Part shown: in pieces, positions 1 through 64,000 of the stretch
Layout: every line of letters begins with the position of its first letter
Numbering within the stretch: position 1 is the stretch's first letter
DNA from: Pseudomonadota bacterium
Lineage (GTDB): Bacteria > Pseudomonadota > Alphaproteobacteria > Paracaedibacterales > CAITNM01
Assembly (NCBI GenBank): GCA_046309815.1
Contig: JBKCOJ010000010.1
Location: forward strand, 6,997-70,996
Reading direction: 5' to 3'
Length of the DNA stretch: 64,000 bases
Notes under the pieces: model-generated
Told to the model about the DNA's origin: nothing
The model's database searches: none
What the model saw: the letters and a program-made list of their open reading frames with translations, nothing else
Translations under genes and position numbers: made by a program

Positions 1-126
1 GCGGATGTTCAAACGCCAGTCATGACCATGTACATGACCTACCCCAGCGCATTAGAAGGGTTAGGTCGTATTCGTGCGTTGTATGAATTCTTAAAATCTG
101 AGCTTGATAAAAAACAGAAGAAATAG
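1..126 (+). CDS. 3' end of an unidentified protein-coding gene (partial, runs off the window start)
   Basis: Frame 1 is open from base 1 to TAG at 124-126 (...ALEGLGRIRALYEFLKSELDKKQKK*). No family can be recognised from 41 aa. Confidence 0.35.
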   Translation, partial: ADVQTPVMTMYMTYPSALEGLGRIRALYEFLKSELDKKQKK

Positions 127-286
127 ATTTTTCCTTTCTCATTTTCTCGTTAACTTGATAGTAATTGATTGCATTTATATTGATTAAATACAGCTCCTTT
201 AAGTGCTGTAGGCAAGCAAATTCTCTTAGTTTGATTAACTAAACGAATTTGTTTTTTTTATTCAATTCGTTTAATGGAGAAAATCA

Positions 287-577
287 ATGCAAATGAAATT
301 TTTATTGGGATTGGCTTTAGTTGTGTCTTTAGCTGCTGAATATAATGATAGAAATGGTGAAGATTTTGAAACATGCTTTGGAACAATACATCGCGCAACC
401 CATAAACTAGTTCTTACTACTACAACAGGTGAGGTTCATGCGGTCAAAAGAGGTCAGCAGTTATTCTTTCCAGCAGGTACTACACTTGGGGAAATCACAT
501 TGCCTAATAAGATCTGTCTTTCTCAAGCAATGACAAGAAAAGATATGGTGAAGGCACTTGCTGCATTTATGGAATAA
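287..577 (+). CDS. small hypothetical secreted protein (96 aa)
   Basis: ATG ORF with an N-terminal hydrophobic signal-like segment (MQMKFLLGLALVVSLAAE). A GGAG lies upstream. No recognisable family. Confidence 0.45.
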   Translation: MQMKFLLGLALVVSLAAEYNDRNGEDFETCFGTIHRATHKLVLTTTTGEVHAVKRGQQLFFPAGTTLGEITLPNKICLSQAMTRKDMVKALAAFME

Positions 578-579
578 AT

Positions 580-1524
580 TTAGTTAGCTGAAATTGTCTC
601 AAAGTATTTTTTGAGCAACTGATAATTAAGCGTGTGACTCGGGTTACACGCTTCATAATGACCAATCAATACATATTCTGCTAAAGCCATATCTCCAATA
701 GCATCCAATGCTTTATGACGCACAAGCTCATCATCGTACCGTAAGCCTTCTTCGTTCATGATAGCGCCTTTGTGAATCACAACAGTATTTTCTAGAGAAG
801 CACCTTTGGCAAGGCCTGCGGCCCATAATTTTTGAGCATCTTCATAAAAACCAAATGTTCTGGCTTTGGAGATGAGTGCTGCAAAATCATCCGTATTGTA
901 AGAGAATTGAATGGATTGTTCTTGTGTGAGACCTTCGTAACGATCGCTCGGCAAAAACTTTACGCTAAATAAATTTATGTCACGCGGACTAAGTTGCGCC
1001 CATCCATGTTCATTTTCAACTTTGACGGTGGTGGAAATTTTTAAAGAAGGGCGTTTCTTTGATTGGCGGATTGCCCCTGTTTCTTGCAAAGATTTGCAAA
1101 ACTCATCAGAACATCCATCCATGATGGGAACTTCTGGTCCATCAATGGTTATAAGTGCGTTGGTAATACCCATGCCGTAAAGAGCTGCGAGAATATGCTC
1201 GATAGTTGCTACAGAAACCCCAGAAGCATTGGAAATTGTTGTGCACATATTGGTTGAGCTGACTGTTTGCCAACTAGCTCGAATGCGATTTGGCTGATCT
1301 TCAATATCGGTGCGTTCAAAAATAATACCATGATCAACAGCTGCGGGATGGATAATCATGCATACAGCTTTACCGGAATGTACGCCAACACCGTGAAAAA
1401 TAATAGGGTTAGAAACGGTTTGCTGGTTAAAAAAATTCTTTTGAGAGAGCTTAACAGTTTCGCGTTGGCGAATGTTTACAACATCTGGTAGAACTTTGGC
1501 TGTATTGCTGATGATAGATTGCAT
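580..1524 (-). CDS. lpxC: UDP-3-O-acyl-N-acetylglucosamine deacetylase
   Basis: 314 aa with LpxC hallmarks: HGVGVHSGK, IEHILAAL, PIMDGCS, LVRHKALDAIGDMAL, PSHTLN. Confidence 0.95.
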   Translation of the reverse strand: MQSIISNTAKVLPDVVNIRQRETVKLSQKNFFNQQTVSNPIIFHGVGVHSGKAVCMIIHPAAVDHGIIFERTDIEDQPNRIRASWQTVSSTNMCTTISNASGVSVATIEHILAALYGMGITNALITIDGPEVPIMDGCSDEFCKSLQETGAIRQSKKRPSLKISTTVKVENEHGWAQLSPRDINLFSVKFLPSDRYEGLTQEQSIQFSYNTDDFAALISKARTFGFYEDAQKLWAAGLAKGASLENTVVIHKGAIMNEEGLRYDDELVRHKALDAIGDMALAEYVLIGHYEACNPSHTLNYQLLKKYFETISAN

Positions 1525-1649
1525 TAATCCTCCACTTATGCATGATGCCTTAAAAGCAAAGGAAAATTCAAACAGTGATATGTTACAAAATTTTACTTTT
1601 TAAAGAATTTATAGCGAATTATTTTTTTTATTTTGCTAAATTTCATAAC

Positions 1650-2063
1650 ATGAAAGTTATACATTTCACTTTAGAATCTATTGGCCAAGCAGCACGAGAG
1701 GTGAGTTTTTTGCTCAAGCCTGGAATGCCATTGCTGCTGTATGGAGAAATGGGCGCTGGAAAGACAACGCTTACAAAGCATATTGTACTGTCACTTGAGT
1801 GCTGTGAAGAAGTTACAAGCCCTACGTTTACGATTATGCAATCTTATGTGACAGTTCTTGGTACATTATGGCACATTGATTTGTACAGGTTGGATGAGCA
1901 TTCGACAGATGAACTTGGACTGGAAGAGCTTAATAAGCAAGACATGATGATTGTTGAATGGCCTGAAAGATTAAGAGCAAAATTTTTTTTAACGTATACA
2001 AAGGCAACATTAAAAGTTCTTGAAAATGGTACTCGAGAATTAGTGTTGGAGGTAGTGAATTGA
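1650..2063 (+). CDS. tsaE: tRNA t6A37 threonylcarbamoyl-adenosine biosynthesis ATPase TsaE
   Basis: P-loop GEMGAGKTTLTK, SPTFTI and HIDLYRL motifs typical of YjeE/TsaE. The ORF track starts at GTG 1575, but internal ATG 1650 (MKVIHF) fits the family length better. Confidence 0.85.
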   Translation: MKVIHFTLESIGQAAREVSFLLKPGMPLLLYGEMGAGKTTLTKHIVLSLECCEEVTSPTFTIMQSYVTVLGTLWHIDLYRLDEHSTDELGLEELNKQDMMIVEWPERLRAKFFLTYTKATLKVLENGTRELVLEVVN

Positions 2064-3040
2064 GCGAACGTAGTCCTGATTTTTTAAACAAGTATGATAA
2101 TTTTGAAAAGCAGTATTTAACAGCGGATTTTTCTCCACGCAAATATTTTAGATGGATAAACGGCGGATCTACTTTTGTGTTAATGGATTGTCCAAACATT
2201 GATTCATTAAAAGCATTTATGCGAATGGATAAGTATTTAATATCTCAAGGTTTAAGTGCGCCTGAGATTATTGAAGCAGATGAAGAGAATGGGTATTTGC
2301 TTTTGGAAGATTTCGGTGATGCGACTTATACAAAAGTTTTGCAAACAAGTCCTCAACGAGAGCAAGAACTTTATACATCGGCGGTTGATGTATTGATACA
2401 TTTGCAAGAGCGCAGTGATACAACAGTATCCTTTGTAAAAGACTATACAGTTGAGTTTGGGCTTACTAAGGTGGAACAATTTTTACTTCATTATTATCCC
2501 AAAGTGATGAACGAAGATGTATCAGAAATAGATAAAAATAGTTATTTGAATTCGTGGAAAAGCGCTTTGGAGTTAGCTTTGCAGACAAAAAAAAGTATTT
2601 TTATGCGCGATTATCACGTGGATAATTTGATGGATTTAAAAGAAAGGGCCAGGCCAAAAAATGTTGGTTTGCTCGACTTTCAAGATGCTGTCTGGGCCCC
2701 TGTAGCAGGAGATTTAGTCTCTTTACTCGAAGATGCGCGCAGGGAGGTTTCAGTAGAGTTAACAAATCACTTATGGAAAAGATTTTTAGATGCGCATCCT
2801 AAAGGCGATCACCAAGAAATTTATGTGGCTGGTCTTATTCTAAGTGCAGTTCGTCATGCGCGTATTTTAGGACTTTTTACAAAAGTTGCGGTTGAGCGTG
2901 GTGATAAAAGATTTTTAAAACAAATTCCTCATTTGTGGAACATGTTGAACCGATGCTGCTTGATTGAGGAATTGAAGCCTGTGCGGCAGTGGTTTGATAT
3001 ACATGTACCGAACGCAAAGCGAGTAATTCCTATATTATGA
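2060..3040 (+). CDS. amgK: aminoglycoside-phosphotransferase-fold kinase, AmgK-like (anomeric MurNAc/GlcNAc kinase)
   Basis: APH-fold catalytic motifs (RDYHVDNLM, LLDFQDA). TTGA overlap with tsaE and ATGA overlap with the downstream nucleotidyltransferase, giving the tsaE-amgK-murU order known in alphaproteobacteria. Confidence 0.7.
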   Translation: MSERSPDFLNKYDNFEKQYLTADFSPRKYFRWINGGSTFVLMDCPNIDSLKAFMRMDKYLISQGLSAPEIIEADEENGYLLLEDFGDATYTKVLQTSPQREQELYTSAVDVLIHLQERSDTTVSFVKDYTVEFGLTKVEQFLLHYYPKVMNEDVSEIDKNSYLNSWKSALELALQTKKSIFMRDYHVDNLMDLKERARPKNVGLLDFQDAVWAPVAGDLVSLLEDARREVSVELTNHLWKRFLDAHPKGDHQEIYVAGLILSAVRHARILGLFTKVAVERGDKRFLKQIPHLWNMLNRCCLIEELKPVRQWFDIHVPNAKRVIPIL

Positions 3041-3744
3041 TGAATATTTCTTCCACCGCAATGATATTAGCAGCAGGGTTTGGTAAACGCCTTGGAGATA
3101 TCACAAAAAATACGCCGAAACCGCTGGTATCGATTGGCGATACATGCTGTTTAGACATATCCGTCAATGCATTAAAACAAGCAGGTTTTAAGCGAATTAT
3201 TATTAATACGCATTATCTTGCTGAGCAGATTGAAGCGTATGTAAAATGTTATCGTGATGTGGAAATCATTTTAAGTCATGAAGAGGTGCTTCTTGAAACA
3301 GCGGGAGGCATTCGTAAGGTGCTAGAAGAATTTGGTGATAAACCTTTTGTGGTGATAAATGCGGATATGTATTGGCAAGATACGAATCCTTCGGTGATTC
3401 ATCGTATGGCTAAGGGGATGCGAGAAATGGATGATTTTTGCTTATGCGTCACGCCGCTTGAAAATGCACAAGGTCATCCAGGTAAGGGAGATTTTGTATT
3501 TGAAAATGGACAAATGCGCAAACCAACAGAGTCTGATTCGGTGCAGGATCGTTATGTATACATAGGCGTGCAATTGGTTAATCCAAGAATTATAGCACCT
3601 TTGAAAATAGAACCGCTGGCATTGCCAGGCTTGTATGCAAAAGCTTTACAACAGCAATCTTTAAAAGGCTGTATTTTTGAAGGTACCTGGATTGATGTGG
3701 GTAGTATTGAGGGTCTGACATTAGCAAGAAATTTAAGCGCATAA
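3037..3744 (+). CDS. murU: nucleotidyltransferase, MurU-like (MurNAc-1-phosphate uridylyltransferase)
   Basis: N-terminal ILAAGFGKRLGDITKNTPKPLV sugar-nucleotidyltransferase motif. 235 aa, coupled to the amgK-like gene. Confidence 0.7.
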   Translation: MMNISSTAMILAAGFGKRLGDITKNTPKPLVSIGDTCCLDISVNALKQAGFKRIIINTHYLAEQIEAYVKCYRDVEIILSHEEVLLETAGGIRKVLEEFGDKPFVVINADMYWQDTNPSVIHRMAKGMREMDDFCLCVTPLENAQGHPGKGDFVFENGQMRKPTESDSVQDRYVYIGVQLVNPRIIAPLKIEPLALPGLYAKALQQQSLKGCIFEGTWIDVGSIEGLTLARNLSA

Positions 3745-3840
3745 GATATTGCATAAAGCTTATTAAACAATTTTGCATTAACGAATTATTAAGGCAAATC
3801 ATGAGATCATAAAGATACTTAATAGGCATCTTTATGCAAA

Positions 3841-4248
3841 ATGGTTGGTATTGTATTTATTTTGTTTTTAGTGACGCATACACTGCACGCTGAGATGGAT
3901 GAGCAAAACGGAAAACGTTCTGCAAAAAATGCTTTTGTGTCAATGCGAAATACTTGGGAAGCCCTGAAGGAAGAAGCGGAGCTAAAAAAGAAAAGGAAGT
4001 TTGGTCTTGGTAATACAGCCAATAAAGACTCAAGTAAGCAAAATACACGCCAATTAACACCAGTTAAAGTTTCTATGCTAGAAGATAAAGTTCGCTTAGC
4101 GAGCTATGAACCAGTTGCATACAAACCAGGAAAGAATTTAGATCTCACTCCTCCTCAAGAGCAGCTTAAATTAAGAACTGAAGTGCGCCATCATGAATAT
4201 ATAGCTCACCAACCTTTGAAACCGATGTATCTACGTGTCTCGGAATAA
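3841..4248 (+). CDS. hypothetical Lys-rich secreted protein (135 aa)
   Basis: Signal-like N-terminus MVGIVFILFLVTHTLHA. Low-complexity basic body. No family recognised. Confidence 0.4.
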   Translation: MVGIVFILFLVTHTLHAEMDEQNGKRSAKNAFVSMRNTWEALKEEAELKKKRKFGLGNTANKDSSKQNTRQLTPVKVSMLEDKVRLASYEPVAYKPGKNLDLTPPQEQLKLRTEVRHHEYIAHQPLKPMYLRVSE

Positions 4249-4326
4249 CGCTTTCTATTGATTTTTTGTTAATAAAAAATTTATTAAATTTTATCATAAT
4301 AAAAAGAAAAATTAGAATAAAAAACA

Positions 4327-6174
4327 GTGAGCTCATCAAGCGCCTTTAACACATTAGATTTTCTTAAGCCTTTGCAACGAGCTCGATTAGCGACTGTGGC
4401 AGTTGAGGAAATTGTGCTTGCAGGTGAGACAATTTTTAAAGAAGGAGCATCATCTGAATTTTTTTATGTATTGCTTTCTGGAAAAGTTGAGCTAAAAAAC
4501 AAAATTCGAAAAGAGCTTATTCACAGAGATAATTTTTTTGGAACAGAAGTACCTTGTGGAATTGAGCAGTATCTTTTTACTGCTGTAGCTAAAAGTAAAT
4601 GCAAACTTTTAAAAATAAAAAAAGATATTTTGTACGATACAATTGATCATCTAGATTTACAAAAATTTCAGAAGCGCTTTTTACAAAATTTCGTTGGTGC
4701 ATTTTATCCTAAAAATTTTCTTGTGTTTAAGAAGGATTCTGTAGAGCGGTTATTTGCTCAAGCAGATCGATTTTGGATTGATTGCATAGGTTGGGTATTA
4801 GCGGCAATTGTTCCTTTTATTACCCATTGGTTGCTTAGTAAAACTACGATGAATAATCAGAGTATGATATTTTTATCTGTTTTATCTGCGTGGTCGGTGA
4901 TTGCTTCTTTTCGTTTGATGTCAGATTATGTTGCAACCATGGCAACGATTTTCCTCCTAATTGGTGGAGGTGTTGTTAAAACAAAAGTTATTTTAGCTGG
5001 ATTTAGTTCCAGTAATTTTATTGTAGCATTAAGTCTTTTAGGGCTATCAAGTGTCCTTGTTTCTTCAGGTGTGATATACCGAATTCTTTTAAAAATCTTA
5101 AAGTTTTGCTCGCCTTCTTACTGGAGAGATAATCTTATTTTATTAAGTATAGGGGGCTGGTTGACGCTGGGAGTGCCTGCCTTTTTATTGCGCATGGATA
5201 TGATGAAAATCTTTTACCAGGATACATTACGTATTCGCAATATTGCAGAAGGTACAAATCAAGCGCGAGCGATGGGATTTAGTGCTTATTGTGGGGCAGG
5301 CATTTTTTCACAAAGTATTTTAAGTGCCTCTATGATGCATTTTGTTTTATTGGGGTTATTTTGGGGGCAATACGCTAGTCGATTTGATTGGTGGGGTTGG
5401 TTTTTTGCTTCTTTAGGTTCTCTGGCCGTTCTTCTTTCTGGTTATCTTTTTATTCTTTTTACGTTTTTTGGAAGAAATGTAAAGACCGCAAAACCTAGTA
5501 AAAATAGTCCTTATTTAGATGATATTTTAAAGATTTTAGGGCCGACATCTTCTACGGAAAAAGCATCTCTTATTTGTATGATTGGTGCGATTATTAGCCT
5601 CGCAACCGTTAGTTTGCACGATATAGAGCCTGATGTTATTTGCTTGCTAATCTTACTTTTTCTTTTTACGTTTCAATTTATGAACGATAAAGGATTTCAA
5701 ACGCGCATCAAGTGGGATTTTTTGATTTTTATGTGCGGATTATCTGGTATTGCTTTTGCAGCCAGTGATGTGGGTTTAATTGGTTGGCTTGAAGACAATA
5801 CAAAATGGATGGGCGAATATTTAAATCATCATTTTTTTGAATTAACTACTTTTATGATTCTATTTACATTAGCGGTGCAGTTGATTCTGCCCCGAGATGT
5901 GAATATCAACATCTTGAGCATTATGTTTATCCCCTTATTTCAAAAAAATGGTGTGAGTCCATGGGTGGCGGTTTTCATCGTAAATACTATTGGAAGAATA
6001 TGGTTTTTAGAATATCAAGAGCCAGAGTATACTGTGTTTTTAAGACAGTCAAAAAATTTCTCAGCTAAAGCTGCAAAGAGTCTCAAAAGGGCTCGTATGT
6101 ACTTAAATATTTTTTACGTTATTTCCATTTATGTTGGGATTTTCTACTGGAAATGGATAGGAGTTTTGCAATGA
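4327..6174 (+). CDS. cyclic-nucleotide-binding domain fused to an SLC13/DASS-like (ArsB/NhaD superfamily) polytopic permease
   Basis: GTG start. The first ~120 aa look like a CAP/cNMP-binding beta-roll (GETIFKEGASSEFFYVLLSGKVELK). The rest is multi-TM, with segments resembling DASS halves (SDYVATMATIFLLIGGGVV..., IKWDFLIFMCGLSGIAFAASDVGLIGWL). Confidence 0.65.
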   Translation: MSSSSAFNTLDFLKPLQRARLATVAVEEIVLAGETIFKEGASSEFFYVLLSGKVELKNKIRKELIHRDNFFGTEVPCGIEQYLFTAVAKSKCKLLKIKKDILYDTIDHLDLQKFQKRFLQNFVGAFYPKNFLVFKKDSVERLFAQADRFWIDCIGWVLAAIVPFITHWLLSKTTMNNQSMIFLSVLSAWSVIASFRLMSDYVATMATIFLLIGGGVVKTKVILAGFSSSNFIVALSLLGLSSVLVSSGVIYRILLKILKFCSPSYWRDNLILLSIGGWLTLGVPAFLLRMDMMKIFYQDTLRIRNIAEGTNQARAMGFSAYCGAGIFSQSILSASMMHFVLLGLFWGQYASRFDWWGWFFASLGSLAVLLSGYLFILFTFFGRNVKTAKPSKNSPYLDDILKILGPTSSTEKASLICMIGAIISLATVSLHDIEPDVICLLILLFLFTFQFMNDKGFQTRIKWDFLIFMCGLSGIAFAASDVGLIGWLEDNTKWMGEYLNHHFFELTTFMILFTLAVQLILPRDVNINILSIMFIPLFQKNGVSPWVAVFIVNTIGRIWFLEYQEPEYTVFLRQSKNFSAKAAKSLKRARMYLNIFYVISIYVGIFYWKWIGVLQ

Positions 6175-7235
6175 TCAATAATATTGATACAGCTAAACGC
6201 AGAACTTCATTTTTACAGTTGCTAAAGGGAATAGTTTTTTCAAGCCTTTTAGGTTTACTTTTTCTCTATAATTTTAATCGACCAAGAATCATGATTGTAC
6301 ACAGTTATGACCCGACAATGGATATTGTTAAAGATTTTGATAATGGCGCAAAGAAAACTCTTGAAAGTGAAATAGAGCCACTATTGCAGACTTACTACCT
6401 TAATATGGTCAACAAGAGCACAATGAAAAAAAAAGTTGATGCGGGTAAGGAAGCAAGAATTTCTATTAATCGTTTTAGTCCTAATGTGCTTATTGCTGTA
6501 GGTGACGAAGCGCAGGAATTTGTAGCACAGTTCTACCTTAATCATAAGAAAGTAAAAATAATTTTTGCAGGCATTAAAGGAGATGTAAAAAAATTCAATT
6601 ATATACCCGGAGAAAATGTTGAAGGAGTTATTGAAATTCCGCAAATCAATGAACTGAATATTCTTATCAAAACCATGTTTCCAAATAAAAAAAATATTAG
6701 GCTTGCGCATTTAGGCGATAGGTCGACTATCGTGAACCTAACAGAACATACTTTAATGCATCATGATTGGGACAATGTGGAATTTGAGGATTCGGTAAAA
6801 GTAACTGATGCCGATAATTTTAAAAGAGCCGCTATATTATTAAATAAACAGTGTGATGTCCTACTCATTTCAAGTTATAAAGGTTTAAAAAGTGAGTTGG
6901 AAAATGATGATGAGATCATTTCAGATGAGCTGATGCAATGGGTGTTGGATAATACGTCTGTTCCTATTATTTCAACCTTAGGGTATGCGGTTGAAGAAGG
7001 GGCGGGAGTTGCGATTGTTTCATCTGCATACGAACAGGGCATGCTGGCTACAGGATTAGCTTTATCCATACTTGCAGAGAAAAAGAAGGTCGAAAGTGTG
7101 ACGTCTAAAGTATTTGCTGTCTATCTCAATGATAATCATATTAAAAAGCGAGGAATTCATATACCGCCAATCTACAGATCTTTTGCTATTGGAACGCAAA
7201 AATTATATGGCTGCGGCAAAGAGGCTTGCCTATGA
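6171..7235 (+). CDS. membrane-anchored periplasmic binding protein, ABC_sub_bind (PF04392)-like
   Basis: ATG 6171 overlaps the upstream TGA (ATGA) and is preceded by GGAG. One N-terminal TM, then RIMIVHSYDP..., NVEGVIEIP..., VPIISTLGYAVEEGAGVAIV resembling the PF04392 layout. Confidence 0.55.
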   Translation: MINNIDTAKRRTSFLQLLKGIVFSSLLGLLFLYNFNRPRIMIVHSYDPTMDIVKDFDNGAKKTLESEIEPLLQTYYLNMVNKSTMKKKVDAGKEARISINRFSPNVLIAVGDEAQEFVAQFYLNHKKVKIIFAGIKGDVKKFNYIPGENVEGVIEIPQINELNILIKTMFPNKKNIRLAHLGDRSTIVNLTEHTLMHHDWDNVEFEDSVKVTDADNFKRAAILLNKQCDVLLISSYKGLKSELENDDEIISDELMQWVLDNTSVPIISTLGYAVEEGAGVAIVSSAYEQGMLATGLALSILAEKKKVESVTSKVFAVYLNDNHIKKRGIHIPPIYRSFAIGTQKLYGCGKEACL

Positions 7236-8167
7236 AGATTATTCTTTTTCTTATTTTGTTATCTTCATGGTATTGCGTTGAAGGTAGAATTCAAGTATGT
7301 CAAACAGGGTCTTCTTCCGTGTATCCTTTTGCGATGAAAGTTGCTCAAGAATTTTTTAAAAAAACAAAGCATCTCGCACCCCTAATTGAAAGCACAAGCA
7401 CAGGAAGAGGTTTCGTTGACTTTTGTCTTGAAAATGATTTTTGGTATGACGTTATCAGTGCCTCTAGACCTATTAAAGATCAAGAGCTTGAACAATGCAA
7501 AGGCAGGTCCAGGGTGCCAATTTTGGAAATATGCATTGGTCTTGATGGAATCGCAGTTGCTGTAAAGAAGAGTTCAAAGGGTTTTGAAAGCCTTCGTTTG
7601 CAAGATTTATTCAAAGCTATTGTTAAGAAAATCAAGGATAATGATGGGGTATTAGTTGATAATCCCTATAAAAAATGGAGTGAGATTAATCCTAAATTGC
7701 CAAATATACCTATTCGTATTTTGATACCTTCCAAAGCGCATGGCACACGGGATGCCTTTGAACATCTTGTACTTGGAGGAGAACATGAAATTAGAGACAG
7801 CCAAGAAGTGAGAGAAATTACTGATTATGAGTCAGCAGATAGTCATAATTTACTTTTTGAGTTTCTTGAGCGTAATTCAGGGACGCTAGCATTTGTTGGA
7901 ATGAATCTTTTAAGTAATCATACATCTGTTAAGCCTTTGCCAATCAATGCGATAGAGCCGACTTTTATTAATATGCAGCAACAACGATATCCGCTGGTGC
8001 GAAAATTATTTATTTATTTACGAAAAGAAAACTATAGAAGAGTAGATAGCCTTAAACCTTATATAAACGAGTGGCTAAGCGCCGATGCTAGTGGTGAAGA
8101 GGGCTATCTTACAAAAATGGGATTGATCCCACTCTCAAGAAGCTCTCAAAGGCAGAGAATTCTTTAA
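7232..8167 (+). CDS. PstS-family (PBP_like_2) periplasmic phosphate/anion-binding protein
   Basis: ATG 7232 overlaps the upstream TGA (ATGA), with AGAGG upstream. Signal peptide, then GSSSVYPFA and GTRDAFE motifs typical of PstS-like binding proteins. Confidence 0.75.
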   Translation: MKIILFLILLSSWYCVEGRIQVCQTGSSSVYPFAMKVAQEFFKKTKHLAPLIESTSTGRGFVDFCLENDFWYDVISASRPIKDQELEQCKGRSRVPILEICIGLDGIAVAVKKSSKGFESLRLQDLFKAIVKKIKDNDGVLVDNPYKKWSEINPKLPNIPIRILIPSKAHGTRDAFEHLVLGGEHEIRDSQEVREITDYESADSHNLLFEFLERNSGTLAFVGMNLLSNHTSVKPLPINAIEPTFINMQQQRYPLVRKLFIYLRKENYRRVDSLKPYINEWLSADASGEEGYLTKMGLIPLSRSSQRQRIL

Positions 8168-8214
8168 ATATTTACTTGGCATGACTCTTGCATAAAGTAG
8201 CAAAAGGAGTAGTC

Positions 8215-8961
8215 ATGCTTAAGCTTCTAATAGCGATACATTGTTATTTTTTGTGTCTTTTTGCAAATCCACAATATAATTCTTTTCTTAAAATGCAGGA
8301 AAAGGCACATGGTATTCCTCCGTCTTTGCTGCAGGCTATTTCTCATGTTGAATCAGGAAGAAAAGTAGCAGGAAAGATTACTCCATGGCCTTGGACCATC
8401 AATGTTGAAGGGAAAGGGTATATTTTTGAGACAAAGCAAAAAGCCATTCAAGCAGTTGAAAAATTTCAACGGATGGGAGCAAAAAGCATTGATGTAGGAA
8501 TTATGCAAATTAATTTGCGTCACCATCCTCATGCATTTCATAATCTTGAAGAGGCTTTTGATCCTCAATTAAATATTGCTTATGGTGCTAAATTTTTAAA
8601 GCAATTATTTCTGCAGCATAAGAGCTGGAATCTTGCTGTAGGTCATTACCATTCAGCAACACCAAAGTTTCATAATGCTTATAAGCAAAGGGTATTTTCA
8701 AATTGGTCGCATCTTACTCATGCAAAAGATCAACCTCGAATTGAGCGTGCTGTTATGAAATTTGATGAGGTGGAAACCGAAGAACCGGCAAAGCCAAAAG
8801 TGGTCAGGAGGTCAGTGCCCCAAGAAATACGTCCTTTCGCAAAAGTAACAAAAGTTTATTATTCTCTTGATTCGACGGGGCCATCTGAGCCTTTAACGCC
8901 TGTAAAAACAAGTTATACATTAGAAAACTCACGAGATAAGCAGTATTATTCCCTAGATTAG
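8215..8961 (+). CDS. lytic transglycosylase (SLT domain) with C-terminal extension
   Basis: ISHVESGR...PWPWTINVEGKGY...DVGIMQIN...AVGHYHS motifs. AAGGAG lies 5 nt before ATG 8215 (the track ORF starts at TTG 8188). Confidence 0.8.
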   Translation: MLKLLIAIHCYFLCLFANPQYNSFLKMQEKAHGIPPSLLQAISHVESGRKVAGKITPWPWTINVEGKGYIFETKQKAIQAVEKFQRMGAKSIDVGIMQINLRHHPHAFHNLEEAFDPQLNIAYGAKFLKQLFLQHKSWNLAVGHYHSATPKFHNAYKQRVFSNWSHLTHAKDQPRIERAVMKFDEVETEEPAKPKVVRRSVPQEIRPFAKVTKVYYSLDSTGPSEPLTPVKTSYTLENSRDKQYYSLD

Positions 8962-8998
8962 GTATCAATGGTTATAGTATTTGGAAAATAGATAGCTA

Positions 8999-9889
8999 GT
9001 GCGTCCTATGACTGATTTTGAAAATACCATTACCTGTCTTTATGGAGATGAAGGGCGGTTGTGGCTTGAGAACTTACCCAATATCGTTAATAATTTAGCA
9101 CATCGATGGCAGTTATCAGAACTGCATCCTATTGATAATCTTTCCTATAACTACGTAATGTCAGGTTGGCAAAAGGAAAAACCTATTATTCTAAAATTAG
9201 GGTGTGATCCCAAAAGTTTTAAAAATGAAATTCAAGCATTAAAAGCTTTCAAAACTTTTGGAGCTATGACTGTGCTAGATCAAATGGAAGACGTTCTTCT
9301 GCTTGAGCGTGCACAACCTGGCTTATCGTTGAAATGTTATTTTCCGGATCATGATTTAAAGGCTGTGAGTATCGCTTGTGAAGTAATGAAAAAGCTGCAC
9401 ACTGCGCCCTATCCTGAGTATGAGTTTCCTACCATAAAAGATTGGTTAACTGTATTGGATAAAGATCACGAATTATTTATGCCGCAACTTGCAAAAGCTC
9501 GAGTTCTTAAAAATGAATTATTAAACACGATGGAGCATTCCATTTTATTGCATGGAGATTTTCATCACGAGAATATTCTTGAGCATGAAGGAGAGTGGAA
9601 AGTTATTGATCCACAAGGAGTGATAGGCGAGCGGGCTTATGAAGTTGGTTGTTTTATGCGTAATCCGAAAGAATTAATCAAGCATCCAGATTGTCTTTAT
9701 TTTTTGAAAGATAGAATTCATGCATTTGCAAAACATTTAGATCTTGATCCTGTACGTATTGCGAAATGGTGCTACATTCAGGCCATGTTGTCAGCCGTTT
9801 GGTCGTATGAAGATAATTTATCTTACGAAAGTGCGTTGAAATTCGTATCATTATTCGAACAGCTTCTCGATGCTAGTTGGGGATTTTGA
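8999..9889 (+). CDS. APH(6)/StrB-family aminoglycoside (streptomycin-type) kinase homologue
   Basis: LLLERAQPG, ILLHGDFHHENIL and VIDPQGVIGERAYE motifs match the APH_6_hur family pattern. Confidence 0.7.
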   Translation: MRPMTDFENTITCLYGDEGRLWLENLPNIVNNLAHRWQLSELHPIDNLSYNYVMSGWQKEKPIILKLGCDPKSFKNEIQALKAFKTFGAMTVLDQMEDVLLLERAQPGLSLKCYFPDHDLKAVSIACEVMKKLHTAPYPEYEFPTIKDWLTVLDKDHELFMPQLAKARVLKNELLNTMEHSILLHGDFHHENILEHEGEWKVIDPQGVIGERAYEVGCFMRNPKELIKHPDCLYFLKDRIHAFAKHLDLDPVRIAKWCYIQAMLSAVWSYEDNLSYESALKFVSLFEQLLDASWGF

Positions 9890-9890
9890 T

Positions 9891-10436
9891 CTATACAGAT
9901 TTTCTCTCAAGTTCAAGGAGCCACTTCTTTTTTGCAATACCACTGCTATATCCGCCAAGTTTGCCATCGTGACTAATAATCCGATGACAAGGAATGATAA
10001 TAGCAATATTATTCGCACCATTAGCATTGGCAACAGCCCGAAAAGCAACGGGTTTTCCGAGTGCTACAGCTTGCTCTGTATAGCTTCGTGTTTTACCATA
10101 GGGTGTTTTTAAAAGTTCATTCCATGCACTTTTTTGAAAAGAACTGCCGGTAAGGTGTAGGGGTGTGTTGAAGGTTTTGAGTTCGCCACAAAAATACTCT
10201 TTCAGCTCAGATTCCACTAATTTAAGGATATGAGTATTGCCTGGGATAATGTTAGCTTTTGCATTTCGGCTAAATTTTTCTATTTTTTCGTCGAGTCTGT
10301 CTCTTTCAACGAATTCTAAAAAATATAATTCTTTATCATTAGCAATAGCTACCATGAGACCAAGAGGTGTTTCAATCCAAGCAGATTTTAGCTCTTGGGG
10401 GTTGCTAAGTTGTGTTGACTGAGAGATTTTTTTCAT
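9891..10436 (-). CDS. ogt: methylated-DNA--protein-cysteine methyltransferase
   Basis: Active-site IIPCHRII and the TYGKTRSYTEQA segment. 181 aa. Confidence 0.9.
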   Translation of the reverse strand: MKKISQSTQLSNPQELKSAWIETPLGLMVAIANDKELYFLEFVERDRLDEKIEKFSRNAKANIIPGNTHILKLVESELKEYFCGELKTFNTPLHLTGSSFQKSAWNELLKTPYGKTRSYTEQAVALGKPVAFRAVANANGANNIAIIIPCHRIISHDGKLGGYSSGIAKKKWLLELERKSV

Positions 10437-10527
10437 TTTGAACTGCTCATCTTAAATGGCTAATGTAAGGTACACGATTAAAGATTTAAAAATCAATGTT
10501 TTTAAAGCCTCCATATTTGGTGAAAAA

Positions 10528-11124
10528 ATGAATCCTATATTGATAGATATTCCTGAAACAATAGAATCCTCAACTATTACCTTGCAAATGCCGAAAGCTG
10601 GTTATGGGGAGGGCTTACACCAAGCAATAATGGATGGTTATGAAGACTACGTTAAGTACTTAAACTGGTCTGTGGTACCTCCAACAAAAGAAATGGTTGA
10701 GGAAGATTGCCGAAAGCATCATGCAGATTTTATCTTAAGAAGTTTTATTCGGTATCTCATTATTGAAAAGGCTACAAAGACTATTGTTGGAAGATGTGCT
10801 TTCCCTTCTTTTCAAACAAATTGGCAAATTCCACAATTTGGCATTTCTTACTTTATTCGAAGAAGTTCGAGAAAAAAAGGATATGCAACCGCAGCTGCTG
10901 GGATGATGGTACGTTTAGCCTTTGAGAAACTACGAGCCAAAAAGGTAGAAATTCATTGCGATGCTGAAAATAATGCAAGCGCCCAAATTCCTTTAAAGCT
11001 TGGTTTTAAACTGGAGTATACTCAAAAGGGAGGGTGGCCAAGGCATGATGGAAATTTAGCGGAGCTGCAAACATATTCTATTTTTTCCAAAGACCCATTA
11101 CTCCATTTGGAATGTGTGTGGTAA
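10528..11124 (+). CDS. GNAT-family N-acetyltransferase (RimJ/RimL-like)
   Basis: GNAT motif A region (RKKGYATAAAGMMVRLAFEKL) and the C-terminal NNASAQIPLKLGF. Start probably ATG 10528 rather than 10456. Confidence 0.7.
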   Translation: MNPILIDIPETIESSTITLQMPKAGYGEGLHQAIMDGYEDYVKYLNWSVVPPTKEMVEEDCRKHHADFILRSFIRYLIIEKATKTIVGRCAFPSFQTNWQIPQFGISYFIRRSSRKKGYATAAAGMMVRLAFEKLRAKKVEIHCDAENNASAQIPLKLGFKLEYTQKGGWPRHDGNLAELQTYSIFSKDPLLHLECVW

Positions 11125-11144
11125 GAACTCAAATTTCCTTTGAT

Positions 11145-12461
11145 TTAGGCAATTTTACTTTCTAAAGGTATTTTTTTCTCAGAGTTTGTATTTTGTTCTA
11201 ACGATTTTTCTTGATTTTCTAATTTTTCAAAGTGCCTAAGACCAAGAATATATCCTAAAAAGACAGGGCAAGAGATGATAAGAGTTCCCCAACTGCCTAA
11301 GTGCCGCGTTAGATAAACGAGACCAAAAGATGCAATAACATAAGTTACAGCGCGCGATAAGGCATAGGTAAAGCTAATATAGGTGAAGCGCTTTAACACT
11401 GGAAAATACTTATAAAAAATAGAAGTTGCAGGGGAGGCATCTGCTGCGAAGAAGATAATACTAGATTGCAGCAAAAGAACATGCACATTATTTTGGAGGT
11501 GATTGAGCCAATAGGGAAAACTTAGCATGATGAGGGCTGATATAATAAATTTAACTTTTAAAATTTTTAAAGGGTATACCCGATAACTTAAAAAAACGAA
11601 TAATAAGTATGTACTAATTTGCACGATGGAAACGATAAAATTTTGGTGAATAATCTGTTCAGGGCTGTAACTAAACGAGTCCTTTAGAACAATGCCACAA
11701 TGCATGTAAGAAAGGTAAAAGCATAAAGGCCACATGCAATCCATTGAGAATAAGGCGAGTAGATTTTTATAACATACCTTTTCCTGCTTGTTGGGCTGGG
11801 TTTTTTGAGGTCGGCCGGCTTTACGCTTTGCTTCTGTAAAGTCAGGGGTCTCTCGTAAAAATACTCTTGCTGCTGCACCTACAAGAGCAATGATAGCTCC
11901 TACTCCAAAAATAATACGCCAATTAAGTCCACAGTATGTTACAAGGGAGGCAACGGCTAAGGATGCTCCTCCGCCTATAGCTGACGCAAAGGCAAGCAAA
12001 GCAACAGCAGAATATTTTGCAGGTGCATTAATAACTTCGCTTAAATATAGTTGAGCGCCAGTAAGCTCTCCCATCGCGGACATTCCTTGCACAATGCGGC
12101 ATATTGTGACAATCCAGGAAGCAACGATTCCAATTTGTGCATAGGTGGGAAGGTTTGCCATAAAAACACAAGACAATGACATGAACATAATAGTTAAAAT
12201 AACGGTGACTTTACGCCCAACATAATCTCCTATAAAGCCAAAAATAAGAGCTCCTATAGGCCTAAATATATATGTTGTGCAAAATGCAAAGGCCGCAAGT
12301 AGGCTTGCTGTATGGGAGTCTGTCTTTGGGAAGAATAATTCATTCAAAAGAACAGCCATGTGGACATAGAGCATTAAATCGAAATACTCCAGAAATGTGC
12401 CTATCGACAAAAGACCAACAGCCTGTTTTTGCTCTTTATTCAATGAAGTAAATATTTTCAT
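11145..12461 (-). CDS. MFS transporter, ProP-like (osmolyte/metabolite:H+ symporter family)
   Basis: 12-TM MFS profile with GDYVGRKV. Paralogue of the neighbouring gene. Confidence 0.85.
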   Translation of the reverse strand: MKIFTSLNKEQKQAVGLLSIGTFLEYFDLMLYVHMAVLLNELFFPKTDSHTASLLAAFAFCTTYIFRPIGALIFGFIGDYVGRKVTVILTIMFMSLSCVFMANLPTYAQIGIVASWIVTICRIVQGMSAMGELTGAQLYLSEVINAPAKYSAVALLAFASAIGGGASLAVASLVTYCGLNWRIIFGVGAIIALVGAAARVFLRETPDFTEAKRKAGRPQKTQPNKQEKVCYKNLLALFSMDCMWPLCFYLSYMHCGIVLKDSFSYSPEQIIHQNFIVSIVQISTYLLFVFLSYRVYPLKILKVKFIISALIMLSFPYWLNHLQNNVHVLLLQSSIIFFAADASPATSIFYKYFPVLKRFTYISFTYALSRAVTYVIASFGLVYLTRHLGSWGTLIISCPVFLGYILGLRHFEKLENQEKSLEQNTNSEKKIPLESKIA

Positions 12462-12492
12462 TGGTTAATTTTTCTCCTTCGCGCTATTGAAA

Positions 12493-13809
12493 CTAAGCGA
12501 CAAGTGGCTCCAGATTTTGAGCTGGTGGTCTATTATTTATTTGGTCAAGCTTTTCAAAATGTCTTAATCCAAGCATATATCCAATGCATACCGGTACCAT
12601 AACAATCAAAATACCCCAATTTCCAAATTTCTCTGTTAAATACACTAAGCCAAAAGAAGTTATCACATAAGTTAAGGCACGCGATAAGGCATAAGTGAAG
12701 CTAATGTATGTAAATCGTTTGAAGACGGGGAAATACTTATAAAAAATTGATGTTGCTGGTGCCGCATCTGCTGCGAAAAATATAATAGCTGATTGTAATA
12801 AAAGTAAGTAGAAAGGGTCAGCTATTTGATCAAGCCAATAAGGGCAAGTTATCATGATTAGAAAAGAGACAATGAGTTTAACCTTTAAAATGACAAGAGG
12901 ATAAACTTTGTAGCTCAAAAACACGAATAGTAACAAGCTCAGTATTTGTACCACAGATACGATGAAATTCTGATGGATAATTTGTTCAGGAGTTAAGTTA
13001 AAAGTAGTTTTTAAAAGACCACCACAATAAACGTAGGCAAAATAAAAGCATAAAGGCCACATGCAGTCCATCAAAAATAAGGCTAATGATGTTTTTTGAT
13101 TAACTTTTTCTCGTTCGATGAAGTCTTCCCTAAGTTTTTTGTTCTCAAAATTCTTTTCATTAAAGACTTCTTTTATTCTACGCTTAGCATCGGCGAAATC
13201 TGGTGTTTCTCGTAATTTTGTTCGAGCTACAGCGCCAATAACAGCGATTGTTGCTCCTACCCAAAAGGCGAGACGCCAATTAAGCCCAAATGATGTAACA
13301 AAGGAGGCAAGTCCAAGTGCCGCTGATGTCCCAAGAGAAACAGCAAATGCAAGAAATGCTACGGCTGAGTATCGCGCGGGTGGTTGTAATGTTTCGCTTA
13401 AGTAAAGTTGAGCGCCTGATATTTCTCCCATCGAAGACATTCCTTGGATAATACGACAAATAGTGACAACCCAAGCTGCTGTTATACCAATTTGTGCATA
13501 AGTTGGTAAGTTAGCCATGATTAAGCATGAAAAAGACATCATCGTTGTGGTAATAACAACAGTGACTTTTCTGCCTATATGATCCCCGATATACCCAAAA
13601 ATAAGAGCACCTATTGGACGTAGAAGATATGTTGAGCAAAAGGCAAAAGCAGTTAATAAAGAGGCTGTGTGAGCATCAGTTTTAGGAAAAAAAAGTTCAT
13701 TTAATAATACTGCCATATGAATATAAATCATAAGGTCAAAGTACTCCAAGAAAGTACCTATGGACAGTAAAGCTACTGATTCACCTTGATCTCTGTTTAA
13801 TCCAAACAT
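12493..13809 (-). CDS. MFS transporter, ProP-like (tandem paralogue)
   Basis: Shares long identical blocks with 11145-12461 (LLSIGTFLEYFDLM, IFYKYFPV.KRFTYISFTYALSRA). Start taken at ATG 13809 by alignment with the paralogue (track start is 13827). Confidence 0.85.
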   Translation of the reverse strand: MFGLNRDQGESVALLSIGTFLEYFDLMIYIHMAVLLNELFFPKTDAHTASLLTAFAFCSTYLLRPIGALIFGYIGDHIGRKVTVVITTTMMSFSCLIMANLPTYAQIGITAAWVVTICRIIQGMSSMGEISGAQLYLSETLQPPARYSAVAFLAFAVSLGTSAALGLASFVTSFGLNWRLAFWVGATIAVIGAVARTKLRETPDFADAKRRIKEVFNEKNFENKKLREDFIEREKVNQKTSLALFLMDCMWPLCFYFAYVYCGGLLKTTFNLTPEQIIHQNFIVSVVQILSLLLFVFLSYKVYPLVILKVKLIVSFLIMITCPYWLDQIADPFYLLLLQSAIIFFAADAAPATSIFYKYFPVFKRFTYISFTYALSRALTYVITSFGLVYLTEKFGNWGILIVMVPVCIGYMLGLRHFEKLDQINNRPPAQNLEPLVA

Positions 13810-14274
13810 ATTTCTACCTGTCTTCATTTGTTGTTAAAACTAGTTAAACTCACAAATCTAAAGAGTGTGTTTTCTAGATTTTTGTAAATTGAAAAGAATA
13901 CACACACCTCAGACATATTTTGCCTTCAATTTAAGAATAGAATCGAAATAGGGAAGATGTCCAATAAGACTTTTATGTTTTGTTAAAAAGGAATTTTTTA
14001 ATAGTGTTTTTTTTAGCATGAGGCCTATCGCTCCAAAAAATAAAAAAAATTTTTGATGCTGAAGTCAAATTTTTGCATTTCATATTGATGAGAAAAATTC
14101 TCTTTAGAGATGCTTTTTTTCATACTTTTAACACAAATATCTCTGCGGATTTGTCTCCTATTTATCATTTCTTGAATATTTAGGCAATACCTAGGTGGCT
14201 TATAATTTTTTAAGAGGTATAAGTTTGCAATCCTTTATTTACTTTAGAGACTAAGAGAAATTTTATTTTTTGAT

Positions 14275-14886
14275 TTAAATTAATTTATTTAAAAAATTTA
14301 GAATGATATTTGCAATAATAAAAATAATTTTATGAAAAAAAGAATTGAATAGGGTGAGGGCACCAATAATAATCAATAAACCAAACCTCTCAAAGAAATG
14401 AAAAATAGGATGGCTTTGCGATAAAAAGCAAGTCACTATACGGCCGCCATCTAGGGGTAGAATAGGTAGCAAGTTAAAAGCAGCCAAAATGACATTGATT
14501 TGCACCGCTGTATTCATTGTTTCGTCATTAAATATGCCAATTTTCCACAATATACCTGCAAAAAGTGCGAGGATAATATTTGTGAGTGGCCCTGCGAAAG
14601 CCACCAGGAAGACCCCTAACGTTTGGGGCCTAAGGTTTGTAAAGTTTACGGGTACAGGTTTTGCCCAACCAATGAGGAAAGGAGCGTTGGTTACAAATAG
14701 TAAAAAGGGTAAGACTAAGGATCCTAAGGGGTCAATGTGGCTAAATGGGTTTGCGCTTAGCCTTCCCGCCTGCTGAGCTGTTCGATCTCCGAAGACATAG
14801 GCCATTAAGCCATGCCCAATCTCATGAAGAACGATTGATACAATTAAGCATAAAATTTTTAATAAAAATTGCGATAAATCTGCCAT
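14275..14886 (-). CDS. site-2 protease family (peptidase M50) membrane metalloprotease
   Basis: HEIGHGLMA zinc motif and NLLPILPLDGGR motif. Polytopic, 203 aa. Confidence 0.8.
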   Translation of the reverse strand: MADLSQFLLKILCLIVSIVLHEIGHGLMAYVFGDRTAQQAGRLSANPFSHIDPLGSLVLPFLLFVTNAPFLIGWAKPVPVNFTNLRPQTLGVFLVAFAGPLTNIILALFAGILWKIGIFNDETMNTAVQINVILAAFNLLPILPLDGGRIVTCFLSQSHPIFHFFERFGLLIIIGALTLFNSFFHKIIFIIANIILNFLNKLI

Positions 14887-15105
14887 TTTTGTGATTTTTT
14901 TACAACATTTTGTTTTTTTAATGCTTTATCAAGTTTACTTACACATCTTTTTTATGAATTTCAAGTCTTGAAATATATTAATTTTTGAATATTAATAAAA
15001 TCATTCTTCGACATAAATGTATCACGTTCTTCAGGGTTTTTCTAAAGAAATGTGATTTTTTGTCGACTGATGCAGGTTGATTTATTTTTTAGCAGTGAGG
15101 TTTTA

Positions 15106-18100
15106 ATGAAAATACGCCGTCGATTTACGGTTGCAGGGCAATCCCCATATGAAGGAATAGATTTCCGCTTGACTGCTAGTGAGATAAAAAATCCGGATGG
15201 ATCTGTTGTTTTTCATCAAGACAATATTGAGGTTCCTGCCCATTGGTCGCAAGTGGCAAGTGACGTCATTGCGCAAAAGTATTTTCGTAAAGCTGGAGTT
15301 CCAGAAGAACTAGTAGCTGTTAAAGAAGATGATATTCCGACATGGTTACAACGTAAAAAGGCAAAAGCAGGCAGTTCAACGCGAGGAGAACGTTCGGCAA
15401 AAGAAGTATTCAATCGTTTGGCGGGTACATGGACGTACTGGGGCTGGAAAAATGGATACTTTGATACGGAAGATGATGCGCGTAGCTTTTATGACGAAAT
15501 GCAATACATGCTTTGTATGCAAATTGCAGCACCTAATTCTCCTCAATGGTTTAATACAGGTATTTACTGGGCTTATGGCGTAGATGGTCCAGCGCAAGGC
15601 CATTTCTTCGTGGATGAAAAGACAGGTCAATTAAAGCAATCAACCTCAGCTTATGAGCGTCCTCAACCACATGCTTGTTTCATTCAGTCAGTAAGTGATG
15701 ATTTGGTGAATGAAGGCGGGATTATGGATCTTTGGGTTCGTGAAGCGCGTTTGTTTAAATATGGCTCTGGGACAGGGTCAAACTTTTCTCAATTACGTGG
15801 GTCAGGCGAGAAATTATCTGGAGGAGGGGTTTCTTCTGGTTTGATGAGTTTCTTACGTATTGGTGATCGTTCAGCTGGCGCTATTAAATCTGGTGGTACG
15901 ACACGACGTGCTGCAAAAATGGTGGTGCTAGATATTGATCATCCAGATGTTATCAATTTTATTGATTGGAAAGTAGTTGAAGAGCAAAAAGTTGCAGCAC
16001 TGGTGACAGGTTCTAAACTTAACCAAGTTCATTTAAATGAAATTATTACAGCATGTATTAACAACGATTTAAAAGAAATGGATCGTTTTAATGCTAAAAC
16101 AAATCCTGGCTTAAAAGCAGCTATTCGTGCGGCGCGCACGGCTTTAGTTCCTGAGAATTATATAAGGCGAGCTATTCATATGGCTCAACTTGGGTACACA
16201 AGCTTTCCTTTCTCAACATATAATACTGACTGGGATAGCGAAGCGTATGGAACGGTTTCTGGGCAAAACTCTAACAACACCGTACGCGTTACAAACACAT
16301 TTTTAGAAAGCGTTCTAGAAGACAAAGAGTGGAGCTTAACAGCAAGAACCAATGGGGAAACTATTAAAAAGCTTCCTGCTAAAGAACTATGGGATAAGAT
16401 CGGTTTTGCTGCGTGGGCATGTGCGGATCCGGGGATTCAATTTGATACTACAATTAATGAATGGCATACATGTCCGAATAGTGGTCGAATTAATGCGTCT
16501 AATCCGTGTTCTGAATATATGTTCCTTAATGACACGGCTTGTAACCTTGCTTCAATTAACTTGGTAACGCTTTATAAAGATGGTCAATTTGATATAGCGG
16601 CTTATGAGCATGCTATTTCTCTTTGGACGATGGTTCTAGAAATTGCTGTGTTAATGGCGCAATTCCCTTCAAGATCTATTGCACAATTATCATATGATTT
16701 CCGTACCCTTGGTTTAGGCTATGGAAACTTGGGTGGCCTTTTGATGGCAATGGGTATTGCGTATGATAGCCCTGAAGGACGATGCATCGGTGGTGCGCTT
16801 GCGGCTATTTTAACGGGTGTGAGCTATAGAACATCAGCGTTAATGTCTAAAGAATTAGGCGCATTCCCAGGATATGCAAAAAATAAAGAACCAATGCTTC
16901 GCGTGATGCGCAACCATCGTCGTGCAGCTTATGGTGAAACGCAGGGTTATGAAGGGCTATCGATATTGCCAGTTGCGCTTCGAGCAAGTGATTGTACAGT
17001 GCCAGGGCTTATTGAAGCTGCATGTCAATCATGGGATGAAGCCGTATCTCTAGGAGAGCAGTTTGGTTATCGTAACGCTCAAACGACGTGTATAGCACCA
17101 ACCGGAACGATCGGTTTGGTAATGGATTGTGATACAACGGGTATCGAGCCAGACTTTGCCTTAGTGAAATTTAAGAAGTTAGCTGGTGGTGGATATTTTA
17201 AGATCATTAACCAAATGGTGCCTTCGGCTCTGAAAATGTTGGGGTATACACCTGAGCAAGTTCAAGATATTTCAAATTATGCGGTGGGATATACATCCAT
17301 TGAGAATGCCCCTGGGGTAAACTATGCAGCTTTAAAAGCCAAGGGTTTCAGGGACAAAGAGCTAAAATTAATTGAGAACGCGGTAAAAAATGCTTTTGAT
17401 ATTAAGTTTGCCTTTAATAGATATACGTTGGGTGAGGATTTTTGCAAAAATACGTTGAAGCTAAGTGATGAGCAATTAAGCGATCCGGCTTTTGATATGC
17501 TGACGCATCTTGGCTTTAGTAAGCAAGACATTGAAGAAGCGAATACGTATTGTTGTGGTTCCATGACTTTAGAAGGTGCTCCACATCTAAAGGTTGAACA
17601 TTTACCTGTTTTTGATTGTGCAAATCCTTGCGGTCGCACGGGAAAAAGATTTTTATCTTTTGACAGCCATATTGAAATGATGGCAGCTGTTCAGCCGTTT
17701 ATCAGTGGTGCAATTTCGAAGACAATCAATATGCCTGCTTTGTCAACTGTTGAAGACTGTCAATCAGCGTATATGAAGTCTTGGCGTCTATGCTTAAAGG
17801 CAAATGCTTTGTATCGCGATGGGTCAAAACTTTCTCAGCCCCTTAATAGCTTAGCATTTGATGAGGATGAAGCGGAAGAAATTGCGCAGATGCCTCAAAC
17901 GCAAAAAGCTCAAGTTGTAGCCGAAAAGATTATAGAGCGCGTGATAGAGCGTGTTATTCATGAGTCAAAACGTGAAAAATTACCTAATCGCCGTGGTGGC
18001 TATACGCAAAAAGCTGTAGTTGGTGGCCATAAGATTTATATTAGAACGGGCGAGTATGAGAATGGTAAACTTGGTGAAATCTTTGTGGATATGCACAAAG

Positions 18101-18690
18101 AAGGCGCTTCCTTCCGTTCTTTGATGCATAACTTTGCGATGGCGATTTCTATTGGTTTGCAATATGGTGTGCCTTTAGAAGAATATGTTGAAGCCTTTAC
18201 ATTCACACGCTTCGAGCCATCAGGAATGGTGGAAGGAAATGATTGGGTGAAAATTGCAACGTCAATTCTTGACTATATTTTCCGCGATTTAGCTATCAAT
18301 TATTTAGGACGTCATGATCTTGCACATGTTCAACCGAATGACCTAACGCCAGATACTATTGGTGATAGAACTGATTATATGGTGACGCGTTCAGAAGAAG
18401 GTGAAGAGCCGTTAATTGTTGAAACAACGGTTAATATTCGTGATGAAATTGTTGCTATGGATACAACAAGTGAATATGTCGGGGGTTTTGAAGCGAAAGC
18501 AACGGGTACATATGGTACATCAAATGTTGTATCGTACTCTTCATCAAAACGTAAGATTGAAAAATCGATGCAAGCAAAACTTCAAGGATACGAAGGGGAT
18601 GCATGTGGAGAGTGCGGAAACTTTACAATGGTTCGCAATGGGACATGTTTGAAGTGTGTAACTTGTGGGTCGACGAGTGGTTGCTCATAA
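15106..18690 (+). CDS. nrdJ: class II (adenosylcobalamin-dependent) ribonucleoside-diphosphate reductase
   Basis: ~1190 aa with NrdJ/RNR core motifs ([32 protein letters not shown]) and a C-terminal Cys-rich tail (CGECGN...CLKCVTCG). GAGG precedes ATG 15106 (track start is GTG 15052). Confidence 0.95.
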
Positions 18691-18710
18691 GATATATCTA
18701 ACTTTTATAA

Positions 18711-18738
18711 AAAAGGCCGCTTTCAGAGCGGCTTTTTT
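18711..18738 (+). terminator. rho-independent terminator after nrdJ
   Basis: GGCCGCT / AGCGGC stem with a 5-nt loop, followed by a T6 run and flanked by an A-run. Confidence 0.7.
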
Positions 18739-18902
18739 ATTTATTAACTCTCTTGCCAGATACTGATAAAAAAATCTGAAATTGAAATGATTTATCAAAA
18801 AAACTCATCGATCGATATTAATACTAATTTATATTGAAAAGCACTTCCGTTTATTAAATATCTAAATTATGCTAAATATATTGCTTCTAATTTAAAAAGT
18901 AG

Positions 18903-19499
18903 ATGGAATCTTTAAATACAGAAATTCTTGTGGTGATGATTGCAGTAGGCGCCTATTTCTTTGCAGCTATTCCGTTTGGGTTGGTGTTATCAAAGTTTGC
19001 AGGATTGGGTGACATTAGAAATATAGGATCAGGAAACATCGGTGCAACGAATGTACTTAGAACGGGTAATAAGAAAATAGCAGCTCTGACGCTATTTTTT
19101 GACGTTTTAAAAGGAATGATGGTTGTTCTTGTGAGTGCGCATTTTATTCCAGGACATGAATATGCTTTAGGGTTTCTGGCCATCTTTGCTCATATATTTC
19201 CTATATATTTAAAGTTTAAAGGTGGAAAAGGGGTCGCTACAGCGCTTGGAGTGTATTTTGCGTGGAGTCCTTTTTTGGGGCTTTCTGTGTTGGTAACGTG
19301 GCTTATAACGGCAAAAATATTTAGGATATCTTCGCTTTCAGCACTTGTCGCAGCTTTATGTGCTCCTTTCTTCACGTATTTTCTTGGAGTGAATGCTGAG
19401 GCAATTCCTTTTACAGTGTTAATTGCAGCAGTGTTGCTTTATACTCACCGAGAAAATATTAAAAGAATTTTTAATAAGCAAGAACCCTTCATTTCTTAA
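18903..19499 (+). CDS. plsY: glycerol-3-phosphate acyltransferase PlsY
   Basis: GSGNIGATNVLRTG and KGGKGVAT motifs. 198 aa, polytopic. Confidence 0.95.
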   Translation: MESLNTEILVVMIAVGAYFFAAIPFGLVLSKFAGLGDIRNIGSGNIGATNVLRTGNKKIAALTLFFDVLKGMMVVLVSAHFIPGHEYALGFLAIFAHIFPIYLKFKGGKGVATALGVYFAWSPFLGLSVLVTWLITAKIFRISSLSALVAALCAPFFTYFLGVNAEAIPFTVLIAAVLLYTHRENIKRIFNKQEPFIS

Positions 19500-19507
19500 G
19501 GAGGAAT

Positions 19508-20056
19508 ATGGTTCAAATTACACGCATTTACACACGTTCGGGCGATAAGGGAAGAACTGCTCTTGGGGATGGAACGCGAAGAAAAAAATCGGATATTCGC
19601 TTTGAAACCATAGGTGCCATTGATGAGGTCAATGCGTATTGCGGATTAGTTGCTACAGAAGTTCCAGCAACAGTTTGTAAGCTTATTAGACGTATTCAAA
19701 ATGATCTATTTGATCTTGGCGCTGATTTGGCTGTGCCACACGGAGAGGGGCTTCGCGTAGGCATTAAGCAGGTGGAATTTTTAGAAAAACAAATAGATAA
19801 GTTCAATGCTACTTTAGAGCCATTAGATTCCTTTGTGCTGCCAGGCGGAACAAAAAATAGTGCCCTAATGCATGTAGCAAGAACAGTTACCAGACGCGCA
19901 GAACGCAGCATGGTGTTACTAAATGAGTATGAGCTTGTAAACACTCATGCTTTACAATATATAAACCGCTTGTCAGATTTTTTGTTTGTTTTGTGTCGTC
20001 ACCTAAATGATGATGGAAAATCAGATGTGCTCTGGGTTCCTGGTGCTAATAGGTAG
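19508..20056 (+). CDS. ATP:cob(I)alamin adenosyltransferase, PduO/MMAB type
   Basis: N-terminal IYTRSGDKGRTAL motif and a helical bundle of 182 aa. GGAGG lies upstream. Confidence 0.9.
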   Translation: MVQITRIYTRSGDKGRTALGDGTRRKKSDIRFETIGAIDEVNAYCGLVATEVPATVCKLIRRIQNDLFDLGADLAVPHGEGLRVGIKQVEFLEKQIDKFNATLEPLDSFVLPGGTKNSALMHVARTVTRRAERSMVLLNEYELVNTHALQYINRLSDFLFVLCRHLNDDGKSDVLWVPGANR

Positions 20057-20072
20057 TTTTTTAATTAGGTAA

Positions 20073-20149
20073 TGGTCGGGACGAGAGGATTCGAACCTCC
20101 GACATCCAGTACCCAAAACTGGCGCGCTACCAGGCTGCGCTACGTCCCG
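20073..20149 (-). tRNA. tRNA-Pro (anticodon UGG)
   Basis: The reverse complement folds as a cloverleaf: acceptor CGGGACG/CGTCCCG, D stem GCGC/GCGC, anticodon stem CCAGT/ACTGG with loop TTTGGGT, T-loop GGAGGTTCGAATCCTCT. CCA is encoded. Confidence 0.9.
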
Positions 20150-20212
20150 AACTCTACATACAGTATCTGAAAAAAAGTCAGTTGCCAAGTAAAATCAAGG
20201 GCTCTTTTGTAT

Positions 20213-20929
20213 TCAAGGCTGAATAAATTTCTTAATGCCTTCTGATCCCTCAAAATGTGAGGTTCTGTTCGAATCAATGGTAATTGTAAAAGGCTCACGC
20301 GCTGATTTGAGATCAAGGGAGTGGAGAATTTCTTCATGATGTGATGCTTCTACGTTATTAAATATGCTAATAAATTCAAAATTTGCGATGAGGGTATTAT
20401 TTTGCAGGGTTAGGGATTGTATTTTGTAATGAAATTCAAGACTAGAAATGCTTTCTTTCGAGCAAAATTCTTCGGGTATGTACCGAGAGACTTGGCAGCT
20501 ATAGCCTGACAATGGGTAGGTGGCGACAACGCTAATATTTTCTCCGAAGCTCATAATTTGGCCGAAAACGTGATGTTCTCCAGTCCCTCCCGTAGAGGTA
20601 ACAATAATGACTTCATTGGACGCTAAAAAGGCCATTTCTTCCTGAGAAAGAACGGCAAATATAGGGCCGCATTCTATTGTATGTATAGGTTTATCTTGTG
20701 AAATAATGTATAAAATCCCAAGATGTGAGCCGCCGGCAAAACTCAGAAAGGTATACTCAATATTATTGATTTTGAGCTTGCGCAGATAATCAGGTGACAT
20801 TTTGTGTATAAGCTTATTTTTGTAATACTCATTTTTGGTGTGAGGAATAAGCAAATCATAGGTGTCAGCCAGGGCGCAAAATCCTCTAGAAATAAAAAGC
20901 GAAATTACCAATATTAATACTTTTTTCAT
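20213..20929 (-). CDS. hypothetical periplasmic protein, third gene of the dgkA / eptA-like operon
   Basis: Signal peptide MKKVLILVISLFISRGFCALA. 4-nt overlap with the upstream transferase gene. No family recognised. Confidence 0.5.
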   Translation of the reverse strand: MKKVLILVISLFISRGFCALADTYDLLIPHTKNEYYKNKLIHKMSPDYLRKLKINNIEYTFLSFAGGSHLGILYIISQDKPIHTIECGPIFAVLSQEEMAFLASNEVIIVTSTGGTGEHHVFGQIMSFGENISVVATYPLSGYSCQVSRYIPEEFCSKESISSLEFHYKIQSLTLQNNTLIANFEFISIFNNVEASHHEEILHSLDLKSAREPFTITIDSNRTSHFEGSEGIKKFIQP

Positions 20930-22569
20930 GCCGATTTTTTTTCATCCACCCACTGATTTTCTAAAAAGATAGCTTGTCCTTTTTCTATTTTCCAAGGCAT
21001 GAATTCATAATTAGCATAAAGTTCGCTACCATGTACGTATTGCAGGTGAGAATTTTCATTCGGATTGGTAATGGTCGCACCAAAAAGGGTGGCTATATAT
21101 TTGGCAAGATCATAATGACTGATGATAGGCTGATTTTTTAATGAAGAAATTAAGGCAGGTTTTGGTGCTAATATCCAAATGGGTACATCAGCCACTTCTG
21201 GTTGCATTTGGTTGTGTCCAAAAAGACCTCGTTCTCCTAATAGTTGTCCATGGTCGCTGGTAAAGAGAATTACCGTATCGTCTTGGATATGTGGCTTGAT
21301 TCGATCATCATAGATTGTTTCGTCTATTATCATTTTTTTGATTATTGTTAAAATGCACTGTTTCACCCAGTAATCATGATAAGCAATTGCATTTGAATAT
21401 TCTTGCTGACTTTGTGACGTGCGATTCTTATGATCAATTGATTTTGCAAGCTCTGGACGGTATTTTTCATATGCATTAAATGGAGAATGAACGTGACGTA
21501 AGTGAATAACGATAAAGTTTTTCTCACCTAATTCAAGCATTGATAATTTATCAAGTAATGCTTCATCACCTTTTTCGTTTAGGGCATCACGCATGTCTTT
21601 TTCTGACGCAAATATATCAACAAATTCGGTTCCTGTATCATGAAAAAGCTTTTCATTTTGGCCAGAAAGCACAAAGGTCTTATATCCTTGGTGTTTGGCA
21701 AGACGAAAGAGATTGGCTTCTTTTTTTCTAATAAGGTCAAGAAAGCCGGGATTATGGAAGCTATTAAAGAATGTTTGCAAACATGCACGCGTTGAGACAC
21801 TGCTGGAAATGCCTTTGGCAAAGATAAAATTAGGCATACTTTTTAAAGAATCTAAAAAGGGTGTATTGTTTTCCTTGTAGCCATATAAGTGCATGTATCG
21901 GCTACTTAAGCTTTCGCCTACGATGAGTACAATATTTTTAACTTTTGAGTGACCATAGGTAATGGTATAGGGTTTGTAGGCAAAATCTTTGTCTTTATGA
22001 TCTAATCGTACAAGCCAGTCTGAGAAGGCACGAACCGTATTGTAAATCGTGCTGTAAGTTGGTTTTGTGTAAAAGAAGGAGGGGCCCTTGATGTAAGACA
22101 GAACAGGAGTAATTGCGAGAATCAAGAAAATCAGAATGCCTGTATAAGAATATTTTAGGCGATCTTTTGTATATAAAGGCGCCACGATAATAAGGCTGGT
22201 AGAGACAACTAATGTCAACCAAACAGGCCACAGGGAATGGGATAGAGATATTCCAGTTTGAAAAATTTCATCGAGCTCAAAAAAAACTTTTGAAATGTCT
22301 TGAGAATGGATGGGAGCGCCGAAATATGCCCAATGATTTACCTGAATGATTTGGGTAATTATGATTAATCCTAATACAACTTTCAGCACCCAGCGATTAC
22401 GCACAAAACTCAATGCGCCTGAAAAACCAATAACGCCAAGGAAAGTGGTAAGAGGAATTCTGCAGGTAAGCATTTTGGTAATGTAACCGAGCAACAAGTC
22501 CGGCAAAAGAATTCCAAGGCTTATAAGACTTAGAAAAAGAAGATTTAAAACCACAAACAGGCAATCCAT
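20926..22569 (-). CDS. phosphoethanolamine transferase-like membrane sulfatase-family enzyme (EptA-like)
   Basis: N-terminal multi-TM region plus a periplasmic alkaline-phosphatase/sulfatase domain (IVLIVGESLSSRYMHLYGY, HLRHVHSPF, FTSDHGQLLGERGLFGH). Confidence 0.75.
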   Translation of the reverse strand: MDCLFVVLNLLFLSLISLGILLPDLLLGYITKMLTCRIPLTTFLGVIGFSGALSFVRNRWVLKVVLGLIIITQIIQVNHWAYFGAPIHSQDISKVFFELDEIFQTGISLSHSLWPVWLTLVVSTSLIIVAPLYTKDRLKYSYTGILIFLILAITPVLSYIKGPSFFYTKPTYSTIYNTVRAFSDWLVRLDHKDKDFAYKPYTITYGHSKVKNIVLIVGESLSSRYMHLYGYKENNTPFLDSLKSMPNFIFAKGISSSVSTRACLQTFFNSFHNPGFLDLIRKKEANLFRLAKHQGYKTFVLSGQNEKLFHDTGTEFVDIFASEKDMRDALNEKGDEALLDKLSMLELGEKNFIVIHLRHVHSPFNAYEKYRPELAKSIDHKNRTSQSQQEYSNAIAYHDYWVKQCILTIIKKMIIDETIYDDRIKPHIQDDTVILFTSDHGQLLGERGLFGHNQMQPEVADVPIWILAPKPALISSLKNQPIISHYDLAKYIATLFGATITNPNENSHLQYVHGSELYANYEFMPWKIEKGQAIFLENQWVDEKKSA

Positions 22570-22898
22570 ACAAAAGCTACAAGCACGAGTGCTAGCAAAA
22601 CAGCGGCGGATGCTGCATCTTTTACAAAGCCAATAGCAAGATCATGTTCCATGGTGACTCGGTCGGCTAGTCGTTCAATAGCGCTGTTGATTAATTCTAG
22701 AGATAGCACAACTAAGTATACCGCTAACATAATCATTTTTCTAAACATTGATACCTGGAAGAAATACAGAGATATCAATAAAAAAGGGAGAAGATAAACC
22801 TCTAAGCGAAAGGAATAATCGTTTTTAAATGTTGCTTTTATGCCTGTGCAGGAATACATAAGACTTTTTTTGAGTTTGTTGATCATAGCGCTTACCAT
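22545..22898 (-). CDS. dgkA: diacylglycerol kinase
   Basis: 117 aa, 3 TM, ELINSAIERLADRV and KDAASAAVLLALV motifs of DgkA. Overlaps the eptA-like start by 25 nt. Confidence 0.85.
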   Translation of the reverse strand: MVSAMINKLKKSLMYSCTGIKATFKNDYSFRLEVYLLPFLLISLYFFQVSMFRKMIMLAVYLVVLSLELINSAIERLADRVTMEHDLAIGFVKDAASAAVLLALVLVAFVWIACLWF

Positions 22899-22953
22899 TT
22901 ATTTACTTTTACTTTGCTAGAGTTTTTAGTAACAAGCAAGATTAAGTGTTTAT

Positions 22954-23388
22954 TTGAGTCGTCTTTTAAGTGCATTAAACAAAATATTAAGAGTAAAGCA
23001 GCACAATATTGATCAACTGCGTCAACGGGCTTCACTGCTTACTGAGCAAATTGCCTTACGTCAGTTGGCTATTGAAAAAAATATATCTCACATTAATACC
23101 GAGCGACTAATTGCATCTGTAAATATCACAGGTTCAGATACTCTTGAGGTATTTGTGAAGCAAAAAACACAGCAAAATAAACAATACAACCAAGAGTGTG
23201 AGGAGCTTCAGCTGCTGGCTAACGAAGTGCAGGAGCAATTATATAATGCATATGTCGAGCAAAAGCAGTTCGAAAAAGTTAAAAATTCTGAGCAAATTAA
23301 AATCGATAACGAAGAAAAACGCAAGGAAATTCAAGTAATTGATGAAATAGCGCGGCAGATAAATATAAATAATTTGACTAAAAATTAA
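22954..23388 (+). CDS. coiled-coil protein, possible flagellar export protein FliJ
   Basis: 144 aa, all helical and Gln/Glu/Lys-rich. The N-terminus (LNKILRVKQHNIDQLRQRASLL) resembles the FliJ pattern. TTG start. Weak evidence. Confidence 0.4.
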   Translation: MSRLLSALNKILRVKQHNIDQLRQRASLLTEQIALRQLAIEKNISHINTERLIASVNITGSDTLEVFVKQKTQQNKQYNQECEELQLLANEVQEQLYNAYVEQKQFEKVKNSEQIKIDNEEKRKEIQVIDEIARQININNLTKN

Positions 23389-23457
23389 ATAAAATTTACA
23401 ATAAATTGTAGTATTGATCTACATAGATTAAATTTACAGAGTGAGGGTAAAAAAACT

Positions 23458-24129
23458 ATGGGTAAATATCTTTCTGAAGGTTTAGGGACGTGTCTTTTAG
23501 TGCTTTTCGGTTGCGGAAGTGCTGTGTTGGCAGGAGCCCATATAGGTTTAGTTGGAGTAGCATTAGCATTTGGTTTTGCTTTATTGATACTCACGTACTG
23601 GTTAGGACCAATCTCCGGTTGCCACCTTAATCCGGCTGTTACAATTACGTTAGCATGCACAAAAAAATTTCCAATGAGTGAAGTCGCTCCCTATATTGTT
23701 TCGCAGCTCGTGGGCGCTGTTCTTGGCGCGTACTTGTTATTGCATATTGCACATGGGCATGCTCATTTTAGTTTAGAGGCTGGCTTTGCTTGCAATGGTT
23801 TCGGTGAGCATTCTCCCGGAGGATTCTCAGAGCTTAGTTGTCTGATTACAGAAGCGGTGATGACGACGGTATTACTTTTGGCAGCACTTGCAACAACGCG
23901 TAAAAAATTTCCAACAGATGTGACAGGCCTATTTATGGGTGTGACACTTGCTTCAATTCACTTACTAAGTATTCCTGTTACGAATACATCAGTGAACATA
24001 GCGCGAAGCCTTGGTGTTGCTGTCATTCACGGTGGGTGGGCAATGCACCAACTATGGTTGTTTGGTGTAGCACAACTTATTGCTATAGTTGTGGCTATTG
24101 TTCTCTTCAGAGCTATTGAAGAAAACTAA
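23458..24129 (+). CDS. aqpZ: aquaporin Z-type MIP channel
   Basis: Collinear with AqpZ as recalled: GCGSAVLA, HLNPAVT, NGFGEHSPGGFS, IPVTNTSVNIARS (second NPA reads NIA), GGWAMHQLW. Confidence 0.9.
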   Translation: MGKYLSEGLGTCLLVLFGCGSAVLAGAHIGLVGVALAFGFALLILTYWLGPISGCHLNPAVTITLACTKKFPMSEVAPYIVSQLVGAVLGAYLLLHIAHGHAHFSLEAGFACNGFGEHSPGGFSELSCLITEAVMTTVLLLAALATTRKKFPTDVTGLFMGVTLASIHLLSIPVTNTSVNIARSLGVAVIHGGWAMHQLWLFGVAQLIAIVVAIVLFRAIEEN

Positions 24130-24153
24130 AATATATTGTTAAAAGCTTAAGCG

Positions 24154-24179
24154 AAAAGCCCCCTAAAGGGGGCTTTTTT
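24154..24179 (+). terminator. rho-independent terminator after aqpZ
   Basis: GCCCCC-TAAA-GGGGGC hairpin followed by T6. Confidence 0.75.
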
Positions 24180-24233
24180 CATTGACAATACAAAGAAATT
24201 TCTTTAATAGAGGATAATATTTTTTATTATCTA

Positions 24234-25289
24234 GTGACTATGAGTAAAGTATTTATATTTTTAGTGTATTGTTTCGTAAATTTAAACTGTGTGGTAACGA
24301 CTGAAGAGAGTGCAAGTTCAGCAGAAAGAATTTGGCTCAGAAAAGCAAGTGTAGACGATGTAGCCTTGATAGCGCCGTCTGGTGTTGATGAATCTGAAAT
24401 AGAAGAGTTTAAAGGGCAAATAAGAAATCAAATAGAATCTCAAGAAGGTTGCGATATTTGTGGTACGTATCTTGTTTTCAAAGATGATACTAAAATCGGT
24501 TTGGTTACGCTTTCGAATAGTTCGCAAGAATACTATCAAAGCTCTTCTCATATATATGGATTTGATACCGGAGAATATATAGATCGAACTATTTTTCTGG
24601 ATAGAATTTATGTAGGCAAGGGATACTTTCGGCAACTTCATGCTGCAGTAATGGATTTAATAATCCCTTTTATAGGAAGGACTCATAATGTGCTTGGCTT
24701 TGATGGCAAGTTGACAATGAGCAGCAACCCTTTGAAGGGTACAAGAGGATTAATTGACTTGTCTAATATTCCTAGTCTTCGAGCAGGGTTAAAAGCAGGC
24801 GGTACTCTTGCTTGGGTTGATGACGATCATGAACATTGGATTATGGAGTTTCCTGCGAGGATGCCGTCAAATGAAGTAGAAAAAGAGCTTCTAAAAATTG
24901 CTGAAAAAATTATAGATGCGTCTCTTTCGAGCTTTCAAATTAAAAATTCTGAGGAAGTAAAAAAAACGTGTTTGGCAGAAGCTAGTTTATTAATTCAAAA
25001 TGATTTAGAGAATTTCGGAATTTTTGGTGAAAGTGATTTCTTGGAAAGAATAATTGATCAATTTGTTCAAGTTTTTGTGGATGAGAGAAATAAGGAAAAA
25101 ATACGAGAATCACTCGGAACTCGCATGATAACGGATGAGTATACAGATTCACAAAAAGAATTTTTAAATACTCTCATGGAAAAAGTATTGGAAAACTATT
25201 TTCATGAAGAGGGGGCAATACCCTCTACCATAATAGCTCGAGAAGCTCTTTCTACCTATTATTATCCATGGATAAAGCTTTTTAAATGA
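24234..25289 (+). CDS. hypothetical secreted protein with a GNAT-like N-terminal half and a helical C-terminal half
   Basis: Signal-like N-terminus. FLDRIYVGKGYFRQLHAAVMDLIIPFIG resembles GNAT motif A. No confident family. Confidence 0.45.
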   Translation: MTMSKVFIFLVYCFVNLNCVVTTEESASSAERIWLRKASVDDVALIAPSGVDESEIEEFKGQIRNQIESQEGCDICGTYLVFKDDTKIGLVTLSNSSQEYYQSSSHIYGFDTGEYIDRTIFLDRIYVGKGYFRQLHAAVMDLIIPFIGRTHNVLGFDGKLTMSSNPLKGTRGLIDLSNIPSLRAGLKAGGTLAWVDDDHEHWIMEFPARMPSNEVEKELLKIAEKIIDASLSSFQIKNSEEVKKTCLAEASLLIQNDLENFGIFGESDFLERIIDQFVQVFVDERNKEKIRESLGTRMITDEYTDSQKEFLNTLMEKVLENYFHEEGAIPSTIIAREALSTYYYPWIKLFK

Positions 25290-25371
25290 GGAGATTTTTG
25301 TAGTTTAAAGATTTACTTTCAGCATAATTTCTATTATGTAGTGGGTGGTTACCCTATCCAAAGGTAAGCAT

Positions 25372-25629
25372 ATGCACAAGTGGTATAGAAAATATATGCT
25401 GGTAGTTGGAATTCTTGGGCAATTCCTTTTTTATTCTCAATTTTATACGATTATTCACCACAAGAGTGCGACAAATGTATCCTTAGAAGGATTTTTGTGT
25501 TCTTTAATCACCGTAATAAGTTGGTTGATCTATGGGGTAATCATGCGCGACAAGGTGCTGATCATCTCAAACATTGTTGGTCTTCTTGGGGCCTTTGGAG
25601 TTGTTATCGCAATTTTAATTTATCAATAG
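25372..25629 (+). CDS. SemiSWEET / PQ-loop family 3-TM sugar transporter
   Basis: ~85 aa with three TM helices. Aligns by eye with the bacterial SemiSWEET pattern (FLFYSQFYTIIHHKSATNVSL...WLIYGVIMRD). ATG 25372 lies inside the track ORF that starts at 25345. Confidence 0.65.
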   Translation: MHKWYRKYMLVVGILGQFLFYSQFYTIIHHKSATNVSLEGFLCSLITVISWLIYGVIMRDKVLIISNIVGLLGAFGVVIAILIYQ

Positions 25630-25630
25630 T

Positions 25631-25933
25631 TTACGGAGATGTTGGGGTATCTTCCAAAGGAGTATCTGGAAGCTTACTTTTTAAAACGCCAGTGTTATGA
25701 GATAAGTTTATCTCTAAAGATCTTGCTCTCTCTTCAACAGTGGTTAAGCGGTGCTCCATTTCCTTGGAAAAATTTTTAAAAGAGGTTTGAAGATTCGTAA
25801 TATCATTTTCGATAACATCGATTTTTCTCCGCTCTTCCTTTTTGTTTTTCCATCTTTCGATAATGAGCGGGGGCAATAAACCAGCAAGGAAACCAAGTAG
25901 GGCAGGGATTAAAAATTTCCAGTCAAAAATCAT
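25631..25933 (-). CDS. hypothetical single-TM coiled-coil protein (100 aa)
   Basis: N-terminal TM (FLIPALLGFLAGLLPPLII), then a charged helical region. GGAGG lies upstream. Confidence 0.4.
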   Translation of the reverse strand: MIFDWKFLIPALLGFLAGLLPPLIIERWKNKKEERRKIDVIENDITNLQTSFKNFSKEMEHRLTTVEERARSLEINLSHNTGVLKSKLPDTPLEDTPTSP

Positions 25934-26013
25934 AATTTCCTCCTGTACATTCGGTTTGGAATTTAAAGTTGAGTCATCCGAACGTGGAAATAATACAATA
26001 AAATGTTAGCTTT

Positions 26014-26496
26014 TTAAACTAAAAAATGGTCTTCTTCGCACTCGAGCTTATCGGAAAATACGGTACAGCTGCTAAGATGGATAGTGCCTGTTTTCCCCTC
26101 TGGTGTTTTAGCTTCACAAAAGGACCCTGCGCCAAAATCAAAAACGCCGGTAATATGAGCAAGGATTTTACCATTGGCAATCAAAGGTTGCCCTATTAAT
26201 TTTTCATAGTAGACTTCATCTTCTGAGGAAGGGGGAAGCTGATCCTCAAAAACAAATAGTTGGGTGCCTTTTAAAATTTCTGCTTGGTTACGGGTTGTAA
26301 CCCCTTCAATAAAAGCAATGACCGAATATGGAGGTTTAATGGTAGTTATATTGACAACAATGGGTTCGTGTTTTTGATTTACGAGAGTTCCGTATTCTAT
26401 AAGATTTTCTGGAGAAGTGGTAAAGGTTTTAATTTTAACTTGGCCTTTAATACCATGCGCTGCAACAATTTGACCAAGACAAATAAGACGATTCAT
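26014..26496 (-). CDS. rimM: ribosome maturation factor RimM
   Basis: GQIVAAHGIKGQVKIK N-terminus, a PRC-barrel C-terminus, and position downstream of rpsP. Confidence 0.9.
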   Translation of the reverse strand: MNRLICLGQIVAAHGIKGQVKIKTFTTSPENLIEYGTLVNQKHEPIVVNITTIKPPYSVIAFIEGVTTRNQAEILKGTQLFVFEDQLPPSSEDEVYYEKLIGQPLIANGKILAHITGVFDFGAGSFCEAKTPEGKTGTIHLSSCTVFSDKLECEEDHFLV

Positions 26497-26550
26497 TTAT
26501 AAACTTTGATATCCCGTGGCAAGAACCACGGGAAATATATAGAAAAGCAT

Positions 26551-27075
26551 TTAAGCAGTTGGTTCAGAAGATTCTTCAGCCGGGGCTTCCGCTGGTACTT
26601 CTTCTGCAGGTGCAGTAACTTCTTCAACAGGAGCTTCTGCTGGAGTTTCTGTGGGAACTTCAACTGGTGCGCTTGCTTCTTCCGCTGGCGCTGCTACTGG
26701 TTCAGGAGCTGGTGCCGCAGCAGCAGTTGCTGCTGCTGAGGCTGCTTCTTCAGCTGCTTTTAAACGCTCTTGCGCTTTTTTCTTAGGCTGAGATTTCTTT
26801 GGAGTAACGCTATTTGCTGGTTTTTCAACTAAATTGATATTTGCTAAAAAGCCAATAACGCGATCTGTTGGTTGAGCCCCTACAGAAAGCCAGTATTTTG
26901 CTCGCTCAGCATTAAGAACAACGCGTTCTTTATGACCATGCTCTAAGAATGGGTTGTATGAACCAATACGTTCAACAAAACGACCATCTCTTGGTGCTGT
27001 AGCTTCAGCTACCACAATACGATAGAAAGGACGCTTTTTCGCACCACCACGAGCCAAGCGAATTTTTAATGCCAT
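26551..27075 (-). CDS. rpsP: 30S ribosomal protein S16 with an Ala/Pro/Glu-rich C-terminal extension
   Basis: [23 protein letters not shown]... core, followed by ~80 aa of low-complexity A/P/E sequence. Confidence 0.95.
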
Positions 27076-27098
27076 GTGTATTACTCCTTAAACACTTT

Positions 27099-28451
27099 TT
27101 ACATTCCACGCATCATTGCGCCTAAACCTTGGCGCATGAAACCTTTTTGCCCCATCTTGCCCATCCGTTTGAACATTGTTTGCATTTGTTCAAACTGTTT
27201 GAGCAAGCGGTTAACTTCCATGACTTGCACCCCAGCACCTAAAGCAATACGCTTGCGGCGTGATCCATTTAAGATAGTGGGGTTTCGTCGTTCTTTTTTG
27301 GTCATAGACCGAATAACAGCAAGCTGTCGACGAACGAGGCTGTCATCAAGGCCAGCCCCTTCCAGTTTATCTTGTATTTTGCCAATCCCTGGCAAAAAAC
27401 CAAGCATACTCGAGAGGCCGCCCATTTTTTGCATGCCTTCTAGTTGCTTAGCCATATCATTCAAATCAAAATGCCCTTTTTCTAATTTTTTTGCAAGCTT
27501 TTCTTGATCTTCACTTTCAGCAAGCGCTGAAGCGCGCTCAACCAAGGCTACTATATCTCCCATATCAAGGATACGGCTAGCAACACGATGCGGGTCAAAT
27601 ATTTCTAATTGGTCAACGCGTTCACCCATACCCAAAAATTTAATCGGGCAACCGGTAACATGACGCATCGAAAGGGCAGCGCCGCCTCGTCCATCACCAT
27701 CAGCACGGGTGAGAATAATAGACGTAATGCCTATTGCATCGTTGAAATTTTTGGCAATATTCACCGCGTCTTGTCCGGTTAGGCTGTCGGCGACTAAAAA
27801 TGTTTCGATAGGTTTAGAAAGGGCTTTTATCTCTTTTAGTTCAGTCATCAAATCATCGTCAATGTGTAAACGACCAGCTGTATCTAAGATAATAACATCG
27901 GTGTTCTGCTTTTTAGCATCACTAATAGCTCGCTTAGTAATAGCTAAGGGCTTCTCCTTTTCAACAATAGGAAGGCTTGGGATATCCATCTGCCTCGCAA
28001 GATTTTCTAGCTGCAGCTGTGCAGCCGGACGGTAGACGTCTAAAGAAGCAAGAAGAACATTTTTTTTAAATTTTGTTGTGAGAAGTTTTGCAAGCTTTGC
28101 CGACGTAGTGGTTTTTCCTGATCCTTGTAGGCCGGTCATTAAAATGACCATGGGGGAAGGTGCTGCCAAATTGATTGGTTCAGGTTCATTACCAAGCGCA
28201 TGGATTAGCTGCTCGTTAACAATTTTAACAACCATCTGAGCTGGATTAATGCTTTTGATAAACTCTTGGCCGATAGCTTTTTCTTTAGCTTGCTCGATAA
28301 ATTCTTTAACTACAGGAAGGGCGACGTCAGCTTCCAGAAGCGCAATGCGTATTTCGCGCATAGCCTCATTAACATCATCTTCCGATAAAGTGCCACGCCC
28401 CTTTAATCGGTCAAAAATTCCGGATAAGCGCTCAGATAGTGACTTATACAT
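27099..28451 (-). CDS. ffh: signal recognition particle protein Ffh
   Basis: GLQGSGKTTT, DTAGR and TRADGDGRGGAALS GTPase motifs, plus a Met-rich M domain. Confidence 0.97.
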   Translation of the reverse strand: MYKSLSERLSGIFDRLKGRGTLSEDDVNEAMREIRIALLEADVALPVVKEFIEQAKEKAIGQEFIKSINPAQMVVKIVNEQLIHALGNEPEPINLAAPSPMVILMTGLQGSGKTTTSAKLAKLLTTKFKKNVLLASLDVYRPAAQLQLENLARQMDIPSLPIVEKEKPLAITKRAISDAKKQNTDVIILDTAGRLHIDDDLMTELKEIKALSKPIETFLVADSLTGQDAVNIAKNFNDAIGITSIILTRADGDGRGGAALSMRHVTGCPIKFLGMGERVDQLEIFDPHRVASRILDMGDIVALVERASALAESEDQEKLAKKLEKGHFDLNDMAKQLEGMQKMGGLSSMLGFLPGIGKIQDKLEGAGLDDSLVRRQLAVIRSMTKKERRNPTILNGSRRKRIALGAGVQVMEVNRLLKQFEQMQTMFKRMGKMGQKGFMRQGLGAMMRGM

Positions 28452-28633
28452 AAAACCTCATAAACATACCCATAAAATAGGAAAAATTAGAGTGAATTAC
28501 AAGGATTATAGTCTATTTAACATTTTGGTTTTACCAACGTTAATGGAATGCCTTATGTGTTTAGTCGTCCCATTCAAGAAGAGTCTGCGTGGTAGATTTA
28601 TTGGTGATTTCAGCAGTACCTGGTTTGAGATTA

Positions 28634-29716
28634 TCAAAAAGGGGAAGGTGGCAAAATAAAATCTGGCATAAAAGAAAAAGAAGAGTAATCAATTTCTTCA
28701 TCACTTGATTCATCGTCTTCTTTTTGGGGACTCTTTCTAGTTTTCTTTGGATTAATGAGTTTTCCATTTGCGTCGAATTCAAGACTGTTTCTTCTGCCTC
28801 TGTTGTTATAATTTCTTTCTTTTAGTTTTTGTATTTTGTCTTCTACTATTGGTCGATTTGGCTTAGAAGCAGGTAAAGATATTATTGTTGTGCTGTTAGA
28901 AGTGGGTGTTTGTTCTATCTCGTTATTTCCAAAAGAACCCATCATAACATTTTGTTGATAAACTTTATCTGTAAGAGCTTCCATTAATGACAATAAAAAA
29001 ACACTGTAAACGGGTTTGCCAGAAAAATTCTTTTTTTGGGAGACACGGGCTTTTATATATTCAGTAAGATTGGGATAAAGAGTATTTATCACATCTTCAA
29101 GTCGAAGTGTTGGGTGTAGATCAAGAGCAAAAGCTATTTCTTGCTGAAGTGATTGATTTAAGGAAACATCTTCTTCTGTTCCGTTTAGTCTGAACCATAT
29201 GCAATAAAATTTTTTGCAAAAAGCTTGTATTATCCATTCTTGGTTTTTTGCACCGTGAGGGTCTGGTGTGAAAGTAGTCTTTGCAAAAATGGCCACAGCA
29301 TCAGTTAAAATGCGACGATCAAAGAAGTGGTAAGGATCAAAAAGAAGAGGTCCAGAATGAGGTTTTTTTAAAGCGTACTTACTTAATATTGCATTTGCTA
29401 ATGAAATTATTTCATTAATGATGGGTGGGGCCGAAAGTTCTGTAACGATTGTATCAATAACTTCCGATGAGGGAAGATCGTACAAAAGCGGTTTTGAATG
29501 ACGCAAGATTAATTCATTAAATTGCGTCGGATTTAGAAAGTCATTTTTTTCCCAAAATGAAGCAGAGAAAAAGGTGAAAAATTCAACTTTAGGTGACCTT
29601 TGAGCAGAAACTATTTGCTGTTGAGGATTTTCATCATCGTCAATATCTAAAGCTGTTGCTGAATGTAAAAAACTGTAAATAACAAAAATGCATAAGACAA
29701 AAAAATTCCTCGACAT
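28634..29716 (-). CDS. hypothetical secreted protein, member A of a tandem paralogue pair
   Basis: Signal peptide MSRNFFVLCIFVIYSFLHSATA. Acidic Ser/Asp/Glu C-terminal tail. Motif-level similarity to 29787-30875. Confidence 0.55.
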   Translation of the reverse strand: MSRNFFVLCIFVIYSFLHSATALDIDDDENPQQQIVSAQRSPKVEFFTFFSASFWEKNDFLNPTQFNELILRHSKPLLYDLPSSEVIDTIVTELSAPPIINEIISLANAILSKYALKKPHSGPLLFDPYHFFDRRILTDAVAIFAKTTFTPDPHGAKNQEWIIQAFCKKFYCIWFRLNGTEEDVSLNQSLQQEIAFALDLHPTLRLEDVINTLYPNLTEYIKARVSQKKNFSGKPVYSVFLLSLMEALTDKVYQQNVMMGSFGNNEIEQTPTSNSTTIISLPASKPNRPIVEDKIQKLKERNYNNRGRRNSLEFDANGKLINPKKTRKSPQKEDDESSDEEIDYSSFSFMPDFILPPSPF

Positions 29717-29786
29717 ATGCCAGACATATTGGTTGATTATTCATAAATTGTAGAGATAGAAATGATGAATGAGCAAGGATTACTCT

Positions 29787-30875
29787 TTAATTATTGCTTG
29801 CTTGCAATTCTTCAAATTCTTCAAAATAGCTGCTAAACCTTGAATTTGAGGGTTGTGAAGAGGAAGCGCTAAGAGCATAGAGAGTTCGTGCAAGAATCCT
29901 GCTGTTACGTTTTGGATTTGGAGCTACTCTAGCAGATGTTAAAGAAGAGTTTTGCAAAGATGCTGGTTTTTTATTGAGTGGAAGGTTCACGGAAGCAGGT
30001 ACTATTACTTGCATTTGAATAGGCTCATATGTTTTAGGTGCAAGCGCATGCATTAAAGAGAGCGTAAAATAGGTGATCATTAAATCCTTTCGCATATCAA
30101 CAAAATTCTCGTTGAGCCACTTTGTTAAAGCGGGGTATGTTTGTTGAAATTCTTCATGGTAACTAGGTCCAAAGCCAACAATTTTTCCTATCTTGAGATG
30201 TAGAGTAATATTGAGTTCACTATTGTTATTAGATTGATATAGATTCTTCCATATTTGAGAGAAAGCAGACATAAAAATTTGTTGCTTCGAATGATTGATT
30301 TTTTCAGGCCTATTTATAATTCCAAAAAACGATCGCAGAGTAGTTCGCAAAATTTCTCGATCATAAAGATAGATAGAATTGAAGGTGATGAAAGTTTGTT
30401 TAGGATAATTTAATGTTGGCAGAAGTTCATTTGCTAGTGCATTAATATTCTTTAGTGCAGCTTTATTGCTTGACTCAAAAAGCTCATCAAATTTTTGCTG
30501 TAGGATTTGATTATTTACTGAAGGAAAGGATGGTCTTCTTTCCATCATTGATTCGTAAGCGTAAGGATCAGCAATAGCCCTTAGCGGTGTGGTGAAGGAT
30601 GAGTTTGAATTAAGAAAAATCCCTAATTTTTTGAGCGTTTCTGGATTGATGAAATATATGTCTGCTCTTCTTCCCATTTCGTAAGTATTTATGAAAATAA
30701 GAAAACCTTGTTGACTTCCCATGGAGTTAGCAAGCTTAGTCATGGTGGTGTGCGTTTTAAGATGCTTGATTTCTTCATCGTCATAATGCGTATCGGTACA
30801 GGATAAAGTTATATTTAGATAAAAAAGCATAAAGAAAAGTAATTGAAACATGCAGAAAACAAAAATTTTAATCAA
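29787..30875 (-). CDS. hypothetical secreted protein, member B of a tandem paralogue pair
   Basis: Hydrophobic N-terminus (TTG 30875 or ATG 30851). Shares blocks with 28634-29716 (LSLMHALAPKTYE vs LSLMEALTDKVYQ; YPALTKWL vs YPNLTEYI). Confidence 0.55.
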   Translation of the reverse strand: MIKIFVFCMFQLLFFMLFYLNITLSCTDTHYDDEEIKHLKTHTTMTKLANSMGSQQGFLIFINTYEMGRRADIYFINPETLKKLGIFLNSNSSFTTPLRAIADPYAYESMMERRPSFPSVNNQILQQKFDELFESSNKAALKNINALANELLPTLNYPKQTFITFNSIYLYDREILRTTLRSFFGIINRPEKINHSKQQIFMSAFSQIWKNLYQSNNNSELNITLHLKIGKIVGFGPSYHEEFQQTYPALTKWLNENFVDMRKDLMITYFTLSLMHALAPKTYEPIQMQVIVPASVNLPLNKKPASLQNSSLTSARVAPNPKRNSRILARTLYALSASSSQPSNSRFSSYFEEFEELQASNN

Positions 30876-30992
30876 AATTCATCGCTGCAGTTTAAACGCT
30901 GATAAGGGAAAATGAAATACTATTTTTGGCTCACTTGCTTTTTAAAAAAAAGGTGAGCTAGCATTAAAAAGTAGCTTGAAAAAGGATGACCT

Positions 30993-31289
30993 ATGCTTAA
31001 CGTAGTTGCGGCGATTTTTGTGGTTTTTGGATTGATTGGGTTATTTGCATTGATACTTCGTTATTTTCAGCAGTCCGGACGATTTTCTTTTCCTCTTTTA
31101 AATGCTAAGCAGCAAGGTGTTATCGTAGAACCTCCAATCATTCTTGATAGCAAGCGTCGTATTGTGAATATTACGCACCGCGGGCAGCGGTATGTTTTAA
31201 TGCTTGGTCCTAATAATGATGTATTGTTAGAAACGTCCTCGGCAGCTCGTTCAATTGAAGTAGCGGAGTTTGATAGAAAGAATGTCTAA
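30993..31289 (+). CDS. fliO: flagellar biosynthesis protein FliO
   Basis: 98 aa with a single TM, then the RRIVNITHRGQRYVLMLGPNNDVLL pattern. Directly precedes and overlaps fliP. Confidence 0.7.
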   Translation: MLNVVAAIFVVFGLIGLFALILRYFQQSGRFSFPLLNAKQQGVIVEPPIILDSKRRIVNITHRGQRYVLMLGPNNDVLLETSSAARSIEVAEFDRKNV

Positions 31290-32055
31290 TTTTTTAAAGA
31301 ACTTTCAAGTGAGACGTTTGCATGTTAATAATGCATGCTGTATTGCGGCATTGCTGCTTATTTTTATGCAATCGCCTCTTAGTGCGGATAGCTTTACTCT
31401 TAACTTAGGCGATACAAGCGGTAGTTTGATTGGGCGCATGATTCAACTGAGCGCGTTGATGGCGCTTTTAACTATAGCACCTTCAATTATTATTGTGGTG
31501 ACCTCCTTCACGCGTATTGTTGTTGTGTTTTCTTTTTTGCGAAATGCGCTTGGTACACAGCAATCACCGCCAAATATGATTTTAATAAGCTTAGCCATAT
31601 TTTTAACACTATTTATTATGGGGCCGGTCTTTAATAAGGCATATCAAGAAGGCGTATCGCCTTTAATGGACAACAAAATTTCCTATGAAACGGCCTATGA
31701 AAAAATTTGTGATCCGTTGCATATTTTTATGCGCAAAAATGTGCGTGAAAAGGACCTTGAACTGTTCATGTTTTTAAGTAAGGAAAAGGAAGTTAAATCG
31801 GCAAAAGATGTGCCAATGCGTATTCTTGTGCCAGCATTCGTGATTAGTGAGTTGCGACGTGGCTTTGAAATTGGCTTCTTAATTTATTTACCATTCGTGG
31901 TTATTGATATGGTGATTGCCAGTATTCTCATGAGTATGGGGATGATGATGTTGCCACCGATGTTGATTTCGATGCCGTTTAAGATTGTCTTTTTTGTATT
32001 GATTGACGGCTGGAATATGCTATGCGGCAGCTTGGTTAATAGTTTCAGTATGTGA
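31270..32055 (+). CDS. fliP: flagellar type III export apparatus protein FliP
   Basis: FTRIVVVFSFLRNALGTQQSPPN and the FLIYLPFVVIDMVIASILMSMGMMMLPP signature. Confidence 0.95.
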   Translation: MIERMSNFLKNFQVRRLHVNNACCIAALLLIFMQSPLSADSFTLNLGDTSGSLIGRMIQLSALMALLTIAPSIIIVVTSFTRIVVVFSFLRNALGTQQSPPNMILISLAIFLTLFIMGPVFNKAYQEGVSPLMDNKISYETAYEKICDPLHIFMRKNVREKDLELFMFLSKEKEVKSAKDVPMRILVPAFVISELRRGFEIGFLIYLPFVVIDMVIASILMSMGMMMLPPMLISMPFKIVFFVLIDGWNMLCGSLVNSFSM

Positions 32056-32200
32056 TTTTTTGTAACATTTTGGGGAATATTTTTTCATCTCTTGATTGGT
32101 ATCAATATCGATAAATTCTAGCTTTATTGATTCAAAAAAATGCTTGATGTTGATTTTATGTTAATATTTGTATAGAGATATTATTGAAAAGGGGTTAGCA

Positions 32201-32521
32201 ATGAAAATATTTAAAATAACTTTAATTGTAATGATTACACTTAGTGTTGTTTTTGCTTCTGAAAATGACGAAATTGCAGAACAATTTGCTGAGGGGATGA
32301 AGCAAGCTGTGGTTACAAGATTTCACGATCGAAATCCTCCTACAAATGATCCAGAAGCAGACCAAAAAAAGTTTCGCGAAGAATTAGCACTGTTGATGCT
32401 TGCACTGAACGTACTGAAGATTGGTGAGATAAATGGTCATAATTTATGGGATAGTATTCCTCCTGCCGAGTTGACAAACTCGGTGCTTACTATGATGGAT
32501 ACATTGCGTAATAAAAGATGA
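32201..32521 (+). CDS. small hypothetical secreted protein (106 aa)
   Basis: AAAAGGGG SD before ATG 32201. Signal peptide MKIFKITLIVMITLSVVFA. No family recognised. Confidence 0.45.
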   Translation: MKIFKITLIVMITLSVVFASENDEIAEQFAEGMKQAVVTRFHDRNPPTNDPEADQKKFREELALLMLALNVLKIGEINGHNLWDSIPPAELTNSVLTMMDTLRNKR

Positions 32522-32567
32522 GATTTTCGAACAATAACAAGTAATCTAAAAATAATCGCTAAATTTT

Positions 32568-32607
32568 GTCTTAAGGTAATGTTTTTCCTTAAGACATTTA
32601 GTTTTTT
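32568..32607. terminator. hairpin between convergent genes (likely bidirectional terminator)
   Basis: Perfect 9-bp inverted repeat GTCTTAAGG-N10-CCTTAAGAC, followed by a T-rich run on the + strand. Confidence 0.6.
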
Positions 32608-32628
32608 ACCTCCCTGCGTCCATTCAAA

Positions 32629-32859
32629 TCAGGATTTCTCTACCCATTGATCTTCTTTTTTTGTGTACTTTTTCTTAACTGCTGCCCAAGCAACTTTATG
32701 AGCAACCTGTTCCCTTGTTTCTGAAGAATTTCTTCGTTCTTTTGGGCTTTTATATTCATCCCAAGCAGAATTAAATGCTGAACGATAAATATCCTGAGCA
32801 TGGTCAGGAAGATGCTTTGTGACAGATTCTGGTAAATCAGAATTATTTGCATAAGGCAT
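32629..32859 (-). CDS. chaB: ChaB-family protein
   Basis: MPYANNSDLPESVTKHLPDHAQDIYRSAFNSAWDEY matches the ChaB N-terminal pattern. Start at the MPY codon (32859). Confidence 0.75.
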   Translation of the reverse strand: MPYANNSDLPESVTKHLPDHAQDIYRSAFNSAWDEYKSPKERRNSSETREQVAHKVAWAAVKKKYTKKEDQWVEKS

Positions 32860-32921
32860 AAAGACCTCCATCTAATTGAGGCTGCAATTAAGTAGTTATT
32901 TAGATTTCCTAGCTTTATAGG

Positions 32922-33050
32922 TTACCAGCAACAGCAGCCGCTTAGCAACAGCAATACTGCCCCTAATCCAATTCTTATTATTCCATAGCTCTTTGAAGCG
33001 GGGGTTACATACTCCATAGCATGTTTTCTCTCAGAATGATGAATCACCAT
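32922..33050 (-). CDS. unannotated 42-aa ORF (MVIHHSERKHAMEYVTPASKSYGIIRIGLGAVLLLLSGCCCW)
   Basis: Not in the supplied track (shorter than 60 aa). GGAGG lies 6 nt before the ATG. One hydrophobic helix, ending in GCCCW. Sits between the lyase-like gene and chaB on the same strand. Confidence 0.3.
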   Translation of the reverse strand: MVIHHSERKHAMEYVTPASKSYGIIRIGLGAVLLLLSGCCCW

Positions 33051-33164
33051 GATTTGCCTCCTTAAAAACATATTTCACCAACCTAATAGGCCTTTATAAG
33101 AAAAATTAATAGGTGAAAAAAAATGTTTTTTTAACGTTAAATGTATGTTAGAAGCATGGTCATT

Positions 33165-33884
33165 TTATATCGACGCTTCCCATAGAATAAGCCCCGACCA
33201 CATCATTACCAATTCCGGGAATGGAGATGATTCATCAAGCCAATTATGAGCAAATTCTGGTAAAGGAGAGATACGAGTGTCTTTTGTGAAATGGCTGTCG
33301 CTGCAATCGATAGCATCTATTTCTTTTAAAAAACTATGCGGTTTTATAATGGTGCATAAATCTCCTTTATACGCGCCATAACGCGTGAAGAGTGCTCCTG
33401 TATGTCCAAGTTGTGCATCAGTTTGTATATTCACAAAATCGGTTTGTGGATTTAGAATTTTACGTTCAATAGATGCGTTTAATACACGATCAAATTCAGT
33501 AGCAATCTCATTCGCATGTTCTAAGGAGGTCGGATATATGGTTATAAATTTTCCTGATTGTTGAGGCTGAAAGCTTAAATGTCTTAGTCCAGCATACGTG
33601 GTGTATTTAAAATGAGCATTATGAGATTCTAAAACAGGTAATGCTAAATCAAAGATTGTATCCATGCTTTCCAAAGTTGCCGAAAGATGCAATTTCCAGC
33701 CTTGAAATATGGGTGTAGAACCTACAAGTACAAATGTTTTTTTGCCATTTTTAGGAAAATTGGCAGCTCGTGCATCAGCGTAACTATCATAAATAATGTC
33801 GATATTTTCAGCAGCGCCTGATACATAAGGACTTTTTATAAAAATGAAAAATACGACAATAATAAGTACTATTTTTTGAATCAC
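33165..33884 (-). CDS. secreted protein with OspF/SpvC-type phosphothreonine-lyase-like motifs
   Basis: GTG start with AGAGGGA upstream. Signal peptide. QGWKLHLSA ... HFKYTT ... SGKFITIYP reproduces the K-x-H / K / Y order and spacing of the OspF/SpvC/LanKC lyase fold. This is a motif-level match from memory only. Confidence 0.45.
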   Translation of the reverse strand: MIQKIVLIIVVFFIFIKSPYVSGAAENIDIIYDSYADARAANFPKNGKKTFVLVGSTPIFQGWKLHLSATLESMDTIFDLALPVLESHNAHFKYTTYAGLRHLSFQPQQSGKFITIYPTSLEHANEIATEFDRVLNASIERKILNPQTDFVNIQTDAQLGHTGALFTRYGAYKGDLCTIIKPHSFLKEIDAIDCSDSHFTKDTRISPLPEFAHNWLDESSPFPELVMMWSGLILWEASI

Positions 33885-33980
33885 CTTTTCCCTCTTTTTT
33901 ATTTTTCTTCATCATACGGGAGTATTTCTATACAACTCGTTAATTAAAGAAAAATTACAGATTAAAGAGGTTAAGGATTG

Positions 33981-34769
33981 TTAGGAAAGGGGCACAAATC
34001 GAACCGCAAGGACAGAATGCTGGGTTATTTCTCCTTGTTTATTTTTACGCACAACTGTAAGCCGTTGATCGTGATTAGGTTTGCCTAAAGGAATAATCAT
34101 AATTCCATCGTTAGCAAGCTGTTCTAATAATGCTGATGGTATAGTTTCTGAGGCAGCGGTGACAATAATTTTATTGTAAGGAGCATGCTCTCTCCATCCT
34201 TGAGCACCATCTCTTTTTGCGACATGAACATTTCCATAGCCAAATTGAATAAGCCTTTGTTGAGCGGTTTGTGCAAGAACAGTACTAGTTTCAACGCTAT
34301 GCACCTCATCAGCTAATTGGCTGAGAATTGCCGCTTGGTACCCAGATCCTGTGCCTATTTCAAGCACCTTATCAAAAGAATGAACATCTAAAAGTTCCGT
34401 CATTATCGCTACAATAAAAGGTTGAGATATGGTTTGCCCTTCTTCAATAGGAAGGGCTGTGTTGTCATACGCTAGATACTCATCGCCTGGTCGTACGAAT
34501 AAATGACGAGGTACTAGATTCAGCGCTCTTAAGACTTTAGAAGAAATGCAGCTTATTCCTGTTTGTTTAGCTGTCTTTTCTACTTGCTTGTCTATTTCTT
34601 TTAGTAATCGTTTGTGCGCTTCTTGGTAGCGTTTAAGGGATAAGTTCATAACCATACCTCCTGCTTGTATGTTTGCGACTCTTTCAGATAAGCAAAGTAC
34701 GTAACACCCCTGAGTATTTGCAAGAAGGCTTAATTTTAGGAGGTATACCAGGATAAGTAGCGTGTGCAT
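33981..34769 (-). CDS. pcm: protein-L-isoaspartate O-methyltransferase
   Basis: ISQPFIVAIMTELL and VLEIGTGSGYQAAIL motifs. Two in-frame ATGs (34769 and 34655) each have a strong GGAGG. Confidence 0.9.
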   Translation of the reverse strand: MHTLLILVYLLKLSLLANTQGCYVLCLSERVANIQAGGMVMNLSLKRYQEAHKRLLKEIDKQVEKTAKQTGISCISSKVLRALNLVPRHLFVRPGDEYLAYDNTALPIEEGQTISQPFIVAIMTELLDVHSFDKVLEIGTGSGYQAAILSQLADEVHSVETSTVLAQTAQQRLIQFGYGNVHVAKRDGAQGWREHAPYNKIIVTAASETIPSALLEQLANDGIMIIPLGKPNHDQRLTVVRKNKQGEITQHSVLAVRFVPLS

Positions 34770-34974
34770 ATAGGCCTCCTTTTTAGAACTTCAAAGGCAT
34801 AGTTGAGGTTGGTATAGGCTTGGTTTAAAGCATTGTCAACCCGCCTTAAGAATGTGACGTGAGAGAGGTTTTATGCATAAAGAACTCAGTTATAAAAGTT
34901 TTTTACTCCACCTATTTTGCCAAAATAAAACAGATATAGTAGATTTGCTCCAGGGTATTCAGGCATAAGCATTA

Positions 34975-35793
34975 ATGATCTCTTTTCCTTCTATTGATCC
35001 GGTGGCGCTAGCCTTCGGGCCTTTGAAAATTCATTGGTATGGCATTGCTTATGTGGCAGGTATTATTTTAGCCTGTCATTGGGCACATGGATTAATACGT
35101 CGTTTTCAATTTTCTATTTCTCATAAATTATTTGATGATCTTCTGCCTTATATCGTTATCGGCATCGTTGTGGGCGGACGTCTTGGCCACACCATGTTGT
35201 ATGAGCCTGCTTATTATTTGAGTGATCCTTTAGAGATTTTTAAAGTATGGAAAGGCGGCATGTCTTTTCACGGTGGGTTAATTGGTGTGGTGCTGATGGC
35301 ATTAATTTACACAAAAAAACACCGATTAGATTTTTATGAGTTGGGTGACCTCATGGCGCTGATTTCTCCTATCGGGTTATTTTTTGGACGTTTAGCTAAC
35401 TTTGTGAATGCGGAATTGTGCGGCATAGAGACATCGATGCCATGGGGTGTAATATTTCCCCATCAAGTTATTGCGCACCATCCAACGCAAATTTACGAGG
35501 CGCTACTAGAAGGCTTAGCGTTGTTTTTAATTCTCAATGGCATGTATAGAAATTCATCCAAATTACGATCTTTTAAAGGTCTGACAGGGTGTTTATTTTT
35601 ATTTTTATATGCACTCTTTCGCTTATGTGTTGAAGCGTTTAAAGTACAAGAAGTGGTCATGCAACTTGGCACATGCAAACTAGGAGTTGGTGTTATACTA
35701 TGTACGCTCATGCTTTCGCTAAGCATTCTGTTGATAATGGTGCGCCTTCGTGCATTCAAGACTATATCCGCAAAAACGGCCCCGTTACGGTAG
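34975..35793 (+). CDS. lgt: prolipoprotein diacylglyceryl transferase
   Basis: IHWYGIAYVAGI, GGRLGH, GGMSFHGGLIG and FGRLANFVNAEL motifs. Confidence 0.95.
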   Translation: MISFPSIDPVALAFGPLKIHWYGIAYVAGIILACHWAHGLIRRFQFSISHKLFDDLLPYIVIGIVVGGRLGHTMLYEPAYYLSDPLEIFKVWKGGMSFHGGLIGVVLMALIYTKKHRLDFYELGDLMALISPIGLFFGRLANFVNAELCGIETSMPWGVIFPHQVIAHHPTQIYEALLEGLALFLILNGMYRNSSKLRSFKGLTGCLFLFLYALFRLCVEAFKVQEVVMQLGTCKLGVGVILCTLMLSLSILLIMVRLRAFKTISAKTAPLR

Positions 35794-36725
35794 AGGAAGC
35801 ACAAAAGCTTGCTCTGTATCATCCCGAATTTGGCTATTATGTCCACAACAGTGTCATTGGAGCGCAAGGGGATTTTATAACGGCTCCGGAAATCTCTCAG
35901 CTTTTTGGCGAAATGCTTGCTTTTTGGTGTATTGCACAATGGCAAGAAGCTGGGATGCCACCTTCGTTACACCTTATAGAACTTGGCCCTGGGCGAGGGA
36001 CGTTGCTTCAAGATATTTTACGTATCGGTGCGGGCCAGCAAGGTTTTTTAGATAGTTTAACAGTAAGCTGTGTTGAGGTTTGTTCGTATTTACGCGAACA
36101 TCAACAGCAAGCATTAGGGGAATATCCTTTTATTTTTTGGTATTCAAGCTTAGAAGACGTGCCTCACGGTGCCGATTTTACTATTGTTATTGCCAACGAA
36201 TTTTTTGACACGTTGCCGGTGCGTCAATTTATTGGCCATGAAGAGCGGATGGTTCGTTATAGTGAACAAGAAAATACGCTGATTTTTTCACCACCAGGTA
36301 ATCCAAAAACAATTAAAGAAGCATGTCCAATTGGTGAAGAAATTATGCACCAAATCATGCATCATTTATCTCCTGGGGTGGGACTTATTATTGATTACGG
36401 AGATGACACTCCGCCTGAATCTCGGTTTGGTGATACGCTGCAAGCGTTGTTTCAGCATAAGCCGGTTGATGTGCTGCAAAGTTTAAGTTTTGCGGATGTG
36501 TCGCATCAGGTGGATTTTCATAAATTATGCAGCGTTGCTACGAATTTTCGTTTTCAACCCCAAGGAAATTTCTTGCTAAGACTTGGCATTGAACAACGAC
36601 TGGAAAAGCTTATTAATATCGCTTCTCCTGAGCAACGATTTGGCTTAACAACAGGAGCTACAAGACTGGTTGCTCCAACAGAAATGGGGCAACGTTTTAA
36701 AGTATTAGAGGTATTTCAATGGTAG
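35700..36725 (+). CDS. class I SAM-dependent methyltransferase, NDUFAF7/MidA (DUF185) family
   Basis: GDFITAPEISQLFGEML and ELGPGRGTL motifs. Start uncertain (35673 or 35700). Overlaps the lgt 3' end. Confidence 0.85.
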   Translation: MYAHAFAKHSVDNGAPSCIQDYIRKNGPVTVEEAQKLALYHPEFGYYVHNSVIGAQGDFITAPEISQLFGEMLAFWCIAQWQEAGMPPSLHLIELGPGRGTLLQDILRIGAGQQGFLDSLTVSCVEVCSYLREHQQQALGEYPFIFWYSSLEDVPHGADFTIVIANEFFDTLPVRQFIGHEERMVRYSEQENTLIFSPPGNPKTIKEACPIGEEIMHQIMHHLSPGVGLIIDYGDDTPPESRFGDTLQALFQHKPVDVLQSLSFADVSHQVDFHKLCSVATNFRFQPQGNFLLRLGIEQRLEKLINIASPEQRFGLTTGATRLVAPTEMGQRFKVLEVFQW

Positions 36726-37471
36726 GTAATCCCCCTTATAAAACAGCGAAACAGTTTGAACATACAGGCATCGTGCATGGCTTTTTTGGACGACAAGGCG
36801 GTGTGAGTAAAGGTATCTACGCAACGCTAAATATCGGGTTTGATAAAGGTGATGACGACGTAAATATTGTTGAAAATAGAAAGCGCATTAGTAATGTAAT
36901 GGGTATTGATCGTATGGTCACCCTTAGGCAAGTGCATAAAGCAGATGTGTTAATTGTGGATGCGTCTACCGAAAATGGCTATCAAAAGGATGCAATGGTT
37001 ACCAAAACGCCAGGGCGTTTACTTGCCATTCAAACGGCAGATTGTGCGCCTGTTTTGCTAGTTGATCCTATTGCGCGTGTGGTAGGGGGAATTCACGCTG
37101 GATGGCGTAGTGCAGTAGCTGGTATTATAAAAAACACAATAGAGGCAATGTGTTCATTAGGGGCGAAAAAGGAAAATATTATGGCTGTTATTGGTCCGTG
37201 TGTGCATCAAAAAAGCTATGAAGTAGGACAGGAAGTTTTTGATGAAGCTAACCGTGCTGAATTTTTTATTCCTTCTTCTAAATCTGGACATTATCTTTTT
37301 GATTTAGGTGGGTATGTTCAGCAGGATTTGAAAACTCAAGGCATTAAAGCTATTGAAATACTTCCTTTTGATACGTATGAGCTGGAAGAGGAATATTTTA
37401 GTTGCAGGCGCTCTGCTCATCGAGGAGAGTCTCTTTTTGGTAATCAATTATCAGTGATTGGATTGGCATAA
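36719..37471 (+). CDS. pgeF: PgeF/YfiH family (laccase-domain) peptidoglycan editing / purine nucleoside phosphorylase protein
   Basis: QVHKADV, TADCAPVLL and HAGWRS motifs. Overlaps the upstream methyltransferase gene. Confidence 0.9.
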   Translation: MVGNPPYKTAKQFEHTGIVHGFFGRQGGVSKGIYATLNIGFDKGDDDVNIVENRKRISNVMGIDRMVTLRQVHKADVLIVDASTENGYQKDAMVTKTPGRLLAIQTADCAPVLLVDPIARVVGGIHAGWRSAVAGIIKNTIEAMCSLGAKKENIMAVIGPCVHQKSYEVGQEVFDEANRAEFFIPSSKSGHYLFDLGGYVQQDLKTQGIKAIEILPFDTYELEEEYFSCRRSAHRGESLFGNQLSVIGLA

Positions 37472-37577
37472 GATTTTAATGTCAGAGATGATTTCCGCAG
37501 CTAAAACTTGATAATACATTGAAATTCGAAACATAATATTATATATTCCTCATTTGCATTAATTAACTGATAATATT

Positions 37578-38525
37578 GTGTTATTCAAAGCTATAGTGTT
37601 GCTTTTCTTTTCTTCATCTTTTTATCTGTGTTCCTCAACAAAATGGGGGTACGCGCCAGAAGAAGATGATCACGATAAGGCAATTGCTGGAATTATTGAT
37701 ACTGCTGGTTACACAGAGAAGAAAAGTTCAAGAATAGGGCTGCAAACATTACAAGAAATTGTAGAAAGAAATGATGCTGATTTTGATGAAATTATCACTT
37801 TACTAATTGAATATCGGGAAAACGCGGAAGATCTCTTAGATTATATTTTTGATCAAAGGGTCGATATAAATACAAGAATAGACATCGTCAAATATCTTTT
37901 AAATGATTTTGCTTTTAAAAAATATTCTATGAAAATCGGAGATGCCAGTTTAGTGCTATTAGAAGAGCGGATAATAAGAGGGCAAACGAAAGCGGAAATT
38001 GCTGAGGCAATTTTGAGCAAAGCCCACATGGTTGAGTATCACGAGAGAGTAGCTCGGAATGGGGTGGATTTTATTAAAAATGCATCAGTTAACAGTGAAA
38101 CAAAAGCACTCTTAACTCTGGAGATTTTTCTTAGTAGAAATCTAGGCAATTACCACCCAATTGCTGAACGAAAGACGCTTGATAGTTGGGAAAAGCTTTT
38201 GATTGAAGGAGATCTTTCAGAAAAGTTGGACGTTGATGATTGGCAAGGAGCTCCTGAATCTAGAGAGTTATTTGAACTTCGAAAATCAGTTTTTTCTTTA
38301 ACAAAAGAAGTAATAGCAGATAATATTTTGAAAAATCCGTTGTTAGAAACATACCATGAAAAAGCTTTGGGGCACGCTAGTGAGAAACAAGTGAAGGCTT
38401 ATAAAGCAAAGAAAAGAGATTTAGCCTACAAACAAGCTTTAGGGAAAGCGGCTCTGAAAAGAAAAAAAGAAGAACAAAATGGAATCAAAAGAGTGAGAAG
38501 AGTTCCAAGAAAATTAGACTGCTGA
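37578..38525 (+). CDS. hypothetical secreted helical-repeat protein (315 aa)
   Basis: GTG start, signal-like N-terminus, recurring ...IL.N....YHE.A... repeat, basic Lys/Arg-rich tail. Confidence 0.5.
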   Translation: MLFKAIVLLFFSSSFYLCSSTKWGYAPEEDDHDKAIAGIIDTAGYTEKKSSRIGLQTLQEIVERNDADFDEIITLLIEYRENAEDLLDYIFDQRVDINTRIDIVKYLLNDFAFKKYSMKIGDASLVLLEERIIRGQTKAEIAEAILSKAHMVEYHERVARNGVDFIKNASVNSETKALLTLEIFLSRNLGNYHPIAERKTLDSWEKLLIEGDLSEKLDVDDWQGAPESRELFELRKSVFSLTKEVIADNILKNPLLETYHEKALGHASEKQVKAYKAKKRDLAYKQALGKAALKRKKEEQNGIKRVRRVPRKLDC

Positions 38526-38532
38526 TATTCCC

Positions 38533-39303
38533 ATGCGAACAATTCTTTTAAATAGTCTTTGTTTGTATTTTCTCTTGAATGCCTTCTGTTTAGCGATGGA
38601 AGGGCCAGTTCATCATCCAGATTATTATGCAAGGATTACTGGTTATATTTTGGCTGATCAACATTTAGCGGTACATCATCATAAAAATGCAGTGCAAGCA
38701 ATGGGTTACATTGAGGATTCAAGAGTTTCTCCGAGCATCAAAGCAAGTCTTATTAATCAGATTTTTCTTAAAAGTGAACTTGAAAAATTCCAGATGCCCG
38801 CAGCATCTGTGGGAATTACTCTTCTAGAGCAAGGAGTACTTGATAATCGTGATAAAGCAATGCTGGCATTACACTTTTTTACAAAGAGATCTTTAAAAAA
38901 ATATTATCAGCACGAGGTTGCTATAAAGGCGTGGAAAGAATTTTCATCTGATCTAAGCACATACTCTTCAATTTCTCTGGCAAAAGAAGTTATTGCTAGT
39001 ACCATTTTAGAAAACGATAAATTTCGAAAGCATTATGAGCATGCCATTTTAGTTTGGAAAAATCTTAATTTGCACTCACGGGGATTTATGATTTGTAACA
39101 TTTTGATAAACGATGATTTAGTTGCATACCATTCAGAAGCAGAGAAAACTCTTAGGCGTTTTTTCGCTGTTGATAGCGATGTGCCTTTTTATACAAAAAA
39201 GCGATTAGCAGAAATGATAGAAAATACTCGAGGAAAAAGATTGAAAAATGCACGTACGATTGCTGCATCTTATTTAGCCTCTTTGCCTAAGATTAAGATT
39301 TAG
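38533..39303 (+). CDS. hypothetical secreted helical-repeat protein (256 aa), paralogue of 37578-38525
   Basis: Signal-like N-terminus. AKEVIASTILENDKFRKHYEHAILVW parallels TKEVIADNILKNPLLETYHEKALGHA in the upstream gene. Confidence 0.5.
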   Translation: MRTILLNSLCLYFLLNAFCLAMEGPVHHPDYYARITGYILADQHLAVHHHKNAVQAMGYIEDSRVSPSIKASLINQIFLKSELEKFQMPAASVGITLLEQGVLDNRDKAMLALHFFTKRSLKKYYQHEVAIKAWKEFSSDLSTYSSISLAKEVIASTILENDKFRKHYEHAILVWKNLNLHSRGFMICNILINDDLVAYHSEAEKTLRRFFAVDSDVPFYTKKRLAEMIENTRGKRLKNARTIAASYLASLPKIKI

Positions 39304-39575
39304 CAAGGGTAACAGGCTCTTCTTCTGAGCAAGCATTGAGAGCGGTAAAACGAAAAAGAACTCTTACCGAAAAAGAGGAATGTTCAAATTTTTAAATTCT
39401 TGTTTAGTGTGTATACGCTTAGCTAAGCATGAAGCTAAATAAAAGACTTTATTCATTTGTATTTTTATTAAAATTTTAAATTAATAATTTTTGTTTTTTT
39501 ATAATATTTGATCTCCAATAATAAAATCTTGAATTTAATACTTGTTTTTTTCTATGATGGAATGAGAGTCAAACA

Positions 39576-40415
39576 ATGGAACATCAAATGTCTGAAAATC
39601 ATAGTCCTTATATCGTCGTGTTAGGTAATGAAAAAGGCGGAACAGGTAAGTCAACGGCTGCAATGCATATTATCACCTCACTTTTGCGTCAAGGATACAA
39701 GGTTGGAAGTATTGATGTGGACGCGCGGCAAGGAACGCTTTCTCGTTATGTAGAAAATAGGCGCTTACGCAGTGAAGCAAATCCTAGTGAGCACCTGCCT
39801 TTGCCCGAGCATTATCCCGTTTTTCGTTCGGAAAAATCTATTGTCGAAGAAGCGCAGGCAGAGGATGAAAAAAATTTCAAGGAAGCTCTGGAAAAATTAA
39901 AGAATAATGATTATATCGTGGTTGATACTCCGGGAAGTGATATGTATTTGTCGCGCTTGGCTCATAGTTTTGCCGATACGCTTATCACTCCTTTAAATGA
40001 TAGTTTTATTGATTTGGATATGTTAGCACGCTTAAACCCAGAAACAATGGAAATTGTTCGTCCAAGCACTTATTCAGAAATGGTGTGGGAGCAAAAAAAG
40101 CAACGAGCGATACGTGGTGATCGTCGCGCTATTGACTGGATTGTACTGCGTAACCGTTTGAATGCGGTTAATTCGCGTAACAAAGAAGAAATGCGTAAAG
40201 CGCTAGAAACACTCTCAAAGCGTATAGGGTTTCGCTTGGTAGCAGGATTTGGTGAACGTGTGATTTTCAGGGAGCTTTTTTTAAATGGCATTACCCTGCT
40301 TGATTTGCGCGAAGCAAGAATAGCGATGAATATATCCCATGTTGCTGCTCGCCAAGAGTTAAATCAGCTGCTAGAAATGATCCAGATTCCGAAACAAACA
40401 AAGAAAGTGGCCTAA
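39576..40415 (+). CDS. mipZ: ParA-like division-plane positioning ATPase MipZ
   Basis: IVVLGNEKGGTGKSTAAMHI deviant Walker A, then DVDARQGTLSRYVENRR, matching the MipZ pattern. 279 aa. Confidence 0.8.
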   Translation: MEHQMSENHSPYIVVLGNEKGGTGKSTAAMHIITSLLRQGYKVGSIDVDARQGTLSRYVENRRLRSEANPSEHLPLPEHYPVFRSEKSIVEEAQAEDEKNFKEALEKLKNNDYIVVDTPGSDMYLSRLAHSFADTLITPLNDSFIDLDMLARLNPETMEIVRPSTYSEMVWEQKKQRAIRGDRRAIDWIVLRNRLNAVNSRNKEEMRKALETLSKRIGFRLVAGFGERVIFRELFLNGITLLDLREARIAMNISHVAARQELNQLLEMIQIPKQTKKVA

Positions 40416-41293
40416 TGATTAAAACTGCTGTTTTCCCCGTAGCTGGTCTTGGAAGCCGATTTTTACCGGCAACCAAAGCTATTCCAAAAGAAATGTTGGT
40501 GGTTGTTGATAAGCCACTTATCCAGTATGCAGTCGAAGAAGCAAAAGCAGCAGGGATTGAAAAATTTATTTTCATTACGTCTCAAGGAAAAGAGGCAATA
40601 GAAGATCATTTCGATAGCCACAGTGGGCTTGAGTCAATTTTACACGCTCGCGGAAAAAATGAAGACTTGGCAAAAATTCGCTCCATTCGTATTCCAGAAG
40701 GGCAAGCCCTGTTTGTGCGTCAGCATGAACCGTTAGGCTTAGGACATGCCGTATGGTGCGCGCGTCATTTTATTCAAGAAGATGCCTTTGCGCTGTTATT
40801 GGCAGACGATTTAATCCAGGCGAAAGTACCGTGTTTAAAACAAATGGTTGAGTCTTATAGTAAAGATGATGGCAACATGGTGGCGGTTATTGATGTTCCA
40901 AAAAATGAAGTGAATCGTTATGGTGTGCTGGATATAGGATCCCAAACGAATGCAAAAGTAAGTGCGAAGGCGGTGGTTGAAAAGCCAGATATTTCGGTTG
41001 CACCTTCAACTACGGCAATTATAGGTCGTTATATTTTAAGTACCTCAATCTTTGAGCCTCTTGGTTTCAAAAAAGCTGGAGCAGGTGGAGAAATTCAGTT
41101 AACCGATGGACTGCAGTCTATGCTAAAGGCAAATACGCCGTTGACAGGATTTCGCTTTCAAGGTGAGCGCTATGATTGCGGCACAAAAATAGGCTGGCTG
41201 CAGGCTAACCTTGCTCTGGCAGCAAGTGACCCAGAAGTTCGCCCGCACTTAGAGTCTGTGCTTCCGACGCTTAAAATGCCTTTATCGGCTTAG
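40415..41293 (+). CDS. galU: UTP--glucose-1-phosphate uridylyltransferase
   Basis: AVFPVAGLGSRFLPATKAIPKEMLVVVDKPLIQY signature. 292 aa. Confidence 0.95.
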   Translation: MIKTAVFPVAGLGSRFLPATKAIPKEMLVVVDKPLIQYAVEEAKAAGIEKFIFITSQGKEAIEDHFDSHSGLESILHARGKNEDLAKIRSIRIPEGQALFVRQHEPLGLGHAVWCARHFIQEDAFALLLADDLIQAKVPCLKQMVESYSKDDGNMVAVIDVPKNEVNRYGVLDIGSQTNAKVSAKAVVEKPDISVAPSTTAIIGRYILSTSIFEPLGFKKAGAGGEIQLTDGLQSMLKANTPLTGFRFQGERYDCGTKIGWLQANLALAASDPEVRPHLESVLPTLKMPLSA

Positions 41294-41303
41294 AATTCTT
41301 ATT

Positions 41304-42070
41304 TCAGCCTAAATCTGTTTGCAATAAAGTTGTGACAGATCGAATTTGCTTGGCTAAAGATGCTTCTTCTTCCGGACTTAGGTATTTCACAAGATCTTTG
41401 ATAAATCTTTCATGCGGGGTGCTTGTCGTGATAATGATTTTTTGCCTCTTCTGATTATAGAGTAGATGCAGAAGATATGTTGCGACTGCACCACTAATTT
41501 CTGGGCCTTCAAAATGAAAATCTTCACTGTAAAGGTCATCAATGATGACGACATTGTACGGATTAAGTTGTCTTGTATGATATGCTGGCATGCGGCCTAA
41601 AGGTGAAATACAAAAATTATGATCATCCAGATATTGATACATTGCTCCCGCTTTTAAAAAGAGCACTCTTTTTTTGGCTTTCAAAAAGAAAAAGCGGCCT
41701 CTCTTGCTAGATGTGTTTTCCCACTGCCTTCGGGGCCATGTAAATAGAGTAATTGTGATCCATTATTTGTAAAAGGTTGACGCGTAAATTTTTGAAAAAT
41801 CTCCAGAACCTTTTTATCTTTAAAATGCTGCGTTACGGAATTTTTGAAGCGTTTTTCTTCTAAAGTATCACCGTCAATTCCGCCAAGAAACCTCGTGCGC
41901 AATGAAATATTTCGTGTTGTTTGAGCAATAGGACGCTTGACAAAATCTACACCAAGACGTGGCAATAGATGAAGAGAGGCTCCATATATTTGATAGCAAA
42001 ATAAGAAAAATAGACTAAGCTTAAGAAATATGCTTTTTGACAATGATCTTGGTGGGTTTGTAGATTTCAT
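41304..42070 (-). pseudogene. DnaA/Hda-like P-loop protein split into two ORFs by a frameshift at an A5/T5 run (or a sequencing error)
   Basis: The upstream ORF (42070-41681) carries Walker A (LYLHGPEGSGKTHLA). The downstream ORF (41684-41304, TTG) carries Walker B (NVVIIDDL) and IIITTSTP. One extra T in the run at 41683-41687 would fuse them in frame. Confidence 0.5.
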
Positions 42071-42162
42071 ATAAACTCCTAAGTATTATTTTGTTTGGCT
42101 TGCTTTTATTTATTGTTGGTAAGTCGTTGAAAAATTGTATCAAGAATGAAAGAAATTTTACA

Positions 42163-43512
42163 ATGCATACTCCAAATCCTGTCATTTTGCGCGAGTACGA
42201 TATTCGGGGAACCTATGGAAAAACGCTTTTTGAGACGGATGCGACGTGGCTAGGAGAGCGTTTTGGTAGTTTTCTATTTGCTAGTGGTGGCAGAAAAATT
42301 GTGCTTTGTCGCGATGGGCGTGAAAGTTCTCCAGCAATTCAGAAAGCTTTAAGTAAGGCATTAATAAATTGTGGTTTAGAAGTACTGGATATTGGGGTTG
42401 GACCCACACCAATGAGCTATTTTGCAGGGTATGAGTTGAACGCAGATGCGACCTTAATGATTACGGGATCTCATAATCCCAAAGATGATAATGGTATCAA
42501 AATCACGATAAATAATAAGCCCTTTTTTGGTGAGCAAATTCAACATCTTTTGCAGCAAGCCCCCCTAGAAAATACCGGTGGTTGTTATACTGAACGTTTA
42601 GATATTTTTGATGCGTATGTGAAGCGTGTGTTGAAGATTCATCAGTTTAAAAGGCCTTTAAGAATTGCGTGGGATGCTGGAAATGGGGTGGCGGGGCCAG
42701 CTGTTGAAGCATTTTGTAAAGAGTTACCTGAGCATTTTCATGTTCCTTTATTTACACAAATTGATGGCACTTTCCCGAATCATCATCCTGATCCGAGTGT
42801 TCCTAAAAACTTAAAAAGTCTTATTCAAGCAGTGGAAGAAAATGCTTGCGATATAGGTTTTGCCTTTGATGGAGATGCTGATCGCATCGGTGTGGTTGAT
42901 GCAAATGGCCGAATTATTGCGGGCGATGAACTGGTTGCTATTTTGGCAAAAGCTATTCTTCAAGAGGTAAAAGGTGGGACGATTATTGCGGATGTGAAAT
43001 GTAGTAATCATACGTTTCAAGCTATTACACACGCGGGTGGAAAAGCAGTGATGGAGCGTACTGGACACTCATGGATTAAGCAAGCAATGGCGAAAGAAAG
43101 TGCTATTTTTGCAGGTGAAATGAGTGGGCATATGTTTTTTAAACACAATTATTATGGTTTTGATGACGGATTATACGCAGCGGTTTTTTTACTAAATTAC
43201 GTTCAAACCTTGCCGGAGAACTTTTCAAATTTTGTGGCTAAACTCCCTAAAACATATAGTACGCCGGAGATTCGTCTTGAATGTTCTGAAGAAGAAAAAT
43301 TTAAAATCATTGATGATTTGAAAAGTAAGCTTAACCAAGCAGGAAAAATTTTTAATGATCTTGATGGTGTAAGAGTTGTCGAATCAAAAGGGTGGTGGTT
43401 AGTGCGTGCTTCTAATACGCAAAATGCGCTTATCGTGCGCGCTGAAGGTGATACAGAGAACGATTTACAAGTAATACTTAACGAGCTTAAATCTTTTGGA
43501 ATACAAATATGA
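42163..43512 (+). CDS. phosphomannomutase/phosphoglucomutase
   Basis: ILREYDIRG, TGSHNPKDDNG, GFAFDGDADR and GEMSGH motifs. Start at ATG 42163. Confidence 0.9.
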   Translation: MHTPNPVILREYDIRGTYGKTLFETDATWLGERFGSFLFASGGRKIVLCRDGRESSPAIQKALSKALINCGLEVLDIGVGPTPMSYFAGYELNADATLMITGSHNPKDDNGIKITINNKPFFGEQIQHLLQQAPLENTGGCYTERLDIFDAYVKRVLKIHQFKRPLRIAWDAGNGVAGPAVEAFCKELPEHFHVPLFTQIDGTFPNHHPDPSVPKNLKSLIQAVEENACDIGFAFDGDADRIGVVDANGRIIAGDELVAILAKAILQEVKGGTIIADVKCSNHTFQAITHAGGKAVMERTGHSWIKQAMAKESAIFAGEMSGHMFFKHNYYGFDDGLYAAVFLLNYVQTLPENFSNFVAKLPKTYSTPEIRLECSEEEKFKIIDDLKSKLNQAGKIFNDLDGVRVVESKGWWLVRASNTQNALIVRAEGDTENDLQVILNELKSFGIQI

Positions 43513-43920
43513 TTAATGTGTGGTTGGTTGTTCCATGGAAAGGCCAGCCCAAAAATCTTCCATTGCTTTTAGATTCGTTATTGTTTTCTCATAAAGATCT
43601 TTATTGCGCTTTATGATGTACTGGTTAATAAGGGAATGTAAGTTCTCAAAATGCTGTTGCAGTTCTTTTAATCCCTTTTCAAGTTCAGCATTATTTTTAT
43701 TTTTTTCAATAGTTTGAGAGATATATCCTTCCATGATATTTGCAAGAGCAATCGATTTATAAACAGCTTTTTCGCCTGTTTCAATACTTGCTGCTAATTT
43801 GTAACTTCTAAAATGGCGTTCGCTTTCTTGTAATTTCATGTTTATATCTTTAACGATTAGTGCAATCTGTTGATTAACAGCTAGGCCTTGTATAGATGTT
43901 TTTTTATATCGACTGTACAT
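43513..43920 (-). CDS. fliS: flagellar export chaperone FliS
   Basis: 135-aa helical protein directly downstream of fliD. The C-terminal ...AMEDFWAGL fits the FliS pattern. Confidence 0.65.
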   Translation of the reverse strand: MYSRYKKTSIQGLAVNQQIALIVKDINMKLQESERHFRSYKLAASIETGEKAVYKSIALANIMEGYISQTIEKNKNNAELEKGLKELQQHFENLHSLINQYIIKRNKDLYEKTITNLKAMEDFWAGLSMEQPTTH

Positions 43921-43933
43921 AATCTAAATCCTA

Positions 43934-45811
43934 CTAATGTCTATTATTACTCATCGCCGTCATCATGCTATCTAGTTGTCTTGAAAAATCGGCATAACGT
44001 GATTTCATGGCATCATAACGAGCGGCTTGGGCTATCCATTTTTTTTCTTCTCTGTCCGCTTTTTTTTCAATTTCTTTTACTCTTTTTTCTAGTTTTTCAT
44101 TCTTTTTTGTAATTGTTTTAACGGCGGTTTCGAAATCACCACTGGGAGTTAATTCTCCTGTTTTCTTATCTCTGGTCTCCTTTTGGAGACTTTGAGCGCA
44201 TGATCTTGCCGCAGTTAGTGCCAGCCCTTGTGTTGCGGTCATTGAAAAAGTAACTGGACTTTCTTCTGGAACAGGTGCGCCTTTATAGTCAATCGTAATT
44301 TTCTCAAAAATGCTACCTTTTGGTCCAACTAGACGAGAAATTGTTGTTTGTTCTATGTCGCCAGAGTCATGTCCTGCGCATTGAAATCGTGCATAAGATT
44401 TCCCATCCTTAGTACTAAGGGTGATTTTAATGGGTTTCCCTGCAATTGATGGATCAAGATTCGTTCCAAGATCTGCAACATGAAAATTTGTATTTGTCGT
44501 TGTTGCGTAATTTCCAAATAATTTTCTAACTTTTTCAAAATTATTGGTGATTGCTGATAAGATTTTTTGTTTGTCGGTTATGGTAAAAGTGCCTGTCTGA
44601 AAACCTGTGGCTGCGGCATCTCTTACGATGCCTATATCTTTACAAGATTTGTAATCACCGTCTTTAGCGCCTAATTTGCTCTCATTGTTACCGCCCACAA
44701 ACATGAAATTGGCAATGGCTGATAACTGTTTATCAAGAGCTCTAATCAGGGGAATACGAAACATCAATGCTTCTGGATCCAGAGGATTATGATCTTCGTC
44801 TTCCATGAGATTTCTATTTAAAATTTCGCGAATTTCGTTAAAGTGCACGAAAAAGGCCACAATTTTTTCACAAGCTTCGCCTGTATTATTGCTAATGTTA
44901 ATATTAATATCATCGTATGTGCCACTACTATTTTTACTAGGATTCAGAAGTTTAATAGTTACGCCGGGCATTAAATCTTCAACAATGTTTGTATCAAATG
45001 TGTACTCTTTAGTTACTACGCCATGTGCGCCATCAACAATATCGCATTCTACCTTAGCTTTTAATTTGCCTATGTCTGTGGGATCTGTGCTAATGCCAAA
45101 GTATGTACTTAAAATTGCAGCATCGTCCACAAAAGTTATAGGTTTTGCAAGTTCACTTCCATTTAATATGAGATAAAACTGATTGCCATTTTGTTTAAAA
45201 CTAGCTTGTATATCTGAATTCGAGTTATTAATGGCCGAAGTAATAGAGTAAAGACTGTCCGATGGAGCAATTGTAATAAGCTCACCACCATTTATTTGAA
45301 AGCTTCCGGAAAGGCCTAAAGCTTCAGTGCTAGAGGTAATAGCAATATCATCTAATTTTTTAACAGTGTTAGTGGTGATGCGGGAATCTACCGATGCTAT
45401 TTGTAGGACTCGTATCGATATTCCGTTGTTTGTTGCCTGTGCAGCGCTTTGATCAATGGTGACATCCACATACGAGGTTGCTGGTTTTCCAAAGCGTGTG
45501 ACAGAAGCTTGGAGGTTTCTAAAACTATTTTCAATGCCTGTGGCATCATCGAGGCGATTACTTAAAGCAATAGCATCAGCTTGTAATGCTTGGACTTTTG
45601 CTTGCAAAGCACTAATAGCTGGGAGAACTTTTGATTTATTTTTATCGATGATCTCGGTTTGTTTTTGTGCAGACGCAAGCGTGGCTTCTTTGATTTTTGT
45701 ACCAGTATCCTGCATATCGAGGCCGCCAGTATTCAATCCAATGCGGGTAGGTTTTTTACCGCTTGGATCGACATGTGCTCTTCCCATAGTGACTTCACCG
45801 GGCCCTGGCAT
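43934..45811 (-). CDS. fliD: flagellar filament capping protein FliD
   Basis: The N-terminal IGLNTGGLDMQD...ISALQAKVQALQ and C-terminal coiled coil (RYDAMKSRYADFSRQLDSM) match the FliD N and C domains. GAGGTGG SD before ATG 45811. Confidence 0.8.
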   Translation of the reverse strand: MPGPGEVTMGRAHVDPSGKKPTRIGLNTGGLDMQDTGTKIKEATLASAQKQTEIIDKNKSKVLPAISALQAKVQALQADAIALSNRLDDATGIENSFRNLQASVTRFGKPATSYVDVTIDQSAAQATNNGISIRVLQIASVDSRITTNTVKKLDDIAITSSTEALGLSGSFQINGGELITIAPSDSLYSITSAINNSNSDIQASFKQNGNQFYLILNGSELAKPITFVDDAAILSTYFGISTDPTDIGKLKAKVECDIVDGAHGVVTKEYTFDTNIVEDLMPGVTIKLLNPSKNSSGTYDDININISNNTGEACEKIVAFFVHFNEIREILNRNLMEDEDHNPLDPEALMFRIPLIRALDKQLSAIANFMFVGGNNESKLGAKDGDYKSCKDIGIVRDAAATGFQTGTFTITDKQKILSAITNNFEKVRKLFGNYATTTNTNFHVADLGTNLDPSIAGKPIKITLSTKDGKSYARFQCAGHDSGDIEQTTISRLVGPKGSIFEKITIDYKGAPVPEESPVTFSMTATQGLALTAARSCAQSLQKETRDKKTGELTPSGDFETAVKTITKKNEKLEKRVKEIEKKADREEKKWIAQAARYDAMKSRYADFSRQLDSMMTAMSNNRH

Positions 45812-45891
45812 TTAGCCACCTCGTGTTACTATATAGTTATATTTTTTTTATACAAGAATCATGCCAGAGGGGAGGACGCAAAATGATTAAA

Positions 45892-46488
45892 TCAAGCAAC
45901 CTTATATCGGTGGGTTAGAGCTGTTGATAAAGTGCCATCATCTAAATAATCAAGCTCGCCACCTACAGGAACTCCGTGAGCAAGGCTTGAAATATTTACG
46001 ACATACGGCGCGATGCGTTCTCGCACATAATGCATCGTTGTTTGTCCATCAAGGGTTGCGCTTAAGGCAAAAATTACCTCTTGGAAAGGAGTATTTTGCA
46101 CTTTCTCAATTAAGGGTTGTAAATGCAGTTGATCTGGCCCAATACCCTGTATTGCGGATAAATTTCCGCCAAGCACAAAATATTGGCCTCGATACGTATT
46201 AGAACGTTCCATTGCCCATAAGTCACTTACAGATTCTACAATGCAAAGGGTGTGAGGATCACGCTTTGGATCATTGCATAAGCTGCATATCGTATGGCTA
46301 TCAAGGTTGAAGCAGCTTTTGCAAATTTGAATGGTATCATACGCGCTGGAAATAGCTTCAATAAGAGGCGCCATGTGAGATTCCTTTTTTTGCAGAAGGT
46401 GCAAAGCGGCTCTGCGTCCAGATCTTGGGCCAAGACCAGGAAGACGGCTTAAAAGCTGTATCAGCCGTTGAATTTCAGCGCTGTTCAT
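45892..46488 (-). CDS. recR: recombination protein RecR
   Basis: LPGLGPRSGRR helix-hairpin-helix, a C4 zinc finger (CKSC...CSLC), and a Toprim region. Confidence 0.95.
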   Translation of the reverse strand: MNSAEIQRLIQLLSRLPGLGPRSGRRAALHLLQKKESHMAPLIEAISSAYDTIQICKSCFNLDSHTICSLCNDPKRDPHTLCIVESVSDLWAMERSNTYRGQYFVLGGNLSAIQGIGPDQLHLQPLIEKVQNTPFQEVIFALSATLDGQTTMHYVRERIAPYVVNISSLAHGVPVGGELDYLDDGTLSTALTHRYKVA

Positions 46489-46532
46489 TGTAGAGTTTTT
46501 TGGTGCATATATTTCTTAAGTAGCATGGATTT

Positions 46533-47444
46533 GTGATAACGCCTAGCCCTATTCGTATTGGAACCAGAAAGTCTGCCTTGGCAATTGCTCAGGCTAGCCA
46601 AGTGGCAGAGGCGATGGGTGTTAAGGATTCTCATGGGTTGATTACCATGGTGAGTTCTGGTTATAAAATAGCTGGGCCATTGCATGAACAAGGGGGGAAA
46701 TCTCTTTTTACCAAAGAATTAGACGCGGATTTATTGAGAGGTGAAGTTGATCTGGTTGTGCACTCGATGAAAGATGTCGAAACGCCTCTACAAGAAGGCT
46801 TGGAAATTGCTGCTATTCCACCTCGGTTAGATCCTCGAGATGTGCTGATTCTTAAATCCAATATTGATCTGAAAAATACAAGAGCACCTATTACAATTGG
46901 TACATGTTCATTACGCCGAGAACATCAACTGAAGTTTTATCATCCAAATATTTCGGTGACGCCTTGCAGAGGAAATATCCAAACGCGATTGCAGAAATAT
47001 GCCAATGGTGATTTTGATGGGATTATCTTGGCATTAGCTGGCCTTACGCGCATGGGGATTTTTAATGAAAATCGTATTGATGGAATTGATGCGCACTTGG
47101 AATTACTTGATGTTCATTCTTTTGTGCCAGCGTCAGGGCAAGGAGCTTTAGCGATAGTACGGCGTGTGGATGATAAGCGTTTTGATAATTTACTTCAAAA
47201 AATACATCACCCTGATAGTTTTTTGGCCATACAAATAGAAAGAAGTGTTACCGAAGCGTTGAATCTTTCCTGTCATGACCCGGTGGGGATATATGCACAG
47301 ATTGAAGGAGCAACGTTTTCTATTCATGCGCAATTGTTTAAGGAACAACGTCTTATAGAGAAAAAAGTGCAGGGCTTGCTTAAAAATCAGGAGAAAACTA
47401 TAAAAAATTTAATTGCCGAGATCCTATTTGAAGCTGAAGTTTAA
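46533..47444 (+). CDS. hemC: hydroxymethylbilane synthase (porphobilinogen deaminase)
   Basis: IRIGTRKSALAIAQA, HSMKDV and RGNIQTRL motifs. GTG start. Confidence 0.95.
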   Translation: MITPSPIRIGTRKSALAIAQASQVAEAMGVKDSHGLITMVSSGYKIAGPLHEQGGKSLFTKELDADLLRGEVDLVVHSMKDVETPLQEGLEIAAIPPRLDPRDVLILKSNIDLKNTRAPITIGTCSLRREHQLKFYHPNISVTPCRGNIQTRLQKYANGDFDGIILALAGLTRMGIFNENRIDGIDAHLELLDVHSFVPASGQGALAIVRRVDDKRFDNLLQKIHHPDSFLAIQIERSVTEALNLSCHDPVGIYAQIEGATFSIHAQLFKEQRLIEKKVQGLLKNQEKTIKNLIAEILFEAEV

Positions 47445-47473
47445 TATTATCTTAATAATAAGGACATCATATG

Positions 47474-47611
47474 AGACGTTCTGCTAAGTGTGTTTTTCGG
47501 CTGCTTTTTCCAATTTTTCACCTCCTCTTTTCACATCTTTTCCTAAGCCTTCCATAGTATTACAACCCATTGTAAATAGGCTTATAGCAATCCCGAGAAA
47601 GAAAATTATTA
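47474..47611 (-). CDS. entericidin A/B-family small lipoprotein (45 aa), absent from the supplied ORF track
   Basis: GGGGG SD before the ATG. MYQIIIFFLGIAISLFTMGC lipobox, then NTMEGLGKDVKRGGEKLEKAA, matching the entericidin pattern. Confidence 0.65.
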
Positions 47612-47670
47612 TTTGATACATAATGCCCCCTTAATGGATATGTGGTACTTTTAAAAACTCTTATGTAATC

Positions 47671-47886
47671 TCATTTTTTAGAAAAGAAATAACGTACTAA
47701 ATCAACAAGACCTGAGATCATTAATGACTTAGGAAAAAAATGGTAAATTAAACTAATGATCAAGGAGATAACAAAGACGACGGATAAAATCTTAGCAAGT
47801 AGAGAAAAAGCTCCTGCAAGACCACCAAATCCTAAAAATGCAGAAATTAGGGCTAAAATAAAGAACAATATGGCATAATGCAACAT
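47671..47886 (-). CDS. UPF0391 (DUF1328) small membrane protein
   Basis: MLHYAILFFILALISAFLGFGGLAG matches the family N-terminus. GGAGG upstream. Confidence 0.7.
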   Translation of the reverse strand: MLHYAILFFILALISAFLGFGGLAGAFSLLAKILSVVFVISLIISLIYHFFPKSLMISGLVDLVRYFFSKK

Positions 47887-48122
47887 AAGGATCCTCCTTT
47901 TCCTTTTGACCAGCTTAATTTAGTCCTCATTGTTTCTTGATTCAAGGCTTTTTACTTTTAATTTTTAGTATTTTTATCCATTCTAAATTCACTTGATGGA
48001 GGCACTCTACATAAACATAGGAGATCCAATAAATCTTAATATTGCGCTAAAATTGAGCGCCAATTAAAAAACGCAGAAGAAGGTTATGGAAGCCACCCAG
48101 AAGCAATTACGAGAGTACCTTC

Positions 48123-49094
48123 TTATCGCTGATCTAGCTTAAATTCAATGCGACGGTTACGATCAAGATTCGCTACATCCGTATTTAAAGGCTGAAATTC
48201 ACCAAAACCGGCAGCAACCAAATGTTTCCCATCAATGCCTTTTTTAATCATGTATTGCACAACAGCAATGGCACGAGCTGAAGATAGTTCCCAATTTGAA
48301 GGAAATTGCGTGCTTTTGATTGGGCGTTTATCGGTGTGTCCATCAACACGAAGAATCCAATTAATATCAGCAGGAATTTTGTTGCCGATTTCTTTAAGAG
48401 CCTTTATAAGTTCATCCAGCTGCTTTTTCCCTTCTTCGCCAAGTTCAGCTGAGGCCACATCAAAAAGTACTTCTGATTGAAACACAAATCGATCATCAAC
48501 AACGCGTACATCGCTTCTATCTCCCAGTATTTTCTTCAATTGCGCAAAAAATTCTGACCGGAATTGTCCAACTTTGATGGAGTTTTGATGTTTTGCTTGC
48601 TCTGTTTCTAAAGATTGTAAGGCTAGTTGAAGCTTTTTTAGTTCATCTTCTTTTTTTGACGAATCTACTTGTGCTTGATTTAGTAGATCTTGCAATTGCT
48701 TTAAGCGTTCTTCTAGTTTTTCCAGATCAGTTTTTATGCGTTCATTGGTGGTACGTTGTTCAGCATGTTGGCTTTTTTCAAGGCTTAGAGCTTGGGTAAG
48801 TGTTTCTAGTTGCGTGTTAAGATTCTTGATGAGCTCTTCCAGGCTTGTGATTTTTTCTAAGCTTATCAAATGCTCTTTTTTTGCGTCTTCTAAGTCTTTT
48901 TCTAAAGCACGTAGTTGGATATATAAGCTTGAAACTTCGGAATCTTTGGTATTAATTGTTTCAACTAAAAAAACTTGAGAGATGAAAAATGCCATCAATA
49001 CAAAAATAATGGCCATAAGAACGGTAGATAACGCATCTACAAATACAGGCCACACGTTTAGGCTGGCTGGTCTATGCGGCCTGATAAAAAACAT
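48123..49094 (-). CDS. MotB-like / OmpA-family peptidoglycan-binding protein with a long coiled coil
   Basis: N-terminal MotB-like TM (VWPVFVDALSTVLMAIIFVLM), a ~150-aa coiled coil, and a C-terminal OmpA_C motif (NWELSSARAIAVVQYM, NRRIEF). Confidence 0.7.
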   Translation of the reverse strand: MFFIRPHRPASLNVWPVFVDALSTVLMAIIFVLMAFFISQVFLVETINTKDSEVSSLYIQLRALEKDLEDAKKEHLISLEKITSLEELIKNLNTQLETLTQALSLEKSQHAEQRTTNERIKTDLEKLEERLKQLQDLLNQAQVDSSKKEDELKKLQLALQSLETEQAKHQNSIKVGQFRSEFFAQLKKILGDRSDVRVVDDRFVFQSEVLFDVASAELGEEGKKQLDELIKALKEIGNKIPADINWILRVDGHTDKRPIKSTQFPSNWELSSARAIAVVQYMIKKGIDGKHLVAAGFGEFQPLNTDVANLDRNRRIEFKLDQR

Positions 49095-49130
49095 CGATAA
49101 TCTCTTTAAATAAAGAAGAATATGTAATTT

Positions 49131-49721
49131 TTACGTATTTTTTAAAAAATGCCAAAAGGTTTTTCCATATTGTAGTCCAGAAGCGATTGTGAAGAGGCTT
49201 GTTAATATAATCAGTAAACTTTCGCTAAAGAGCAAATGCGAGCTAACAATTGGCACTTGTAAACGATAAGTTACAACAAGGATACAAAGTATTTGTAAAA
49301 ATGTATTGATTTTGCTGGCTTTGGTTGGGGATATGTCTGGCTTACGTACGGAACGTATCATTGCAACTCCCCCTAAAATAATTAATACATCCCTTGCTAG
49401 GCACAGAATGATAAAGGCGAGAGGCATGGCCTTTAAATAACCAAGGGTTGCAAAAAGTGCAATCATGAATGTTTTATCAGCTATTGGATCGAATACTTTA
49501 CCAAATAGTGATTCTTGATGAAATTTACGAGCAAAAAATCCATCTAACCAATCAGTAGCTCCTAAAAATAGAGTACTCCAAAAAGCTAATGAGTATTGAT
49601 GAGAGGTGAGTAAATAAACAAGAGCCGGCACGCCAAAGAAGCGAATGCCGGTTAACGCGTTGGGAATGTTAACCAACAATTTCCATTTCACTGAAGAAGT
49701 AAGCAATTTCGATTGCTGCAT
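49131..49721 (-). CDS. pgsA: CDP-diacylglycerol--glycerol-3-phosphate 3-phosphatidyltransferase
   Basis: CDP-alcohol phosphatidyltransferase motif [11 protein letters not shown]...[10 protein letters not shown]. The true start is probably a TTG near 49676, at the ndk stop, rather than 49721. Confidence 0.85.
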
Positions 49722-50091
49722 TTTCTAAAGAGTCTGAACCATGCACGGAATTTGCTTCAATAGATTCTGCAAATTCTTGGCGAATCGTTCCTTCGCGTGC
49801 ATTAGCTGGATTTGTTGCTCCCATAATATCACGGTATTTTGCAACAGCATCGCTGCCTTCTAAGACCTGCACAACAACGGGACCGCTAATCATAAACTGG
49901 CAAAGTTCGCCAAAGAAAGAACGTTCAGCGTGCACTGCATAAAATGCTTCCGCTTGAGATAGGCTTAAATGTAGGCGTTTTTGCGCAATAATGCGAAGAC
50001 CTGCATCTTCAATTTTTGCATTAATTTTACCGGTGATATTTCGGCGTGTTGCATCAGGTTTCAAAATAGAAAGGGTTCTTTGAGTGCTCAT
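49669..50091 (-). CDS. ndk: nucleoside-diphosphate kinase
   Basis: [11 protein letters not shown], the NSVHGSDS active site, 140 aa. Confidence 0.97.
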
Positions 50092-50184
50092 AACTTTAAT
50101 ACTACTATATTTAGATTCTTTAAGGTGACTATTCTATGGCATCCCGCTATGATTTTCAAGGCTGAATGAATTTTGATATGAATA

Positions 50185-50682
50185 ATGAGAATTTTGGGTC
50201 TTGATCCAGGCTTGCAAAACACGGGTTGGGGAATTGTGCAAAAAAAAGGCAACTCTCTTAGTTATGTGGCTCATGGCGTTGTAAAAACTAACGCCAAGCA
50301 ATCACTGGCAGAAAGATTAAATTTTTTATACCAAGGATTAATAGCTGTGCTAGAACAATTTCAGCCACAAGAAGCAGCGGTTGAAGAAACATTTGTTAAT
50401 CAAAACCCTGCGTCGGCTCTGAAATTAGGAATGGCAAGGGGAGTTGTCTTGTTTTCCCCTGCTTCCTTTGGCCTACAAGTTTTTGAATATTCGGCCAATA
50501 AAGTAAAAAAATCCGTTGTTGGAGCAGGTCACGCGCAAAAGCATCAAGTAGCACAAATGGTTTCATGGCTATTACCAATGATGCCAAAAGACGTTACGGA
50601 TGACGCAGCGGATGCGTTGGCTGTGGCTATTTGCCATGCTCACCACCGGGAATTAAATCAAAAACTTGCTACTCTAAAATGA
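50185..50682 (+). CDS. ruvC: crossover junction endodeoxyribonuclease RuvC
   Basis: MRILGLDPGLQNTGWG, AVEETFVN, and the DAADALAVAICHA motif. Confidence 0.95.
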   Translation: MRILGLDPGLQNTGWGIVQKKGNSLSYVAHGVVKTNAKQSLAERLNFLYQGLIAVLEQFQPQEAAVEETFVNQNPASALKLGMARGVVLFSPASFGLQVFEYSANKVKKSVVGAGHAQKHQVAQMVSWLLPMMPKDVTDDAADALAVAICHAHHRELNQKLATLK

Positions 50683-50759
50683 AAATGTTTCAGGCTTGGC
50701 AGCAGGGCGATTCTCGCCTACTGTAAATGATCTTGAAAAAATTATACCAAGGAGTGTGT

Positions 50760-51854
50760 ATGCCTGTGGCGGTAAAAGAAACGAATCATAGTGAAGATGC
50801 TTTTTATAATCCAATGCAAACAGATGGTTTTGAGTTTGTTGAATTTGCAAGCCCTAGAGATGATAATAGTTTAGAAAAAACCTTTGAGTCTCTTGGATTT
50901 TCTTGCGTTGCAAAGCATCGTTCTAAAGAAGTATTTTTATATCGTCAAGGAAATATCAATTTTATTCTGAACAAACAGCCAGATTCTTTTTCAGAGAATT
51001 TTGCAAAAGCGCATGGCCCATCTGCTTGTGCAATGGCTATTCGCGTGAAAGATTCAGAACTTGCTTTTAATAGGGCAATTTCCTTAGGTGCACATCCATA
51101 CAAATCAGTAGTGGCTAAAGAAGAATTAGCTATTCCTGCTATTTATGGAGTAGGTGATAGTTTAATTTTCTTCGTGGATAGATATGATTCCAAAACAATT
51201 TATGATTATGATTTTGAATTTTTCCCTGGCGTGGATAAAAATCCAAAAGGATTTGGTTTAGAAATCATTGATCATTTAACAAATAATGTACATCAAGGTC
51301 AGATGGATAAATGGGCGAAATTCTATGAGAAAATTTTTAATTTTCGTGAGATACGCTATTTTCACATTACAGGTCAAAAGACAGGATTATTAAGCCGTGC
51401 CATGACAAGCCCATGTGGCAAAATTCGTATTCCCATTAATGAGCCCACCGAAGATTCCTCACAAATTGCTGAGTATTTGCGCGAATACAAAGGTGAGGGC
51501 ATTCAGCACATTGCTTTAACCACAAAGGATATCACGAAAAGCGTTGATTCAATTCAAGCAGCTGGCATTAATTTCCTAGATATTAGTAATACGTATTACG
51601 AAGTTGTACGTGAGCGCTTTCCAACGTTAGAGCTCGATTATGAAGCATTATCGAAATACAAAATTTTGATTGATGGTGAAGTTGATGGTAATCGCAGGGA
51701 AATACTTTTCCAAATTTTCACTGAAACAGTAATTGGACCAATCTTTTTTGAAATCATTCAACGAGAAGGTCACGAAGGGTTTGGGGAAGGAAACTTTTCT
51801 GCTTTGTTTGAGACAATGGAACGCGATCAAGAAAAACGCGGCGTGCTTAAATAA
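50760..51854 (+). CDS. hppD: 4-hydroxyphenylpyruvate dioxygenase
   Basis: FEFVEFASP, IDHLTNNV, GIQHIAL and FFEIIQR motifs. AAGGAG lies 5 nt before ATG 50760. Confidence 0.9.
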   Translation: MPVAVKETNHSEDAFYNPMQTDGFEFVEFASPRDDNSLEKTFESLGFSCVAKHRSKEVFLYRQGNINFILNKQPDSFSENFAKAHGPSACAMAIRVKDSELAFNRAISLGAHPYKSVVAKEELAIPAIYGVGDSLIFFVDRYDSKTIYDYDFEFFPGVDKNPKGFGLEIIDHLTNNVHQGQMDKWAKFYEKIFNFREIRYFHITGQKTGLLSRAMTSPCGKIRIPINEPTEDSSQIAEYLREYKGEGIQHIALTTKDITKSVDSIQAAGINFLDISNTYYEVVRERFPTLELDYEALSKYKILIDGEVDGNRREILFQIFTETVIGPIFFEIIQREGHEGFGEGNFSALFETMERDQEKRGVLK

Positions 51855-51892
51855 GGTAATGTAAAGCTGCCTGGCAAAAGCCAGGTAGCATA

Positions 51893-52138
51893 CTAATCTT
51901 TTACTGGCTGTGATTTTGACTTTGGTGGCGACACGTGAAAGGGATGCTTTTTTGGAGATGATTCATGAGATGAATCTTCCAGATGCTTCTCAATTTCAAG
52001 CAAATCAATATTTTTTAGAAATTGCTGAACTTGGCGAATAGCTTTTGCAAGAAATCTAGCAACCACTGGAATGTCTTCCGGCTTTAACAGAATCACTGCA
52101 AGCACTGCTAAAAGAATCCACTCAGAATTAGGCAGCAT
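51893..52138 (-). CDS. TatA/TatB-family Sec-independent translocase-like small protein
   Basis: The N-terminal TM plus amphipathic helix (EWILLAVLAVILLKPEDIPVVARFLAKAIRQV) parallels TatB. No tatC is adjacent. Confidence 0.45.
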   Translation of the reverse strand: MLPNSEWILLAVLAVILLKPEDIPVVARFLAKAIRQVQQFLKNIDLLEIEKHLEDSSHESSPKKHPFHVSPPKSKSQPVKD

Positions 52139-52688
52139 TACTCAATCCCATGATTCCATAATCTTCTTCAATGAGTGGATAATCGCGTGGCGAAAATAAC
52201 TGATAATGCCACCATTCGTTATTATACAAATCCCACCCTGCACTCATCATGATGCCGAGTAACATATAGCGATTGTGTGCGATTTCTTTGGGTAAAATAG
52301 CGCTGTGGTGTGATTGATCAGTAAAATCATCAAAAGGTGTGCCCATATCAAGTTCTTTGCCTGTTGTCTTATCAACCAAGTTCAAATCAATGGCTACACC
52401 ACGAGTATGATTTGATCCTTTTTGTGGATCAGCTACATACATGGAGTTAGGGAAAAAATCCCATAACGCTTGGGCTGCTTGTTTGGGCCTAAAGGTATCA
52501 AAAATTTTAATCGTATATCCTTGACGATCGGCTAAAAGGACCGCTTTTTCAAACAAAGGCATGGCTTTTTCATGCAAAAAACAGCGAGCGTTTTTATAAA
52601 TTATTTTGCCCGTAAAATTTTTATCCGTTGCATAAAGAAGCTCTAGAAGGACAGGGTGTGTAGCTTGGGTGATTTCTACTAAGGACAT
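52128..52688 (-). CDS. ddpX: D-alanyl-D-alanine dipeptidase (VanX/DdpX, peptidase M15D)
   Basis: FDTFRP, SNHTRGVAIDL and EWWHY motifs. Confidence 0.85.
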   Translation of the reverse strand: MSLVEITQATHPVLLELLYATDKNFTGKIIYKNARCFLHEKAMPLFEKAVLLADRQGYTIKIFDTFRPKQAAQALWDFFPNSMYVADPQKGSNHTRGVAIDLNLVDKTTGKELDMGTPFDDFTDQSHHSAILPKEIAHNRYMLLGIMMSAGWDLYNNEWWHYQLFSPRDYPLIEEDYGIMGLSNAA

Positions 52689-52754
52689 TGTTCATTGTTT
52701 CTTAATAAACGCTAATTTAAAATAACAGAAAATGTGAGGGGAGTTTAGCGAAAA

Positions 52755-53390
52755 ATGTCTGATTTTTTATGGCAATCATTTATCACGTTACTCGTTATTA
52801 TTGATCCTTTTATGGTCGTGCCTGTTTTCATTGGTTTAACGCACAAAGACTCTCACGAACAGCGCGAAAAAACAGCAAAAAAGACGTGCATTATAGCGAT
52901 CATTCTTCTGGTTTTTTTCGCCGTAGCAGGTGACTATTTACTAGACATGATGGGTATTTCTCAGCCAGCCTTTCGTATTGCTGGTGGATTTTTATTGTTA
53001 CTTGCCGGTATTGAAATGGTGATGGCGAAATCAACCGGATCACGTACTCCTACCGATGATGAAGAAAAGGAAGCAACCGATCGTGATGATATTTCTGTTT
53101 TTCCGTTAGCTATTCCTCTTATTGCTGGGCCGGGTGCGATGACTTCCATTGTGGTGCTTATGCGTGAAGCTGAGCCACATGGGTTTACAGCAGAATTAGG
53201 CGTAATGTTGATTGCCATTTTTGTGCTTCTTCTGACTTACATAGCTATGCGTATGGGTGAGCGATTGATGCGTTTATTGGGTGTCACAGGAATGAATGTT
53301 CTAACGCGTGTTTTTGGAGTGATTGTGGCAGCCCTTGCAACACAGCATATTGTGCATGGTGTCACAGCGGTGGTTAAGGGAATGCGTTAG
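52755..53390 (+). CDS. MarC/UPF0056 family integral membrane protein
   Basis: N-terminal FITLLVIIDPFMVVPVFIGLT and the FPLAIPLIAGPGAMT motif. Confidence 0.85.
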   Translation: MSDFLWQSFITLLVIIDPFMVVPVFIGLTHKDSHEQREKTAKKTCIIAIILLVFFAVAGDYLLDMMGISQPAFRIAGGFLLLLAGIEMVMAKSTGSRTPTDDEEKEATDRDDISVFPLAIPLIAGPGAMTSIVVLMREAEPHGFTAELGVMLIAIFVLLLTYIAMRMGERLMRLLGVTGMNVLTRVFGVIVAALATQHIVHGVTAVVKGMR

Positions 53391-54223
53391 TTTTTCCTCA
53401 TTGTAAAAACGTACACGCCCAAACATTGAACACCAAGGCACAAAATAATCGAAGGGCCAGAGGGAAGGTCGGCGTGATAGGACACTAACAGTCCTATGTA
53501 ACATCCCAAAAAACCTAATAGTGTACTTATTCTAAACACTTGGCGATAATGTCGCCCTAGCATTCTGCCGGTAATCGCTGGAAGCATCATCAGCCCAAGC
53601 GCTAGAAGTGTGCCGATTGCTTGGTAGCTTGCCACAAGATTTGCCACAACAAGCGCTAGAAAACTTGCCATCAAAAAGTGATGATTATAGCCTGCAACTT
53701 GGAAGAGAAGTGGGTCAAAACAATACATCAACAGCAATTTACGAAAGCGTGCTAAAAATAAAATAGTGAGAAAGCAGACAAGTGCTATTAAAAAAAGCAT
53801 GGTGGAATTAACGCCCAACACACTACCAAACAGCAAATGTAAAACATTTGTGTTAGTACCGTGATGGAATAAAATTAACACACCAAGTGCCAGAGACAAG
53901 CTGTAGATAACAGTAAAGCTGGCATCCTCAGGGATAACGGAACGATTACTTAATCTGTTGGAAATAAAAGCAACAACTAATCCTGCGGCAATTCCTCCTA
54001 TAAATAGGGGAATAGGGCTTATGCCGAAAAAGATAGCAGCGATGGCAATGCCTGGTAAAATGCCATGAGCAAGGCTATCACCAACGAGGCTTAACCCTCG
54101 CAGTAATAAAAATACGCCTAATGGAACGGCAGATAAAGACAGCAAAAAACAGCTTAATAGGGCTTTTTGCATAAAGGCATACTCGGTAAAAGGAGAGACG
54201 AAAAAATTCCATAAAGTATGCAT
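53387..54223 (-). CDS. ABC-3 family metal (Zn/Mn-type) ABC transporter permease
   Basis: 278 aa, polytopic, with a ZnuB/MntB-like profile (GDSLAHGILPGIA). Follows the ATPase gene. Confidence 0.8.
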   Translation of the reverse strand: MHTLWNFFVSPFTEYAFMQKALLSCFLLSLSAVPLGVFLLLRGLSLVGDSLAHGILPGIAIAAIFFGISPIPLFIGGIAAGLVVAFISNRLSNRSVIPEDASFTVIYSLSLALGVLILFHHGTNTNVLHLLFGSVLGVNSTMLFLIALVCFLTILFLARFRKLLLMYCFDPLLFQVAGYNHHFLMASFLALVVANLVASYQAIGTLLALGLMMLPAITGRMLGRHYRQVFRISTLLGFLGCYIGLLVSYHADLPSGPSIILCLGVQCLGVYVFTMRKN

Positions 54224-54227
54224 GAAT

Positions 54228-54920
54228 TTATGACCCTTTATTAACTAAGTTTGGGTTGTCGTAAAGTGTAAGGGCACCGTTTTTAGCTTCGATAATGGTC
54301 GGAATAAAAGTGTTTACAAAATGCCAATCATGAATAGCTATTAAAATAGTTTTTCCTTTTTGATGTAAATCTTTCAGTACATTGGCAAGATCATAAATCG
54401 TTTCTTCATCAATGCCGTTAAAGGGCTCATCCAAAAGTAATAAATCAGGGTTTTGCAAAAGTAATCTTGCAAACAATAAGCGCTGAAATTGCCCACCACT
54501 GAGATCTTGAATAGGACGCTCTAAGTCTTGTGAAATTTTAACCGATAGAAGAGCTTTTTTTAAATCCTCAATGCCATATGTATCGTTTGCGTTTACATAT
54601 CTCGCCATTTTTAAGACATCGCCTACGGATATAGGAAAAGATTTATTAAACATGGCGTTCTGAGGAAGATAGGCAAGAGTTTTGAAGGGGTGGAAAAAGC
54701 ATCCTTTAGAGGGTATTAAAAGCCCAGCTATTATCTTTAAGAACGTTGATTTGCCAGAGCCATTAGAGCCAATGATGCCGCAATAAGAACCACTCGGAAT
54801 ACAAAAATGCACATCTTTTAGGACGGATTGCCCTTTGTGGTATTCAGCTTCGAGATGTTCAAATTTTAGATGATTATCTTTCATAAGGTCCACCATAGCA
54901 TGAGTGAGAGAAACAAACAC
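54228..54920 (-). CDS. metal ABC transporter ATP-binding protein (ZnuC-like)
   Basis: Walker A GSNGSGKST, signature LSGGQFQRLLFARLL, Walker B LLLDEPFNGID. The start is uncertain (GTG 54920 or ATG 54884). No binding-protein gene is adjacent. Confidence 0.8.
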   Translation of the reverse strand: MFVSLTHAMVDLMKDNHLKFEHLEAEYHKGQSVLKDVHFCIPSGSYCGIIGSNGSGKSTFLKIIAGLLIPSKGCFFHPFKTLAYLPQNAMFNKSFPISVGDVLKMARYVNANDTYGIEDLKKALLSVKISQDLERPIQDLSGGQFQRLLFARLLLQNPDLLLLDEPFNGIDEETIYDLANVLKDLHQKGKTILIAIHDWHFVNTFIPTIIEAKNGALTLYDNPNLVNKGS

Positions 54921-55022
54921 GGATAAAATTTTATTCCTAGTTATTAAAATATAATTTTAATTTCATAAAGTATTAATATTTTTGAGAGATCATAAATACA
55001 TAGTGATAAGAGGATTTGATGG

Positions 55023-56081
55023 GTGAGATTTTTACCTGCCTTTTTATGCACTGTTCTATGTTTACTGCACTTTAAGTTAGTTGCGTTAGAAACTTTAGAT
55101 TTGGAAGCAGCATCCAGCAGAGCTACCGCTTCGGCTAGCTCGGTAATTTCACGGGCTTTATGGAATAAATTTGAAAATTTTTTAGATGATCCTGATTTTT
55201 CTGACAGATTTGTGGATGCGAGTTTAAATGATAAGTTTCCAGAACTTCCACTGGTTGTTCTAAGACTTGATACTCAGGAGTTACTAAAAGTTTCTTGCCA
55301 TTTAAAGAAATTGCATTTGCTAACGCCATTGCTAAAAGAAGCATATGAAAATCTCTTTTTTATGCTTGAATTTTCGATTGATGGGCTAAATGCTAGAGAT
55401 ACAAGCTGTCTTTGGAGCTGTATTGCTAATTGTTGCTACAAAATACCGGATACCTTCTTTGAAAAGTTAGATTATTACACGGCAAAAGAAACTCTTTTTT
55501 TTGAAAGTTCATTGATTTTATCAACTTTGCAAAACCTTTGTACTTTAAAGGAGGGAAGGGCTTTTCATCGTTTTGCACAGCTTTTTTCAGAGATAGAGGA
55601 ATTGGTAAATCCTAATGATCTTCACAATTACGTCTTTCTTAGTACCTATTTAAGTCATGTTAAAGATAGATCAATTACTTTTTCGCGAGAAATGCGTCGT
55701 ACCTTGAAAAGTTATAAAAGCAATTTAAACGTAAAAGAAAGTTCTACACAGCGACAAGTTTTAAAATTCTTGCAGCGCTTTGATAGTGAATTCCAGAGGG
55801 AAATCTTTAATAAGGATTTAGATACGTATTTGGATATTGTTCACGAAGAATCCAAAATAGCAGTTGAAGTTGATGGCAAGCATCATTATAAGGAAAACGC
55901 TTCGGAGACAACATATTTTAAAAGGCCGTTGGATTTAATGCGAGATGATGCATTGAAGAAACTTGGGTGGAAAGTTTATCGAATACGTATTGATGAGTGG
56001 GATCATTTTAAAAGAGGTTTTTCTTCAAAAATGCATGAACGAAGCACTTTTGATACGTTCCTCGCATTGTATCTCGTTTAA
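55023..56081 (+). CDS. signal-peptide protein with a helical N-terminal region and a C-terminal RAP/DUF559 (Vsr-like PD-(D/E)XK) domain
   Basis: GTG start with a hydrophobic N-terminus. The C-terminus STQRQVLKFLQRF...YLDIVHEESKIAVEVDGKHHY...DLMRDDALKKLGWKVYRIRIDEW follows the RAP / DUF559 pattern. Confidence 0.5.
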   Translation: MRFLPAFLCTVLCLLHFKLVALETLDLEAASSRATASASSVISRALWNKFENFLDDPDFSDRFVDASLNDKFPELPLVVLRLDTQELLKVSCHLKKLHLLTPLLKEAYENLFFMLEFSIDGLNARDTSCLWSCIANCCYKIPDTFFEKLDYYTAKETLFFESSLILSTLQNLCTLKEGRAFHRFAQLFSEIEELVNPNDLHNYVFLSTYLSHVKDRSITFSREMRRTLKSYKSNLNVKESSTQRQVLKFLQRFDSEFQREIFNKDLDTYLDIVHEESKIAVEVDGKHHYKENASETTYFKRPLDLMRDDALKKLGWKVYRIRIDEWDHFKRGFSSKMHERSTFDTFLALYLV

Positions 56082-56322
56082 TTTTGACAATCTCTTAACC
56101 CAGAGTGTACTATGTAGTTATGATTATTATTACCAAAAAGAAAATGGTGAACAATTTGAAAAGCTTACAAGAAAGTAAGCTTCGCAGTGATATTCGTTCA
56201 TTCTTTTTTCGATTTTGCCCTGCAGGGCAAGCAATACATTTTTCTTAAACATTAGTATTTATTTGGGTAAAGCGTGCGAAGTGTCTTTATCTTCTAATCA
56301 TTTTTAATATATGGAGAAACCT

Positions 56323-64000: not shown

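Follow-up and report, generated by a model that had tools for sequence, protein, structure and literature searches.

Across at least 31 divergent lineages, and with no ABC genes alongside, a DASS-type permease gene is co-inherited, and usually translationally coupled, with an adjoining gene for a membrane-anchored PF04392-type binding protein. The pairing suggests secondary transporters that depend on a binding protein and form a class not yet described. In the window (the whole 64,000-nucleotide stretch of DNA that was analysed) the pair is joined by a third gene, encoding a PstS-family protein; the pair is widespread in Proteobacteria, and the third gene was added later, within a single sub-branch. 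The binding-protein-dependent transporters described are the ABC, TRAP and TTT systems and, since 2025, the TAXI–GltS system, which was proposed as a new class from co-localisation and translational coupling (PMC12344293). Literature searches gave no described system with the composition of the trio, in line with the sequence-only reading.

Organisation of the locus

All three genes, like the other features described here unless stated otherwise, lie on the plus strand. Gene 1 (4327–6174; 615 residues) starts with GTG, gene 2 (6171–7235; 354 residues) with the ATG at 6171 or, alternatively, an in-frame ATG at 6153, and gene 3 (7232–8167; 311 residues) with the ATG at 7232 or a TTG at 7226. The ATGA overlaps and the upstream GGAG and AGAGG first picked out from the letters alone are present: at the gene 1/gene 2 junction (6160–6174) GGAG occupies 6160–6163 and ATGA 6171–6174, where the start of gene 2 lies over the stop of gene 1, and at the gene 2/gene 3 junction (7220–7235) AGAGG occupies 7220–7224 and ATGA 7232–7235. 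Both peptides quoted in that reading, FFYVLLSGKVELK and GSSSVYPFA, were found in the ORF translations. The AT-rich spacer 5′ of gene 1 (4249–4326) is a candidate promoter region by consensus scan only; it holds two weak sigma-70-like matches (4269–4297 and 4291–4318), the total of such matches in the region is below the shuffle expectation, and the promoter evidence is weak.

Upstream of the spacer lies a 135-residue ORF (3841–4248) with a signal-peptide-like N-terminus and no match in Pfam or NCBIfam. It has tblastn matches 5′ of gene 1 in loci L003–L005, L007–L009, L011 and L012 and none in L001, L002, L006 and L010; a related upstream ORF of 120 to 147 residues clusters in 11 loci, and no counterpart stands upstream of the trio in the distant loci L015 and L095. 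Its membership of the system is doubtful, since its synteny is limited to the Finniella-like clade. A lytic transglycosylase gene with an SLT domain (8188–8961; Pfam SLT, E 2.9e-11) begins 20 nt 3′ of gene 3. Its synteny extends over most of the clade but not to L001/L010, L015 and L095, from which it is missing, so that it probably adjoins the system without being a component.

Gene 1: a DASS-type permease with a CNBD-like domain

In the gene 1 protein, a cytoplasmic CNBD-like domain at the N-terminus is connected by a linker helix to an 11-TM permease of the DASS fold; the identical (100%) protein P0001 is named 'SLC13 family permease' by NCBI. The resemblance to DASS/SLC13 permeases proposed earlier is borne out by a Pfam CitMHS match (residues 196–516, E 1.7e-8; 34.4 bits, cut-off 31.9) and by an AF2 model (pLDDT 86, pTM 0.83) in which Foldseek recognises a complete DASS fold, with target-normalised TM-scores of 0.77–0.81 to NaCT, AtDiT2.1 and VcINDY. 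The membrane domain (4771–6168, residues about 149–614) was delimited by profile-to-PDB alignments to DiT1/DiT2.1, SLC13A1 and VcINDY. Its hairpin-1 tip, LTLGVPAFLLRMD (5161–5199), contains the invariant Pro284 and Arg289, and its hairpin-2 region, GRIWFLEYQEPEYTVF (5992–6039), contains Gln564. Thirteen positions, including Arg252, Pro284, Arg289 and hairpin residues adjacent to Gln564, are invariant or nearly so over 40 diverse members, the window's included.

In the profile-to-PDB alignment, Arg289 is matched to the arginine of the DiT P-S-x-x-A-R motif, which in DASS exchangers acts as a surrogate for Na1 (PMC7553777). By sequence, the permease is nearer to the DASS exchangers (DiT, LaINDY) than to the Na+-coupled SLC13 symporters and, since the exchanger-type arginine that replaces Na+ is kept, it probably works without Na+ coupling. 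Its transport competence is only assumed, because the canonical DASS Ser-Asn-Thr (SNT) motifs are not present and, in the window's clade, even the hairpin motif typical of the family (P-S-x-N-G-R, P-Y-Q) has changed.

The fusion of a CAP-like cyclic-nucleotide-binding module to the permease is likewise upheld, with a match to Pfam cNMP_binding (PF00027, E 2.8e-10) over residues 31–106 (4417–4644). The suggestion that a cyclic nucleotide gates the permease finds no support in the sequence: the phosphate-binding cassette, FFGTEVPCGIEQYLFTAVA (4534–4590), carries Tyr82-Leu83 (4570–4575) at the expected Arg-Ser/Thr, and HMMER alignments to PKG/PKA CNBDs place the tyrosine opposite the phosphate-binding arginine. 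Tyrosine is dominant in this column and is the consensus of about 250 family members. Cyclic-nucleotide gating is thus unproven, the arginine being missing family-wide; the idea is still alive because a gene joining PF04392 to an adenylate/guanylate cyclase stands beside the pair in three loci.

Genes 2 and 3: two periplasmic binding proteins

Gene 2 encodes one N-terminal transmembrane helix (model residues 3–35, nt 6177–6275) followed by a periplasmic type I binding-protein domain of the PF04392 type (Pfam E 7.5e-9), as had been read from the sequence. Its AF2 model (pLDDT 90.9) best matches the PF04392 structures 3lkv, 3lft (L-Trp) and CD0873 in Foldseek; behind these come the co-receptors of LuxP–LuxQ, TorT–TorS and XylFII–LytS.

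Gene 3 belongs with PstS, as first thought: it matches Pfam PBP_like_2 (E 2.1e-25) and, at 124.7 bits, falls under the TIGR02136 cut-off of 206.6. The protein is predicted to be secreted, with a signal peptide at about residues 1–18 (7232–7285). Its presumed anion site, from the clade alignment, comprises GSSSVYP, an invariant Asp73 and HGT replacing SGT. Its PDB relatives are all phosphate-binding proteins (best 9jwy, E 5.7e-68 with a clade profile). Links to phosphate are also seen in the PhoX gene that follows a tandem-duplicated pair in L031 and in the structural match of gene 1 to Pho90.

Conservation of the pair and of the trio

A PF04392-like gene with a single TM anchor, running in the same direction, adjoins the permease gene in 87 of the 88 loci with enough DNA; the full set holds 96 loci, and eight of the nine without a gene 2 homologue are cut by a contig end no more than 90 nt from gene 1. 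In the relative P0042 no binding-protein gene adjoins the permease. Conversely, three of three independently chosen gene 2 homologues lie directly 3′ of a DASS gene. The pair loci span 31 lineages below 60% identity; over these 31 non-redundant pairs the distance matrices of genes 1 and 2 correlate (r = 0.85). Family-wide, 46 of 79 gene 1/gene 2 junctions are overlaps of 1 or 4 nt. There is no gene 1–gene 2 fusion among 286 family sequences, so Rosetta-stone support of the kind available for TAXI–GltS is missing.

The lack of a nearby ABC permease or ATPase gene, an early observation, holds in the window, whose only ABC genes are a Zn/Mn-type AztA/AztB-like pair on the minus strand (53387–54920), 46 kb away, which includes the sole ABC ATPase-like ORF. 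Of 94 loci, just 4 have an ABC-ATPase-like ORF, and in no case is it the type of importer with which PF04392 would be expected.

The trio recurs as a unit, with overlaps, in relatives; the unit fixed in evolution is the permease and PF04392 pair. Ten related MAG loci have the same three genes in this order with overlaps, and so do two lineages of only about 30% identity, so the arrangement is not due to chance. The 4-nt gene 2/gene 3 overlap is retained in L001–L012 and L095. The trio is monophyletic (window, L095, L015), gene 3 being limited to a sub-branch made up of the window's Finniella-like endosymbionts and two distant lineages. Of the positions conserved to at least 90% elsewhere (50 in gene 2, 87 in gene 1), this sub-branch retains 22–34 in gene 2 and 53–68 in gene 1; its pair-only sister L096 retains 47 and 75. 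Relaxed selection, and not a changed role, could lie behind the loss in the endosymbionts, which would count against the machine proposed below.

Proposed mechanism and alternative explanations

We propose, at about even chances, that the products of the trio work together as a single machine of the envelope: a secondary anion transporter of the elevator type that has the DASS permease as its core and depends on binding proteins. The anchored gene 2 protein would dock on the permease from the periplasm and hand over substrate or gate access, by analogy with DctP or TAXI acting on DctQM and TAXI on GltS, whilst the CNBD-like domain, on the cytoplasmic side, would adjust activity, perhaps with a ligand other than cAMP or cGMP. 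In the window's sub-branch the PstS-like protein may supply the substrate, phosphate or a phosphoryl compound, a role inferred because gene 3 was added whilst the putative ligand-site motifs of gene 2 and the gene 1 hairpin motifs changed; the partly degenerate gene 2 protein would then be mainly a membrane-anchored docking subunit. Judged from sequence, the substrate in this clade is probably phosphate.

LuxP, TorT and XylFII are periplasmic ligand sensors that switch membrane partners. Their place among the structural neighbours of gene 2 speaks against the machine and for a second reading, which we regard as a realistic though minority prospect: the DASS domain moves substrate directly, gene 2 (with gene 3 in the clade) is a periplasmic allosteric on/off sensor that delivers nothing, and the CNBD-like domain integrates a cytoplasmic signal. 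In L023 and L024 the gene directly 3′ of the pair combines a PF04392 domain like that of gene 2 with the cyclase, so domains of this type do serve in sensing. Other binding-protein families join the pair in other lineages, which also counts for the machine: two PBP_like_2 proteins and an NMT1_3 protein join the pair in L027, Peripla_BP_6 in L030, L041 and L056, and SBP_bac_3 in L087. Docking of several unrelated families on one permease would be unusual, and such variation fits regulatory inputs more easily than a single docking surface. Against mere regulation, a 1:1 pairing that is almost obligate, and coupled in translation, in 31 lineages is what stoichiometric subunits typically show; the only output domain of gene 1 is its own transport domain, and the simplest role for a high-affinity scavenger of the PstS type next to a permease is that of substrate donor.

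It is improbable that the DASS-like domain has given up transport and serves as a membrane scaffold, or transceptor, through which ligand binding in the periplasm is linked to the CNBD-like domain and to partners in the cytoplasm. The missing SNT motifs, the further altered hairpin motifs of the clade, the loss there of a third of otherwise conserved positions and a CNBD without the cNMP-binding arginine would all fit, as would the recurrence of cNMP-related genes nearby: the cyclase genes of L023 and L024, with which a neighbour in L026 clusters, a stand-alone CNBD protein in L097 and DUF294 in L099. Against this reading, the 13 (near-)invariant positions are those expected of a working binding site, the model has the complete DASS fold, and the loci yielded neither an output domain nor a conserved gene for a cytoplasmic partner.

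Very improbable, and for gene 2 largely refuted, is a local coincidence in which genes 2 and 3 are orphans serving ABC importers (COG2984-type, PstCAB) elsewhere and are functionally unrelated to gene 1: PF04392 and PstS proteins are classically ABC partners, but gene 2 homologues keep to the permease whilst the flanks vary, importer-type ABC genes are missing from the pair loci, and three lineages of about 30% identity, whose neighbouring genes differ, share the trio's order and overlaps.

Comparison with known systems

The envelope machine we favour is close in plan to TRAP transporters (DctP or TAXI with DctQM; TCDB 2.A.56), which likewise combine a periplasmic binding protein with an elevator-type secondary transporter encoded by adjoining, co-translated genes. 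The TRAP large subunit shares the DASS fold with gene 1 (TM-score 0.68 to SiaQM in Foldseek), and relatives of gene 1 give weak matches to Pfam DctM. Unlike in TRAP, the binding protein is membrane-anchored and of the PF04392 family (type I, usually an ABC partner) instead of DctP or TAXI, there is no Q subunit, and gene 1 is a true DASS member, closest to the exchangers, with a cytoplasmic CNBD-like domain. The TAXI–GltS system of Bordetella pertussis also joins a binding protein to an elevator-type secondary transporter outside TRAP, but uses another binding-protein family and a GltS/ESS transporter in place of DASS; it includes fusion proteins (PMC12344293), of which the 286 family sequences yielded none.

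The DASS exchangers DiT1/DiT2.1 of plants and LaINDY (DASS-E clade) are the best sequence and structure matches of gene 1 (E 2e-19 to DiT2.1, E 4.5e-16 to LaINDY, TM-score 0.81 to AtDiT2.1). They work alone, with neither binding protein nor CNBD, and their second hairpin motif differs from that of gene 1, in which their Na2-surrogate histidine is not mappable. The yeast phosphate carriers Pho87, Pho90 and Pho91 share with gene 1 an N-terminal cytoplasmic regulatory domain on a DASS-fold anion transporter (TM-score 0.74 to Pho90, Foldseek); they are eukaryotic, carry SPX in place of a CNBD, have no binding proteins and are too dissimilar in sequence to appear in the PDB sequence search. Finally, gene 3 shares with the PstS of PstSCAB the superfamily PF12849, the GSS(S/T)V.P motif and the discriminating aspartate, but differs in its sub-threshold TIGR02136 score and its HGT for SGT; with no pstCAB in the window, its gene is instead joined by overlap to the PF04392 and DASS genes.

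Organisation of the locus

The three genes lie on the forward strand, with gene 1 (4327–6174; 615 aa, GTG start) overlapping gene 2 (6171–7235; 354 aa), which in turn overlaps gene 3 (7232–8167; 311 aa). The sequence-only reading had described both junctions as ATGA overlaps preceded by GGAG or AGAGG, and this is what the window contains: GGAG (6160–6163) precedes the ATGA at 6171–6174, and AGAGG (7220–7224) precedes that at 7232–7235. Alternative starts are available for gene 2 (an in-frame ATG at 6153) and gene 3 (a TTG at 7226); the starts at 6171 and 7232 are preferred on account of their Shine-Dalgarno spacing. A scan for promoters and terminators returned nothing convincing, promoter-like matches being fewer than expected from shuffled sequence. 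The domain assignments made in the same reading (a cyclic-nucleotide-binding (CNBD)-like module fused to a DASS/SLC13-like permease, a membrane-anchored PF04392-like binding protein and a PstS-type binding protein) were all upheld by Pfam and NCBIfam matches.

The trio was also said to lack nearby ABC genes, and the sole ABC-type genes in the 64 kb are indeed a distant Zn/Mn-type permease and ATPase pair, AztB/AztA-like, on the opposite strand (53387–54920, reverse); assignment of the trio locus to a canonical PstSCAB or COG2984 ABC system was rejected on this basis. No binding-protein gene was found beside the AztB/AztA-like pair (53387–56081); the adjacent ORF (55023–56081; 352 aa) gives weak REase_MTES_1575/DUF559-type matches and a RAP domain barely over cut-off.

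The window has a GC content of 37.8%; MipZ, a class II ribonucleotide reductase and a tsaE-kinase-nucleotidyltransferase gene order indicate that it comes from an alphaproteobacterium. The remaining candidate ORFs tested are unrelated housekeeping genes, and for several ORFs of 256–356 aa (37578–39303, 24234–25289 and 57639–58709, all forward) neither Pfam nor NCBIfam gave a match. Two MFS transporters of 438 and 444 aa, encoded in tandem (11145–13827, reverse), are paralogues with long stretches of identity at their N-termini, pointing to a recent duplication; only MFS_1 and Sugar_tr matches were obtained for them, and they may resemble ProP-type osmolyte/metabolite carriers. A FliD-like flagellar cap protein (43934–45811, reverse) and a MotB/OmpA-like peptidoglycan-binding protein (48123–49094, reverse) are also encoded; this Holosporales-like bacterium may retain flagellar genes.

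Gene 1 combines a DASS permease with a CNBD-like domain

Residues 196–516 of gene 1 match CitMHS (PF03600) at 34.4 bits, just over the cut-off of 31.9, and its relatives match Na_sulph_symp (PF00939) at 66–113 bits. When the family profile was compared with solved proteins, the chloroplast exchangers DiT2.1 (E 2e-19) and DiT1 (5e-18) and the transporter LaINDY (4.5e-16) outranked Na+ symporters as the nearest relatives (VcINDY, 3.4e-8). The AF2 model (pLDDT 86, pTM 0.83), made with an alignment of database proteins, places the membrane part at Foldseek TM-scores of 0.77–0.81 to NaCT, AtDiT2.1 and VcINDY; Pho90 also superposes, the whole set then spanning 0.74–0.81 (all normalised to the target), whereas TRAP SiaQM and ArsB superpose more poorly (about 0.68). 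Gene 1 is thus a DASS member by fold and HMM, though the two Ser-Asn-Thr motifs which in DASS bind substrate and Na+ at the hairpin tips (PMC7553777) are absent from it and from its family.

In their place, the family carries P-[ST]-x-N-G-R at the tip of hairpin 1, aligned to P-S-x-x-A-R of the DiT proteins, and P-Y-Q at hairpin 2. Arg289 is invariant and aligns with the arginine of the DiT1/DiT2.1 motif. In DASS exchangers basic residues replace Na1 (Arg) and Na2 (His), the arginine acting as a permanent Na+ surrogate (PMC7553777), and from this account we infer that Arg289 is the equivalent of LaINDY Arg159; of the exchanger-type Arg and His, only the Arg counterpart could be mapped. The position of Arg289 at the Na1-surrogate place suggests that the transport core would be exchanger-like and Na+-independent.

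Helix 149–168 of gene 1 corresponds to DASS TM1, which puts the N-terminal CNBD in the cytoplasm. An alternative in which helix 139–170 is an extra transmembrane helix, giving a periplasmic CNBD, was rejected, as the VcINDY alignment starts directly after that helix; its GW...P pattern presumably resembles that of SLC13 TM1.

The sequence lends no support to the proposal that a cyclic nucleotide gates the permease. Residues 31–106 match cNMP_binding (PF00027; E 2.8e-10, 40.5 bits, cut-off 27.5) and the N-terminal part gives Foldseek matches to the CNBDs of PKA-R and HCN, so the domain and its fold stand. The residues expected to contact the nucleotide do not: in HMMER alignments to PKG and PKA domains, Tyr82-Leu83 lies opposite the Arg-Ser/Thr of the phosphate-binding cassette, and the canonical Gly-Glu reads Gly72-Thr73-Glu74. 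Tyrosine is the family consensus at the Arg column, dominant in about 250 members including those in cyclase-adjacent loci, and the defining cNMP contact is therefore missing; any binding of cAMP or cGMP would have to be non-canonical. Many CNBD-fold domains have a different ligand or no ligand, the CRP/FNR and KCNH families being examples.

The two binding proteins

Gene 2 matches PF04392 (ABC_sub_bind, COG2984) with an E value of 7.5e-9 (35.7 bits, cut-off 25.9). Its AF2 model (pLDDT 90.9) has an N-terminal helix (residues 3–35) followed by a type I binding-protein fold, for which the top Foldseek matches are the PF04392 structures 3lkv, 3lft (L-Trp) and CD0873, with 6hni and 6hnj among the entries; gene 2 is only 15–17% identical to the solved members. 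Known PF04392 ligands are Trp, Tyr and Phe (PMC10443332). Every gene 2 homologue has a short basic N-terminus and a single transmembrane helix, and the conserved stretch K-P-R-I-L-x-L-H-S-Y marks the start of the binding-protein fold.

A signal peptide is present in gene 3, which matches PBP_like_2 (PF12849; E 2.1e-25, 90.4 bits, cut-off 27); against TIGR02136 it scores 124.7 bits, under the cut-off of 206.6. Its solved relatives are all phosphate-binding proteins (best 9jwy, E 5.7e-68 with a clade profile). GSS(S/T)V.P and Asp73 are conserved, and the SGT triplet reads HGT, the first residue varying between H, R and N within the clade. No pstC, pstA or pstB was found in the 64-kb window or in the related trio loci.

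The pair is widespread and the trio is confined to one branch

The nearest genomic relatives of gene 1, at 71–83% identity, are found in MAGs labelled Candidatus Finniella, Candidatus Odyssella, Alphaproteobacteria or Proteobacteria, that is, in Holosporales-type symbionts of protists. The complete trio, in the same order, occurs in all 10 related genome loci and in 2 metagenome loci, with overlaps of 4 to 7 nt between genes 1 and 2 and of 4 nt between genes 2 and 3. Within this Finniella-like clade the three genes are intact and conserved, at 69–83%, 57–73% and 46–63% identity to the window proteins for genes 1, 2 and 3, respectively. The surroundings are less constant: synteny of the small upstream ORF (3841–4248) and the downstream SLT gene (8188–8961) is confined to the clade, and in two loci (L001, L010) the trio has LeuRS upstream and RNase T downstream, unlike in the window. 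Gene 1 homologues are split between frames in L009 (5491–7250) and L011 (6001–10630), and in L011 gene 2 and the SLT gene are split as well; these could be assembly errors or incipient pseudogenes. Two distant lineages, in which gene 1 is only about 30% identical, carry the trio in other contexts, L015 after dnaX-ybaB-recR-dut and L095 between nfuA and a LysR gene; both group with the window clade as one branch when gene 1 sequences are placed in a neighbour-joining tree. The trio is conserved as an overlapping unit beyond the window.

Beyond this branch, gene 1 has 603 relatives among representative proteins (50% clusters), as returned by an exhaustive profile-free search, and for 123 the match is at E ≤ 1e-30. 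A length near 615 aa and the CNBD plus DASS architecture are shared by most; a few have extra GAF, 4HB_MCP or CstA modules. Using a main-family profile we collected 79 metagenome loci, and all ORFs were searched with one profile for each of the three genes. In 87 of 96 loci the permease has a gene 2 homologue as its same-strand neighbour; of the nine others, eight end within 90 nt of gene 1, and the ninth (L087) has an SBP_bac_3 protein there. The homologue usually lies downstream of the permease; five loci have it upstream and two have it in duplicate. Junctions between genes 1 and 2 overlap by 1 or 4 nt in 46/79 cases, and the distance matrices of the two proteins are correlated (r = 0.85, for 31 independent pairs after collapse at 60% identity). 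A reverse test, starting from an independent gene 2 profile search, found that all three homologues chosen directly follow a DASS gene (one without CNBD). ABC-ATPase-like ORFs occur in only 4/94 loci, the one examined being of exporter type. One relative known from its gene list alone (P0042) has no neighbouring binding-protein gene, two others (P0037, P0038) are on contigs too short to show neighbours, and no fusion of gene 1 to gene 2 or gene 3 occurs among 286 family sequences. These results make the permease with its anchored PF04392 protein the fixed unit; the PstS-like gene is confined to a single sub-branch.

Remodelling of both partners in the trio branch

At least 90% conservation in 60 main-family pairs defines 50 positions in gene 2 and 87 in gene 1, of which the median main-family member keeps 48.5 and 84. 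The trio-bearing lineages keep fewer: 34/50 and 59/87 in the window, 32/50 and 68/87 in L015, and 22/50 and 53/87 in L095, with 47/50 and 75/87 in L096, their pair-only sister. The gene 2 losses include the loop motifs D-Y-x-W, D-D-x-A-Q, N-V-T-G-x-x-E-R, Y-R and E-D-G-G, which are taken to line the cleft. In gene 1 of the trio branch, the window included, the hairpin motifs have become V-P-A-F-L-L-R and E-Y-Q-E-P-E, and a new H-F-x-x-L-G-L-F-W-G-Q-Y segment has appeared. The proteins of the Finniella-like clade are intact and conserved, and acquisition of the PstS-like gene thus goes together with a remodelling of its two partners. We read the remodelling as a probable change of substrate together with a change in the role of gene 2; alternatively, the losses might reflect relaxed selection in reduced genomes.

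Recurrent neighbours of the pair

Several binding-protein families gather around the permease. In L027 (1800–4844), a main-family lineage of 57% GC, two PBP_like_2 proteins (273 and 280 aa) and a TAXI-like NMT1_3 protein (449 aa) lie head-to-tail directly upstream on the same strand, and a Peripla_BP_6 protein is upstream of the pair in L030, L041 and L056. In L031 (4983–11833) the pair is tandemly duplicated (g1-g2-g1′-g2′) and followed by a PhoX-type alkaline phosphatase, cut by the contig end; this connects the module with phosphate scavenging in a lineage beyond the PstS-bearing branch.

A protein of 631 to 681 aa lies directly downstream of the pair in L023 (7918–9939), L024 (7882–9927) and L026 (7912–9807). 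That of L023 starts with a PF04392-like periplasmic domain and also contains a class III adenylate/guanylate cyclase domain and TPR; it and its L024 counterpart match the gene 2 profile (E 1e-26 and 3e-22), and the L026 protein clusters with both by BLAST. Such a protein could be a sensor cyclase feeding the permease CNBD, despite the Tyr in place of the canonical Arg. In L099 (4520–9459) the permease lacks the CNBD (493 aa) and the pair is followed by DUF294 (putative nucleotidyltransferase) and HD-domain genes; here the regulatory module may be supplied in trans. The phosphate and cyclic-nucleotide-signalling links are each confined to a minority of lineages.

Other neighbours recur. A pentapeptide-repeat protein (156–307 aa) is encoded in 11 loci, among them L028 (3530–4369); its gene shares the strand of the permease gene and in most cases immediately precedes it. 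Very large proteins with three TIR domains and WD40 propellers flank the module in L074 (7532–10189), L076 (877–4941) and L077 (3857–5326); they may serve in defence or signalling and show no evident connection with transport. An eCIS_core domain is present in proteins beside the pair in two unrelated loci, L025 (7873–9762 and 3264–4910) and L098 (1–4107).

Proposed mechanism and alternatives

The domains, folds, co-inheritance, overlaps and absence of ABC genes are observed directly, and we give roughly even odds to the view that the trio is a binding-protein-dependent, elevator-type secondary anion transporter; its complex, transport direction, substrate and gating are what we infer on this basis. 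The anchored gene 2 protein and the dimeric DASS permease would form a stoichiometric complex, in which gene 2 would control or deliver substrate at the periplasmic face. In the Finniella-like clade the soluble PstS-type protein would capture phosphate or a phosphoryl compound and hand it on, gene 2 having become largely a docking subunit, whilst the CNBD-like domain would tune permease activity from the cytoplasm. More broadly and more tentatively, somewhat short of an even chance, the CNBD-like DASS protein and its anchored PF04392 partner may constitute an unrecognised, widespread class of binding-protein-dependent secondary transporter beside TRAP, TTT and TAXI-GltS (about 600 clusters at 50% identity), of which the Finniella-like branch would be a three-component form for ATP-independent uptake of phosphate or phospho-compounds, the PstS-type protein delivering and the degenerate PF04392 protein serving as docking adaptor.

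After the PF04392 structures, the next Foldseek matches of gene 2 are the sensor co-receptors LuxP, TorT and XylFII, and LacI-type repressors. In the foremost alternative, which we consider unlikely, the permease would be self-sufficient and the binding proteins would sense ligands and control it allosterically; the co-receptor matches, the gene 2-like domain fused to a cyclase and the variety of binding-protein families beside the pair favour it, and the near-obligate pairing with translational coupling across 31 lineages weighs against it. A non-transporting receptor complex is distinctly improbable; the missing Ser-Asn-Thr motifs and cNMP-contacting Arg favour it, and the complete DASS fold weighs against it. 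That genes 2 and 3 are merely unrelated orphan binding proteins is very improbable and, with gene 2 adjoining the permease so regularly, essentially excluded for gene 2.

Comparison with known systems

Binding proteins have been recruited by the ABC, TRAP and TTT families, and a 2025 paper proposed TAXI-GltS as a new class, relying on co-localisation, translational coupling, fusions and modelling (PMC12344293). In the literature searched we found no paper describing a DASS plus PF04392 system or a CNBD-DASS (SLC13) protein, the PF04392 papers concerning other contexts. TRAP systems comprise a DctP- or TAXI-type protein with DctQ and DctM; the trio has no DctP, TAXI or DctQ, and its membrane protein is DASS proper, so that it may work like a TRAP system and yet is not a member. 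TTT systems comprise TctC, TctA and TctB, for which the trio gives no Pfam matches. PF04392 ABC systems are encoded with an ABC permease and ATPase, none of which is near the trio, and in PstSCAB systems pstC, pstA and pstB adjoin pstS, unlike gene 3 in the window and the related trio loci. By the membership tests set for these four systems, the trio falls within none of them.

Resting throughout on comparative genomics and modelling, the trio and the pair are of real interest for transporter specialists, and since the pair is present in the named isolates Terasakiella sp. SH-1, Endothiovibrio diazotrophicus and Rhabdochromatium marinum, the idea may be directly testable in culture. If correct, it would assign a function to hundreds of proteobacterial proteins, both 'orphan' PF04392 'ABC substrate-binding proteins' and 'SLC13 family permeases', and could provide Holosporales-type endosymbionts with ATP-independent acquisition of phosphate from the host. 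It would also furnish a bacterial DASS carrier with a fused cytoplasmic regulatory domain, parallel to SPX-Pho90, and a system built on DASS would support the idea of repeated recruitment of binding proteins by elevator-type secondary carriers.

What the first reader, a model, noticed from the sequence alone, without database searches (positions are those of the whole stretch)
33165..33884. Secreted protein with OspF/SpvC-type phosphothreonine-lyase motif architecture
Seen in the sequence: after a Sec-type signal peptide the protein reads QGWKLHLSA, then HFKYTT 29 residues later, then SGKFITIYP about 24 residues further on. Established knowledge (recalled, not searched): OspF/SpvC/HopAI1 effectors and the lyase domains of class III/IV lanthipeptide synthetases use a K-x-H dyad (GDKFHIS), a downstream catalytic Lys (DKWK) and a Tyr in GAQFTLY, with very similar spacing. 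Inference: this is a possible beta-eliminating (eliminylase) enzyme in an apparently intracellular alphaproteobacterium, which would be an unusual host-signalling or cell-envelope activity. The signal peptide argues against a classical T3SS effector.
Basis: partly seen in the sequence, partly recalled or inferred. Interest (0 to 1): 0.65.

Follow-up and report, generated by a model that had tools for sequence, protein, structure and literature searches.

The report
Exported stand-alone phospho-Ser/Thr lyase homologue
A protist-endosymbiont-like bacterium encodes a small exported protein with the fold and full catalytic residue set of enzymes that irreversibly strip phosphate from proteins, an uncharacterised form of a known virulence and antibiotic-synthesis enzyme.

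Summary
The ORF at 33165-33884 lies on the minus strand (239 aa, GTG start with a Shine-Dalgarno sequence) and carries the three motifs at the stated spacing.

The interpretation also holds at profile and fold level:
- Pfam RamC_N, the lyase domain of class III/IV lanthipeptide synthetases, matches at E=2.8e-18.
- Foldseek hits with an AlphaFold2 model are LanKC lyase domains first, then VirA/SpvC/OspF (probability 0.99-1.0).
- A profile-profile alignment to SpvC/OspF pairs K64/H66/K93/Y117/R168 with SpvC K104/H106/K136/Y158/R213.

The protein is neither a lanthipeptide synthetase nor an OspF-family member. The 64-kb window has no kinase or cyclase, and PF03536 does not match.

It has a Sec-type signal peptide that is conserved in orthologues. 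The mature protein has exactly two cysteines, present in eight orthologues and both absent in a ninth.

Orthologues lie at one syntenic position (lgt side to fliP) in MAGs labelled Candidatus Finniella and Odyssella. They diverge far faster (50-57% identity) than their neighbours (76-94%).

Its nearest relatives are hundreds of unannotated proteins. About half appear to carry signal peptides, and few are LanKC-like.

Best reading: an exported beta-eliminating phospho-Ser/Thr lyase, probably host-directed. Activity, substrate and the route across the outer membrane are untested.

The parts
33165..33884 (-). Complete CDS: 239 aa plus a TAA stop. A stand-alone RamC_N / phospho-Ser/Thr-lyase-fold protein.
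   Evidence: ORF list and translation; Pfam PF25816 at E=2.8e-18; AF2 model and Foldseek
33891..33896 (-). Shine-Dalgarno-like AGAGGG about 6 nt upstream of the GTG start
   Evidence: Sequence read. There is no other in-frame start between the upstream stop codon and the GTG.
33816..33884 (-). Predicted Sec (SPase I) signal peptide, residues 1-23: M-IQK / IVLIIVVFFIFI / KSPYVSG, cleaved before AAEN
   Evidence: Read directly from the sequence. AF2 pLDDT is below 50 for residues 1-26. Equivalent N-termini with A-x-A-type sites occur in P0002, P0005, P0006, P0007, P0009, P0010 and P0011, and in P0003 if it starts at an upstream GTG/TTG. SignalP was not available.
33168..33815 (-). Mature protein, residues 24-239 (about 24.3 kDa, pI 5.4), forming the lyase domain
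   Evidence: pLDDT is 90 or more over most of residues 31-170; Foldseek hits to LanKC and SpvC/OspF; protein properties
33678..33704 (-). QGWKLHLSA motif. K64 corresponds to ThurKC K65 and SpvC K104 (phosphate binding). H66 corresponds to SpvC H106 (general acid).
   Evidence: phmmer alignment to ThurKC; ThurKC paper PMC10604976; hhalign to SpvC; K in 180 of 183 and H in 179 of 183 aligned homologues
33597..33614 (-). HFKYTT motif. K93 corresponds to SpvC K136, the catalytic base that abstracts the alpha proton.
   Evidence: hhalign pairs FKYT with WKVT. Invariant in A1-A4; K in 173 of 185 homologues.
33531..33557 (-). SGKFITIYP motif. K112 corresponds to ThurKC K117, the functional counterpart of SpvC R148. 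Y117 corresponds to SpvC Y158.
   Evidence: K112 in 184 of 187 and Y117 in 181 of 187 homologues.
33375..33386 (-). TRYG motif. R168 corresponds to ThurKC R163 and SpvC R213 (phosphate binding).
   Evidence: R in 157 of 157 aligned homologues.
33303..33356 (-). C177...C194 loop, holding the only two cysteines of the mature protein; a putative disulfide
   Evidence: Both Cys are present in eight orthologues and both are absent in P0009. The cysteine count is 2. The loop is modelled at low confidence (pLDDT below 50 for 175-183 and 187-193). The disulfide is inferred, not shown.
33252..33281 (-). DTRISPLPEF motif. D202-x-R204 probably corresponds to ThurKC D189-x-R191 and SpvC R220. It is followed by the clade-typical P-[WL]-P-[DE]-F.
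   Evidence: D202, R204 and P209 are invariant in A1 and A2. D-x-R-x-x-P-W-P-D-F recurs in distant signal-peptide relatives. Equivalence to R220 is inferred from position, not from a superposition.

Best explanation
The gene encodes a stand-alone phospho-Ser/Thr lyase (eliminylase) domain that is exported by the Sec pathway.

Proposed mechanism, by analogy with SpvC/OspF and LanKC/LanL lyase domains: K64, K112, R168 and R204 hold the phosphate of a pSer/pThr residue in a peptide or protein. K93 abstracts the alpha proton, Y117 and K64 stabilise the enolate, and H66 protonates the leaving phosphate. The product is dehydroalanine or dehydrobutyrine, so the loss of the phosphorylation site is irreversible.

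There is no ATP and there are no protein kinases in the periplasm. The neighbouring genes that identify the orthologues are shared with MAGs labelled as genera whose described members live in the cytoplasm of protists. The most likely substrates are therefore host phosphoproteins, reached after release from the periplasm by a route not yet identified (outer-membrane vesicles, lysis, or an unidentified outer-membrane step).

Shown here: family and fold membership, conservation of the catalytic residues, conservation of a Sec-type N-terminus, absence of kinase or cyclase partners, syntenic vertical inheritance, and fast divergence. Inferred: actual cleavage and export, the disulfide, catalysis, substrate identity and host targeting.
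For: Family and fold:
- Pfam RamC_N E=2.8e-18.
- LanL/LanKC N-terminal matches only.
- ThurKC at 1.3e-5.
- AF2 pLDDT 80 and pTM 0.78.
- Foldseek hits to LanKC lyase domains at 5e-8, and to VirA/SpvC/OspF at probability 0.99-1.0.
- hhalign to the SpvC/OspF profile at E=6e-4, aligning K64/K104, H66/H106, K93/K136, Y117/Y158 and R168/R213.

Residues:
- ThurKC mutagenesis shows that K65, K117, R163 and R191 matter for dehydration (PMC10604976). Their counterparts K64, K112, R168 and R204 are invariant here.

Export:
- The Sec-type N-terminus is conserved across orthologues and distant relatives.
- The h-region is only 12 residues, too short for a membrane anchor.
- The two cysteines are present together or absent together.

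Context:
- Orthologues sit at one syntenic position in MAGs labelled Ca. Finniella and Ca. Odyssella.
- No kinase or LanC occurs anywhere in the window.
- The lyase is 50-57% identical between genomes whose Ffh, FliP and Lgt are 92-94%, 83-88% and 76-80% identical. That is the pattern of a fast-evolving interaction protein with a fixed active site.

Precedents from the literature:
- Paracaedibacteraceae-type symbionts encode Sec plus many lineage-specific signal-peptide proteins (PMC8163844).
- Sec/T2SS substrates of Legionella reach the host cytosol (PMC5478897).
Against: - No activity, localisation or substrate data exist.
- A Sec signal delivers the protein only to the periplasm, and no outer-membrane export route was identified. 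Only 64 kb of the genome was visible, and the literature stresses T6SS rather than T2SS for this group.
- No MAPK-docking D-motif or other targeting feature is evident after the signal peptide.
- The signal-peptide call rests on manual rules and a crude hydropathy heuristic, not on SignalP.
- Foldseek TM-scores are modest (0.34-0.47, normalised to the full 239 residues).
- The R204 = SpvC R220 equivalence is positional only.
- Some signal-peptide relatives occur in a Firmicutes-like context, so the wider clade is not restricted to intracellular bacteria.
- dN/dS against the 98.5%-identical strain is 0.48 on only 11 differences, which is uninformative.
Confidence: 0.55

Rival explanations
1. 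A periplasmic or envelope enzyme that acts on a bacterial substrate rather than on host proteins. It might modify an envelope or flagellum-associated protein or peptide, or another phosphorylated or O-substituted Ser/Thr-containing molecule, within the symbiont's own periplasm. It could be soluble or tethered by an uncleaved signal.
For: A Sec signal by itself targets only the periplasm. The gene always lies next to fliP, convergently, in a neighbourhood that includes lgt, an envelope biogenesis gene. Signal-peptide relatives also occur in a Firmicutes-like genome, so a general extracytoplasmic role is possible.
Against: No periplasmic pSer/pThr substrates or kinases are known, since the periplasm has no ATP (established knowledge). 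The gene is tail-to-tail with fliP, so they are not co-transcribed. In the window two other genes separate them, and P0009 lies elsewhere in its genome. Fast divergence is atypical for a housekeeping envelope enzyme.
Confidence: 0.2
2. A trans-acting lyase of a split RiPP (lanthipeptide-like) pathway, working with a separately encoded kinase and precursor peptide. Stand-alone kinase/lyase lanthipeptide clusters and class V LanK/LanY systems are the models.
For: RamC_N is best known from LanKC/LanL. Clusters with stand-alone kinase and lyase have been reported (PMC4159009). An APH-family phosphotransferase lies at window 2060-3040.
Against: Full-length LanKC/LanL-like proteins hit only this ORF, through their lyase domains; there is no kinase-like or LanC-like ORF in the 64 kb. 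None of the syntenic loci has a kinase, cyclase or short precursor nearby. The signal peptide would separate the enzyme from ATP-dependent phosphorylation. The APH gene is 30 kb away, between a 162-aa ORF that I did not scan and take from memory of this gene order to be tsaE, and an ORF that I presume to be a nucleotidyltransferase. That is an AmgK/MurU-type housekeeping arrangement (plus gene order).
Confidence: 0.05
3. A non-catalytic phosphopeptide-binding or structural protein (pseudoenzyme) that kept the fold but not the chemistry.
For: Activity is untested. The fold is shared with non-lyase proteins such as eIF4E and BLES03 (PMC4159009). The loop at residues 175-193 is modelled poorly.
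Against: All seven positions that define the active site in SpvC/LanL/ThurKC are occupied by the expected residues. They are invariant despite about 50% overall divergence. eIF4E, by contrast, lacks K136 and H106.
Confidence: 0.07

Closest known systems
Lyase domain of class III/IV lanthipeptide synthetases (LanKC/LanL; Pfam PF25816 RamC_N; structures ThurKC 8SAM/8SAO/8SAP, CuvL 8CAV, SalKC 9UGQ, PneKC 8W7J)
   Same: This is the best sequence and structure match. The motifs are the same: QGWK-x-H, FK, GKFITIYP, RYG and D-x-R. A Lys in GKF (ThurKC K117) takes the role of SpvC R148.
   Different: The window protein is 239 aa and stand-alone. It has no kinase or LanC domain, no precursor peptide and no biosynthetic cluster. 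It has an N-terminal Sec signal peptide and a Cys pair. It has a clade-specific C-terminal P-[WL]-P-[DE]-F...PFP...W tail. It occurs in a Gram-negative endosymbiont-like alphaproteobacterium rather than in Firmicutes or Actinobacteria.
OspF/SpvC/VirA/HopAI1/EseN type III effector phosphothreonine lyases (Pfam PF03536; PDB 2P1W, 2Q8Y, 2Z8P, 3I0U, 3BO6)
   Same: Same fold (Foldseek probability 0.99-1.0). The catalytic K/H/K/Y/R residues align, with very similar spacing. Both are small proteins of about 24 kDa encoded by host-associated bacteria.
   Different: PF03536 gives no hit even at E up to 10. Sequence identity is 13-16%. It has a Sec signal peptide instead of a T3SS signal and N-terminal MAPK-docking motif. 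No injectisome context is seen. SpvC R148 is replaced functionally by K112, from a different position.
HopA1-like lyases (PF17914), including LanY of class V lanthipeptides and TvaD of thioamitides
   Same: They are stand-alone lyases of the same superfold. There are weak Foldseek hits to HopA1 (4RSW, E=0.12) and to LxmKY (9DK1, E=0.45).
   Different: There is no Pfam hit. Those enzymes work with an adjacent APH-like kinase in the cytoplasm; none is adjacent here.
Unannotated signal-peptide RamC_N proteins from metagenomes (for example P0027, P0010, P0032/P0046, P0036, P0029)
   Same: These are the nearest relatives outside the orthologue group. They share the signal-peptide-like N-terminus, all catalytic residues and the D-x-R-x-x-P-W-P-D-F tail. 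No other Pfam domain was found in nine of the ten scanned; the tenth, P0050, also has FHA and EDR1-like domains.
   Different: Most carry an extra region of 100-500 aa of unknown function between the signal peptide and the lyase domain. Several genomes have two paralogues. Some neighbour effector-like genes such as SidE_PDE, Lipase_3, PTP-like phytase and Sel1. None is characterised, so they provide no function by transfer.

Membership tests
RamC_N / phospho-Ser/Thr lyase domain superfamily (PF25816) | Profile match above the curated threshold | tested here: met
   66.5 bits against a gathering score of 27, E=2.8e-18, residues 60-178
RamC_N / phospho-Ser/Thr lyase domain superfamily (PF25816) | Alpha/beta lyase fold shared with LanKC lyase domains and SpvC/OspF | tested here: met
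   AF2 model at pLDDT 80. Foldseek hits to LanKC at 5e-8 and to SpvC/VirA/OspF at 2e-3 to 9e-3, probability 0.99-1.0.
RamC_N / phospho-Ser/Thr lyase domain superfamily (PF25816) | Active-site set: Lys and His (K-x-H), catalytic Lys, Tyr, and three phosphate-binding basic residues | tested here: met
   K64, H66, K93, K112, Y117, R168 and R204 are present and conserved. The R204 equivalence is positional only.
RamC_N / phospho-Ser/Thr lyase domain superfamily (PF25816) | Beta-elimination of phosphate from pSer/pThr peptides | not testable with these tools
   Needs a biochemical assay
Class III/IV lanthipeptide synthetase (LanKC/LanL) | Three-domain lyase-kinase-cyclase polypeptide | tested here: not met
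   The protein is only 239 aa. NCBIfam scores are 68.5 and 60.5 bits against cutoffs of 650 and 575, and only about 110 N-terminal model positions match.
Class III/IV lanthipeptide synthetase (LanKC/LanL) | Biosynthetic cluster with a precursor peptide (or a split kinase/cyclase nearby) | tested here: not met
   phmmer with 11 LanKC/LanL-size proteins (10 with the LanKC/LanL layout) hits only this ORF in all six frames of the window. The neighbours are pcm, lgt, ChaB and fliP. The same holds in related loci.
OspF/SpvC T3SS effector phosphothreonine lyases (PF03536) | Sequence-family membership | tested here: not met
   No PF03536 hit at E up to 10. hhalign against the single SpvC sequence gives E=0.32. 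Only profile against profile reaches 6e-4.
OspF/SpvC T3SS effector phosphothreonine lyases (PF03536) | Delivery by an injectisome T3SS, with an N-terminal MAPK-docking (D) motif | tested here: not met
   The N-terminus is a Sec-type signal peptide. No basic/hydrophobic D-motif follows it. Only flagellar genes (fliP, fliD) were seen in the window. Whether the rest of the genome has an injectisome is unknown.
OspF/SpvC T3SS effector phosphothreonine lyases (PF03536) | Specific elimination at pThr of the MAPK pT-x-pY activation loop | not testable with these tools
   Needs an assay on MAPK phosphopeptides
HopA1/LanY-type stand-alone lyases (PF17914) paired with APH-like kinases | PF17914 match and an adjacent APH-family kinase | tested here: not met
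   No PF17914 hit. The only APH protein in the window is 30 kb away, in a housekeeping arrangement read as AmgK/MurU from gene order; only the APH protein itself was scanned.
Sec-exported protein (SPase I substrate) | n-h-c signal peptide with small residues at -3/-1, conserved in orthologues | tested here: inconclusive
   Manual rules and a hydropathy heuristic are satisfied, and the feature is conserved. pLDDT is below 50 for residues 1-26. No dedicated predictor or experiment was available.

The most novel reading that the evidence does not exclude
This protein would be the minimal member of a large, unrecognised clade of Sec-exported eliminylases. These enzymes would act outside the bacterial cytoplasm, in the host cytosol for cytoplasm-dwelling symbionts or in the extracellular milieu for others. 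They would irreversibly erase Ser/Thr phosphorylation on host or environmental phosphoproteins. That would extend 'eliminylation' from a handful of T3SS effectors to a widespread, T3SS-independent strategy. In Paracaedibacteraceae-like symbionts it would be a conserved, fast-evolving, host-signalling effector.
Probability: 0.3. Interest if true: 0.75.

Novelty: new variant of a known kind. Interest (0 to 1): 0.55.

Why it matters
Recent literature describes phosphothreonine lyases as a small family of T3SS-delivered virulence factors (PMC13151050). The homologous RamC_N domain is known only as part of cytoplasmic lanthipeptide synthetases.

A stand-alone version with a signal peptide, conserved in endosymbiont-like genomes, would add a new delivery mode and possibly new targets. 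It sits within a clade where about half of the 150 best-scoring representative clusters also appear to be exported. If the enzyme is active, that extends an irreversible post-translational modification to new settings.

It would also be a compact reagent of about 24 kDa for installing dehydro-amino acids. It could serve as a handle on how Holosporales-type symbionts manipulate protist hosts, about which almost nothing is known experimentally.

If the enzyme instead acts in the periplasm, the existence of extracytoplasmic phospho-Ser/Thr substrates would itself be new.

Tried and rejected
- **Plus-strand reading of the interval.** Rejected because the frame is full of stops. The 59-aa plus-strand ORF at 33385-33564 lies inside the gene and is taken to be spurious.
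- **Lanthipeptide synthetase fragment or pseudogene.** Rejected. The ORF is intact and its length is conserved in nine orthologues. No kinase or cyclase remnants occur in the window.
- **APH-family kinase at 2060-3040 as a LanK-like partner.** Rejected on distance (30 kb) and on its apparent tsaE / AmgK / MurU-type housekeeping context. The flanking ORFs were identified from gene order only.
- **Anti-phage defence component.** No PADLOC hit.
- **Recent horizontal acquisition.** Not supported. Gene GC is 0.361 against 0.378 for the window, and the gene is syntenic in all related genomes.
- **Lipoprotein or Tat substrate.** There is no lipobox Cys and no RR motif in the N-terminus (read from the sequence).
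- **Operon structure.** The promoter/terminator scan was no better than shuffles. Whether the gene is co-transcribed with pcm remains unresolved.
- **Taxonomy of the wider signal-peptide clade.** This failed. The second word-indexed homologue search with a clade profile returned mostly short, unnamed or LanKC-fragment hits, cluster look-ups gave no names, and the plasmid tblastn found only LanKC/LanL in Firmicutes and Actinobacteria.
- **dN/dS against the near-identical strain.** Too few differences to interpret.
- **Literature searches.** No paper links phosphothreonine lyases with Holosporales, with signal peptides or with type II secretion.
Full report
**1. Observation**

The interval 33165-33884 holds a single long ORF on the minus strand; the plus strand is closed in that frame. 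The ORF encodes 239 aa. It starts at the first in-frame start codon after the upstream stop, GTG at 33884. AGAGGG lies about 6 nt upstream.

- QGWKLHLSA: residues 61-69
- HFKYTT: residues 91-96
- SGKFITIYP: residues 110-118

The spacings are K64 to K93 = 29 and K93 to Y117 = 24.

I fetched SpvC from the Salmonella plasmid pSLT. The recalled SpvC motifs GDKFHIS, DKWK and GAQFTLY are correct, with spacings of 32 and 22.

The N-terminus, M-IQK / IVLIIVVFFIFI / KSPYVSG|AAEN, has the n-h-c layout of a Sec signal peptide. Its hydrophobic core is 12 residues, too short for a membrane anchor. It has no lipobox and no twin arginine.

**2. What it is**

Sequence profiles and structure agree.
- Pfam gives one family, RamC_N (PF25816), at E=2.8e-18 and 66.5 bits against a cutoff of 27. 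No other family appears even at E up to 10.
- NCBIfam matches only the first ~110 model positions of the LanL and LanKC equivalogs, far below their whole-protein cutoffs.
- phmmer against PDB sequences finds the class III synthetase ThurKC at 1.3e-5.
- An AlphaFold2 model built on 27 homologues has mean pLDDT 80 and pTM 0.78. The core is at 90 or above. Confidence is low only for residues 1-26 and for the loop at 175-193.
- Foldseek against the PDB ranks LanKC/LanL structures first: ThurKC, SalKC, CuvL and PneKC at 5e-8 to 1e-4. VirA, SpvC and OspF follow at 2e-3 to 9e-3 with probability 0.99-1.0. HopA1 and the class V LxmKY complex are weak hits.
- A single-sequence hhalign to SpvC aligns only the K-x-H motif (E=0.32).
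- The family profile against a three-member SpvC/OspF/Microbulbifer profile gives E=6e-4 over residues 56-168.

**3. Active site**

The ThurKC structure paper (PMC10604976) gives residue correspondences and mutagenesis. Combined with the alignments, they map as follows.

| Window protein | ThurKC | SpvC | Role |
|---|---|---|---|
| K64 | K65 | K104 | phosphate binding |
| H66 | – | H106 | general acid |
| K93 | – | K136 | catalytic base |
| K112 | K117 | R148 (functional counterpart) | phosphate binding |
| Y117 | – | Y158 | – |
| R168 | R163 | R213 | phosphate binding |
| D202-x-R204 | D189-x-R191 | R220 | positional inference only |

All of these residues are invariant in the orthologue alignment.

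Conservation across the 195 aligned domains from the representative search is as follows.

| Residue | Conserved / aligned |
|---|---|
| K64 | 180/183 |
| H66 | 179/183 |
| K93 | 173/185 |
| K112 | 184/187 |
| Y117 | 181/187 |
| R168 | 157/157 |
| R204 | 70/75 |

**4. What it is not**

It is not a lanthipeptide synthetase. It has no kinase or LanC domain. When 11 LanKC/LanL-size proteins (10 with the LanKC/LanL layout) are searched against all six-frame ORFs of the 64-kb window, they hit only this ORF, through their lyase domains.

The neighbours are:
- pcm (upstream, same strand), a 42-aa ORF and ChaB (downstream)
- lgt, a Methyltransf_28 protein and a Cu-oxidase_4 protein on one side
- fliO/fliP on the other side

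It is not an OspF-family member by sequence, and it has a Sec-type rather than a T3SS-type N-terminus. There is no PADLOC hit.

**5. Relatives and context**

The word-indexed search found only 26 homologues. Nine of them are short orthologues (161-294 aa, 41-97% identity).

A scan of one genome per species found four loci (51-54% identity). They are in MAGs labelled Candidatus Finniella sp., Candidatus Odyssella sp. and Alphaproteobacteria bacterium. The described members of those genera are Paracaedibacteraceae that live in the cytoplasm of amoebae, cercozoans and ciliates (PMC11909080).

In all these genomes the gene sits between the lgt / Methyltransf_28 / Cu-oxidase_4 block and fliP, and is convergent with fliP. 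P0009 lies elsewhere in its genome. A JGI contig is 98.5-99% identical to the window.

Identity between these genomes differs sharply by gene.

| Protein | Identity |
|---|---|
| Ffh | 92-94% |
| FliP | 83-88% |
| Lgt | 76-80% |
| Lyase | 50-57% |

The gene is therefore ancestral to this group and vertically inherited, but it evolves several-fold faster than its neighbours while keeping its active site. That pattern is typical of secreted interaction proteins.

**6. Export**

Signal-peptide-like N-termini with A-x-A-type cleavage sites occur in P0002, P0005, P0006, P0007, P0009, P0010 and P0011. P0003 has one too if it starts at an upstream GTG/TTG. The Finniella-type orthologue starts at TTG with a classic ...CIAHA|AD site.

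The mature protein has exactly two cysteines, C177 and C194. Both are present in eight orthologues and both are absent in P0009. This fits a disulfide formed in the periplasm, but that is an inference.

**7. A wider clade**

A full HMMER scan of 1.84 billion representatives with the orthologue profile gave 1903 hits at E up to 1e-3.

Among the sequences gathered, only 10 have the LanKC/LanL layout. By a crude hydropathy rule, 89 of 186 have a signal-peptide-like N-terminus. In 86 of them the lyase domain is C-terminal to a region with no Pfam match.

These proteins share a D-x-R-x-x-P-W-P-D-F...PF...W tail with the window protein. In a rough NJ tree the orthologues nest in a group of 79 sequences, of which 51 look signal-bearing.

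The contexts seen were:
- two paralogues beside SidE_PDE and Lipase_3 genes (L011)
- a gene next to a PTP-like phytase in a Gram-negative genome (L012)
- two RamC_N proteins plus a Sel1 protein in a Firmicutes-like gene order (L013)

I could not obtain taxonomy for these proteins. The signal-peptide counts are heuristic.

**8. Mechanism and rivals**

The best-supported reading is an exported beta-eliminating phospho-Ser/Thr lyase. Because the periplasm lacks ATP and kinases, and the relatives are cytoplasmic symbionts, host phosphoproteins are the most plausible substrates.

The step across the outer membrane is unexplained. For a related symbiont the literature reports Sec, T6SS and many lineage-specific signal-peptide proteins (PMC8163844). 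Sec/T2SS substrates of Legionella do reach the host cytosol (PMC5478897).

The rivals are:
- a periplasmic or envelope role on a bacterial substrate
- a split RiPP pathway
- a pseudoenzyme

Each is weighed in the Rival explanations section.

**9. Comparison and novelty**

The protein works like LanKC/LanL lyase domains and OspF/SpvC. It is a member of the RamC_N superfamily. It fails the defining tests for LanKC/LanL (architecture, cluster) and for the OspF family (sequence family, T3SS delivery).

Literature searches found no description of Sec-exported or Holosporales phosphothreonine lyases. I rate it a new variant of a known kind, of moderate interest. The domain itself is recognised automatically by Pfam, but the exported stand-alone form and the large uncharacterised clade around it are not described.

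Noticed in passing
window 33165-33884 compared with ffh 27099-28451, fliP 31270-32055 and lgt 34975-35793; loci L001, L003-L007, L009: The lyase is only 50-57% identical between genomes whose Ffh, FliP and Lgt are 92-94%, 83-88% and 76-80% identical. It evolves several-fold faster than its syntenic neighbours.
   Followed up: partly
window 32922-33050 (-): An unannotated 42-aa ORF with a strong RBS (AAGGAGG) lies just downstream of the lyase gene. It ends in a hydrophobic tail with three cysteines...GLGAVLLLLSGCCCW. It may be a small membrane protein.
   Followed up: no
window 28634-29716 (-) and 29787-30875 (-): Two ORFs of about 360 aa lie between ffh and fliO/fliP. They have no Pfam or PADLOC hit, yet are conserved at the same position in all related loci.
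   Followed up: no
window 55023-56081 (+): A 352-aa protein matches the RAP domain and the MTES_1575 restriction-endonuclease-like domain (E about 1e-7). From memory, the RAP domain is mostly eukaryotic, which would be notable in a symbiont-like genome.
   Followed up: no
window 32059-32610 compared with L014 11273-11709: This is the only stretch where the window and the 98.5-99% identical JGI contig fail to align. It covers the 117-aa ORF at 32168-32521, which is replaced by an 86-aa ORF in L014. It is a small variable spot between fliP and ChaB.
   Followed up: no
P0050 (2266 aa, metagenomic representative): A giant protein with two RamC_N lyase domains, an EDR1/CTR1-type peptidase-like domain and an FHA (phosphothreonine-binding) domain.
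   Followed up: no
L011 10001-14717; L013 10001-17448; L012 8924-10963: Distant signal-peptide RamC_N proteins occur as paired paralogues and next to effector-like genes: SidE_PDE and Lipase_3 in L011, Sel1 in L013, and a PTP-like phytase in L012. L013 has a Firmicutes-like gene order.
   Followed up: partly
window 2060-3040 (+), 43934-45811 (-), 48123-49094 (-): An APH-family phosphotransferase sits in what looks, from gene order, like a tsaE/AmgK/MurU-type arrangement. Flagellar genes (FliD, an OmpA/MotB-like gene, and fliO/fliP at 30993-32055) are scattered rather than clustered.
   Followed up: partly
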